Positions 1 to 64,000 of a DNA stretch of 64,000 nucleotides are shown piece by piece. Within the stretch, counting starts at the first letter, position 1. The number at the start of each line of letters is the position of its first letter. The notes under the pieces are model-generated. The model saw only the letters and a program-made list of their open reading frames with translations, did no database searches and had not been told where the DNA came from. Origin of the DNA: Paraspadella gotoi (Eukaryota; Animalia; Chaetognatha); the NCBI GenBank assembly GCA_051294375.1, contig JBJCIZ010000028.1, forward strand, positions 1,901,053-1,965,052, given 5' to 3'. The position numbers were made by a program, and so were the translations under genes.

Positions 1-555
1 CTACTAGGGTGGAGTGATAAAAAGATTGAGTAATTGAACATTATTTTTTTGCTGCTTATGGACATGTAATTAATGAATTTTAAAATCCTTTTAAAAATCT
101 TTTTTAGTATAGAAATTCAATTATTTATGTAGTGATATCCTTATAAAATCATTAAATTTCAAAATTATTTCTTTTATTTTTAAGAACAGATTTGGATTCG
201 CCGAAAAAAAACTAAGAAACTTTTATAAAATATGTTTTATGATATTTTAATGAAATTGGTACAACCAATATAAAAATTATCCATCATTTAATAATAAGCT
301 ATCTTGCCCCTGACTTTGAACAGGCTTGGTGGTTTGAATCACAAAAAATGTTTTAATGTTTGGATCACAAAAAATGTTTTAAATGCCGAAGATGATAAAT
401 TTTGATAACATGTTTATATCTTTGATTCCCGAGAAAATATGATCAAAATTAACTTTTTTTGTACTAGGTTAATTACATACAATATCCTTGTTTCGATCAT
501 TCAAATAAATTTTTTGTTCTTGAGTGCTCCACTCTAATGCCTTCTTCCTTCGTTG

Positions 556-607
556 TGGTGGCAGTGGTAGGAATGGAACCCACACCTCCAGAGAGTAAAA
601 CCATGCC
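556..607 (-). pseudogene. tRNA-Leu-derived 3' fragment ending in CCA
   Basis: Minus strand reads GGCATGGTTTTA-CTCTCTGGAGGTGTGGGTTCCATTCCTACCACTGCCA-CCA, which resembles the variable arm, T-arm and acceptor 3' strand of eukaryotic tRNA-Leu plus CCA. The D-arm is absent and the anticodon arm is deleted. Confidence 0.55.
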
Positions 608-867
608 TACTTCCTTCGTGCTATTTACGAATTGATTTTTAATTTCATTTCTGCGATAAGTGGTACCTAAATGCGGCTAAAGATTACATCCATATCTTAC
701 GTTTCTCTCTTCCGCAGCAACGAAGAAGTCCTCAGTTTGAACTTAATATTTCCAATAGAATCGGCAGTTCTCCTCAATGCCAGCTTGTTTTCAAGACAGC
801 ACCGCTAGCATATGCCTTAGGATTTAAACCAACTATGGTTGAACCAAAAAAATCCACCAACCGTCAT

Positions 868-1058
868 CAGCGGCCATTTTGGTGCCGGAGGCAAGCATTC
901 GCCTCCCAACCCAAAGGTCCAGGGGTTCTAGCCCGGGGTCGGCGCAGCAGTTATAGAGGGACGGGCGCTTAACCCGCCTGTAACACGGTGTTACAGCCTG
1001 ATCCGAAGGTCAGGGATTGCTTGTATAGAATGGTTCTGTCACTTACACATAACAATAA
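868..1058 (+). mobile_element. tRNA-derived SINE-like element
   Basis: GC-rich island with A-box-like TGGTGCCGGAGG and B-box-like GGTTCTAGCCC about 45 nt apart, followed by an unrelated body and a short AT-rich tail. Confidence 0.5.
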
Positions 1059-1381
1059 TTACTGTCTCTTTACCAAGTTAGAAATGGGGGCGAGCTACTG
1101 TTTTCTCTCTCTTTTATTTAAATACATACTCTCCACTTAGACGGTGCCCCGTTTCTTGTGATAGTGATAGTAATTGATAAACATATCTCTGATTACTAGC
1201 AAGCACTGCCAATGAAATAGCTTATTCTATATCATCCATAATTTTACATTATTCATTGCTAACTAAACTTTTTTGGAACAAAAAAATACACCAAATTAAT
1301 AATATTGAGTTATTGAAATTATATTTATTATTATCCATTCAAGATAGGTTTTAACGCATCAATATGAATATAATAATCCTT

Positions 1382-1667
1382 TTTTGGCGCTATTTTTCGA
1401 CAGCGCCCAATTTCAGTTTCTAATCCCTGAATTGGATTTTAACCAAAATATTTAACTCTATCTTCTTATTAAATACTTAACCCAATCTCTAAACCTTTAA
1501 CCAAATTCCTTAATCTTTATCCTTAAATCTTATTCCTTAGCTTAATCCCAAACCAAATACATAAACTAACCCTACCTCTTTTTCTTCTCCAACCCTTAAC
1601 CTAAAAAATGACTTCAGCTCCGAATTTAAACTGATACAAGATGTTTTTTTGAAAAAAAATATGGCCA
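1382..1667. mobile_element. MITE-like element with degenerate telomere-like (TAACCC) interior
   Basis: End motif TGGCGCTATTTTTCGACAGCGCCCAATTTC. Related ends and interiors occur at ~4297-4540, 6320-6490, 13640-13670, 54453-54660, 55700-55915, 60450-60480 and 62795-63070. Confidence 0.45.
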
Positions 1668-1699
1668 GTTTTTTTTTGTTTTTTGTTTTGAAATTCCAA

Positions 1700-2509
1700 T
1701 CAGATATTATCTTTATCCCGGTAAATCGCCATCATGATCTCTGAAACGTGGAATTTCTGAATAGGGAGAGTGCATTTGTCATTTCAATTCCGCCTTCAAC
1801 GATGATCCCGTTGAAGACATTTGTTCCATAGCAATCATTGTACCACCAGCCCATCATATCCTTGGCGCAATTTTTATCCTTGTTTTTATCGTAATCCTGT
1901 CGGCGGTAGTGAAGCGCATGTCATTTTCAAATCCTAAAATGTTGCAAGGTTGGTCAGAGTGGAAATTGTGGTGTGGCCGGGCTTTGTGGAACGACCATTG
2001 GTATTTGTTGGCTGGTTGAAGACCTGGAGAAAGGGAGAAAGATGGGGATGGAGAGAGGGAGAGATATAAATACTGATTGTTGAAAGAGAGAGAGAAAGAG
2101 AGAGAGAGTGTGATAGAAATCTGATGTTAGAAAGAGAGATAGAACGAGAGAGAAAGAGAGAGAGAGAGTGATAGAAATACTGATTGTTAGAAAGAGAGAG
2201 AAAGAGAGAGAGAGTGTGATAGAAATCTAATTGTTAGAAGAGAGAAATAGAGAGAGAAGAGATAGATAGAATACTGATTGTTAGAAGAGAGAGAGAAAGA
2301 GAGAGAGAGTGTGATAGAAATTCTGATTGTTAGAAAAAGAGATAGAAAGTGAGAGAGAAAGAGAGAGAGAGAGTGTGATAGAAATTCTGATTGTTAGAAA
2401 GAGAGAGAGAAAGAGAGAGAGAGTGTGATAGAAATACTAATTGTTAGAAAGAGAGAAATAGAGAGAGAAAAGAGATAGAGATTGATAGAAATACTGATTG
2501 TTAGAAAGA

Positions 2510-2544
<35 letters not shown>

Positions 2545-5434
2545 TGTGATAGAAATACTGATTTTAGAGATTTAGAAAGAAAAAAGAGACAGAGACAGGA
2601 ACATTGAGACAAAGAGGGAACCTCACCTGAAATAAGTAAAAACGGCTACACCCCACTCTCCCTTCTTTGGGTCGTCTAAGCCGGTTAATGCATTTTTCCA
2701 CCATTCATCTTCATCACCATGTACCACTTTCCCTTGCTGGTCAACTTGTATAGTTTCTCTAATCCCATCCAATAATTATTTGCTGTGAAGAAAAAAAAAT
2801 GTAGAGTTCATTTGAATTGATATGATATGAAATTGGTACAACCAATAAAAAAACTATAGATTCATTTCATAACTTTGGACAGGATTTGGTGGTTTAAGGC
2901 CTTCATCACGCTGCATGCTTTCAATCAAGACACTCTCGCAGTTTCGTTTTAGATTTAAATTTTAGATGTAAATTTAGATAGTTGGTAAATTTAAATAACT
3001 GATGAAAATGGCATAAAGATGTTCTTTTTTAAGTTTTATACTTTAAATTGTAATTACTGAAAATTTATTGCACTTAGTGATTTAGTTCTTTCTACAAAAT
3101 ACATAAAATAATTGATAAATAAAATTGTTTCATAAAATGGTCATTGTTATTTTTTTTAGTTATTCCGACTCTATCATTCACTTTGTCGGTCCGTCGGTTC
3201 ACCCCCCCCCAATCTTGTCGTGCTTTCAATTATATATATACCATATTATGCCAGTTGACCAAATAATGCAAGTTGATTAAATTATGTAAGATGATCAAAT
3301 TATGCAAAATTACCAAATTATGCAAGTTGACCAAATTATGCAAGTTGACCAAATTATTCCTGTTGACCAAATTATGCGCATCTACTGGTAATAATTGATA
3401 GATCATTTGATTTATAGATTTTTTCAGAGATTTATTAATTAGTCTGTTATGATTTATTATGTTTTGTTATGATCTGTTAAGAAATTGAAAGTCTGACAAA
3501 ATTACCGTGATTTATCATCGGATTAGTTTATTATCGCCTAATTATCGTAGGCAGATCTGACATTGTTAATTTCTGACTAAATTCTCATTAACACTCTATG
3601 TCATATAAACAAGTTTGAGCAAACAATGTAGGATCCTCCCACGATCATTAGCGGTTATTAATTAATTAATTAATTAATTTGATCCGATATGTTTGCTATA
3701 TCTTTTCGGCATAAACCACAACAAAAGCAATGACGACGGACGGCGACAGATAGATAAACAGACAAACAGACAGACGGACAGACTTTTTTGCATAATTTAT
3801 CATAATTCGATGTTCTCACATGATATAAGTGAATGCCCGACAAGATTAATGGGGCGGACCGACGGACCGAAAAAGTAGATTATAGAGTCGAGATCTGCTG
3901 ACTAAAAAAAATCGTCCAAGCATACGGTATATTGTTTTAAAAAACCATCTAAACTAATTCTTAAATTTTATTTAGTTTTTTAAAAAATATAATGAAGAGA
4001 GAGACATTTATATTTCAAAAATTTTTAAAAAACTTACCATCAGCAAATCCTGTCTTGTATTCTTCCCATGTATTTTTATCTTTCCAAATATTATACAAAC
4101 TATTCATTCTTCGCCAAAAGAAAGGAAAGAATGTGTGATTTATCGCGGCACCTAGATTTAAAGTCTTTGTTATGATTATGATTTAATTACTTTTCTTTAC
4201 TTTATAAACCATGGCAAGGAAAATAAAAAAAACTAGTAAAATTGTTTGTAAATGTATAATTCTTATGCTGTTGTGGTTTCATTTGATAAAATTTAAGGGC
4301 CAGACTTTTCAAAGCTTAGTTACAATTATGTTTTTAACTTTGTGGTTAAGGATAATCGTTGCATTTTCTATATGGGTGTGTTAAATTGTGTGGTTAAATT
4401 AAATATGTGGGGTTAAATTGCTTATGTATTATGATTAATAATTAGGATTTAAACTTAAGGTTTGGGAATAGTTTATGGTTAGAAAAAAAGTTCATAGATA
4501 AAGAACAGAAATTGGCCAGCTTTGAAAAATAGTGCCAAATTTTTTTCCATACTAAAAGTTTTTAGAATTTCCTTTCAAATATTTTTTCTCGACTCTTCGT
4601 CAGTCATGGCAAAATAATGAATAAAATTTAATTTAGTAACTTAATTACCATAAAAGCTTTCGATATTCGGTACGCGGTATCCGAGTGATGGGATTTTCAC
4701 TTCCCTCTCATTTTTTTTGTCAATTTCTTTTTCCTTTACAAGAAAGAGAGACAGAATTAGTTCGAACAACGATTTTTATTATTATTAACAATGGACATGT
4801 TTGGACTTTTGATGCAAGTCTTCGTCAGCACTTGTGAATTGACAATACTATCTAGGAAAAAAGTATATGAGATTTTTAATAAACGATATCTACTTGAAAA
4901 CTTACTTAATTTTAAAAAAAATTAAAATGTTTTAGAATCTATATTGAATTTCCTTTTAGTAGCTTCCTTCTATTTTTTTGTAGTTCAAATTGTTTAGAAG
5001 TTACAGGCAAAAAATTATTGTTACTTCAAATAAAAACTGGCAAAAAAAAAACATTTAATTTTCCACCATTTTTGGTATTTAATTATTTGTTTTTATTTTA
5101 AATAGAATTAGTTATTTTTTAAATATTTTTTAATTTGGCTATGCTAAAGGCCTTGCCGCTCTTTCTGGTTCAAAAAAGTGTTGTTATAGTTTTCAGAAAA
5201 GAGGGAAAGATGCGCATTGCGCAACATCAACATCGGGCTGAGAAGAATTGTGTTAAAGATGTCAAAAAACATTTTAATGTCATACCTCAATTTGCTGTAT
5301 AAAAGCATACCCAGACAAATGCAGGCAGTAGCCGATGCCGAAAAATAGTATACCAAATATTGAGAATGTTTTACCCATGTTTTATATACATATACTTTTT
5401 TCTTAGATAGTATTTGTCCCATTATAAGAAATGT

Positions 5435-5505
<71 letters not shown>

Positions 5506-5805
5506 GAGAGAGAGAAGAAAACAGTGAAATTGCTAAGGAAAAGCTACATTTAGGCAATGTACAACAAAGAAAACATAAAAAAATATAAATGATAAAAAAA
5601 GTTTTTCTCTTATCAGTTCACACTTGTCATCATATTCATTTTTATAAAAATCAAACCAACGTTATCATGTGATTCAAAGTTTGAACCTCACCTCACCTTT
5701 TCGAGCTCCTACCTCACCTTCAGTTCACCATAAACTCATGAACTCACCCTTTCGTCTTTTACCTCTGAAAAAAAATATGGTGATGAAATTATAATAGATA
5801 TTTCT

Positions 5806-5846
<41 letters not shown>

Positions 5847-5915
5847 CTCTCTCTCACCTTCAAAATCTCCCCTGGCGACGGCGACCAACATCAACAACAA
5901 CAAGATTTTCGCCAT
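1700..5915 (-). CDS. Secreted fibrinogen-related domain (FReD) protein, 6 exons (5858-5915, 5748-5764, 4649-4733, 4038-4151, 2627-2782, 1700-2023), with frameshifts in the last two exons
   Basis: Signal peptide MAKILLLLMLVAVARG. FReD motifs WRRMN...TWEEYKTGFAD, NYWMGLEKLYKLT, MRFTTADR-DYDK...NCAK..GWWYNDC, and EIMMAI. GT-AG borders are phase-compatible for exons 1-5. Confidence 0.85.
2050..2575. repeat. ~40-bp GA-rich minisatellite
   Basis: Repeated unit GTGTGATAGAAATACTGATTGTTAGAAAG(AG)n in the last FReD intron. Confidence 0.85.
3151..3910. mobile_element. Non-autonomous MITE/HINE-like element with inverted ends and internal 18-bp tandem repeat
   Basis: Left end TTTTTAGT..CGACTCTAT...TTTGTCGGTCCGTCGGT and its reverse complement at 3857-3910. 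CCAAATTATGCAAGTTGA repeats at 3241-3378. The same end family occurs at ~41660-41703, 54040-54105, 58158-58235 and 62320-62400. Confidence 0.6.
4790..4832 (-). ncRNA. Degenerate minimal type I hammerhead ribozyme-like motif
   Basis: Minus strand GTG-CTGACGA-A-GACTT-GCATCAA-AAGTC-CAAAC-AT-GTC-CAT. Stem II (GACTT/AAGTC) and a short stem I are present, but the core GAAA reads CAAA. Confidence 0.45.
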
Positions 5916-7912
5916 CTTGGAGAAAATGTTCGAATTTCTGAGAAATGATTCTGATTCGCTGCAAAATTGTATTAAAATTTAGAATTGGTTGAAATTAAAC
6001 GAGCCATCTTTTTCCGTTATGGTTACTATTTTTATAATAAAATGAGTTATTTTCATTAATAACTTGAGAAAGAATCATCGTAGGCTTATGAGAGTGGTTT
6101 CGAAATAAAGGCTCTTTCAGTAGATAATGATTGTTATAAAGAAAGTTAAATTCGACAAAGAACGACAAAGTCGTTGATTAATTTCTCCTTATTTTGTATA
6201 AAAAATTATAACAAAACTTTAAAATTTCATACGATTGTAGTAAAAACATTATATTTTTTATTATTTTGTGTTTCAAAAATGGGTTGTTTCTATTTTCTTT
6301 TACCGGGTGTCTTGGGAAGTGTGGAAAGCTAAGGTTAACGGTTTATGGTTAAGTACTTGGGTTAAGGTTAAAGATTAGGGCTTAAGATTAGGGAATAGGC
6401 TTAGGATTAGGTTAGGATTAAAAATTATGGTTCATTAAGTTTAGGAATAGATTAGGATTAAATATTAGAGGTAATATCTAGTTCAACCATGAGTTAAAAA
6501 AAAAAACGAATCGCCAATAAATGAGTTCATTAACAAACTTTATTTTTTAATATTTGTTTGTTTTGCATAATTGAAAATTATGTCTATAAAATAAGTCTTG
6601 AAAGCCATCTTTTTATTTTTAGTGATGTAATGTTTAAATTTTCGTGATAAAAGTTGTACTTCTCTTACATCGTCACAATTCTTCTCCTTCTCTCTATTAT
6701 TACTATTTTCGTCTTCTACAATGTTCGTATTAATATATTTTTACTTTATTTTGAAGATAATTATATCATTAGACTTTAGTTTTGTTTAGATAATTGCGTT
6801 GCGTGTAATACAAAAATAAGGTTTGATATATAAGACATAGTGAAATATTTTAACAAAACTCCGATAAAGTATAAATTTTGTACAAATCTTTCCCCCTTTT
6901 AAAACGAAAAACGAAAACATAAAAGTTTTTATGTTTATTTATTTTAATGACTTACATTTTATAGTAATATTTTTATAGTTCAATAGATAAAAAGTCTGTT
7001 TCGACTACGAGTTTTACTGCGAGCATAAAGTATCAGGGTTCCACAAATTATTTTGACATATTCATTTCAATTTCTATATCTTTCTTTATTTTATTTTCAC
7101 TATTTCTTATTTTCATTATTTCTTAAAGTTAGGAACCATAAATATGATAAATATGATAAATATGATAATATTTACTCGTGATTTTTATTGGTATACTTAA
7201 TACTTTTCCAATTTGCAGTGTCCGCGATTGATCCTTAATTGTTGAATTTTATGAACTTATCTTTTTATTTTTAGTGCTGCTATTAGTGCAATTAGTCTTG
7301 CTCAATGCTCATTTATCGTTTGAATGTCAAATTGTTTCTCTTATTGTTTTATCGTTTAATGTTTTTATCGTCTCAACTGTCAAATTGTTTCTTTTATTTC
7401 AGAAAAAACAAATTTCTTAAATTGAGCGATTCCTCACAAATCTTTTTGACTCTCTCCCTACTTTCTTAATCCATTTTTGTTGGTAATTTATTTCCCTTAT
7501 TTTGTTTTAAAACATTGTCTTAGTTGTACATTACACAAATGTATTATATATCTCTCTCTCTCTATCTCTCTCTCTCTCCCTCCCTGACGATTTTCACTTC
7601 TTTTCAAAACTTACTCTATCTGTACTTTAACTGACCCTGTCCTTTTTCTCGATTGTTTGTTGGAAACTCTGACCTTTCTCTCTCTGTCTCTCTCCCACTC
7701 ATAATTATATCTTATTATATTTTTAACCTTTTGAAAAAATAAAAGAGAAATTTAACATTTTTATCGTCGTAATTTTTTGATCACTGTTCAAAGAATTTAA
7801 CATTAGCTCTAAAAATTAAGATTCAACCATTTAAATTAAATTCAAATAGTAAAATTATGACGTCGATAAAAAAATATCATTTTTAAATGATATTTAAAAA
7901 AGGCGGAGAAAT

Positions 7913-7948
<36 letters not shown>

Positions 7949-8574
7949 AAAAATGAAAAGTGGAAAAGAATACAATTGAGACTTACGTCCGGTCTCTCTC
8001 TCTCTCTCTCTCTCAACCCGGTCAGTCCCCACGGTCACTTTGCCCTAACTTTGGCAATTACTTGAGATTGACCGGACAAAGCAATAGGACCAAAGAGACC
8101 GTAAGGTCAAGTTGTTCCGGGCATTGATTAAAGTTGATAAGGAAAGAGATCGTCTCAGTTCTTTTCTAATTTTCTTACTTCCTCACCATTCTTCACCTTT
8201 TTCCTACTTTTACTCTTACTATTTTCGTCTTCTACACAATCAGCACTAGTTCGCTTGAATACGAACGTTAAAAACATTTAAAAAATGTTTAAAAACGCAA
8301 AGCAATAGAAGGCATTTCGCCACCTGGTTTTTTTTTTTTAATCAATCGGATGGATTTCTGGGCAAGAAGGACAAGGAGGACAAGAAGGAGCGGAAGAGTC
8401 TAGTCCTTTTTGTCGATCATGTGATCGAGTTTCTTCTATCCCCATTCATTGACGAGTTATTGTGATTTGGTTGTTTCGTCTAAAAATGAACATCTGGCAT
8501 TTTTGAGGACAGTTAACGTCCGGTTCGTATCTCTCTCACACACACACAAACACAAACACTTGATTCGACAATAT

Positions 8575-8975
8575 ATGGCTTCAGGGTCTAAAATATAAAC
8601 TGATAAACCTCAAGTTACCCTTAGGCATGCTAAAAAAAATTTGCTCCTTTCTGTCAAGCCAAAAATTTTGTGTAATTATCAAGAGAAGAAAGTTCCGAAC
8701 TCATTGACATTCTGTGTGGCTCCCCTCAGGGGGCTGTACTGAGTCCTGCCATCTTTGCATTCTATATTGAAGATCTCCCACTGACAAACGAATATCCACT
8801 ATCAACTTAAAACAATAAGTCTTAGAAAGCTCTTCTCAACACGCTGATGACTTTTCCGCTCCCAAAACTTGAACGCGGCTTCCAGACGCCTTCGAGAAAC
8901 TCTTCGCCATCTGGAAAAATTGAGCAATACGTGGTTCTTGGGTTTATGTCCAGCCTAAACTCAATGCCATTTCTA
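8575..8975 (+). mobile_element. Decayed non-LTR retrotransposon reverse-transcriptase fragment
   Basis: Broken frames give KICSFLSSQKFCV, CGSPQGAVLSPAIFAFYIEDLP and a later ADD, matching the LINE RT motifs GxPQGSxLSP and YADD. Confidence 0.75.
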
Positions 8976-10999
8976 ATCACTAGACTTTATTCTTAGAAAA
9001 TGTCAAAATTTAAAATGTTTTTTTCCTATTTCATTAAATAAAAATCAGAATCCCTAAAAAAACTTAAAATTAAATTTTAGTATAAAGATATAGTTTTTTA
9101 AATTTATAAATATAATAATCATATACTAATATTTCCCCAATAGAACTTTCGTTGGGCTGGGATCGGGTTTCTTACAAAAACAGTTGTTTCCACTGGGTTT
9201 TAAGAGGAGTCCATACAATACACACTTAGTACAATTAACTGTTTATAAAAATAATCTCGATTAAGTAGCTAGAAGTACAATTGAGGTACAAAGTAATAAA
9301 GTAGTTTGAAGTACAATTATCTGTTTAAAGTAATACGACTGTGTTGATAAATCTAATCTCGATAAAGTAGCTTTTTAAGTAGTTTAAATAACTGGCCTTT
9401 ACAAGTGGCCTGCAGAAATACAGCGACTCTAAGTTCTAACTATGATAGTTGCATAAGTTTATACAAATATTACCTGTAATACGAACCGTATATGTCCTAA
9501 TCTGTCTGTTTCAAATAAAAAAATTCAAAATGTATGGAATGATAGGTTTAGCTTCAAGAGCCATCAAGCGAGTGCCCAAAGAAATCGCGCGGCAATATTA
9601 TATTTCTATTCGCGACTAAACCTAAAAAACTTCATTCAAGACGCGTTTAAAGTCACTTTAAAAAGCGAATTTTAATATTCTGTTTATAATAGACATCACT
9701 ACCTCAGTGTAATTACTAGTACCTAAAACCTAGTCATTCTTATGATGTAGAGTGTGGTCAAATTTTAAGGATGAAATATAAACGTTTAGTATAGAGAGAG
9801 GCAAAATACATGATTTATATGATGTCCCTTAATGACCATTTTTTTACGTAAAAAGAGTAATACCAAAAATTGTACAAGTTTTTATAAAGTCAAAGACCAA
9901 TCGTCCATTGCGTATCTGCTAAGTCGGATCCTCTGAGATAGTAAACACTCTATTGGTCTGGCCATATATGGTTCACTGATTTCCTACTCGTATGGACCAA
10001 TCGTTTTATGCTCTCCTCTTGCCAATTAGTTTCTGCTTCCCCACATTCATAAACTGGTCTTTAAACTGAACCGTTATGCCACAGACGAAAATAATTAAAC
10101 CCTAGTGCCAGCACCTCCTTGTTCACCCGTCCGTCGTTTTTGTTGTCACAGCCATTTTTTTTAAATTTTAAAAAAAATTAAAAAATTGGTATAAACTTAG
10201 AGAACGGTAAAGCCATCATTTAAACTAGAATGAAAATTAGTATTTTACAAAAGCATGTCGATTTTAGGGAGTTCCTCTGCTCGACTTTCAGTTCTTAAAA
10301 ATCTACAGAAATAAAAAATAAAAGAATAAAAAGAATAAAGTAAACAATAAAGAGTTGGGAGCGAAAACTGTTTTGAAAAAAAAAATGTGGAACTAAAATT
10401 ATTTTTCGTGTTAGTATGGATATGGTATCTGGGATATGAAATTTATGGAGTTTGTGTTGCATTAGTTTCAGTATTTAGATGTGTTAACGCAAAATGGTTC
10501 ATATTTTTTTTTTCACTATGAATGAAATAGCTGATATTGTGAAAATCCTCTCAGTAGACATTGTGACCTTCACCTCAAGTTATATAAATTATGTTAAATT
10601 CATCAATCCGCTTCGCCGTTTGGACTTGCGTAATCTCTGTCCGACTAGGTTCTTCTTTAGTTTTATATAGTAATATAAAACTTCGAAAAAACACCACGCG
10701 TCTTTGAAGAAATAGTAATGAATACATTTTCGGAATCGGACTGGACCTCTACTCTTTCAAAATCAAGCTTTTGTTTTACCCTATTTATAACTTTTTTGGT
10801 GAGTTGATTCCCAGCGCCTTAAGCTCCTCTCAATTCAATAATATCTCTCTCTCTTCTTTCTATCTCTAACACACACATTTCCATTGTTCCTCCATCAAAT
10901 GTTTTTCTTCATGTTTTTCCCTTTCAAGAACCCTTGCCTCCCCTCTCTCTCTCTCTCTTCCTTTTGTCTCTTCTCTCTCTTTCTTCTAATGGGATCAAA

Positions 11000-11090
11000 C
11001 CTGACCAATGAACCAGTGACCATTGAAGCCCCTTTCACGATCTCTGCTTCCTCTTCCCCTTCCATATTCACCGCTCTCCTATAAAAACCG
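11000..11090 (+). promoter_or_regulatory. Candidate Pol II promoter (CCAAT box and TATA box)
   Basis: GACCAATGA at ~11002 and CTATAAAA at ~11080, upstream of a GC-rich coding-like segment starting AAAAAAATGG at 11309. Confidence 0.4.
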
Positions 11091-11308
11091 ATGGCTCGCC
11101 ATCAAGATTTCACTCAAAGTTCGCAAAATTTCTCTGCCTCTCCCAACTTATGCCAAAATTTATTTTGGGTCTTTTTCCGACGTGCAAACTTTTTGACAAA
11201 AATACTCTGCCTTCTCCCGCCGCTTCGCGTTAACTAACTTTCTCCTTCTCCAAATTCCAAAATCAAATTCACCCGAATAAAAACCCCAATTCGCTCGAAA
11301 TTAAAAAA

Positions 11309-11855
11309 ATGGCTTTCGTTTTCTCCGTTCACACGAAGCCCCGGCCAAGTTCACTCCATGCACGGAGGAACTGCCACGTCCCCTGCGTCCCTCTCCACAA
11401 GAACAAAAATTCAATCATCCCCTTCGAATACGACGCCGACGGCATCCCTCAATGCGCTCGAGCCTTCCCGCTGCCGACGCGCACCGCCGGGCCACGAAAA
11501 CGAGGAAGCCGTGGACGAAGAAAGTCTTCGGGCGTGTGGATGTCGGACGAGAGCGAAGTGGACGAAAAGATCATGCGCTAATCGACCCGCGCTGAAGGAT
11601 TTGCGGAATAAGTCCGGGTTTTATATCAAAAGAAGGATGATCGGCGACATTCGATTGTTTCCTGCTGCAGGCGAAGATTAATATCTCCGATTTTTCGTCT
11701 CCCAAGGTTACGGCGTCGTTTCGGAGTGAAACGAATCAAACTCGACGAATACTTACGAAGGGATCGTCAAGTATCGTCACGAAAGTTTTCGTCTCTGGGC
11801 GCATTTACGAAAAACGCGGCGCGATGGTGTTTCAACAAGTACGCCCTTGATTTAA
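11309..11855 (+). CDS. Putative intronless small-protein gene of unknown function, frameshifted
   Basis: GC-rich island with overlapping ORFs 11309-11581 and 11358-11681 (CHVPCVPLHKNKNSIIPFEYDADG..., ALKDLRNKSGFYIK...), followed by an AT-rich 3' region with AATAAA at ~11868. No family recognised. Confidence 0.4.
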
Positions 11856-12173
11856 CGATTAATAATTAATAAAACGGTTTTTTTTATTTCTGGTATCGTA
11901 TTCATTTTAATTGTATAATATATAACTATAAATTGCGTAATTATATTTTTCCAACGATTTATTTTAATATTAATCATTTATTCTATTATTTTTTTAAATT
12001 ATTTTTTCTACTATTTGATTAATTTTTGACCCGTAAATTCTGTACTAATTGTTAAAATATCGAAATCTTATTCTATATGTACTAATTGAGTTTCATTTTG
12101 CTTCGTTGCGTTTTGAAATTAGACGAAAAGTAAAGTAAATAATGGTTTATTAACAATTACGAAAATATTGGTC

Positions 12174-12217
12174 TCGGACACGTTTCGCCTTTTTGTTCAC
12201 AAGCCTTCATCAGCGAT
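12174..12217 (-). ncRNA. Minimal type I hammerhead ribozyme-like motif (Penelope-element type)
   Basis: Minus strand TCG-CTGATGA-AGGCTT-GTGAACAAA-AAGGC-GAAAC-GT-GTC-CGA. The CUGAUGA, GAAA and GUC core is intact, with a 3-bp stem I and an imperfect stem II. Confidence 0.55.
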
Positions 12218-13695
12218 TTTACAATTTAAATTATAAAGATTACTTTTTCGTCTAATTAGTTGTCATAGAATGTTTCATAGATTAAATTATGTTTAAGACT
12301 TTTTAATAGTGATAATATTCGATATTCGTGATAAATACTTTTAAAATTTATCTTTTCTCTATTATTTTAATCATTTAATTAATTTTAAGTAGAGATGCAA
12401 AACTTTTTTTTCATTTAACCAACTTTTTTTCATTCATCCGTCCAAATCGCAAACGGTATATAAGGCAAATAAAATATATTAATAATTCTTAAAATTTTAT
12501 GTGAATTCAAAAAAAATAATTTTTATGATACATAGTGATACGATACTTTAAAAGCTTCATGGCATTAACTATACTTAAAATCAGTGTTAATATTAGGAAA
12601 AATCGAAAATTTTCAAATTTAGTTCTCTTTGGAACACTAACGTTATTTATATATATTTATATTTAAACCTTGTTTCGCCTTTCGCCTTTAAAATTATCCA
12701 TTTTGACTGTAAAACTGTATAATGTTCGAATTTTCCGATTTAAATAAACAAACGACATTGTATTTAATACAAAGTGGCATTTTTGCTTCCAAAGCGATAG
12801 GGAGCTCATCTTAGCTTAACATAGCTCTGAAAACATTGGAAACGGTTAAAAATTTATAAATCTTAATTTAATCAGTTCATTCGGCCGATAAACTATAAGA
12901 AATTCAAAACATCTGGATGGAATTAAAGGTTTGATTAACATCAACTTATAAATAAGATGATGAAATTATAAAGTTATTGGGTTCAATAAGGATATGAAGC
13001 TGGCCTTTTTCAGCCTTGACTCCAACTCCAGCAAAAATGTTTTGTTAACTCGAGCTTCAATCCCATCAAAAACTTTGGGCTAGCTCCGGCTCCAATAAAA
13101 ATCTTGAGTCAGATTTATAGTTTTATTTTAAACTTGTTAGTTTTACACGCATTTCTTTTTTTACTTTATTCATTAACATTTTAAAAATATTTTATAAATC
13201 TAAATAAGTTTTATAATGAAAATTCGTAAGCTCAATGATTTTTGACGAGTTTAAAAATTTAATCAATCATTTATTAATAATAATTCCACCATTCAATAAT
13301 TTCAGTAAATCAATCAATTACCTTATGGTCCCAGGGCAATCTCTTCAAAAAATAAAAGTTGCCCTTTCTTTTATACAAAGACTAAATTTAATGGACCAAT
13401 GAGAAGAGAGATCTTCTCTAAAATTATTGAGAATTCAATCATTAACTACTATTGATAGAATTCGACCAATGAGAATAAAGATAATATAAAATCATTAAAA
13501 GTTGAGACTAAAACCACTTGACGTGATTCAGATATTCACGAAGAGAATTTGTTTAAATTAAAATCATTTCTAACAATAATAATAATAACCGATTAGAGTT
13601 AAATTTAAGATTAAAATTAAGTTTCGGGGATTAAAGAATCGGAAATTCGACGCTTTTCGAATATAGTGCCCCTCCTTCTCTCACCCTCTCGCCAG

Positions 13696-16600
13696 GCCGC
13701 GGCGCCGTTTTCCGATGCCGACTCGAGATGAACGCCGCTTGTGAAGAAGATCCGATCCTCAACGCCGAACCTCTTTCCTCTTCCTCCTCATCTTCCACCT
13801 CTTCCTCCTCCTCTTTCTCCGACGCTCAACTCCTCGGTTTCTCCCTCTTTTCTTCTTCCTCTTCCTCCTCCTCCTCCTCCTTCTTTGGCACCTGCGCGCC
13901 GCATTTCGCCTGGCGGACGAGAATCTGGAACCAGACGACAGGTGGCGGAAAATTAACGGAACGGGGGGGAGGGAAGGGGGGGCAGGTGTAAAAATGTAGT
14001 TGGGAGGTGCATCAGGAAAAAAAAAATTATAATTTGATTATTGGCTGGTGAATATGGCAATTGTAGAAGACGAAAATAATAATAATAATAATAATAATAA
14101 TAATTAATCAAATCAATCAATCAATTAATCAATCTAATCAACAAATCAATCTATCAATCAAATCAATCAATCCGATTCACTAATCAAATCAATCTAATCA
14201 ATTAAACCAGTTAAGTGATCTAATTTATAAATTTTCAATCACTCAATTAGTCAAATAATTCAATTATTCAATCAATCAATCATTCCAACCAATCATTCAA
14301 ACCAATCAAGCAATCAAATCATACCAGTTAACTAATCTAATTAATAAATTATTTGATCAATCAAATCAAATCAATCCAAACCAATCAATCAAAAAAAAAA
14401 CCTCCCCATCTCCAGCTCGATTCACTCCCGACTTTCGCCAAGAACCAATCGGCCGCTGCCTCCTCGCCACCCCTACGTCAGCCTCGCCCATCGAACTTAC
14501 CCCGACCAAAGAAGAGGAAGAAGCGACGCAGGACGGCGCCTATCCTTACCCTCGAGTGTTCGATCGCGGCGCCGCCGTGACGGCGTCCTCACGCTTCTCG
14601 CAGGAAAGGTACACGGGTTAGGACAACACCCGGTGCCTAGTGGTCATGAGCTGATGGGCTTACTCAGTGAGCCACCGGGTCACGACTGAAGGTGTCATGC
14701 TTATAGGCGGGTGAACTTTTGCAATGCCGACAACAGACTCGCCTAAACGCTCCCGGCGATCCATGTAAAGCCTGTTTCCCGACGGTGACAGGGCTGCAGA
14801 CAGTCNNNNNNNNNNNNNNNNNNNNNNNNNNNNNNNNNNNNNNNNNNNNNNNNNNNNNNNNNNNNNNNNNNNNNNNNNNNNNNNNNNNNNNNNNNNNNNN
14901 NNNNNNNNNNNNNNNNNNNNNNNNNNNNNNNNNNNNNNNNNNNNNNNNNNNNNNNNNNNNNNNNNNNNNNNNNNNNNNNNNNNNNNNNNNNNNNNNNNNN
15001 NNNNNNNNNNNNNNNNNNNNNNNNNNNNNNNNNNNNNNNNNNNNNNNNNNNNNNNNNNNNNNNNNNNNNNNNNNNNNNNNNNNNNNNNNNNNNNNNNNNN
15101 NNNNNNNNNNNNNNNNNNNNNNNNNNNNNNNNNNNNNNNNNNNNNNNNNNNNNNNNNNNNNNNNNNNNNNNNNNNNNNNNNNNNNNNNNNNNNNNNNNNN
15201 NNNNNNNNNNNNNNNNNNNNNNNNNNNNNNNNNNNNNNNNNNNNNNNNNNNNNNNNNNNNNNNNNNNNNNNNNNNNNNNNNNNNNNNNNNNNNNNNNNNN
15301 NNNNNNNNNNNNNNNNNNNNNNNNNNNNNNNNNNNNNNNNNNNNNNNNNNNNNNNNNNNNNNNNNNNNNNNNNNNNNNNNNNNNNNNNNNNNNNNNNNNN
15401 NNNNNNAATCAATCCGATTCACTAATCAAATCAATCTAATCAATTAAACCAGTTAAGTGATCTAATTTATAAATTTTCAATCACTCAATTAGTCAAATAA
15501 TTCAATTATTCAATCAATCAATCATTCCAACCAATCATTCAAACCAATCAAGCAATCAAATCATACCAGTTAACTAATCTAATTAATAAATTATTTGATC
15601 AATCAAATCAAATCAATCCAAACCAATCAATCAAAAAAAAAAACCTCCCCATCTCCAGCTCGATTCACTCCCGACTTTCGCCAAGAACCAATCGGCCGCT
15701 GCCTCCTCGCCACCCCTACTTCAGCCTCACCCATCGAACTTACCCCGACCAAAGAAGAGGAGGAAGCGACGCAGGACGGCGCCTACCCTTACCCTCGAGT
15801 GTTCGATCGCGGCGCCGCCGTGACGGGACTGTCTGCAGCCCTGTCACCGTCGGGAAACAGGCTTTACATGGGATCGCCGGGAGCGTTTAGGCGAGTCTGT
15901 TGTCGGGCATTGCAAAAGTTCACCCCGCCTATAAGCATGACACCTTCAGTCGTGACCCGGTGGCTCACTGAGTAAGCCCATCAGCTCATGACCACTAGGC
16001 ACCGGGTTCGATCCTAACCCGTGTACCTTTCCTGCGAGAAGCGTGAGGACGGCCATATATCCAACCTTGGGGGCGTAAAACCCTCAAACCTGGTTCCAAG
16101 CCCAGGACCCGTTCCATGGCTGCGAGAGGGGTTAAAAAAGTTCGGATAGCACTCTTCAGCCACTTAGCGCCTTATAAAATTATTGGATTGAATTATCAAT
16201 CAATTATATTATTAAATTATTAATCAATTGATTGATCGATCAATTGATTGACATAGTCAATCGATTGTAAAACGTTATTGCCTAGGGGGAGACTAACTCA
16301 GTAAAGTGGTTAGAATTTGAATTAAGACTGATCAAACGAAATTTAGACATTAAAAAAAATTGAATAGACAATTTTTTATTACTCCATACTCATATATTAA
16401 TTTTTTAATATTTATTTATAAATAGGAAAGGCTAAAAATTTTTTGGATTTTTTATTTTAAGTCAGATCAGGTAGCTTGCAAAAAGTTGTCTACACAAAGT
16501 ATAATTCTTTTTTCGATATTTTGATCATAAGTATGTGAAAAATATGAAAAACTATTTATAATCATCATCATCATCATTTTTCGATAATTTTATTACTTTT

Positions 16601-19600
16601 TTTCTATTTTGACCAAAGAAAACATAAATATTTTCGAAAGTTGTAGTTAAATTTTTTATTTAACTTTTTATGCTCTATCAGAATCCATCAAAAAAAGTTA
16701 AGATTGATTAAAAAAATTGTTTATCATTATATAGTAATATTGTAATTTAATAGCAACAATAAAAGCATTAAAATCGAACTTTTTTAAAAATTCTTTTTTT
16801 ACCTAAAAGTAGACTTCAAAACTAAAGTTTTGAACCCCGCCCTATTGAATTTAATTTCATAGTAGATTTCTATTATTGCAATTACATTTACATTTACCCC
16901 TGAAATTGCACAATTTTTGAATTATTGATCTATTTTTTCTAACATCGCTCTTCCACACACAACCCTTCCCCCCCTTCCACACAAAAAAAAGATTCCGCGG
17001 TCAACTCGACATTCAGTCGATGACCGATTCCGGCTTCCGTTCCGTCATCCCACGCGGCCTTCGACGACTCGAGAAGCGATTCCGGACGAGCATCTTCAGC
17101 AACGCCTACGGATACTTGGGATATTCGGTGGCTGCCGCCGCGGCTGCGACGGTTCCTGCGGCGTCGGGAGCGGCGGCGGCTGGGACGGCTCCTGCGGCGT
17201 CGGGAGCTGCTGTCGCGGCGGCGGTGAAGTCAGGAGAGGAAATAGTCGTTTTGGGTGAGGACTGATGACGGTTGTTTCTTTTGTTTCTTGGTTTCTAAGT
17301 TTGTATAATAATTTGTATAATAATTCATGGAAATTTGAAACCTGAAATCAATACATTACAAGTTGTTTTAGGATTAATTAAAATGACAAATCAAGTTTTA
17401 TCATCAAAACTATAAATTATCAATACGAAGATAAAACGAACATGATCCCGTCATTGACATGCAATAAATAAACAAAAGCACCAAAAAATAAATAAAACCA
17501 AATACTAAAAAATAAAGAAAACGTAAATGAAATTTAGCAATTTTATATTTTTTCAAGCAGATGCAAAAGTGGTATTCCAGCCATTGCAACTCGAATCATT
17601 AGTTTCCTTTTCTAAACTTTCTACATCAAATGCGTTTTTGTAAAACTCGAGTTTCAAAATGACATCAGCATCCTTCAAAGTTTGTCCCTTGTGCCACACT
17701 TCAAGATCCTTATAATCAATGGCTCTAATTCCAAAATCCTTCAAACGCTCAATGAACGCTTTCTTCAAATCGCCAACGTTGCTTTTGACGCTAAACTCCC
17801 AAAGATATTTCCATCCAGCGTCCTTGGTAGGAAGCGAAGCCGACTGAATCAAAGCCTCCATTTTTGCAATTTCCACTGTGCTGCCTTCCAAAACCGGAAT
17901 GCCCTGGTTCACCTGCTTGTCATTTTTTCCCTCTGATTTTGGTTTCGATCGCTTATCCAAAAGATTTTCTCCCCTGAAATTCTTGGCCAAGATATTTTCT
18001 ATCGAAACCCCAGGCCAATAAGCTCGCAAGTCCTGCCAAATCTTCTTCACCACGTCACTACCGTTTATCTTAAGATTGGGCTCGTCTTGTTCAAAAGTCA
18101 GGGTATTTGGGGCCATGCTCAGGCGTAACGTTTCAGGGTGAAAGTAGAAAAGTTTGATGTATACAGAGCTGGAACTGGATAGTGTTCTTATGGTGCCTTG
18201 CCTCAGACCTGTTTCCTGAGCTTGGGTCTCTAGTTTAACGTACTTGCAAGTATAAGTCTTGGTCATATGTACCTGGATTGACTGTTTTTTCATAAATAAG
18301 TAAAGAGTGAAGATAAAAATAAGGAAAAAGTTGCATGAAAAAATCGTAAAACGTTTCTTCCGTCGGGGAAGTGGAATCAAAAATCTTCAGCATGAGATTC
18401 GGCTGTTCTTTGGCGTGAACGATAACGTTTCGAACGAATCTTATAAGGTCCGAGTATTTAGTAATTTTGTATCCTCTACCATGACAACCAAATTTGTCGA
18501 GCAACTCCTGACTGAAGTGGACATTCCAAGCTCCCGTTCCACCAATGACCAAGCTAGAATTCAGTTCCAACAGCTCAATGCCAATCTGTTTTTTCTGTTC
18601 TTTGGGAGACATTTGACTCCAAAGATTGAGGGTCTGACTCAGTTGTTGTATCTTGAATATGCGGTTGCTGAGAGTTGAAAAGGCTGGACACTCGAGTGCA
18701 TTAGATGCAGGTAATCCTTGACGAAGCGAAGAGACTAAAACATCAAACTCAATTGTCTGTGTTGTCCTCATTTCACTTATTAATATCGATACGTCATAAA
18801 GATCCTTCAACTCATAGCATTCGTCTCTGAAGCCAACTGATTCTGAATTTAAAAAGTTTCCTACCTTAAGGATCCAGCCGGAAGGTTTTTCGATTAAGTA
18901 GATAGAATCCAAGCATAACCCGAGATGATAAACGTGTGGCGACTGTAAATGTAAATAGTATACTGCATTGATAAGTTGCCAGCAAAGATCATCTTCATTG
19001 AGTGTGATTTGGTTCTTTTTAGACATAATCAATACTTCTCTGAGGCTGCAATGCGGAGTCTCAATAAATAAGAAGCCTGTTAGGAATCGTTTCAAATTAA
19101 TTTCCGACCCAAATCCGTGAAGTAAAATAATGTTTGGATGATTCAACTTTTGATGCAGCGTCGATTTTAACTCAAATTTTTTTCTTGCTTGAAAACTTTT
19201 TAAAAAGACTTTTTGGTAGGCACGATACTTTTTTTTAAGCCTGATGAGATTAATTGAATGCGCAAGTTTCATCAAAGCAAAGAGTAGGGTTAGCGCTAAG
19301 AAAGAATATGGAATGTACTCTTCTTCTATGAGACATTCTTCATAGATTGAATCTCTTGATATGTTTCCATAGCAATCATATCCAAATACATTCATGTATT
19401 TTTTTGCATACTCCATCAAATTAACATTACTGCAATTAAAACAATCCCATCTATTATTGTCAGCCTTAAAAGTAGTGTGTTTCATATTCTTTATTTTTTC
19501 TGGCATTTCCTCCAACTCATTGTGACTTATGTCGAGGGTATCAATCAGTGAACCATTAAAGATTGTAGCGGATGAAGGTAATCTTTTCAACCGATTGTGA

Positions 19601-22600
19601 GATATATTTATGATCCCATACCGCTCAAATCCAATGAGTTTAATATTTCCTACTGATTCCAAGAAGTTGTAGCTAAGATCAATTTTTAAAAATTGACTTC
19701 CTGCATCGTTTTTAGATGAGATGGAAAAAGATTGAATGTAGCAATTTTTAGCTGAAATTGATTGAAACATATCAGAAATCCTCTGATTTAAAAGCAACGA
19801 AAATGTTTTAATCCTGTTCCCACTGAGGTTAATAATACTTATCTTGCTGTCAATAAACGCATTTGAATTTATAGTTAGAATTTCATTGTTTGAAAGGTCT
19901 AGCAATTTTGCTGTTAAGTCTGGAAACTGCCTGAAGCATATTTTTCTTAATCCGTTTCCACTCAGGTCTATGAGAGCGTCATTGCCTACATTTTTTAAAC
20001 GTAAACTGCCAATGGTCGTGCCCCAATATTTATGGTTCCAACGAGCGATAAACTTATTTGTTTTTAGGTACAAATATCCACCAAACAATCTTTCGCAACA
20101 TCCCAACATTCTGATTTGTCTCATTTCGCGATTTGTGGAGAAGAGAGTCTGAAGTTTAAATGTTGTTTCATCAATATAAATTTTAGAGCGGTTGAAACAC
20201 TGAGGAATGTCACTTGCTTTTGTTGAATGGTCAGAACAGCATCCAAAGCTGATATCAGTTATCTGAGCATGTTTAAATGAATAACCATGGATTCGTTTTA
20301 GTGGATTATACAGAATAGATATTTTTTCGAGCCCCGTGAGCTTCTTCATCAAGCCAATCGGTAATGTTGGAAAAGAATTGTTGTCTAAAATTAAAATGTT
20401 GAGAGATCTCATTAGCGGCAATTTCAAATTGGAAAGACTGTTTCCTTCAAGATTTAAATATTGCAGATCGGAAACGTTTAGAAAGGCAGACTCATTGATT
20501 TGGCTTAATTCATTGAAACTCAGGTTCAACATTTTGATTTTTGTTAAATGAGAAAAGGAATCAATTTTTACCAAATGGTTTAAACTTAGATCCAAATAAG
20601 TCAATTTTCCCAACCCTATGAAAGTCTCTCCATTGAGTTCAGTCAGTTGATTTTGTCTTAAACTTAACGATCTCAAGGATCGAGAATTTCTGAATGCTCC
20701 CGATTCCACGAAGGTGAGACCGAGATTCTCCATTCTGATCGTCTCGAGACAAAAGAGGTGAGACACTAGCCGTTCAGATATTCCTTTTAAATGACCATTA
20801 CTGAGTCTGACCCCCTGTAAGTTTGGCATGTTGAAAAAGAATGTTTCATTGATGGAAGCAATGCCTTTCACAAGTATCCTCTTAAGCTTTTCGTGCGAAC
20901 CGGTGAGATGGGAAAGATTAACAGGTTCATGACAAACTAGTTGAAGGTTTTTTAAGTTGGCAAAAAAAGGAAACTCTTCGAGTCTGATTTCAAAACTTTC
21001 GTCAAGTTCCAGATTCAAACTTTGAATGTGTACTAAGTCAGGGAGAAAGTCCAATGTCTTAAGGCGGTTTCCCCAAAGAAACAAACTTGACAGTTTCTTG
21101 ATTCCTTCAAAAGCATCGGCTGGCAACCAAGAGAGCAAGTTTTGACGCAGGTCAAGAACGTTCAAAGTGGTCAAATTTTGAAAATGCGTCGTTATTTGAG
21201 ATATTTTATTGATATTCAAATCTACGTATCTGAGTTGCGACTTTTTAAATGCGTTTGTACCGATTGAAGATATGGAATTATTAAAAATTATAAGCTTTTG
21301 CAATTTTGGGAAGTCGGTGAGAAAATCGGAGCTCATTCTTTGAATTCCAACTCCGTAAAAACTCACGTCCGATCTGACGGTAAAGTTGTGAGGCTGGAAA
21401 CAGTTTTTGAGTTTGGGGCATTTATCATAGTCAGTGGTGATATTGGCCATGAGGTCGTTGTCGAGCGCCACACAACCGGCCAACGGTTTCTGTCCTTCCG
21501 TTCCGACCCAGCGACAATAAAAAGTGTCGTATCTTGAGCGGCGATGAATGTTTCGCTGATGCAAACAAGTCATTTGACACTTTTCCGTGGCCAATGCCAA
21601 GCAAATGTCGAGCAATAGGCACGCAAAGTACCATTTGTGATACCGTTTTATTATCATTTTTTTTGGCCGTTTATTTTTTTTGCAGTCAAAAAGTATCGAA
21701 AAAGTGAAAAGGAAAAAAAAAAAAAAAAAAAACATGCATGCAAAGGTGGAGTGATTTTTCTAATTTCTAATAGAATCAAAATCAAAACATAAATCTTGTA
21801 TATTAATGAAAAGTTTTTCGTAAAAAAGATTTTTAAATCTTTGCAGTTTTAATCATAGAGTTGTATTTAAATAAGGCATACTGTAATAAAATCGAAAGTT
21901 TGACCTTTTAATATTTTTTCTGGGATGTTCGAATTCCTTGTAAAAGTTAAAATAAAAAACTGTTATTCTTTATTGAAATCATTAAGTTAGTTAAATATAG
22001 AAAAAACTAAAATTTTATGGTGAAAATGAATTTTAATCATAATTTGGAAGTTTTATAATTTTTGACCCGCCTAATGAACGATTTTTTTTCTCCTGAAAAC
22101 AACTTTTTATGACGAATCTGTCAAAGAAATTTAAAGAATTAATCTTTAAATTTTGACTATTTTATGTTTAGAAATTTATAATAAAACAGCTGAAAGTTTA
22201 AGCTGATTTAAATTTGTTTAGATAAAAGCATATTGTTTATGATTTCTATTTTGATGTTTATTATACACTGCTCTCTTATGCGGGCGACAAAGGAAAAAAA
22301 AATCACTAAAAAGTCGAGGCTCTGTCGAAAAAAAAAAAACAACAAAAACAATCAAGAGAGATTACGCCGCGATAATAAAATGAGAGAAATAACTTTTTAG
22401 TCATCAAAATGTTTGATACTTTTCAAATTTCGGTTAGAGATTTCGTCAATGAAAATTCGATGTGGAAGGAACCAAGCAAGTTTTATTTTCACGAAGAATT
22501 TTTGATCTGTGATGCATTTTTACATTAGTTTATAGTTACAGTAGATAGTTTATGGTGACAATAGATTATTTCAGAAAAAAAAAACAAGAAAGCTCGTGCA

Positions 22601-25600
22601 ATGGATAACTGTTAGAAATTAAAAGTTTTGAAGATATTTAAACAATTTTTTTCATATATATATATATACACACATGAAGAATAATACTTTGTCTACCTTT
22701 AAATATTAGTAGCATTAAACGGGAGCAATGGAAGTTAGCATCTACACTTTCACCTTTCCCCCAGGACTCTTGATCTGATCATCATCAAAAATTACAGATC
22801 GGAATTGTTAAGCTTTGGCCCGTCATGCGATATCTTGTTCCATTCAAAATATCTCTATCTACAGATTTATATAGAAATGTGGCGGCTACAGTAGTGACTA
22901 ATTGTTCGCTATAGCAACTTCGGCTGCTCCTGGCTATGGGTTTAGTTGTGATGGGTGATTATGATGATAACAAAGTCGTCGCTTTGTTGTTTTTGCATAT
23001 TTTGTCAAATATTGTGACCACATCGCTGTTGTAAATTTAAATAGGTCATTAAAGATGTCAGGTCAATAGATAAAAATTTGGTAATTTTAGAATGCGCCTA
23101 TTGGACTAATATAGTAAAAAAATATCATTGCGAGCAATTAAATAATGATGGCTCGTAAAGATTTATTTAAATTTTAACTGTCGTTACACATTTTGTTGTT
23201 TCGACATTAAATGGGTGTTGTAAAAATCTAGTTTCAAAATAACATCAAAATCGCTCAATATTTTTTCGTCCAGAGACTGAAAGATTCTCTGCGCGACAGA
23301 ATGAACGCCAAAATCCTTCAAACGTTGTATCAACGTTTCTTTCAAATCTTTTACATTGTTTTTTCCGTTGAACGCCCAAAGGAATTTCCACTTAGCATCT
23401 TTCGTGGGCAGAGAGGAAGACTGAATCAAGGCCTCCATCTTGGCAATTTCCACGGTGCTGCCTTCCAAAACGGAGATACCCCGAGTGGAAATATTTTCCT
23501 CTTTGCCCTCCCGTTGTATTTTTCCTCTCCTATCCAAAATGTTTTCTCCCTTGTAGTTTTTGGCGAGGATACTCTCAGCTGGAACCCGTGGCCAATGAGC
23601 TTTCAAATCTGGTCCGATCATTTTTGCGACGTCGCAACCATCTCATTTTCGTCTTAGGTTCCCCGGAGTGGAAACTCCAAGTCTCATTGCTGAACATGAG
23701 CGACATGGTACTAGGGTTAAAGTAAAAAAGCTTGATGTGGACAAGGCTTTTCTCAGCCAGTTTCTTTATTGTGCCAAGCTCTAGACCCCTCTGAGTGACT
23801 TGAGTTTCCAGCTTGGCATATTCTTGCAAAAATGTGTCTTTTGTTGAATGCGTCTGGATTTTCTATTTTCTCATAAACGCATAAGAATGGAGTTAAAAAT
23901 GAGGAAAAAGCCGCATAAAATAATCGATAGAATTCTTTCTTCCGTGGGAGATGACGAACAAAACTTTGAGCATAAGATTAGGATACTCTTGAGCGTGTGA
24001 AATGATGTTTCTTATAAACCTGATCAAGTCTGCATACTTATTGATTTTATATCCCTTGCCGCGACATCCAAACTTGTCTAGCAACTCCCAATCAAAGTGA
24101 GTGTTCCAAGCTCCATCTTCACCAATCACTAGAGGAGAATTTTGCTCTATCAGTTCAAACCCGAACATTTTTTTCTGTGCCTTTGGAGCCATTTGTCCCC
24201 AGTGTTTGAGTGTCTCGCTAAGCTGTTGTATCTTAAAGATACGTTTACAGAGGGGCAAAAAAGCAGGGCTCTCTAGAGCTTTGACTGCTGACAGCCCTCG
24301 TTGAAGAGAGGTGACCAAAACTTCAAATTCTACCGACAATGTGGTATTTATTTTGCTTATGAGTCTTGAAACGTCAATAAGATCCTTTAATTCATTAACT
24401 TCATCCCTTAATGCGTTTGATTTCGAGCTTAAAAAGTTTCCTATTTTCAACGACCATCCTGATGGTTTTTCTATCATGTAAATAGAATCCAAACTTAATC
24501 CAAGGTGATAAATAGGTGGAGACTGTGTGTGCAGGTAGTTGACTGCATTTAGAAGTTGAAAGCAAAGTTTTTCTTTGTCGAGCGTAATTTCGTTTTTATC
24601 AGACATGATCAATCCTTTTCGCAGGCTGCATTGTGGGCTTTCGATGAAAAAATAACCTGTCATAACTTTTTTTAAATTTATCTCAGTTCCAAATCTGTGG
24701 AGGAGCAGTATGTTGTCGTGTTTTAAACTTTGATGCAGTTTTGCTTTGGCACCAAAAAGTTTTATTGTCTCAAAATCCTTTAAAGCGACTGTTTGATAAG
24801 AAGGATAAATTCTTTTAAGTCTTATGATATGAACTGAATGCACGAGCTTCATGGAGAGAAAAACTAAAAAAACACCTAAAAAGGAATAAGGCATATATTC
24901 ATTTAAAATCAAACACTCTTTATTGATTTTTTCCATTGAAATGTTTCTATAGCATTGAAGGCCAAAAACATTCATGAATTCGTTGGCATATACCATCAAA
25001 GCAACATCATCACATTTAGAACAGTCCCATTTATTGTTGCTGGTCTTAAAGATAGTATGTTTCATAGATTTAATTTTCTTAGGTATGGTTTTTAGTAAGT
25101 TGTATCTGATATCAAGCAAATCTATAGTGGAGACACTGAAGATAGATGCTGCCGAAGTCATAGTACTGATATTGTTATGAGTTAGATTGATTGTCCCAAA
25201 CCCCCTGAAACCAGCGAGTTTGACATTTTTCATTGATTTTATTTTGTTATAGCTTAGTGCAATATTCAAAAATTGTGTCACAGCCTTATGCTTTGCAAAA
25301 ATAGAGAAGTACTCTATGGTGGAGTTAATAGCTTCAACTGTCTGAAACATACTTGCTACTCGTTGATTAAAGACCAGTGATAAAGTTTGAATTTTGTTTC
25401 CACTTAGCCTTATTGTAGTTATTTTACTATCTATAAAAGCATTTGAGTTTATAGTATTAATTTCATTGTTTGAAAGATCTAGCAGAGCAGCTATTAAATT
25501 AGGAAATTGTCTAAAATAAATTTTTTTCAAACCATTATAACTGAGATCAAATACAGCATCATTTCCGACATTTATCAAATGCAAATTTCCCAGGGAGGGT

Positions 25601-28600
25601 CGCCAATACTTCTGGTTCCAACGTGAAATGAATATGTTTGTATTTATGAACAAATGATTCCCGTACAAATTTTCACAACATCCCAATAATCTGACTCTAC
25701 TTAGCTTTCGATTTGAAGTGAATAGTGTATAAAGCTCAAACGTAGTTTGATCAATGGATATTTTTGATACGTTATGGCATGCTGGAACGCCTCCTTTTGT
25801 ATCAGAGCAGCACCCGAAACTAATGTCCACAATTTGAGAATGTTTGAACGAACTGCTGTAGATTTTTTTCAATGGATTGTAAAGAACTGATATTTTTTTG
25901 AGACCAATCAAATTTCGCATCAAAGAATCATAAAGGGTTGTGAGGGAATTGTTGTCCAATATCAACTCGTTGAGCGAACTCATGAGGGGCAAGTGAATGT
26001 CTGAAATTCTGTTTCCCTCTAGATTCAAGTACTGTAGTTCAGTATTGTTCACGAAGGCAGGTTTTCTTATTTTAGTAAAGAGATTAAAACTCAGATTTAA
26101 CATTTTAACTCTGTGGAGATCAGAAAGGAAAGTAAGCTTTGTCAATTGATTTGAACTTAAATCTACATAACTTAAACCTTTTACCCCCAAAAATGTTTCA
26201 TTGCTCAATTGAGTCAAGCGATTTCGTCTTAGCCAAAGACAGTGCAATGATCTAGCTCTTTGAAACGCTTTAGGTTCGATGCGTTCAATCCTAAATTTTT
26301 CTAATCGAAGGTACATCAAATGCACTAAGTTGGAAAACAATGGTTGAGATATTTCACGAACTTGACCATCGCTGAGGCGAATTACCTTAACATTTGGCAT
26401 GTTTTCGAAAAAGCTTTCATTAAAAGACCGTATGCCACTGATGCTGACTTTGGTAGAGCGATTTATGTAAACCCGGGAGCCACGTCAAATTTGCCAGAGC
26501 GTGAATGAAAGTCTAATTTGCAACAACTTTGTGAAAATTGGAAACTCATCAATTCGCGTTCGCACACTTTCATCGATCTCTAAATGCAATTTTTCAATGT
26601 TGAGGACATCGGAAGAAAGTCCAAGGTTTGAGTCGATTCCCATGAGCGAAAGAGTCTTCAATCTATGAATTCCTCTGAAAGCGTCCGCCGGCAACCATGA
26701 GATAGAGTTTTGGTTCAATTGGAGCACGGTCAATCTGCTCAAGTTCTGGAACTGTGTGGTGATTTCTGATATTTTGTTTCGATCAAGATCGATAAATCTG
26801 AGTTGAGAGTGTTTAAAGGCAGTTGGACCGAGGTAAGATATTGAGTTGTTGAAAAAGTCAACTTTCTGCAAAGCTGGGAACTCGATGAGAAAATCCGATT
26901 CGATCCTTTGGAGTCCGATGCCAAGAAAGTTTACCTAAAATAATAAATATATTTTTTGTTGCCATTTAACACGTAGATAGTTATGAAGAGAATAATTCAT
27001 CAAATATTTTTTAGTAAAAGATTACCTAAAATCACCTTATATTTAAAATTAGAGCCCAATAAATTTATACAATTTCAAATACATTTTAACTAGATTCATA
27101 TACACCGAAAAAAACTTTTTATCACTTTTGTTTTATATTATAAGAATATTTATTGTTTAGGTTATACAAATTAATAAAAATTTGTTTTTATTATTGTATT
27201 ATTTATTTATTATTTACAACAAAAAAATGAACAAAAAGAGGGTATGAAAATGTTTTTGAAATTTAAGAAGCTGAAAAATTTTTATCAACATGTTATCAGT
27301 TATGAATTATGAATTATTACGAATATGAGTTATAAGAAAATAAAATCGTCATTAAAAACTTTAAAAAAATGTTTTTAACCTTCTAATACAAAAAAAAAAA
27401 ATTCTTTCATATTATTAATTTACATTGACTTTCAAAAAAAATTATCAATGTCGGACATCCTAAATTATCAATTGTCAAGCGTTCAACTCCAATTACCACA
27501 GGTCCTCGGCGCGAAATCGAGGTTTGAAAACAGTTTTTTAGATTGAAACATTTTGGGTCGTTGGTGGACACGTTGGTCATGTCTTTAGCGTCGAGCGTCA
27601 CGCATCCGGGCACCGGCTTTTGGTCTTCAGTTTCCATCCAGTGACAGAAGAAAATGTTGTACCATCGGTCGCTGCCTCGTTGATGAGAACAAGTCAAGCG
27701 ACATCTTGCGGAGACGTGTCGCGAATAATTTGAGAGAGAGAGACTCAGTAAGAGAGGGAGCCACAAGCGGACTATTTTTAGTAACATTGTTTGACCGGTT
27801 TTCTTTTTCAATAGTTCATTGAATTGAATTTTTTTTTCTTTTCTTTAATTAGTAACAGGTATCTGTAAGTGGTAAAGATGGACCCAATGAAAAGTCTATA
27901 ATTATAATTTTTGTTTAACAAATTTAAAATTATTTATAATTAAAGCCTGTCGCAAATCAGGGGCAAGATACGGGCTTATTCTTGTAAATGAAATGGGATA
28001 ATATTCATATCAGTTGTACCAATTTCATTCATCAAAGAGTAATAAATTTTTTATTATTTTTATTATTAGTTTAATTATCTCTACATTATAGATGGTATGC
28101 GCGATACACAATTAATGATAGTAATTTGGCAAAATTATCCGCAACTTGCTTCACTACATCTTTTTGTTTTTCTATTCAGTTGTTGTTATTTGTTTTTTTG
28201 TTTCGTCGCGCGTTTTTTCTGTCGTTGAATACAAACAATGAAAGCAGAAGAAAATCGTAATGCGGGCAAAACCCGGAATCATATCAAAAACAACGTTTTA
28301 TTGAGATCGATACATATTGAGCTAATTTGGGAACAACTTTGGGGGCCGTTTATTATTAGCGGAACGGTCATGTGTTGATTATAACTGAAAAACAATTTTA
28401 GAACTTCGGGTGATACTCAGCTTTCAGTCGATGGCCCCCCCACTACAAGAAAAAAGGTCAACCCCCGCGCCAAGGGATCCTCGGGTGCAGAGGCATCAGA
28501 GGACCCGCTGGGTCAAAGTGGTCGTCCGTGCGTCGGCGGATCGAATCGTTCAATTCATCCTCGATCTCAATGTCGCTTCTTTCTGGCGCCGGATCGTCGC

Positions 28601-30196
28601 GTTGGCCGTACGTTAATGGAGACGGGTTGAAGGTTGATAGGGCTTATCCGATCAAATGCGTCATACAATCAATGGTCAATGCGTGAAACATATATTCTTC
28701 AATCAATCAATTGACTATGATTAGTTCAACGATGGAATCCAATCAATAGGTTATTCAATCAATCAATAAATGAATCAAATGGACATGCGTACAAATAATT
28801 CGATAAATCACATCACATCAATCTAATGCAGTTTAACTCCCATCCTCTAGTCTTTTTCCTCCCTCTCTCTCCCCGTTCTCCCTCCTCACTCCCAATCTAC
28901 CGCCTCCATCCTACTCTCCTGGCCCTCTTCTCTCCGCTCTTCCCTACTCTCGTCCTCCCTCCTTCCTCCCTTCGCCCTGCTCTCACCCTCTCTCATCTCC
29001 CTCTGCCCCGCTCCCTCTCCGCTTTCCTCTTCCCCTCTCCCCTTCTCTTCCTCTTCCTATGCTGTCCCTCTCCCCGTCTCTCACCCTCGCTCCCTCTCCC
29101 CTCTTCTCTCCCTTCTCTCTTCACCCTCCCTCTCCCTCCTCCCTTCCGTCCCCCCTCTCTCCGTCCTCCCCCTCTTCCTCCTTCCGCACTCTCCTCTGCT
29201 CACCCTCTTCCTCGCTCTCTCCCTCCTTCCCCTCTCTCCCGCTCAGCCGCTCCTCTCCCCTCCCTCTTCCTCTCTTCTTCGCTCACTCGGGTTCCCCTCC
29301 TCTCCCTCCTCCTCTCGCCGTCCCTTCGCCTCTCTCACTCTCTCACCCCTCTCCTCTCTTCCTTCCCCTTTCATCCCTTCGTCCTCCCTCTCTTTCTCTC
29401 TCCCCTCATCCCTCTCTCTCTGCCTTCTCCCTCTCCTGCTCCATTCTCCGTCTCGCCTCCACCTCGCTCCGCTCCTCATCCCAATCCTCCTCTCTCTCCT
29501 TCCTCTCCTTCCTCTCCCCTCCCTCTCGCTCACTCTCGTCTCCTTCCTCCCTCCCCCTCTCCCTCTCAGCCTGACCGACCTCCTCGTCTCCTCTCCTACC
29601 TCTCGTCTTCGTCGACGCAAATCACGTCGAGTCGTCGAAACCGGATCTGTCGCGATCTTTCTTCGGTTGGCGAAGGAGGAAGAGGAGGAAGAGGAGGAGG
29701 AGAACAACGAAGACGACGACAACAACAACGACGATAAATAGTGAGTTTCACTTGACCGTTTTATCGAATAAAAACGAATGGCTTCTCGATTTAAAGAAAT
29801 TCGAGGAGATTTCTCGGAAATCGGGGGGGAATTTCTAAGAAATGAGCTGATCTTCTGTGGAGTCACGATTCGATAAAGATAAAAGCGTTGAGCGTTGAAT
29901 TCTTCCATTCGGATGTTATATTTTTGTGAATCTTTTAAAACTTTAAATAATAAGCCGAGAATGAGTCGATGTTAATGAATATTAATACAAGAATTTTATT
30001 ATTTTCCAACTTCACGAACTATCGAGAGATAGATGTTAGGGATCTAAAGAAGAAAGGTACCATTTTACATTAACTTTTAATTCTTTTTATTAATGTACCT
30101 AAGTAGATAACCCATTCGCCTAAAGAGTTTAAATGATTAACTAACAATAAATAACAAAAAATGATGATAATAATAATAATAACAATAACAAAAATG

Positions 30197-30294
<98 letters not shown>

Positions 30295-30321
30295 AATGAT
30301 AATAATATTAATAATATTAAT

Positions 30322-30396
<75 letters not shown>

Positions 30397-31360
30397 AATT
30401 TCTCTCCCTCCAGCTCCACCTTCTTCCAACCCAAACCGGCCTCCACTCTTTTCGGCGAGAGCGCCGGCGCGCGATTCGGCGCCGCCATCGTCGCCGGCGT
30501 CGACCTCAACGACGACGGCGTCGCGGACTTGGTCGTCGGGGCGCCGGGAGAGGGCGCCGGTCGTGGAGGTTAGGGGGTGGAAGGGGGAGAGAATCTAATT
30601 GATAAGTTATTATTATTAATTAATTCATTCATTCTTTCAGCTATTCCGTCTAACGTTCATTTATTTATAAATTCGTTCATTCATTTCATTTCGATTTTTG
30701 AAAAAAAAAAATTAAATTGATTTCTCACTTTATTTATTTATTTTATTACACATTGTGGCATTCGTTATTTCAGTCATTAATTCATTCATTGATTGATTCA
30801 TTCGTTAACTCAGTCAATCGCTCATTCATTCGATTAATTTATTCGTTAATTCATTCTTTCATTCATTCGATCACTCATCGATTGATAGGCAGATGGATTA
30901 ATTGATCGATTGATTGAACAATTGATTAATAGATTGATTGATTGATTGATTAATTGATTCATTGATTTATATCATTCAATCTCTCATTGATTTATTAATT
31001 CATTTATTCATTCATTCATGTATTCGATCACTGATTGATTGATCGATTCATACATTCACTTCATTTAATCTCTAATTGATTGATTAATTGATTGATTGAT
31101 TAATTAATTAATTCATCAATTCAATTTTCACCCCCCTACTCCCAAACCTCCAAAAGTCTCCACCTCTCCCGGCGCCATCTACATTTTCCACGGTTCGCGA
31201 AACAAAAGGATAAAAAGATTCTCGCAAAAGATTTCGCCGGCGACCGAGTTGAAGGCGGCGCCGATAGGGGGCGTGGTCGGGTTCGGAGCGGCGTTGGCGG
31301 CGACGGAGGATGTGGACGGAAACGGATACCCGGATGTAACCGTGGGTGAGGGGGAAAAAA

Positions 31361-31401
<41 letters not shown>

Positions 31402-31449
31402 CAATAAGAGACAGAGAGATTACCGTCAAAACCATCTTCAAAACTCCCC

Positions 31450-31496
<47 letters not shown>

Positions 31497-34400
31497 CCTC
31501 CCCCCAGGATCTCTCCGAGGCGACGTAGTGACGCAACTTTGGACGCGTCCCGTGGCGTCGGTGACTGCGACGATTGGCGTCACGCCACGCGTCATCGACG
31601 TCGCGACTCGGACGACGTTGGGATCCGTGACGCCGTCGGCCAAAGTCACATTGTGTTTGAGGTTGACCTTTGTTTTGTTTTTTGTTTTGTTTTGTTTCTG
31701 TTGTTTTTTTTGTTTTTTTAGTTTTTGGTTTTAGTCTTTGGTTTTATTTATTTTTTTTTTTTTAGTTTTTTTTTTAGCTTTTGTTTTTTGTTCTTTTTAT
31801 TTTTTCCCCATCACTATCTACTCCATCAAGCTCTCACTACATCAATTCTCAAATCTCTTTCTCCAGCTTTTCCGGCCGCGGCGTGGCCTCAGTCGGTCTC
31901 TTCAACATCACGTTTCGTCTCGACGCAGAATCGACTTCACCGAAAAAGAGAATCTTTGGTTCCGATTATAGGACGGAGTTTTCCGTTGCTAGGAGACTGG
32001 AGAGAGAGAAGAGGGATTGTTTGGAGGAGCAGGTTGGTTGAGAGAGAGGGAGGGGGAGAGGGAGAGAGAGGGAGGGAGAGCGAGATGAAGGGAGAGAAAG
32101 AGAGGAGGAATGAGAGAGGGAGAGAGAGGAGAAGAGAAGAGAGAGAGAGGGAGAGAGATTAAGAGAGAGGAGAGAGCGAGAGAGAGAGAGGAGGGAGGCA
32201 GAAAGGGAGGGGGGAAGAGAGAGAGGGAGAGAGGGAGAGAGAGGGGTAAGCNNNNNNNNNNNNNNNNNNNNNNNNNGAAAAGAGTGAGATGATAGATTCG
32301 AGAGAGAGAGAGAGCGGAGAGCAGAAAGGAGGGAGCAGCAAAGGAGGGGAGAGAGAGAAGAGGGAGACGAGGGGAGACAGGAAGAAGAGAGAAAGAGAGA
32401 GAGACGAATGAGGGAGAGAAGAGAGAAAGAGATAGGCAGACGAGAGAGAGGAAAAGAGAGGAGGGAAAGAGAGAGAGGGAAGGAGAGGAGAGAGAGGAGA
32501 GGCGAGAGAAGAGAGGAAAGAGAGAGGAAGGAGAAGAGAGGAGAAAGAGAGGGAAAGAGAGAGGGAGAGATTGATTAAAAAAGGTAAACCTTAAAGCGGA
32601 TTAAAATAAATACACCCCTCTCCCTCTCTCACTCCATCTTTTCCTCCCTCCTTCTCTCTCACTCCCTCTCTCCCTCTCTCTCTCCCTCATTCCTTCCCTC
32701 CCTCCCTCCCTCCCTCCCTTCCTCCCTCTCTCCCCCCACTCTTTTCAAAAGCTCATCCTAATCGAGGAAAATCTTCAAGACAAACTCAGTCCGATCATCA
32801 TCGAAGCCTCTTGGTCGCTCATCGATCTCCAGGGCTCCTCTTCCTCCTCCTCCTCCCTCGGTCACCCCCCAGCCGTCCTCTCCGCCGCGGAGCCGCACGC
32901 AGCGGCCGTCGCCGCCCACGTGGCCAAGGATTAGATTAACAGAAAACTACACTAGCAAACAGAGGAGAGAACCCCAATAAATCTCCTGTGCTGTTATCTC
33001 ATACAATAAAGAAGATTGCTTTAAAGTATTATTAGGTTTATAATTAGGGAAAACAATATTACTTAGAAATATACATATAAACGGAACCTTGCTGGTGTCG
33101 CAAATCACAACCTACCCTGTAGAGATCAGGAAAGATATATACGGTATTCTTCTGGTAATGAATCCCGCATAAGCCAGAGATGGTGGTGTCGGCTCTAGAA
33201 GTGATATTAGGTTGTATCTTAGGCTTATATATCAATCCTTATACTCGTAGCCAAAACCGCTCCAACCTGACGAAAGCTACTCCATTACCTACCGCCTTGG
33301 CTCGTTCCGTTCCCGATTTCCGACGCGTCCAGACCTCAATTCGCAAATTTTAATCTTTTTCCCGAATTCTTCAAAGGACTTTCCACGTCCACATTCGATC
33401 AAATCGTTCGCTAGCGATTGTTCTTCTGTTTCCGTCATCCTTCTGTCTGCCTCCAGCCCGTTCGCTCCTCTGTCGGCGGAAAGCGGAGAAGCTTTCTCGC
33501 AGCCCAAACCCTTATAATAAAAGGAAAATTCTAAATAAAATTAACTACAGCCAACCCTCAACCTAGCTACATAGTATAAAATTAGAAAAACCTAACGGAA
33601 ACTGCTTAACCCTACCGTAGAAAAAGGATTTCTAATAAAAGTTCAACTACTCGAACAACCCTAACCTAGGCTCTCTTAGGGTATCAATATTAGAAAAACC
33701 GCTGAACCGGGAACTGCTTTCAACCTCTAACCCCTGGTAGTTCATATTAGTAATTAGTTTTGTAATAGGTACCGCGTAACCCTAAGACAGCCAACTGTAG
33801 TCGCTCAAGCAACACTACTCAGAACTGCGCCTAACTAGAGAAAATATTCTAATGAAATTAACCCTAGCACAACCCTTAACACCTAGGCCTCTCATAGTTA
33901 AAATATAGAAAACCCTACGAACTGCTTCAACGCCTAACCCTAAAAAGGAAATTCTAATCAGAGCATTAACTACACAGAACCCTAACCCATAGCCTATTTA
34001 GTATAAATATAAGAAAAACCTCAAAAACTGCTTCAACCGCTAACCCTGTAAGTTCAAATATTAGTATTTTTGTAAAACTCCGCGTAACGCACCTTTAACC
34101 TCTACACACGTAGTGCTCTTAGAGCCGCAGAGAAGTCTCTCTAGACCCGCCACATAGCTCAGGAGAAGTAACATCTGACTCACGTTGTTCGCTTCTCGGG
34201 TGGAGGTGGGACGGTCTCTACGTAGGGTCTGGGCCCGTGAGCTGTGGGCCTGCGCCGATAGGTGCGAGCTTGCGTCTCTCCTTACTGAGAAAACACACTC
34301 GGACTGGTATGGAGCTCGGTGACTCCGGATGGAAGCGCTATATTTTTAGATCGGGGAATACTCCGTGTTCTGAATAGCCACATCTTACAAGCAGTAATGG

Positions 34401-37400
34401 TGCGTTGGCACGCACTCCACTATAAGCACATCAATTGTTTTTACACTCCTTATTCTCAACTCGAGACTTTTTTTCGAAGCTCGCGTAGGTACTTTTTGTT
34501 GATTCGTTCAGTCCGCCCGCCTCATAATTGTCGGGGCACGGGAATGGGATGCATGCTGGTAACCTGTTTACTCTGAATCTCTATGAGGGTTGGTCGGCTC
34601 CCTACCCTAGTACCATGAACATGTAGGACGAGAATTGACAGTTGTTAATCATTATATATTATGCAAAAAAAATGATGTCCCGATTCCGTGGCGTTGGCAC
34701 CGTCTGTCTGTACTCCGGTGCATCATATTGGATATCGGATTCCTAATGTGAAGGGGGCCGGCGGCATGGCAGGCAGGCGGGGCCTCCCGTCTTGGTCCGT
34801 CCCGTTGGACCCCCGAAAGGCGCTGGCGACGACCGGTGGCCCTTGCAGCGATGCCTGGCCCGGCCCCCGGCCCCTTCGCCTCTGCCGATGTCCCTTCTAG
34901 GGACCCAGTAAGCGTGCCAAGCGCAACTTGGAGACCGTTAGACAAAAGCAGAACACCAACTTACTCGTGAGGCTGGATGGATCGACTCTTTTAAATGCAC
35001 TATGTCGTTAGTGTGTCGCCGATATCGCGCGTGACCTGTGTCGAGTGTCGAGCTGGATATCTTCAAGTCGGTCATGCGCATGGCGAACGCGGTCCCGCGG
35101 GCCACTCTGGCCCGAGTGGAAAAGCTGAGTTTAATGGAATAAAACAAAAAGTACTGATGTCATCGTATTCCTGAACTACCTCATTGCTCATTGGGAGAAG
35201 AAGTGGAGCCTTCGGCTACTATTGCAGTCACCATGGAAAGTACCAGTTTGTGATGTCGCGCGCGCCTTTAGCCTCGAAAAGTGGTGTGTGATCTGGAACA
35301 GGAAATCAGTTGTCGATGAATAGTTTGAGGTGGAATGAGGTTTAAAATAAAAAACAAAAAACCTGTGTTTACTAAATTGATTTATGCTGTCTTTTTCCTT
35401 TTATTTAACTGGTATCCGTTGCAGGATGTATTATATAAATCAAATAATTAATCAGTTCCCTAATTATATCCGCGCAATTAGTAAACCTGACAATTGACCA
35501 TGGCAATAATCTCAGATAGGTTAATTAGCTTCAACACCTCCAAATTCGGGAACCCGGTACAAGATGCACTTGGAGACGAACCGGGGCAGCCTTTGCCTCC
35601 GTACCTCATCTTAGCAAAAAGCTCCAATATAATCTCCGCTCCGCCAGTGCCTCGAGGTGTGCGCATTCGGAATTAAACGGCTCTTTTCCGGGTCAGTGTG
35701 GGTAGGAAGTGTCGCCGATACGGGGCCCAACGCTGTGTGAGTCTTACAAACTGGGGATGTCTACTCGTAGTGGAAGGACATCCGTGTGAGTGCGCATGAT
35801 ATGGGGCATAGTTTAATGGAAAAAACTAGGTAAGTCGAAATTAACTAAAAAAGTCTTTTACGATTTTAACTAATTAACATACGCATCATTAATCATAATT
35901 GGAAGCTTGGATCAGATCCTTGAAGTGATAATTTTGTGTGTGGGTAGGAAAAGTGGGGCGATGACTCGATAGCCTCCGACGTATAAAGTCTTCACAGTGG
36001 CAACGTACGCAGGGGAAACATGACGTTTAAAATGGAAAAAAAAAAAATATGAGTCACACATTTACTTCGAGAATCTTGTTTTTATTTATTTTCTAACCCA
36101 TGATAGATTGGAGATGAAACTTGTGAGCCGGGTAGGAAAGTGAGTGAAGAAGCTAGATATAACATGCTTTCGGGACGGAAATGCAAGTTGAAAACAATAT
36201 GGGCAATGTTGGGCCAAAAAATGTGCGAGAGTCTTAAAAAGATCTTAAAGAGCATCGAGGATCGTCGCTATAGCATAAAAAGAGAGAGAGAGAGAGAGAG
36301 AGACAAGAGAGGGAGTGAGAGAGAGAAGAGAGATGTAGAGAGAAGGAGAGAGAGAGAGTGTCAGGCGGGCAGAGAGAAGAGAGAGAAGGAGAACCATAAA
36401 AACTGAGAAAGAATCTTAATAACGACCTCAAGAGCGAGCTAGAGCCCACTTCATAGAAATTAATGGAACAAAAAAAACCGGGAAAATAAAGGAGCCTCCG
36501 CATCATCGATACTGACGGAATTGTTGATGTACTAGTAATTGATTGAAGGTAATACTATTGATTGTGTATCAGTAATTTATTGGAATCCGTAATAGGAATT
36601 GATTTATTGTATTCGATGATAAATCCAATTATTGAATGCGTTGATAGTCATTGCACGTGCTGTGATGAACACGTCCATTCAGTGATGCGATGATTGGTTC
36701 ATTCATGTGATGCGATGATGATGGTCATATACATTGATCGATGAATAGTCATATAAATACAAACAAATGCGCTGTTGGTTGAAGGAAGGTGAGAGAGCGA
36801 GAGAAGAGATAGCAGAGAGAGGAGAGGAGAGATGAGAGAGAGAGAGAGGAGAAAGTAGGAAGAGAGAGAGCAGAGAATAGAGAGAGAAGAAGAGAGGAGG
36901 AAAGAAAGAGAATAAACATCCACAGAAAGTCTCGGATTGAAAATATGGGATTTGTATTGAAGAAAAAGCGGTGGAATAAATGGCAATGAATAAAAAGTTT
37001 TTAGAAGGAAAAAAATAATCAGAGAATTATTTTCCAAAAACAAAACGATCAACGCAAAAAGTCGGACAGATAGGACACAGTAACACACACAGAGAGACAG
37101 AGAGAAACAAGAGAGAGAGAGAGAAAAAGAGAGAGAGAGAGAGACAGGGCGCCTGGCAGAGAAAAAAGAGAAGAAGAAAGAGCGATATATAATAATTAAA
37201 GAGAGATGAGAGAGAGTGGAAGCTCCTAACAGCCGCCTTTCTACTCGTTATAAGATCGAGCAGTACTTTATGGCGCCCGCAATACGTAGCTGTGAGCTAG
37301 TTTTCTCTACACCAAGGACCCTTTCCGGGTCTCGCGTGCGCCCTGTTCGCTGGGCAACTCGTTTTTTACATAGTGACCCACATTATATCTAAAAAATTTT

Positions 37401-40400
37401 TTGTAAAATAAAAAGAGAGAGGAGAGAGAGAGAGAGAAGAGAGAGAGAGGAAAGAATGTCCTGGACAGAGCTGCAGAGCCGTGAACTCGTTTTTAGAAGA
37501 AGCAGTGACGGAGAAAAAGAGAGAAAGAAGAGAGCGGACATATAGAGTTAAAACGTTTTTGTTTGTAAATCAAAAGACATCAAACAATACCAATTATTTG
37601 ATATGAAACATGAGAATTTTAAAGATCCTTGATGAGTTAGAAGCCATATATGAATAATTCAACTCCCTAATGATATCAGCACTTTCAGAGCCATGATTGC
37701 AAAAAAAGGCGAGTACAGGGAGAGGCTCTAAAACCGAAAAAAAATCTAGACAGGACGGGCTTTGCCCGCTGGCTCGATAATGAGGATATTTGTTTGTCTT
37801 TCGATAAAATGTAAACAAAAACATTGTTATGTAACTGTCTGACTCATTTTAAGAGACATCGATGAATGGAGACAAGAAGCGTGAATATAGAAATTATAAT
37901 TAATCTATCTAATTAATAATTAAATTAATCTATTAATTAATTATATATATCTATAAATTAATTAAATTTAATCATTAAATTAATTAATTATCGTAGGTCA
38001 AGAATTACCGACAAACTTGTTTGCTCAACTTGTTAAAAAAAAATCGACAAGGTAATGTATGCCATCTCTCCCTCTCCCCCTCTCGCCTCCCTCCCCCTAC
38101 TCTGCCCTCGCCTCTATCCCTCTCCCTCTGCCCCTCCCTCTCGCTCTCTCTCCCTCCTCCCTCGCCTCTCTCCCTACTCCCTCTCCCTCTCCACCCTCTT
38201 CTCTTCTTGTCCTCCTCTTCCTCTCCCCTCCGCCTTCCTCCCTCCTCCCTCTTCCTCCTCCCCTCTCCTCCCTGCCCTCCTCTCCCTCCCTCCCTCTCTT
38301 CCTCCTTCCCTCTCTCCCTCCCTCGTCTCCCTCCTTCCCTCTCCGCTCCCCTCGCCCTCTCTCCTCCCTCGCTCTCTCACCCCTCTCCTTCCTACCTCTC
38401 CCTGCCCATCCGCCTCCTCTCTCCCTCCCTCCGCTCCTCCCTCTTCCTCTCCCTCCCTCCTTCCCTCCTCCTCGCCCCGTCTCGTCTCGCTCTTCCTGCT
38501 CCACCCCTCACTGCCCTTCCTCCTCTCCCTCACGCTCTCCCCCTCTCTCTCCTCTCTTTCCTTCCCCTCCTCTCCCTCCTTCCTCCTCTCACCTTCTATT
38601 CACCACCTGACACTCCCAAGCAGAATCTCCTCCCGCGGATGCAATCACGTGAGCTCTGTCTTCTCCAACAACTCGCGTTACCACGATCCAACATCCGGGA
38701 CGCAACTCCCTCGGGCGCGCAATCCTTANNNNNNNNNNNNNNNNNNNNNNNNNTTTTTTAAAAACCTCCTCCCCATTCCAATAGGAAGACGCCTTCAACG
38801 CCAAGCTACGCCTCCCGCTCCCGCCCGGCGTTCGCTTCGTCAACTACCGGCTCAAACTCGGAGTGGCCACTTGTTCTCTCCTCTGCGAAGAAGCTTCTCC
38901 GCTTTCGCCGACAGAGGGCGAACGGGCTGGAGGAGAAGAAGATGAAGAAACAGAAGGACATCGCTGCGAAGATTTGATCGAATGTGACGTTGGAAATCCT
39001 TTGAAGAAATCGGAAAAGATTAATTTGGAATTGAGGCTGGACGCGTCGGAAATGGGGAACGGAACGAGCAAGGGTAAGGTAATTGGGGTAAGGTTAAGCA
39101 AAACAATATTCTGGTGGTTTTTCTCTCTCGATCCAGTTATAAAAATGTTAAATGAGAAAAAAACTTTATTGTATGAAAAAGCAAAATTTTTACTCTTCTT
39201 TGTATGTTACTATGTATTTCTTTAATCTTATCTTTGAGAGCCGAATTGTCTGTGAGAGTCGATAGGTGATTCGGGTTGAGGCTGTGAACTGTGAGGGGCC
39301 GAAGAAGACTGAGGGAAGAGGGAGGGAGGGTGGAAGGGAGGGAGAAGAGGGAGAAGGAGAAGGGAGGGGGAGAGAAGGAAGGAAGAGGGAGAGATGGAGG
39401 GAGGGAGGAAAAGGGAGAAAGAATGACAAGATAAGATTAAGAAATACATAGTAACATACAAAAGAAGAGTAAAAATTTTGGCTTTTTCATACAATAAAGT
39501 TTGTTTCTCATTTAACCATTTTTTTAACTTGGATCGGAGAGAGACCACCAGAATATTGTTTTGCTTAACCTTGACCTATCCAATTACCTTACCCTTGCTC
39601 GTTCCGTTCCTCTTTCGACGCGTCCAGTCCTCAATTCCAAATTAATCTTTTTCCGAGATTTCTTCAAAGGATTTCCAACGTCACATTGCGAATCAATCTC
39701 GCAGCGATGTCCTTCTGTTTCTTCATCTTCTTGCTCCTTCAGCCGCGTTCGCACCTCTGTCGCGAAAAGCGGGAGAAGCTTCTTCGCAGAGGAGAGAACA
39801 AGTGGGCCACTCCGAGTTTGAGCCGGTAGTTGACGAAGCGAACGCCGGGCGGAGCGGAGCGTAGCTTGGCGTGAAGGGGCGTNNNNNNNNNNNNNNNNNN
39901 NNNNNNNCTTCGGCTCGACTTCGTCCCCGCGGCGACCATCTTCCTGGACGGCGTCTCCACGCCGGATCAGCTGCATTTCCGCGGCGGCGGCGGCGGCTGA
40001 GCGGGGGCGGCGGCGGCGGCGACAACGCCTCTTGCGGAAACGAGACGAATCTCGGCGTCAGTCACGCCTACTTCTTTCAGACACGCGGGGCCTTCAAAAG
40101 GTTCTTTTTCTTTAAGGAGAGGAAAGATGGAAATTGAATGGAATGAATGAATGGAATTAATGAATGAATGAATGAATGAATGAATGAATGAATGAATGAT
40201 GAGCGGGGTGAATGGAATGAATGAATGAATGAATGGATTGAATGAATGAATGAATAGAGTGAATGAATGGATTGAATGTATGAATGAATGAATGAGGGAA
40301 GATGGAGTGGAATTGAACTGAATGAATGAATTAATGAATGAATCAATCAATCAATAACGACCAAAGAACGAACAAATGAACAAACAAAAACAATTGAACG

Positions 40401-40735
40401 AACCAGCAAACAAATGAACGCACTAATGAATTAATGGAAGAACATTACCCCAAATATTAATTATTTATTATTTATAATAAAATATTTATCATTTATTTAT
40501 ATTTATTATTTATTTATTATTTATTTATTATTTAAATATTTATTATTCCTTAATAAAAGATATCTCGCGCTCGGTTGTCCATCGATTGGCCGTCGCACGT
40601 CCGTCAATTCGTAGACGAAAAAGTTTATCTCCACGAGCTGCTTCCTTTGAAGATGGCGCCTCGGGTTGACGGCGTCAGAGGGCGTTGTTGGATCGTGGGG
40701 GAGGAGCGTCAAGGTGGGCGGTGTGAGAGAGAAGG

Positions 40736-40773
<38 letters not shown>

Positions 40774-41962
40774 CTAATAGGAGACGACAAGGCAAATTTT
40801 TCAAAAAAATTTTTATATTTATAACACAATTATACTTAAAAATTATAAATAATGGTTGATGTTTGTATATTAATCTTTTTTTTAATTTAAAGATGCTAAT
40901 GTAACAGAGTAACTCAACTTAAGTTGCTCCCTTCTTAGTTCATAACCATAATATATGACTTTTCTTCTTCCAAATTCAAAAAAAAAAAAAATTTATAAAA
41001 TTTATTCTTTCTCTGATTTATCTTATCTTTCTCCTTTTATCCTTATTTCAATTCTTTCTACCTCGTTTTTTGATTCATTCTCTCCTCATTTTTTGATTCA
41101 TAATCTCCTCATTTTTTGATTCATTCTCTCCCCATTTTTTGATTCATTCTCTCCCCATTTTTTGATTCATTCTCTCTCTCTCTCTCTTTCATATTCTCTC
41201 AGGAGCCAAGAAAAAATCTCTGCGCGAAGAAGAGAGACAATCAACTCCCTCGTATTTTAGGTAAAAAAAAAAATCAAACTGAAGTCATTGAAAAACAAGA
41301 AAGGATAATTCCAATGAGTCGCGCCGTTTTTTCCATAAAAAACATTCGGCTATGATCACGTGATGCTACAAGTATGAAACAAATGCACAAGAAGCATTTT
41401 CTAATGTCTTATTTGTTTGCCAAGCATCAGCTAAGATGACTAAGTATCAAATGAATTATATCATATTATATTTTTGATCGTGGGACAGCTTTTTTAAAAA
41501 AATCACATAACTGCATAAGTATGATATATATGCACATTAATGTATGCTTATTTTACCTTACCTTTTTACTAAATATGAACTTAATTAGTAAAGTTTTACC
41601 CGAGTTATAAGACTTTAAAAAAGTAGTGAAACAGATCGGGAAACAAACAGACACACCGATCAACCGACCGACCAAAAAGTGACTTGTTGAGTTGCAACTA
41701 AAAAGTGTAGCAACCCATTGACTCTCTCCCTCTCTTTCTTCTGTCTCTCTCTCTATTCCAAGCTGCACTTTCCCCAGTTCCTACCCTCTCTCCCCCTCCT
41801 CCTCCTCCTCCTCCTCCTCCTCCATTGAGGTCGTCTGTCTCAAGATCCGCTGCTCGATCCGGGACCCGGATGTAATTCCCGGCAACGTCGTCGTCTCTTC
41901 CTCGCTCGTGACCGAAACCGTGGAGAAGTTTTGGCCGGATCTGAATAATCTCACTTTGGTGA

Positions 41963-42001
<39 letters not shown>

Positions 42002-43155
42002 TTATTTTATTTTATTCATTTATTTGGTTGATTGATTGATTGATTGAATGATTGATTTAATTTTATTTTTTATTTGATTGATTGATTGATTTTATTTTAT
42101 TTATTGATTTGATTGCTTGATTGATTTAATTTAAATGGTTTTATTTGATTTGATTTGATTTGATTTAATTTATTTGGTTGATTGTTGATTGATGGATTGA
42201 TTGATTTGATATGATTTGATTGATTGATTGGATTTGATTTATTTGCTTGATTGGTTTATTGATGGATTGATTTGATTTGTTTTGATTTAATTTGATTTTA
42301 TTTATTTGCTTGATTGGTTGATTGATGGATTGATTTGATTTGTTTTGATTTGTTTTGATTTAATTTGATTTTATTTATTTGCTTGATTGGTTGATTGATG
42401 GATTGAGTGATTTGATTTGATTTATTTTGGTTTCATTTAAATTGACTCAAAGGATCGATTCGGTTTGACTTAATTCGCCAAAAATCATTCCAAACCAATT
42501 GTTCTTACGATTTAGGTCTCTCGCGCAACCTTTGTCGCCACATCCCTTCCTTACGACGTCGAACCAACGAAGGAAATTCGAGGATTCGCTCCTGCTGAAA
42601 CATTTGGCCGTTCCATGCCGACAGAGGCGGGCGAGAGGGTGAGAGAGAGAGGGGAGGAGAGAGAGAGAGGAGGGGGAGAGAGAGAGGGAGGGAGAGAAGA
42701 GAGGAAGGGAGAGAGAGATAGAAAGAGAAAGAGGCGGATGGGCAGGGAAGTAGAAAAAAAAGAGAGAGAGAGAGAGGAGAGAGAGAAGAGGAGAGAGAGA
42801 GAGAGAGAGAGAGATGAGATAGTATGCTGGGGGAGAAGAACGGTAAGAAATTCAAACCAAATCAATCAATAAATAATTCCGTCTCTCGCCCTTCCCTCCT
42901 CTCTCTCTCCTCTCTCTCTCTACCCCCTCTCCTCTCTCTCTCTCTCTCACTCCCCCTCCACAGCCTCCCGTCCCCTGGTGGATCTACCTCGTCGCCATTC
43001 TCCTCGGCCTCCTCCTCCTCCTCCTCCTCATCCTCCTCCTCCGCTGCTTCGGTTTCTTCAGGAGGAGGAAGAGGAAGAGGGAAGAGGATGAGGAGGAGGA
43101 GGAAGAGGATGACGGAGGACGAATGACGATGAGGGCGAAGAAGTCGAATGAATGA
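13696..43155 (+). CDS. Integrin alpha chain (no alphaI domain seen), multi-exon, 5' exons not identified. Exons approx 13696-13941, 15659-15890, 16992-17254, 28430-28625, 29570-29740, 30414-30568, 31157-31345, 31508-31661, 31867-32032, 32752-32931, 38785-39073, 39908-40100, 40560-40713, 41203-41260, 41763-41958, 42516-42638, 42964-43155
   Basis: Propeller motifs GAVFRC..QLLGFSL..TCAP, EPIGRC, GSPGAFR-FRGQL, YLGYSVAA, DVNGDG-LTDLLVSSP, RFGAAI..DLNDDGVADLVVGAP and GFGAAL..DVDGNGYPDVTVG. Leg motifs TRPV, DKLSPI, CDVGNP, GVSTPDQL and LSIDWP. C-terminus VPWWIYLVAILLGLLLL..CFGFFRR. Most intron phases match; some exons carry indels. Confidence 0.92.
14160..14805. repeat. Local duplicate of 15407-15825 joined to an inverted copy of 15827-16052, next to a ~600-N gap
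   Basis: Near-identical direct and reverse-complement matches either side of the gap. Probably an assembly artefact. Confidence 0.8.
15905..16175 (+). mobile_element. tRNA-derived SINE family copy
   Basis: A-box-like TGGCTCACTGAG and B-box GGTTCGATCC, ending TTAGCGCCTTAT. Homologous copies at 43270-43548 (+) and 56800-57030 (-). Confidence 0.7.
17553..18243 (-). CDS. C-terminal continuation of LRR-KEN receptor copy 1 (probable tandem ubiquitin-like domains), offset by a 2-nt indel
   Basis: ORF 17553-18380 overlaps the receptor's 3' end. The paralogue reads TTG CAA GAA TAT GCC AAG CTG in one frame; copy 1 has TTG CAA G-- TAC GTT AAA CTA. Beta-grasp-like segments are ...IPVLEGSTVEIAK and WEFSVKSNVGDLKKAF...LEVWHKGQTLKD. 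Confidence 0.7.
18235..21657 (-). CDS. LRR-transmembrane-pseudokinase-KEN ribonuclease receptor, copy 1 (intronless)
   Basis: 1166-aa ORF. The likely start is ATG 21657 (MIIKRYHKWYFACLLLDICLALA signal peptide), with an upstream in-frame ATG at 21735. Many LxxLxLxxNxL repeats, an LRRCT-like NRWDCFNC and a hydrophobic segment at ~19245-19312. Kinase-like HPNIILL..YLH..HLGL..LKVGNF, then KEN motif GYKITKYSDLIRFVRNVIVH..FFMQLFP. Confidence 0.92.
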   Translation of the reverse strand: MIIKRYHKWYFACLLLDICLALATEKCQMTCLHQRNIHRRSRYDTFYCRWVGTEGQKPLAGCVALDNDLMANITTDYDKCPKLKNCFQPHNFTVRSDVSFYGVGIQRMSSDFLTDFPKLQKLIIFNNSISSIGTNAFKKSQLRYVDLNINKISQITTHFQNLTTLNVLDLRQNLLSWLPADAFEGIKKLSSLFLWGNRLKTLDFLPDLVHIQSLNLELDESFEIRLEEFPFFANLKNLQLVCHEPVNLSHLTGSHEKLKRILVKGIASINETFFFNMPNLQGVRLSNGHLKGISERLVSHLFCLETIRMENLGLTFVESGAFRNSRSLRSLSLRQNQLTELNGETFIGLGKLTYLDLSLNHLVKIDSFSHLTKIKMLNLSFNELSQINESAFLNVSDLQYLNLEGNSLSNLKLPLMRSLNILILDNNSFPTLPIGLMKKLTGLEKISILYNPLKRIHGYSFKHAQITDISFGCCSDHSTKASDIPQCFNRSKIYIDETTFKLQTLFSTNREMRQIRMLGCCERLFGGYLYLKTNKFIARWNHKYWGTTIGSLRLKNVGNDALIDLSGNGLRKICFRQFPDLTAKLLDLSNNEILTINSNAFIDSKISIINLSGNRIKTFSLLLNQRISDMFQSISAKNCYIQSFSISSKNDAGSQFLKIDLSYNFLESVGNIKLIGFERYGIINISHNRLKRLPSSATIFNGSLIDTLDISHNELEEMPEKIKNMKHTTFKADNNRWDCFNCSNVNLMEYAKKYMNVFGYDCYGNISRDSIYEECLIEEEYIPYSFLALTLLFALMKLAHSINLIRLKKKYRAYQKVFLKSFQARKKFELKSTLHQKLNHPNIILLHGFGSEINLKRFLTGFLFIETPHCSLREVLIMSKKNQITLNEDDLCWQLINAVYYLHLQSPHVYHLGLCLDSIYLIEKPSGWILKVGNFLNSESVGFRDECYELKDLYDVSILISEMRTTQTIEFDVLVSSLRQGLPASNALECPAFSTLSNRIFKIQQLSQTLNLWSQMSPKEQKKQIGIELLELNSSLVIGGTGAWNVHFSQELLDKFGCHGRGYKITKYSDLIRFVRNVIVHAKEQPNLMLKIFDSTSPTEETFYDFFMQLFPYFYLHSLLIYEKTVNPGTYDQDLYLQVR
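23184..27787 (-). CDS. LRR-TM-pseudokinase-KEN-UBL-like receptor, copy 2 (exon 1 27497-27787, exon 2 ~23184-26934), with several indels and stops (pseudogene or sequencing errors)
   Basis: Collinear homology to copy 1 from the signal peptide (MLLKIVRLWLPLLLSLSLS) to the C-terminal tail. Intact 835-aa core ORF 23893-26400 with GYKINKYADLIRFIRNIISH. Fragments at 26485-26934, 23575-23829 and 23184-23621. Confidence 0.85.
30161..30393. repeat. (AAT)n microsatellite
   Basis: Long near-perfect AAT run in an integrin intron. Confidence 0.95.
33288..33510 (-). repeat. Error-rich inverted copy of the integrin calf-1 exon (38880-39075)
   Basis: Reverse complement aligns with the CEEASP...DLIECDVGNP...NGTSK exon, including its donor, with many indels. 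Confidence 0.7.
33520..34100. repeat. Degenerate tandem repeat with AACCCT motifs
   Basis: Recurring AAAAGGAAATTCTAATAAAATTAACTAC..AACCCTAACCTAG..TTAGAAAAACC..ACTGCTTCAACC units of roughly 100 bp. Confidence 0.6.
39425..39882 (-). repeat. Fold-back inverted copy of 38790-39235
   Basis: Reverse complement of the integrin exon plus its downstream intron. The whole block is bounded by 25-N spacers at ~38729 and ~39883. Confidence 0.8.
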
Positions 43156-43269
43156 ATGGAGTGAATGAAATAATAGAATGAATAAATGAAAGAATGATTG
43201 AATGTAATGAAAGAATGAATGAATGAATGGAATGAATGAATGGAATGAATGAGTGAATGTGTAATGAGA

Positions 43270-43548
43270 CATTGCATAAGTTCACCCCGCCTATAAACAT
43301 GTAACCTTCAGTCATAACAAGGTGGCTCATTGAGTAATACCATCATCTCATGACCATTGGGTACCGAGATCGATCCCCAATGATACCTACCCTTCAGGAA
43401 GCGTGAGGACGGCTGTAAACCGCCTTGGGGGACTTTGGGGGCTTTGGGGGGCTTGGGAAAACCCCCAAGTCCGGGACCCGTTCCATTTCTGTGAGAGGGG
43501 CTTATAGAAGTTACCGATAATGAGTCTTACGCCAGCTAAGCGCCTTAT
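43270..43548 (+). mobile_element. tRNA-derived SINE family copy
   Basis: Collinear with 15905-16175, from CATTGCATAAGTTCACCCCGCCTATAA to GCTAAGCGCCTTAT. Confidence 0.7.
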
Positions 43549-44949
43549 CCACACTCAGAACCGGAAAGTGGCAGCCAAGAGCATGAATGATTGGCGGTGA
43601 TTGTTTGCGGTGGCGCTGCTACGCGGGCGATGCTGATGACGCTACGCGGGCGACACGACGCGGCGTCATCTTTTGTCGGCCATGGCGTGTTAAATTATGT
43701 CACATCTTTTGTTCACTTCCGCAATCTCATTTTATCGCGACCGCGTCGTATTTGGTCAGCGACATTCTCCTACATTCTCCTACATTCTCCTACATTCTCC
43801 TACATTCGCTACGCCCACTTTAGAGACGATCGTTACGCCATCTTTGTATCCTGGCGGCGTCAAAGAGATTCAGATGTTAACGCCCTCTGTCCTATAGTTT
43901 TTTTTTGTTGTGAAAAACAAATGAGCGAATTGCGATGGGAGAATTTTATTTTGAAAACCAACAAAAGACACGAGACGTTTATAAAAAGAGTTTTGATTTA
44001 TACATGTAATTTTCTTTTTAATTAAAATAAAAGTAGATTCGTTGTTAGTGAACAAAACAAATTCTTCGTCTAATGCTGCCATCAAACGCAACGAAAATGA
44101 TTAAAAATTAATATAAAACAAAATTATTAAGTAATTTTTTTCTATTTTGTTTTCATTAGTTCTTTTGCCGTTGGGGCATAGATAAAATGTTTTGTTGATG
44201 TCCATCTAAACTTTTATTTATACCTTAAAGTAAGATTTCATAATTTTTGCTCGGTTTTTGTAACCCTGATGACCTCGATATATATGTGAAATTCCATTTG
44301 GTTGAAGGCCTTTTATTACCCTTTATGTATTTAATATATTTTAGAGTATATGTGCCTTGCATTCGAGAATTAAGTAATGATTTGATTCACTAGCTAGTAT
44401 TGTATGATGATTTATTTATTTTTGTTATTTTTTTAATTCAATGAATCTATCCTCTTTTGTCGACATTGTTTGAACTTATTACAATTTTTGTTCCATTTCA
44501 TTGAGTCATTGTTTTTTAGAACGTAATCTGTTATGTTTAGCAGAATAAATAAAAAGACTTTAATTTTATCAATGTTTAATTCCAAATCTTTTAATTAAAA
44601 AAATTAATTACAATGAGTTTAGAAGAAAAATTAAAGCCATTCATACAAACCAATGTTTTATAAGATATTTTTTGCTGTGTGAATAGGAACATGCAGCATT
44701 AAGCCCAACACCTGAGAGACAGAAAAAAAGAATTAAAACAAGTAGGAAATGTTTTGAAAAATGTATTTTGTTGAAAGAAAAAAGACAAAATGAATTATTA
44801 GCTAATTAACGTCAAATAATAAATTTACTACATGAAAGCATTTGAAAAATACAAGGCAAAATGTTTAATTCAATATACATAGAAAATCTTTACCCTATTA
44901 ACTGTACCCAATTTTGTTTTCTTCAAAGTTCATTTCATAAGAAAAAAAA

Positions 44950-47900
44950 TCATTGAAGAATGTCTGATTCGTAGGAAGTTACTTTTTGATGCATCCTTCC
45001 AATTTCAGCGCAAAATTCCAGCTGCTCTGAATCGGTGATGAAGCTGCGCTGCACCACCCGAGCACGCAGAACTTCAGCGGCCAGATGCATCACCCCTTCT
45101 TCCTCCATCCGCTGCAGCAGGTTGAGGGCGACCAGGAAGAGTCCCGACTTGCGGCAGCCATCGAGGCAATGAACGAGAAGCTTTTCCCGTTTGTTATGAC
45201 GATTTTGAAGCAAACGCATGATCTCTTGAAGTAGCTCATAAAATCCATCTGGATCTGGATGAGCGGCTTCTTCAGGCCAGCATTGGATTTGTAGTTGGGT
45301 CAGGACTAACTCATTCATTGCATAAGTTGTATCTAGTGAACGAACTTTGATGGAGCGCTTAGTCATTACTCCTGGAATTTCCTTCACTGTGAGTAACTTG
45401 TACTGTAAATTATCATCTGGTTCTTCACTAGCCCCAGATAGCCAATAATCTGGAGCATCGCAATTCGTTTTAGAGTGACTGTTGAGCATCACGACTATGC
45501 TCGCCTTCTGTTCGTATATCATTTTCCAAAAGTCATTGACCGTGACTTTCATCGGTGCCTGTGCAACGATGGTGCGGCACTTGGTAAAAAATGTGTCAAC
45601 ATAAGCTGCATTGATGTAGGTATGGCCATGTGGAGGTACAAATGAAAAAATATGTACCAGTGAATTGTCATCAAAAAAGGGACCATTGCTGAAACGATTC
45701 AGAGTGGAATATTCTCTTTTGGATGCAAAGTGGTTTGAATTGGAAATTTATCAGTGATTTTTTTATTATTCTTTGAAAATTTTTTGATAAGGGATTTTTG
45801 TTGAGAATGACCTTCAGAATGAAATTCAGGCAGAAAAGAAGGACAGCAGGCAATGGCCAATGTATTATAGAAGAGTTCACTCTGTCCTGAAATTGTCATC
45901 ATTTTTATTCCAAAATGATTTACATGTTGCATTGCAGCCTCCACATTGACAGTTCCAAGGGCTGTGGATTCATTAAGAAGATTCCAAAGTGCTATGACTG
46001 TTCCAGCTCGATCCGAACGTTTATTACAGTGAATGAGAATCGGCGCGTTTGACTGTGAAGAATTTGAAAATCTACAAACGACTTGAATGAACCCGCCAGA
46101 GCTGTTGGTGTGCATTTAACATCTTTCTCCATCCAGGAGAAAACTGAAACTGGGTTAAACGATACTGTTGTTTTTTCCCACCGACATCCATTTTACGCAC
46201 AATTGTAATCAGAGAATTGCCTTTCCTGTTTTAGATTTATAAAAAAGATTCAAAGTTGATTGAATTTTCAAGAGTTGTTGGCCAGTACTGTTCGCACTTG
46301 TTCTTGCCCTCTTCCATCAGGTCGACAGCATTACAACAATTGCAACTTTATTATGAACAATCATCTCCCAAAATGCGGCAAGACTTGATAGTCGAGGATT
46401 CTGGCAAGCAATGAAGCCATTGGTGCCTTGGCTCTTGCAGAAACCAGGAATGAAACTCGAGCAAAAGAATTGGGCAAATGCTTGATTTTGCCTTTTTTTG
46501 AAAATAATTTTTTTATCATGATCTCGCAAAAAATCCGAGTTGACATAGTTTCTTGAAGTCCAGTAATGTGGCTGATGGAATTTTTTGGTTCCGCCTCTAT
46601 TTCGGCAATTGTTTCATAATCAGCTTCAAATAGATCAGCATCACCGTTGCCTTCATAGACCATGTCAATTAAATCGTCTGCGCTTACATCTTTTGCTGGG
46701 AATTTTGCGTTTGGCTGGGTGCAACATTTTCATAACATGCATCCAGGTCAGCTGATTGACGGTTTTTTCCTAATCTGCGGCGCAGAAAAATAAAAGTAAC
46801 GCGCTTAGTAGAAAGCACCGACAATGAACTGAAAGTGAAATAATTATAGGCCACAATCAGCATTAATTGGGAAATTATTAATTTCAATGCCAGAAGCATT
46901 CGCTTTTCTTTAAATCCTTCCAAATTAGTTTCAATTACATAATGCAGTGAATAACTTTTATTCCAACCAATAAATTTCCTTCACAAATTCCATTGTGACT
47001 CTTCCTTTGAAAATCTCTATTGTTTTTCCGTAGTTATTGATTGATTGAGTTGAAAAAACAGTTATTGGGATATAACCATTGGCGGAGGCGCATTTTTTTT
47101 TGGAATTCCAACGCGATGTATAATAATTTTGTCTCTTTTCCTCTCGAGAGCAACAATGAAAATTGACACAACAGATTCGCTGGCCATTGAACAGGTGTTG
47201 GGACGTGACAAGGTTTATTCGCAAAGCAAACAACGTCATCAAGCATCTTTAAAGTCACGTTTGGTGTTTTAGTTTGACAATTTTTTCCTATAAAATCTTT
47301 TCCGCATCACAGGAATAATCGCCGCAACAGTTGCTACATTTCTTGCTGTGATGACAGGGAGAGGAGTTGCATTCATTGATGTCCACGCAAAACCATTTGT
47401 CTTTGTTTTGGATCTTGCAGACATTATTTTCTTGAAGATTCCAGTTTTTCCATCCATCAACACCGACCCAATCTGCTAATTCTGACTGCACCCAGTTTCT
47501 TCTGCTTACAACGGACATTTTCTGTCCCTTTCCACTCCAAACCTTGTCGCAGTGTATGGAACAAGACTCTTCCGCCTTCACGATTCCTTCAGAGCAGTTG
47601 GATAAAATTCGTTGTTTTATCGAAAGTGCAATTCGCTTGCGCCCGACAATCTTTTCCGTACATTCCGGACTGACAAATTCGTGGACAAACGCCGGAAAAT
47701 ATGTTGCATTTTTCGTTGTCCGAACAGCTACAATTGTGCGTACCTTTCCCGTACGAACCGCTCGCACACGAATTATTGTTCAACTGTTTAACTAAAAGAT
47801 TATCAATGGAAAACCCTTTGCCTTCCATGATTATCTTAAAATTTTTAACATATTTTCTTTTATTTTTATTTTAATCTTAGTTCCAATTGTAAGACTTTGA

Positions 47901-49327
47901 CAATTTGAAGTTTTCTCCATTGATGGACACTTTAAAGTTTGTTCATTGGTTGTTAAATAATAAAAGAAACTGAGTCGCGTGATTCGTTTTCTGAATGAAT
48001 TTCTATTTCAGTTTTGGTTCCGTCAGATGTTGTGCGAATTTCCCGTCACAGGCCGATTTGCAATGTTCGTAGTAAAGGTGCTTGGTGATCAGATTTGAAA
48101 GCATCCAGAGTGCAACCTCCATTTTCATGGTCACAATAAACACAAGTTCCGAGAGAAGCAATTATTAGGATTAAGACAATAGTTTGATGATTCCACGTTT
48201 TTATCAATCCTAAGCTCAAATTTTTCCAGTTCAAACATTTAATCACTTTACCATCTCTGTTCAACTGCTTTCTATCGGCTCTCTATTGACATTAAACACT
48301 CCCTCTTCCACCATTTAATAGATTTTATCCCACTGTATTGACTGTATTTGACGCTGCTTTGTGAATTTTAACCCGTAGCACTTAATTTCCGGTCATTGAG
48401 AACAGAGGCTTCAGAAATGTCTTTTTCTGTTCGTACAAAGTTTTTTCGATTTCTCAAACAATTGACGTCGTTGGAACGAAAAACGAATACGAATTATATT
48501 AAACTTTTGGAGCGAAGTATTCTTGACATATTTGAAGAAAACTTTGTCACAACTAAAGGTTCGTTCGCTCAAACCAAATGGATTCGTTTGTTTCTCGTAA
48601 TTAGCTTTTGAGCCAGTAACCTCCTTCAAAAAAAGCTTTTTCAGCCGTGTAAAGATCATGAAAATCGATGACGCATTCGCTTTCTCCATTATTTTAAAAA
48701 ACCTTTTCCAGACTTTCTTCTCTTCCCAATCGCCAAAGTCACATCCATCAGCGGACCTTCATCCTATCTCCGACTTTTTCACTCCCAGTCCCGTTTCCCA
48801 CTTTCCATTCTTTGCCAAACCTTTTCGTGGATACGAGACGCAGCAGAATCGAAGTCAACTTTCGCAAATTCGCAGGCAAAGCGGAATTTTTCGTTGCAAT
48901 CAAACGTCGCCAAGCAAAACCTTGGCTCGGACGATTCCGGCGCTGGATGAACCCAAGCCACGCAATCGGTCGATGCTTGCGGTTGCTTGCACCACGGAAT
49001 GGGGAGCCCATTCGTGGGAAAGCTTTCTCATTTTGATTAATCCATTCGTTAAAGTTCGATCCTCTTTTGAAGAGTCCCGTCCATACGTGAAGATGGCGAT
49101 GTCTCTCGTCCTTGTCATGTCCAAAGCGTCCAAGTCCATGACATCCTTCAGTCGCTGGATGGAGAACTTGAAGACGCGAGGCGGACGCCGAATTTGGTGG
49201 AGCAGCGGAAGACAGCGGAGGTCCAGTTGAGTCGCTCGTCCAGGATGGTTAGAGGAAGGATCTCCGATTGGAGGGAGAGAGAGATAGAGAGAGAGACGAT
49301 TTGGAGGAGGGAGGAAAGACGGTTCAT
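44950..49327 (-). CDS. Receptor-type protein tyrosine phosphatase-like gene (C-type lectin, EGF/laminin-EGF, CCP-like and cbEGF ectodomain, TM, tandem PTP domains), apparently intronless and heavily frameshifted
   Basis: Signal-like MNRLSSLLQIVSLSLSL. CTLD motifs LNWTSAVFRC..RLAS and DCVAW..DCNEKFRFACE. EGF-type CASGSYG..C..CQSGMYGKDC and CVDINECNSSPC. PTP D1 FIACQNP..FWEMI..IVVML..ILIHCNKRSDRAG. PTP D2 YINAAYVD..AQAPM..TVNDFWKMI..CWPE..LLVHCLDGCRKSG. Confidence 0.85.
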
Positions 49328-49866
49328 GGTGTGTGTGTGTGTGTGAGAGTGAGAGAGAGAAAGGGAGATACTTTTGTTTGTTTTTTTTTAAATTTATTCT
49401 TTGACGATAAATAATTGTTTTCTGGTAGGTTTTCTAAGGGTAGTTAAATACAATTTAAAAATAATTTTAAAAAAATCATGCAGTAGGAACTTCGGGTTTT
49501 AGGTTCCACCCGCTTGTTAATTGTTTTAAAAACTGACTAATTCACGACCAAAAAAGCATAAAAAAATGTTTAAAACAAAACTAAACAAAGATTACTCGCG
49601 TGATTTACCCGAATCGAACCCTCATCTTTTTTGGCCTTCCTCGTTTTATTATAAATAATAAACATTAAACAAATATAATTATAAACAAACTACAAAGCCT
49701 CGTTTCTTTTGAAATAGATTAGATTATTGTTTAGAATCTGCAAAGAGTATTTCAGATATTTTTTTTGTTAAATCATGTAATACTTAATAAGGAACAATAT
49801 TTACATAAAATTAGCATTCAATAATGATTTTGTTTTAATAATTTTTTTTAGTCAGAGATTAAAAAT

Positions 49867-49902
<36 letters not shown>

Positions 49903-50064
49903 ACTCTTTCTCTCTCTCTCTGTCTCTCGCTTTCTCTCTAGAGAAAATCTAGACTTTGTGGCAATCCGTACATCCGTACATCCGTTTCTCCTGGAATCCC
50001 GGATAATTTGAGAGATTATTTTTTGACTGTTTTCGTTGTCAAGAAAAAAAGATAGAGAGAGGGA

Positions 50065-50144
<80 letters not shown>

Positions 50145-50399
50145 CAGAGAGAGAAGGAGAGAGCTTTTCTATTTTTCTTCTTTCTTTTTAATCTTCCTCC
50201 TTTCGCTTTTCTTTCCTCAAGATTCACGGACTCAATCATTCACTCACATTTCACAAATCACAAAAACGCGAGTCACAAAAGTCTTAGAGTAGGAAGAGTC
50301 TTAGAGGGAAAGAAAAATATTCAAAGTGTAAAGCAAATAATTTATCAACGCGAAATGACTTTTTGGGTCGACAAATTTGCTGGCGAAAAAAAGAAAAAA

Positions 50400-50632
50400 G
50401 GAACGACGAAGACGACAAAAAATATGATGAATACGACGACATAAAGATGACTATAATGACGACGACGAAAACGACGATAAATATGACGAAAACTATAATG
50501 ACGACGACGAGGACGACGACGAAAACGACGACGAAGACAACGACAACAATGATGATGAAAACAACGATAACGACGACTATAATGACGACGACGAAAACGA
50601 CGACGATCATGACGACGATAACGACGACGACT
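50400..50632. repeat. (ACG/GAC)n-rich trinucleotide repeat
   Basis: Imperfect ACG/ATG triplet array. Confidence 0.8.
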
Positions 50633-51174
50633 GCGCGACTTCTTTAAACATCTCACGTCCGGTCGAGCGCCTAATTTTTTCTTCTCCAAAATTGTTTGAA
50701 AATATAAAACAATCGATATTTGTTTACAAACAATACAGTTCGTTGTTATTTCGTTGCTCTGTTTAATCATGATTTACTTTATACAGATTGTGATAATAAC
50801 GATTAGCCATTTATATATATAGTTTGTTCATGGTTTATAGATGGTTTATATTGTGTTCTACATGCGTGGCTAAAACGAGCTTACCTGAGAGATCATTGTT
50901 TTATTGATTGCATATCGATGCTTGCTTTTGCTTACCTCCAGTTCCAGCTAATACTGAGAGACTGGCGTTTTACCGGATTACTATTTGCGATATTGATACT
51001 CTCAGAAGGTGAGCGAGAGACGCTCATCACCTCTTTTCTGTGAGTGCCCAATTTCCATTTGTGGCTCTCTTTGCTGTGAGTGGCCCATTTCCATTCGATT
51101 ATTTTATAATTTAAATTTTAATTAACTCTTTAATTTTTCCGTCTGTCGGAAGCGGATAGATGTGTATGATTCTT

Positions 51175-51762
51175 GCGGATGTATTGATGTAAGGTTTTTC
51201 TGCTGATATAATTGGACGTAAGATTTTTCTGTGGATGTAATTTGACGTAAGGTTTTTCCGGGGATGTAATTGGATTAAGGTTTTTCTGCGGAATAATTGG
51301 AGCGTAAGATTTTCTGTGATGTAATTGGATGTAAGGTTTTTCTATGGATGTAATTGGATCCGTAAGGTTTTTCTACAGATGTAACTGGACTGAGGTTTTT
51401 CTACGAAGTAATTGGTTTAAGTTTTCTAACGGATGTAACTGGACCCTGAGGTTTTTCTAGCGGATGTAATTGGATGTAAGGTTTTCTATGGATGTAACTG
51501 GCCTGAGGTTTTTCTACGGATGTAATTGGACGTAAGGTTTTTCTACAGAATGTAACTGACCTGAGGTTTTTTCTACGGATGTAATTGGATGTAAGGTTTT
51601 CTACGCGATGTAACTGGACCTGAGGTTTTTCTACGGATGTAATTGGACGTAAGGTTTTTCTACGGATGAACTGAACCTGAGGTTTTTCTAACGGATGGAA
51701 TTTGACGTAAGTTTTCTTCCGATGTATTGGACCTAAGGTTTTCTAACGGATGTAATTGGACG
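51175..51762. repeat. 29-bp minisatellite array
   Basis: Unit GGATGTAATTGGACGTAAGGTTTTTCTAC repeated about 20 times with variants. Confidence 0.9.
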
Positions 51763-52095
51763 TATGGCTCCTCGGAGATCGTAATCGGTGAGGCGTTGAG
51801 CGTAGGAACGTTTATGAGGAGGGAATCAGACCGTGAAAGGAAGGAAGAGGAGGAGGAGGAGAGGAGGAAGGAAGAGGAAGAAGAGGAAGAGAAGGAGGAA
51901 AAGAAAAGGAAAGATAAAGAGGAAAAAAAATGGAAAGAAAGAGGAGATGGAAATAAAAGAAAGATGAAAACAGGAGAAGAAATAAAGAAAAGAAAAGACA
52001 AAAATTATAAAAAAAAGGTTGAGAAATGATTTTTTTTCGAGAAGACAGGAAATGAATAGAGGGAAGAAAGGATAATGAAAGGATTTTTTGAGAGT

Positions 52096-52131
<36 letters not shown>

Positions 52132-52279
52132 AGAAATGAAACAGGAAATGAAAATAGAGGAAGAAAGGATAAATGAAAGGATTTTTGAGAGTGAGAGTGA
52201 GAGAGAGAGAGATAGAGAGAGAAAATGAACAGGAAATGAAAATAGAGGGAAGAAAGGATAATGAAAGGATTTTGAGAGT

Positions 52280-52316
<37 letters not shown>

Positions 52317-53112
52317 TTGAGAGAGAGAAGAGAGAGAGATGAGAGAGAGAGGATAACACAAAAGAGAAAGAGAATTGAGATTCGACAGACGTTGAGTTTC
52401 TGACGTCGAAATCAGAAGGAAAAGATGAAGAGAGATGAAGAGGAAGTGGAGGTGGTCGAGATAAAAATGGCGAACAAAATGAGATGAATCGATTTATTGA
52501 AATCAGAAAAGCGAATGGAATCGAATTGGCTAATTGTACAAAGTGGCATTCATTTTTATACGGCGAGAGAGAGAAAATTTGGTTTACATTTGTAGAAAGT
52601 AAACAATTCTAAAAATACTTCCAAATAAGGTAACGTTTTGCCGACCGGCGTTTTGAACAGTAGGGAGCAAAATATTTCTTAGCGGGCATTGGGAATTTTT
52701 AAAGATTCGCCGGCGATTTTATTTACTTTCTTACTAATAATAATAATCAGGACTCCACTAGAGATGAGAGAGAGGTGGGTGGGGGAGAGATAGAGGGAGG
52801 GAGAGGGGTTAGAGATGGGAGTGGGAGGAGAGAGGGGAAGAGATAGGGGGAGGGGGAGAGAGAGGGGGGAGGGGGAAGATAGAGGAGGGAGAGGGGATTA
52901 GAGAATATGTGATGAATGAATGAATGAATGTAGTGAATGACTTGGCCAATGAATTTTTCAAGTTTCAACAAAATCATGGAAAAGAAGAAATATTTTTTGG
53001 ATCACAAATACGTAAAAAAGTTGATTGCGGGAAACATAATTTTTTTGTTTACTATCATCGTCGACAAAGGAGCCCGAAAAACATGGGAATATGAAAAATA
53101 GAGAGAGAAGAG

Positions 53113-53191
<79 letters not shown>

Positions 53192-53463
53192 TTATTTCGG
53201 CCGTAAAAAAACCCACAATACAGTTGGCCAAAATTGCAATATAGATTTAAGTAGCCTTTGTCCGTACAAGAAATCCTTTCCTAAAATTTCTAACAAACTT
53301 CTAAGCCGACAAGCCGACAAGCCGACAACAGCCGACAAGCGACACAAGCCGACAAGCCGACAAGCCAACTAAACCGCTTCCTGCATTGAAGGACCAGAGT
53401 GATCGACAAAAACTGACAGANNNNNNNNNNNNNNNNNNNNNNNNNNNNNNNNNNNNNNNNNNN

Positions 53464-53735
53464 CAGTTACATCTGTAGAAAAACCTTACGTCCAATTACA
53501 TCCATAGAAAAACCTTACATCCAATTACATCCACAGAAAAATCTTACGTCCAATTATATCCGCAGAAAAACCTTACATCCAATTACATCCGCAGAAAAAC
53601 CTTACGTCAAATTACATCCACAGAAAAATCTTACGTCCAATTATATCAGCAGAAAAACCTTACATCCAATTACATCCGCAGAAAAATCTTCCGTTCAATT
53701 ACATCCGTCGAAAACCCTTACGTCCAATTACATCC
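53464..53735. repeat. 29-bp minisatellite array in inverted orientation to 51175-51762
   Basis: Unit CCTTACGTCCAATTACATCCGTAGAAAAA, flanked by N gaps. Confidence 0.9.
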
Positions 53736-54264
53736 NNNNNNNNNNNNNNNNNNNNNNNNNNNNNNNNNNNNNNNNNNNNNNNNNNNNNNNNNNNNNNNNN
53801 NNNNNNNNNNNNNNNNNNNNNNNNNNNNNNNNNNNNNNNNNNNNNNNNNNNNNNNNNNNNNNNNNNNNNNNNNNNNNNNNNNNNNNNNNNNNNNCCCCCC
53901 CCCGGGGGAACTGGTTGCTTTCCAATTACATACGGAAACGACACTTTATCCAATCACATCCCTCTTAATCTTCCTCCTCATGTATAAACCGGACTGAATT
54001 CCCGATGAGAAGAGAATTTCTTTCTTTCCTTTTTTATTTGTTTTTAGTTGCACCGCGAGTACTCGAGGAGCAACTCTATAAGTCACTTTTTGGGTCGGTC
54101 GGTCAGNNNNNNNNNNTATGTCATGTCATGTTACGTCATGTCACGTCACGAGAAATACACCTGAAAAAAAAAGTCACTGCGACGCAACACATTGGATGAA
54201 CCGATCTTTTTTCTTATATTTTTCTTTTTATATTAGGTTTATATTAGTTTTCTTCTCGCGCCGG

Positions 54265-54307
<43 letters not shown>

Positions 54308-55363
54308 AAATTTTTTTATATTCTTATCTTCAATCTTTTAATTTTATTCTCCGTCATTCTATCTTCTAAAATTCTTCCGTATTCTTCTATATTTCTAGTC
54401 AATTAGTTAATATTAATTTCATTCCTTGAGCCCTTTTTTGGCCTTATTCTCCCAAAACGGCCCATTTCATTTTAAATTGAAAATTTAATTTTTAGTCTTA
54501 AAGATTAAATTAGTATTTAATACTAATTTTGAGGATTTGGATTAAGCATTACTTTAGTGATAAGAGTTAGGTTAGGGGTTAGAGGTTAGCGATTAGGGCT
54601 TAAAGTGTTAATGTTAGGGTTTTTATTAGTGATTAGGATAAAGGATTCGTTGCTAACTTAAAGTTACAAATTAAGGCAAAAAAAAAATTCACGGAAAATA
54701 AAGAATAAAATTAGTGTGCTTCTTCTAAAAAAAAATCAGATTACGTAGTAAGAATTAGCTAAATGCGCGTAGCTAGAGGCGAACAGGCCGAGCATGAGAG
54801 AGAGAGAGCGAGCCTGTGATTGCCTTCATAAAGTCGACTCACTCCTTCATTTTAAAAGTTTCTCTTCTATCTCTCTCTCATTCATCGTCACTCCGGTCCG
54901 TCACTCAATCTTTGCGCGCCGTTTTACTGCTGGTTGAACTGAAAAAAAATAAGTTTCTCTTCTTTTTTTCTATTTTTCCTAAAAACAATTTCTTTTCGTC
55001 AAACATCAAATTTTAATTTAGGTGTAATAAGCTCTCAGTTTAGCTCTTTTTCTTATTTTTTCTTATTTTTGTAAATACTTTAATCTCTCAAACGATTCAT
55101 TAATCAATTCCAGTACAAATAATAGTCCGTACGTTGTCCAAAAAGTATTTTCAACATATTTTTTATTCTTTTATTCTCTCATTTTATCATTCATTCACTC
55201 ATTCTTTCTCTCATTCCAAGTTTTACTCTGATATCCGTCGCTTGAAGCAAAATCGATTTTCTCGTATATAGGCTCTTAGAAGCAAATCTCTTTCTCTCTC
55301 TTTCTCTCTCTCAGCGTTTTGCTTGATTCATATTTCATCTATACGCACCTAGAAGCAAATCAG

Positions 55364-55400
<37 letters not shown>

Positions 55401-56326
55401 TTCACTCTTTTTCTCTCTCTAACAGCGTTTGATATGCTACCATCTTTCTCTCTTAAACGCTATCGATTGATTACCTTTTTTCCCGATATCTCCTGGTTAT
55501 TTTTTTCCACTTCGTAATCTGTTTTCTTTGCTTGGTTAATTTTTTTTTTGCATTTATTTTTATTTTTTCGTTTTTCATTTAATCTGATTTTTCATTTATA
55601 TGCTTCCTTTGTTTGGGAAATTTCAAGCATTTTTATATCGGCTCATCCTTATGTTTTTTTTAATTACAAAGTATCAAATTTTTGTTCCTCAATTTTAACT
55701 AAGTTTTAACCTTAATATTTTAACCTAATCCGTTTTGAAACTCTAACCCTAAACCCTAACCCTATTCTTTAACCCTAATCTTTAACTCCAACTTATTCTT
55801 AAACCCTTAAACATTAACCCCGATAAAAAACCTAATCCCAAACTCTTTTCCGTCACCCTAATCCTTAATTCTTAATTTAAGCAGAAATCGGACGCTTTCG
55901 GAAAAGATGGCCAAATATTTATCTTTATCCTCAGAGAAAGAATTCTCTGTGGCAGAATATCTGACAAGTATAGACATCTAAATATAGTAACACAACTCTG
56001 TCAACAACTCGTATCCTTCTCGCCAATTCCAAAGTGGGCGTGTCCCGTTCCAACGCGCGTCACCTAGGCTGTCCCCCTTTTCTTTCTGAACTCACTNNNN
56101 NNNNNNNNNNNNNNNNNNNNNNNNNNNNNNNNNNNNNNNNNNNNNNNNNNNNNNNNNNNNNNNNNNNNNNNNNNNNNNNNNNNNNNNNNNNNNNNNNNNN
56201 NNNNNNNNNNNNNNNNNNNNNNNNNNNNNNNNNNNNNNNNNNNNNNNNNNNNNNNNNNNNNNNNNNNNNNNNNNNNNNNNNNNNNNNNNNNNNNNNNNNN
56301 NNNNNNNNNNNNNNNNNNNNNNNNNN

Positions 56327-56400
56327 CGTCGCGCCATCTTTTTGACGTCACGCGCGCTACGCGGAACGGGTCGCGTTTTCCGGATGACGTCAGCGTCGCG
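56327..56400. promoter_or_regulatory. CpG-rich promoter-like element cluster
   Basis: YY1-like CGCCATCTT, two CRE palindromes TGACGTCA and an ETS-like CCGGAT within 75 bp. No associated CDS identified. Confidence 0.35.
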
Positions 56401-56799
56401 TGTCTTCGTCATCGTCGTCTTCGTCGTCGTCATCGTCTTCACCGTCGTAACCATCGTTCGTCGTCGTCATCGTCTTCTTCATCATCATCATCATCGTCTC
56501 ATCGACCAAAGATCGAATCTGATTCGTCGATCGATCGATCCGTTATCCACCAATCAGATTCGAGAATTTATAATCATCTCGACATGAAAATAAGATTGAA
56601 GCAAAAAAAAAAAATTAATCTAAACTAATGATAAAAAAGAAAAAAAAATACTGGGGGAAAGAAAAAAGAAAAAAAAAGAAAAACTCAAACTCAAAACACG
56701 AATTTTAAAACATTTTTACAAACGACAATGTTTCGTACAGTACTAAAGCTTTTTATTTTTTAGAGAAAACAAAAATGTTATTTTATAAAAATTTTACAG

Positions 56800-57030
56800 T
56801 AAGGCGCTTAGGGGTCTGAAGTCTACTAAGTATCTAAGCCCCCGCGGCAACAATGGAACGGGTCCTGGGCTTGGAACATGGCTTGAGGGTTTTCCACGGC
56901 CCTAAGGTGGTTTACGGCTGTCCTCATACTTCCCGCGGGATTGAACCCAGTTCCTAGTGGTCATGAGCAGATGACTTTTCTCAAAGAACCACAGGTTCAT
57001 GCTTACAGGTGGGCTGAACTTAGGTAATGC
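56800..57030 (-). mobile_element. tRNA-derived SINE family copy (diverged)
   Basis: Reverse complement of the 15905-16175 family (TAAGGCGCTTAG...ATGGAACGGGTCCTGGGCTTGGAAC...CCTAGTGGTCATGAGC). Confidence 0.65.
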
Positions 57031-59754
57031 GCGACTACATATCTTTAATGTAAGTGAGAGAGACCGACCGACAGACATACAGACATACCGACATACAGAC
57101 ATACCGACATACAGACATACAAACATACAGACATACTCCTGGCACAACATCGGAGTAAATCGTCCAAAATGTCGGGAGACGAAAAATCCTTCCATTTTTC
57201 CGCCAAAACATAAATAATAAATCCCACGATTGGTTCCAATCATTCGGACGATTGGCTTTCGTCGTTTGGGCGATTGCTTCCTGCTTGTATCCGATGCTTG
57301 GTTATTCCATCACTTCGCTGCTTGCTTCCTTGTGGTATTCTCACGCTTGCCAGTTCATTACGTTGCTTGCTTCTTTCTCTCTTTGACAGGTTCACGCTAT
57401 GCGAGACACCCGTCTCTCTCTNNNNNNNNNNNNNNNNNNNNNNNNNTCTCTTCTCTCTCTCCTCTTTCCCCTCACGAAAGCGATTGACACCTGTATCCGC
57501 GATTGCTGTTTGTCGTTAATCTCATCATGTTGCTCTCTCTCCCTCTCTCTTCATCTCCTCTCCTCTCTCCTCTCTCTCTTCTCTCCTCTCTCTCTCTCTC
57601 TCTCTCTCCTCTTCTCTCTCTCTCTCTCTCTCTTCCAGTTTTTCCTTTCTACGCTATTGTTTCGTTTTATTTGAATATGTCACGAATTTTAATTTTCTTT
57701 TTTTTTCATCTCTCTGGACAGGTTACGTCCCGGAGAACTGAACTGACACTCTCACTCTCTCTCTCTCTCTCTCTCTGGTTCGGAAAAAAAACAAACAGCC
57801 CCGGATACGACCCAGATACGCCTTTTCTACGTTTCCTTTTTTTCTTAATTCAACATTCATCCATTCGTTTATTCAATATTCATTCATTTATTTGTTAATT
57901 TGTTTGTTTATTCGTTCATTCATTTTTTCATTTATGCATTTACTTCTATATTCATTTAATCATTCATTCATTCGTTCATTCATTCATACATTCAATAGGA
58001 AAATAATTCATCTATAGACTGATGCATTCATTCAAACCTTCAGCGATTTACTCATTCGTCCATTCATTAATTATCCAAATCATCCGTCTGTCTCTCTGTC
58101 TCTCTAAGTTCATCAATCCGTCCGTCCGTCTCTCCACTTTTCTTTATTTCCTCTTCTAGTTTTTAGTTGCGCCGCGAGTACTTGCGGAGCAACTCTATAA
58201 GTCACTTTTCGGTCGGTCTGTCAGTCTGTCAGTCTGTTAAAAACGCATATGATTTGCCTATAGTTGGTTGCTAATTTGTTCAGACAGAAAAAACCTCAAA
58301 TCTAAGGGACTGCAGGCGCCGTCTTCAGGAATTCTTAAAACTATAAGGAATAAAAGCCGGAATTTTGATGTAGTGCATGTCATAAATACAAAGCTGCGCA
58401 ACACATTGGAATCACCGTTCTCGTTTCTCTTTTTCTCAGAAATGAATATTTCATCTCTTTTCTTCTCATTCGTCAAAACGAAAAACGATTAATGAGACGA
58501 AGGACGATTTCGTCTCTGGGATGGTCGTTGTTCGTAAATCGTTCGTCGTTGTTCGTAGATTGTTCGTCGTTGTTCGNNNNNNNNNNNNNNNNNNNNNNNN
58601 NNNNNNNNNNNNNNNNNNNNNNNNNNNNNNNNNNNNNNNNNNNNNNNNNNNNNNNNNNNNNNNNNNNNNNNNNNNNNNNNNNNNNNNNNNNNNNNNNNNN
58701 NNNNNNNNNNNNNNNNNNNNNNNNNNNNNNNNNNNNNNNNNNNNNNNNNNNNNNNNNNNNNNNNNNNNNNNNNNNNNNNNNNNNNNNNNNNNNNNNNNNN
58801 NNNNNNNNNNNNNNNNNNNNNNNNNNNNNNNNNNNNNNNNNNNNNNNNNNNNNNNNNNNNNNNNNNNNNNNNNNNNNNNNNNNNNNNNNNNNNNNNNNNN
58901 NNNNNNNNNNNNNNNNNNNNNNNNNNNNNNNNNNNNNNNAAAAAAAACAAATTTTTTTCGTTCTTTTTTATTAGGAAATCTTTTAAAAAAATTATTAGAA
59001 AAAAGTATATGAATAGAAATAAAATAAGTATTTTCTTTAACCGACTTCATTTTAAAAGTAAAAATTCTTCTTTCTCCGGTTGTCTCGTGAAAATATTTAT
59101 TTTTTTACTTTTTTAATCTAATATCAAAACATTAATACGTTTTCTATGATTTTCTGCATCATAACCTGGAATCCGCAAATCGTCTTAATTTTTGGCGCCA
59201 TTTATCGGCGTTATTTTTAGGGGCGCCATTTATATAGGCGCCAAAAATAATCCCTCTCTCTCTCTCTCTCTCTCTCTNNNNNNNNNNNNNNNNNNNNNNN
59301 NNNNNNNNNNNNNNNNNNNNNNNNNNNNNNNNNNNNNNNNNNNNNNNNNNNNNNNNNNNNNNNNNNNNNNNNNNNNNNNNNNNNNNNNNNNNNNNNNNNN
59401 NNNNNNNNNNNNNNNNNNNNNNNNNNNNNNNNNNNNNNNNNNNNNNNNNNNNNNNNNNNNNNNNNNNNNNNNNNNNNNNNNNNNNNNNNNNNNNNNNNNN
59501 NNNNNNNNNNNNNNNNNNNNNNNCATTAATTAACGTCGAACGGAAGACCGATTGATTGACGAGTCACCGAATATTAATACTTTTTTCTTACTGTTATTTT
59601 ATTATTCAATTTAATATTATTTTGAGAGAAATTGAATATAATTTTGTCAACCTTTTGTAGATTTGTTCTTTTACACATTTAATTGTTCGCTCTTTCTTAC
59701 CTTTCTTCCTTCTTACACCTTTTTTCTTCTTCGTCATCATCTTCTTCTTCTTCT

Positions 59755-59789
<35 letters not shown>

Positions 59790-62700
59790 CTTCCTCGACC
59801 TCGGAGTCAATCTCTAAATATTTTCCCGGAGAAAAAACGAGACCCGGCCGATGAAGGCAAATCCTTCCCGATACGCAAATAGGCGCCAAACATCTTGCCG
59901 GGTCTGCAAATCTGCTGGGTNNNNNNNNNNNNNNNNNNNNNNNNNNNNNNNNNNNNNNNNNNNNNNNNNNNNNNNNNNNNNNNNNNNNNNNNNNNNNNNN
60001 NNNNNNNNNNNNNNNNNNNNNNNNNNNNNNNNNNNNNNNNNNNNNNNNNNNNNNNNNNNNNNNNNNNNNNNNNNNNNNNNNNNNNNNNNNNNNNNNNNNN
60101 NNNNNNNNNNNNNNNNNNNNNNNNNNNNNNNNNNNNNNNNNNNNNNNNNNNNNCCGGGTCTGCAAATCTGCTGGGTCTGCAAAAAGGCGCCAATTATCGC
60201 CCCTTGGCGCCGCCAAACATCTCGCCGGGTCTGCAAATCTGCCGGCACTATTAATCATGCCGGCCTACAAAAATAGGAACGTGAGGGCCGGGTTTTGCCG
60301 ATCTGTGACAGATTTTGTTGTCAGCTTTTAAAAGTTGGTTACATTTTATTTATTATGTTAAATTTGTACATTGAATTTTTTTGACTAATAGTTCGTTTAT
60401 TTCTGAATTTTTGTTCAGTTTTTTGGGATCTCAATTTTTTTTATTTGAAACTATTTTCCGAAAGCGGCACATTTCTGTTCCCTTATCAATAAACCTAATT
60501 AGTTCACCTTAGCAAAAAACACTAATTACTCGTGATTGGTTAAGGAACATGTACCCCTCGTACCGGTCTGTCCTCGGGCGTTCCAGAATTGGTCTCTTTC
60601 CCGCTTCGGCGTCGTTCTCTCCACTATGATATTGTTGCGCTTCCGCATGCGGCATAGAGAAAGGAGCACGAACCGTATTTGACTCGAGTGCTTTTCTGTA
60701 CTACGATTTATCCTTTCTTATTTTTTTTAATACTTTTTTTTTATCTTTTTAAAAGATTATCTTATTTGCTCATTCATTATTCATTTTTTTTTGAAATTTT
60801 TTTTATAAATAATCTTTTTTTTTTAGCTTTCATCTGCAGCAGTCGTTTTTCAAATAATTCAAATTATTTTTTAATTCGCAACACCTGTGGTGAAACTGAG
60901 AGAATTTTAATTACAAAAAGAAAAGATATATTATATTATATATATTATATTATATATTAAATTTTTTTTATATATTATATCATATTATACAAAAGAAAAG
61001 ATATATTTATATACGAAGGTAAGAAATTATATAAGAAAATGATTAACTCGTTTAAATGTATGTATTACATGCAACCTACAGTAAACATATGTATCCGCTT
61101 TTCAAAATTAATGAGTTCCATCGATTAAACCGATTCTTACTGAGGAGAAAAGCCAGACTTAAACTTACCTCACCTATAACAATTATTGGTCAGTATCAAA
61201 CCGAGACAGATCCGAACCGAACTGGTGGGTCAGAGAGCGTTCGGCTGATTTTTCAAAAAAAATTTATGTTATAATTCATTGGAGATTATCTTTCCTTTTA
61301 CTTTTTTTTTATCCCAAAGGGGATCACTTTCCGCAATATACAGGTGAGAAACTCTTGGGCTTTTTCACATTGAAGAAAAAGTTAATAAATTAACAAAAAA
61401 ATAAATAAAAATGAATCCATTAATTTCGTATTCGATAATTAAGTTTTCAGTTTATTGCCCAGGAGGGAGGATTTTTTTTGTATGTCAAGATAAATATTAC
61501 CTATAAAAATAATTATAGAATGACGAGTCTCATTTGTTTTTATATTAACGAGCGGTTATTAAAAAAAACGACGTACACATCAGATAGAGGGCGTTGCTCA
61601 AATGAAAAGGCAGGCTATTTGTCACCAAATTTGAAATAACTTGTCCTTTTTTTCTTATTATATCTTATTGACTATACAGAATTATAGTGCCTCGCAAAAG
61701 GACTATTGCCAATAACAATTTCTGGGTTATACGGAGGAATCTAATCCTTTCTGATTGGTAGTTTTTCCACTGAAAGGCGGCTTGCTTTGACGTCCCCCTC
61801 TCTCGTCGCGCTTATAGCAATGGGGCGCGACCCAGCCCTCTGGTGTGAAGAGCACGATTGCTACGCTCTTGCGCATACGGGCGTGTTTTCAAACAATTTA
61901 ATTTGGCCCACACAATAAAAAGGCTTGCAAGGCATATTCACAGATTTAAACACATGTCTTGTATATATAAGGTACACTTCATGTACACTATGTTATGAGA
62001 AGATATAATACCAGGCATATACTGTAAATGATTGGTATTCTAATAATATTTTTTTTTTATGTCTTTTGTAATTTCCCCGCGAATATTATTCATAAACCGG
62101 CATTTTTGTTAATTAACGATTAACTTTAAACACTTAATCAAATTAAGCAGATCACGACATGTTTTTCCCTTTCCCGACAGAAGAATCCTCGCTTTGCGGC
62201 ATTCCTAACAACAATGATTAATGCTAGGCTTGCGTGGCACGAGGTGGCGAGGCGAGGCGGGCGCGCGCAGAGAGGAGAAACCGAAGAGACCGTTGAGTGT
62301 CATTCCGACCCTTTTTTTTTCAATCGCGAGGCAGAGCGCATCGCGGAGCGGCTCTCTAAGTCACTTATAGGTCCTTGAGTCGGGTCAGTCGCGTTAATCT
62401 TGGCAGTCTGTCTAAGCTAGTCCGTCTAGCTTTCTTAATTTTAAATTCATTAAATCTTCTGCAAATTTATATAAAAAAGATCATTTTAATGTTAAATTTT
62501 TAAATAGTAAATATGCAATGAGGTTTCGGAAATGAGGCTTGTGAAAATACAAATGGATAATTCTAATCAGTTGGCCGAAAAACGGCTTAAATCACCTTGT
62601 CAACTTTTTTTTAAACTAGACGCGTAATAAATCGGCGCTATCGAAAGAAACGATTTATATATCATAAACAAATTTTTATAAAATTTAAATTAAGTTTAAA

Positions 62701-62794
62701 TTACAATTCGCGAGCGAAATTGATAAAACTGATTGCTAATTCGTGGTTGTAAGTTTTCAGAGTTCGAAGAGTTTTATACAGTTTAAAGAAAAGT

Positions 62795-63070
62795 TTTTGG
62801 CTTTATTTTCCCTAAAAACGCTCCAATTTCAACTTAAAATTGGAATTAAGTTAATTTTTGGATTAGGGTTAATCGTTAGAAATTAAGGTTAAGGGTTATT
62901 AATATTAGTTTAGGATTAATGTTGTAATATTTGTTTAACGCTAAAGGACTTAACATTAATATTAAAGATTAGGCTAGAGTTTTAATAGATTAAATTGAAT
63001 ATTAGGATTATAAAAACGTTTAAGCATTAAAGAAACAGAAATGGGTGGTATCGGAAATATGTACCAAAAT
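62795..63070. mobile_element. MITE-like element with both imperfect inverted ends and a TTAGGG-like interior
   Basis: Left end TTTTGGCTTTATTTTCC..GCTCCAATTTC and right end GAAATGGG..TCGGAAATATGTACCAAAA, enclosing TTAGGGTT/TAAGGTT motifs. Confidence 0.5.
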
Positions 63071-64000
63071 TTTTAAATGGGAAAAACAAGGAGCATTTGT
63101 TTTTTCTCAATATAAATTTTTTTTGATGAAGAAGCGAATCCAGCCAGACTGACGGAAGACGGAAACAAAAATTTGAATAAAATTTTGTTTTCTCCTTCCG
63201 AATGAAAACGCTCAGAAATTAATTCCAACGCAATCAAGATTTCCTCAGAAATCTCACCATCGCGAGAACCATGCAACCACAATTTAAACCTCCGTTTGGT
63301 TACAAATCACAACTCACACAGTTCTAAACTCACAATCTCAGCAAATCTCGAACGCACCCACGCTCAAACCACAGACGTCCCCTGCCCGACAAACCACAGA
63401 CGTCCCCCTGCCAGACAACAAAAACAACAGACGTCCACTGCCACTAAACAGACAGTCCCCTGCCGCACAAACCCGCCTCCACGCCATCAATCGTCTCTTT
63501 TTTAAACCGTCTCGGCTTCGTCGCCGAGTTTCGTTTGGTTCCGTTCGCACATCCTTAGGATTTTTTGTGTTTTTGTTTTCCCTTTCTTTCGTTTTTATTG
63601 CCTTTACACAAGTTTGTTAACGTTTTTATGTATATTCCCTTGGATAACCAACGATAATAGAAGGGCAGATAGACTGATAAAAAAAAAAATTGATAATATC
63701 CGATGTACAAAAGAAAATATAAACATCAACAGAAAAAAAAAATAATGAATCGCCTGGGGTCGCGTGAGGGAAAAGGAGAGAGGAGAGGAGGAGAGAGAGG
63801 AGAGAGGAGGAGAAGATAAGAGAGAGAGAAGAGAGAGAGAGAGAAAGAAAGATGATTCTGAAATAATAAGAAAGAAAGAGAAAGAATAAAAAGAGAGATA
63901 GGAGAGAGAGAGAGAAGAAGAGGAGGAGAGGAGAGTATTTTTGTTCTTGCTCGACGGACGAGAAGGTGTGTTATCGTTGTTGTTGTCGTTGTGTGTTTCG

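Follow-up and report, generated by a model that had tools for sequence, protein, structure and literature searches.

The window analysed here is a stretch of 64,000 nucleotides from the chaetognath Paraspadella gotoi. Two tandem genes on its minus strand, termed copy 1 and copy 2, encode leucine-rich repeat (LRR) proteins with a predicted transmembrane (TM) segment, a pseudokinase, a KEN ribonuclease domain and predicted ubiquitin-like (Ubl) domains. The following features were annotated, with positions given in window coordinates.

17553..21657, minus strand: copy 1, an intronless gene with the order LRR-TM-pseudokinase-KEN-Ubl-Ubl (~1368 aa with the frame break read through)
21589..21657, minus strand: likely signal peptide, aa 1-23 (hydropathy 1.37)
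21388..21588, minus strand: Cys-rich N-cap, aa 24-90, with six Cys (C27-C86); aligns to copy 2 exon 1 and to P0005
19453..21387, minus strand: LRR ectodomain, aa 91-735 (Pfam LRR_8, E 2.8e-45)
19330..19452, minus strand: LRRCT-like cap, aa 736-776 (C739, C742, C762, C775)
19243..19317, minus strand: single predicted TM segment at aa 781-805 with a basic patch after it
18673..19224, minus strand: truncated pseudokinase, aa ~812-995, with HLG at the HRD position and NFL at the DFG position
18283..18672, minus strand: KEN ribonuclease domain, aa ~996-1125 (Pfam PF06479, Ribonuc_2-5A; PDB IRE1 matches)
18235..18243, minus strand: frame break at 18243, where 2 nt are lacking, with the early stop that results
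17862..18170, minus strand: predicted Ubl domain 1, with a low-confidence insert (AF2 strand/helix order; Foldseek)
17601..17861, minus strand: Ubl domain 2, without a terminal di-glycine (structural match to the Get5 UBL)
23167..27787, minus strand: copy 2, a tandem paralog of the same layout (tblastn, 56 % identity over 1045 aa)

The main copy 1 ORF extends from an ATG at 21657 to a stop at 18235 (1140 aa), and a second frame occupies 17553-18293. An earlier note on this DNA had described one continuous ORF over 17553-21657; the assembly instead contains two frames, and the note had overlooked the conserved Ubl tail, the tandem copy, the break itself and the extent of the kinase truncation. 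Frameshift-aware alignments with the public proteins P0020 and P0001 each placed one break at 18243, and as aligned the two frames are one gene split at this position. The break is likely to be an assembly error, because KEN and tail share one frame in relatives and because gap counts in the sequencing run X1, whose RNA nature is only a guess, fit the indels needed. Seven listed X1 records on both genes were compared with the frame-keeping indels, and in these the gaps equalled the letters required: 2 (net +2), 7 (net -1) and 0 five times. X1 record 2 is one contig covering 17430-20214, from the late LRRs to the tail, and is 2 letters longer than the assembly with 2 gaps, which could fall in the 3' UTR. 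Among the X1 contigs listed, none covers the whole copy 1 ORF, with a 15-nt hole at 20215-20229. X1 cover was low across the copy 2 intron and the intergenic stretch, but was given no weight, as no run listed for this sequence is recorded as RNA. Programmed frameshifting at 18243 was rejected, as relatives and copy 2 need none at that site. The ATG at 21657 was preferred as the start because it gives a signal-peptide-like N-terminus and agrees with copy 2, while the ATG at 21735 was rejected, a T run there giving a poly-Phe opening.

Much of the ectodomain proposed in the earlier note was recovered, namely the Cys cap, the long LRR array and the LRRCT-like motif. The N-cap aligned to copy 2 exon 1 with an E value of 7.7e-16. 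LRR_8 matched in 10 stretches, and 17 LRR-like motifs were found with a relaxed pattern, together with an internal Cys cluster (aa 473-521) and numerous N-x-S/T sites. The LRRCT-like Cys pattern recurs in P0001, P0002 and P0005. The signal peptide claimed previously is likely, as judged by eye, and the N-termini of copy 2 and P0005 are similar. The hydrophobic stretch claimed as a TM segment is present but weaker than proposed, peaking at 1.77 (19-residue Kyte-Doolittle window) and containing K and H; relatives reach 1.93, 2.09 and 2.51 at the same position. The best PDB matches of the ectodomain were the generic extracellular LRR proteins IGFALS, LRRC15, LGR4 and LRRC32, then TLR3. By these matches the ectodomain is not specifically TLR-like. 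The former description as Toll-like is an analogy, and no TIR is present.

In the pseudokinase, the Gly loop, activation segment and APE motif are all absent, as are the strands of the N-lobe and a large share of the C-lobe. The kinase-like fold noted earlier persists as an IRE1-related remnant but lacks catalytic motifs. Profile searches for LRR, Pkinase and PF06479 had been suggested; the LRR profile matched and PF06479 scored above cut-off, while Pkinase fell below its cut-off in copy 1 (E 0.096, 12.5 bits). With so much of both lobes lost, the IRE1 kinase-based switch cannot carry over unchanged. The kinase fold is nevertheless continuous with KEN in the family profile, which matches IRE1 without interruption from the alpha-C helix through KEN (positions 21-327, E 8.7e-15). 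ESM Atlas comparison of the cytosolic part returned kinase-like and Pan3 clusters at 0.88-0.93, from which no family could be assigned.

The KEN assignment rests on sequence profiles. In copy 1, Ribonuc_2-5A matched aa 1014-1124 with 42.4 bits (E 9.4e-11; curated cut-off 23.3), and the best PDB sequence match was yeast Ire1 (2rio, E 2e-5). In the PDB comparison the domain was closer to IRE1 (E 9e-6) than to RNase L (E 0.16). The signature proposed in the earlier note, Y-x6-DLIRFVRN-x3-H ... FFMQLFP, is present, and Y1063, R1076, N1077 and H1081 have the 13/1/4 spacing of the yeast Ire1 catalytic residues Y1043, R1056, N1057 and H1061, as numbered in PMC3149027. R-x4-H, a polar residue after R and an upstream Tyr were all found, as in the KEN/HEPN definitions of PMC3710099 and PMC3149027. 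In an alignment of 14 rows, R, N and H were invariant (14/14), whereas Tyr was present in 11/14 and replaced by His in three; as relatives were retrieved with KEN as the query, this conservation is partly selected for. Motifs were counted from the alignment, and a regex census overlooked motifs visible there (P0016). The retained catalytic residues suggest that the KEN domain is probably an active RNase. A homodimer prediction for the pseudokinase-KEN part, with the alignment unused, scored 0.00 and bears neither way.

The region after KEN shows homology to what follows KEN in P0020 (E 8e-19) and in P0001, and very probably belongs to the same chain as KEN. Its AF2 model had a pLDDT of 80.8, compared with 34.6 for a single-sequence fold. 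Tandem-Ubl chains led the Foldseek matches, with ISG15, di-ubiquitin and the USP7 tandem Ubls at the top. The Ubl2 model aligned to the Get5 UBL (VIA-align, Z 11.1, rmsd 2.1, 78 aligned), indicating a beta-grasp fold; the element order of the predicted Ubl1, as seen within the model of the whole tail, fits the same fold. A profile comparison of Ubl1 with Ubl2 (hhalign) was not significant, at 2 % probability. In the ESM Atlas every match of the tail was below 0.9, with a SUMO-like cluster at 0.80. The likeness of the model to ISG15, di-ubiquitin and the chicken OASL Ubl is one of fold only (10-17 % identity), from which no function follows, and a C-terminal di-glycine is absent from the window tail and from 9/9 relatives checked.

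Copy 2 has one GT-AG intron (27496-26935) and matches LRR_8 and Ribonuc_2-5A (39.3 bits, cut-off 23.3). In the assembly it carries at least 11 frame breaks and one in-frame stop; the stop at 23893, five 5' breaks and three near the end lie outside the X1 records listed with letters. A further frameshift-aligner event at 26298 was dropped, as it sits at the alignment end inside an open frame. Between the copies, pN was 0.17-0.26 and pS 0.70-0.87 across all five regions, and dN is, by this comparison, far below dS. KEN was the most conserved region (70 %, compared with 57 % for the LRRs and 58 % for the tail), and the catalytic set is intact in both copies.

The whole layout is common to copy 1, copy 2 and the public proteins P0001 and P0005. 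P0001, a single ORF of 1393 aa, aligns across aa 56-1137 (E 8e-142 in a set of 44 proteins), and P0005 is a single ORF of 1457 aa; both come from assemblies other than the one analysed here. The LRR-TM-pseudokinase-KEN order with an intact catalytic set, the central claim of the earlier note, thus recurs in independent DNA. P0002 has the same layout from the last LRR onward, and in P0041 the same pseudokinase-KEN-tail module follows an LRR-ROC protein. Aligned family members share 22-35 % identity with one another and group on a branch separate from four IRE1-like rows, with support of 100/99. Word-index protein searches (region 800-1140, two alignments) returned no family member, but are insensitive and also missed P0001 and P0005; the search with alignment A1 returned one unrelated multi-kinase, P0045. 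Neither the window protein nor P0006 had a match when JGI metagenome contigs were scanned. No description of an LRR-TM-pseudokinase-KEN-Ubl architecture was found in a literature search. The conserved architecture itself is almost certainly real.

From its domain content the protein would be IRE1-like in its working mode, yet it is neither IRE1, RNase L nor a TLR. With IRE1/ERN1 (yeast 2rio and 3fbv; mammalian IRE1alpha 4pl3 and 3p23), which supplied the best PDB matches of the cytosolic part, copy 1 shares a single-pass layout of sensor, TM (predicted here), kinase fold and KEN, with identical Y/R/N/H spacing. It differs in having an LRR ectodomain in place of the luminal domain, with no luminal family among 9 Pfam matches, a truncated kinase where that of IRE1 is active, a tandem Ubl tail and a duplicated family. 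RNase L is soluble, and its ankyrin repeats bind 2-5A. RNase L (PDB 4o1o) likewise combines a repeat-protein sensor, a pseudokinase and a KEN RNase, but copy 1 has LRRs and a predicted TM segment, no ankyrin match and only the weak similarity given above. The RNase L kinase is described as lacking phosphotransfer in PMC3069474. Toll and TLRs share the Cys-capped LRR ectodomain and one TM segment (predicted here), and TLR3, TLR13 and Toll were among the PDB matches of copy 1 or P0005, although TLRs were not the best. They signal via TIR, whereas the copy 1 effector is a putative enzyme on the same chain; no TIR was matched by Pfam in copy 1, the cytosolic part of which is fully covered by pseudokinase, KEN and Ubl. 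Plant LRR receptor-like kinases have the same LRR-TM-kinase fold order, but the copy 1 kinase is dead, IRE1-related and followed by KEN and Ubl. Lineage-specific KEN expansions in Oikopleura dioica and monocots are predicted to be defensive RNases in the available portion of PMC3710099, where they are described as solo domains; a KEN-UBI (KEN-ubiquitin) fusion appears in its Table 1, and that portion lists no fusion of KEN with an LRR or TM segment.

The reading preferred here, with a probability of roughly 0.55, is that of a membrane receptor with a ligand-paired cytosolic RNase and an immune role. The domain order (LRR, predicted TM, kinase remnant, KEN, predicted tandem Ubl) is its established part. 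Topology is predicted to be type I, with the LRRs outside or in the lumen and KEN in the cytosol, and the tail, on strong grounds, would lie in the same chain. The kinase remnant, having lost its motifs, cannot phosphorylate and may act as a spacer or dimer scaffold. Ligand binding would bring two KEN domains together, by analogy with Ire1, in which dimerization is needed and the RNA site is composite (PMC3149027), and the residues and their conservation suggest that KEN would then cleave RNA. The ligand may be of microbial or non-self origin, with local RNA decay or an arrest of the cell as the output, while the non-conjugatable Ubl tail might, speculatively, recruit partners or set the off state. 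Pattern recognition, ligand-driven dimerization, surface location and an immune role, all proposed in the earlier note, are inferred. A defence role is suggested because tandem duplication and the shuffling of the module onto P0041 fit the pattern tied to defence in section 9 of PMC3710099.

Other explanations were weighed against this reading. A chimera assembled in error from an LRR gene and an IRE1 fragment could be invoked given 12 N gaps within the window and local indel errors in the assembly, but the same fusion in two copies 56 % identical, in an X1 contig across the junction and in P0001 and P0005, each from another assembly, leaves it largely refuted and extremely improbable. The breaks, one in copy 1 and at least 11 with a stop in copy 2, would also fit two recently formed pseudogenes, or alleles that lack the tail in the animal sequenced, with this locus of a real family decaying or KEN only binding RNA. 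This is improbable given X1 gaps that equal the frame-keeping letters in the seven listed records, dN far below dS and intact catalytic sets in both copies.

A secretory-pathway stress sensor is a quite unlikely alternative, in which an IRE1 offshoot with LRRs in place of the luminal domain would reside in the ER/Golgi and degrade membrane-bound mRNA. KEN and the kinase remnant are indeed closest to IRE1, the predicted topology is the same and the weak TM segment could favour retention; however, no IRE1 luminal domain was found by Pfam, the capped, glycosylation-rich ectodomain looks like those of surface receptors, and the duplicated, diverged family branches apart from the IRE1-like rows. 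Also unlikely is a receptor with no immune role, which would answer to an endogenous ligand in development, cell contact or self/non-self recognition and would cleave or splice a small number of specific RNAs. The developmental LRR proteins LGR4, LRRC15 and LRRTM2 are among the top ectodomain PDB matches, and LRR conservation between the copies is on a par with that of the tail, showing no sign of runaway divergence. Against this, the family is diverse, tandemly duplicated and shuffled onto LRR-ROC, which is commoner in defence genes according to PMC3710099.

Beyond the immune receptor reading of this locus, it is tentatively proposed that these proteins may represent an undescribed animal family of RNase-gated receptors, in which a portable pseudokinase-KEN-Ubl-Ubl module, descended from an IRE1-like ancestor, on Toll-style LRR or ROCO-like sensors provides one-protein innate immunity. 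If so, sensing at the surface or endosome would directly unleash RNA cleavage without TIR, adaptor or second messenger. Among animal KEN RNases, IRE1 listens to the ER lumen and RNase L to a cytosolic second messenger, while TIR, kinases or G proteins carry the signals of known LRR receptors. A receptor with its LRR ectodomain coupled straight to an RNase would give animal LRR receptors one more class of output, and would parallel in eukaryotes the bacterial sensor-HEPN defence proteins. With its kinase reduced to a remnant, the family would also serve as a natural experiment on whether the nucleotide switch of the kinase, or dimer geometry alone, is what KEN activation requires, and such a receptor would lend itself readily as a scaffold for RNA cleavage under ligand control.

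The receptor-RNase architecture encoded by copy 1 is real and conserved. Profile searches (Pfam) for LRR and KEN domains matched both families in this gene. LRR_8 was found in 10 stretches (E 2.8e-45), in agreement with the long LRR array described in the earlier note, and Ribonuc_2-5A (KEN) scored 42.4 bits (cut-off 23.3) over aa 1014–1124, counted from the ATG at 21657. The features of the window were located as follows.

21657–18235, minus strand: main ORF of copy 1, 1140 aa (the automatic ORF call opens at another ATG, farther upstream and next to a T run)
~23167–27787, minus strand: copy 2, a tandem paralog 56 % identical to copy 1 over 1045 aa
~30100–39300, plus strand: integrin alpha exons (Integrin_A_Ig_2 match, FG-GAP-like piece by eye)
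44950–47800, minus strand: tyrosine-phosphatase domains in tandem, spread over overlapping frames and preceded by an EGF-like piece

Copy 1 begins with a signal-peptide-like stretch (by eye), followed by six cysteines (C27–C86), 17 LRR-like motifs (relaxed pattern) among which lies a Cys cluster (473–521), and four cysteines at 739–775 that precede a hydrophobic segment at aa 781–805. This is the sole hydrophobic segment of note and is followed by a basic patch. The TM segment proposed here is marginal in copy 1 (hydropathy 1.77) but better marked at the same position in three relatives (1.93, 2.09 and 2.51), and the product is predicted to be a type I membrane protein.

Yeast Ire1 (2rio) was the first match of the cytosolic 321 aa (E 2e-5), and a single alignment of a 14-row family profile with IRE1 ran from the alpha-C helix through the whole of KEN (E 8.7e-15); a KEN-centred profile gave E 9e-6 for IRE1 versus 0.16 for RNase L. 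Y1063, R1076, N1077 and H1081 have the spacing of Ire1 Y1043, R1056, N1057 and H1061. PMC3149027 identifies these Ire1 residues as an acid–base pair and phosphate ligands that work in a dimer whose RNA-binding surface is composite. R, N and H were invariant in all 14 aligned rows, while the Tyr position held Tyr in 11 and His in three; these rows were collected using KEN as the query, so conservation of the motif was partly selected for. In one sub-branch (P0005, P0006, P0012, P0028 and P0023) this position held His in four proteins and Gln in one.

The claimed kinase-like fold persists as a remnant of ~185 residues, but its Pfam match is below threshold (E 0.096), its profile match does not begin before alpha-C, and it lacks the activation segment along with much of the C-lobe. 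HLG replaces HRD in the catalytic loop and NFL replaces DFG, indicating at the level of motifs that catalysis has been lost; the remnant may serve as a scaffold. In copy 1 the order of the domains, the loss of the kinase motifs and the retention of the KEN motif are all shown. Among the aligned rows, HRD and DFG were both kept by P0016 alone. This protein (534 aa) has a family-like KEN and short tail after a kinase that keeps VAVK, HRD, DFG and APE, and is possibly a less-derived family member.

One continuous ORF had been read over 17553–21657. Instead, the main ORF ends at 18235 and a second frame occupies 17553–18293. The second-frame product was homologous to the in-frame post-KEN part of P0020 (E 8e-19), P0001 (1.8e-8), P0002 and P0012, four of the 44 proteins of a small comparison set to which the E values refer. 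Frameshift-aware alignment, separately with P0020 and P0001, placed a single break at 18243, two bases short; read through, the protein has ~1368 aa. An AlphaFold model of the tail (15-row alignment, pLDDT 80.8) comprised a linker helix and two beta-grasp-like units. Its top Foldseek matches were ISG15, di-ubiquitin and the USP7 tandem Ubls (E ~2e-6, low TM over the whole), the second unit matched the Get5 UBL (VIA-align, Z 11.1, rmsd 2.1), and all 20 PDB sequence matches of the tail profile were Ubl-bearing proteins (best E 0.064). The tail is predicted to form two ubiquitin-like domains; no di-glycine was found at its C-terminal end.

At least seven contigs of run X1, which comes from one study and was taken as RNA by guess only, lie on copies 1 and 2 among the matches listed. 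Record 2 spans 17430–20214 (2785 bases) with 2787 letters, 14 differences and two gaps; its net +2 equals the letters needed by the break at 18243. Record 4, on copy 2 at 23562–24000 (439 bases), has 438 letters and seven gaps, and frameshift-aware alignment independently requires seven gap letters, net −1, in that interval. The remaining five listed records have zero gaps, all at places needing none. The two gaps of record 2 could lie in the 3′ UTR, as gap positions within the record are unplaced, but the match in letter counts makes assembly error the likeliest reading of the break. The assembly may have been built from X1, or X1 may represent another haplotype. Record 2 links the late LRRs, TM, KEN and tail of copy 1 in one contig, and none of the contigs among the matches listed spans the whole gene. 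On the 5′ side of copy 2 (27858), 32 letters of record 8 did not match the window; an AG at 27863 lies a few bases away. These letters may come from an exon farther upstream, from a spliced leader or from a difference between haplotypes.

Copy 2 has an intact KEN motif and a 562-nt GT–AG intron (27496–26935) absent from copy 1, which was gained or lost since the duplication. In the present assembly its frame is broken at least 11 times and also carries one in-frame stop. Between the copies, pN was 0.17–0.26 versus a pS of 0.70–0.87 across LRR, TM, pseudokinase, KEN and tail. Purifying selection long acted on every part, the tail among them. KEN was the best-conserved region (70 %).

Elsewhere in the window, three of the eight ORFs scanned had Pfam matches, to the Ig-like domain of integrin alpha and to tyrosine-phosphatase domains, which makes an animal the likeliest host. 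The phosphatase domains probably belong to a gene for a receptor-type phosphatase, whose frame errors resemble those of the KEN genes. Introns around the integrin alpha exons are rich in microsatellites. Just beyond the 3′ end of copy 1, a G+C-rich Ala-repeat stretch (16844–17341) with short ORFs on both strands was matched by an X1 contig with zero differences. At 14165–16051, a near-identical duplicate (99 % over 420 nt, with a further 226 nt inverted) flanks a 601-N gap and probably reflects a high-copy repeat that was duplicated during assembly.

With the cytosolic 341 aa as query, HMMER was run exhaustively against 1.84 billion representatives and found 35 matches, 16 of them at 1e-10 or better. 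Two of the 25 relatives scanned were full LRR plus KEN proteins, P0001 (1393 aa) and P0005 (1457 aa); P0002 begins at the last LRR and continues with TM, kinase remnants, KEN and tail, and most others were fragments on short contigs. In P0041 (1599 aa; cluster mate of P0009) the pseudokinase-KEN-Ubl module follows a Ubl-like start, LRRs, a ROC GTPase and two strong hydrophobic segments flanking a Thr-rich loop, which suggests a ROCO-like protein that acts through an RNase. P0002 and P0003 have two to four kinase-remnant units in series before one KEN. P0005 has a cap–short LRR block–cap module before the TM (aa ~670–850, by eye), a layout presumably like that of multi-cysteine-cluster Toll ectodomains; TOL-type and Toll entries were among its PDB matches. 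In a midpoint-rooted KEN tree of 25 rows (eight short rows left out), 21 family rows separated from four labelled IRE1-like (100/99) and copies 1 and 2 grouped with P0001 (95/89); since named IRE1 and RNase L sequences are absent from the tree and its root is a midpoint, descent is not readable from it.

The copy 1 product is not IRE1, which has a luminal domain and a live kinase, because it lacks the former and its kinase is dead. Nor is it RNase L, since it has no ankyrins and is predicted to be membrane-bound. It is not a TLR either: TLRs carry TIR, which is absent here, and the top PDB matches of the ectodomain were IGFALS, LRRC15, LGR4 and LRRC32. PMC3710099 gives kinase, ankyrin, CCCH, UBI and BRCT as KEN fusion partners and solo KEN expansions in Oikopleura and monocots, and no LRR or TM fusion to KEN was found in its section 9 and Table 1. 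PMC7333395 includes Ribonuc_2-5A among the additional domains that receptor kinases carry in all 10 of its plants, architectures not given; these are probably IRE1 itself. No LRR-TM-KEN description was found in the open-access literature, and on that scope the architecture is apparently undescribed.

We infer an RNase activity, a trigger and an immune role for the product. When the LRRs bind a ligand, two chains would pair in a geometry set by the kinase remnant, and the two KEN domains would form a composite site and cleave cytosolic RNA. The Ubl tail may attract partners or keep the protein switched off. The family's duplication, its divergence and its exchange of sensors speak for defence, an argument that PMC3710099 makes for KEN expansions; a role in ER stress or an endogenous ligand is a less probable alternative. 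The copy 1 architecture would be a further member of the sensor-(pseudo)kinase-KEN kind, with more parts than first read.
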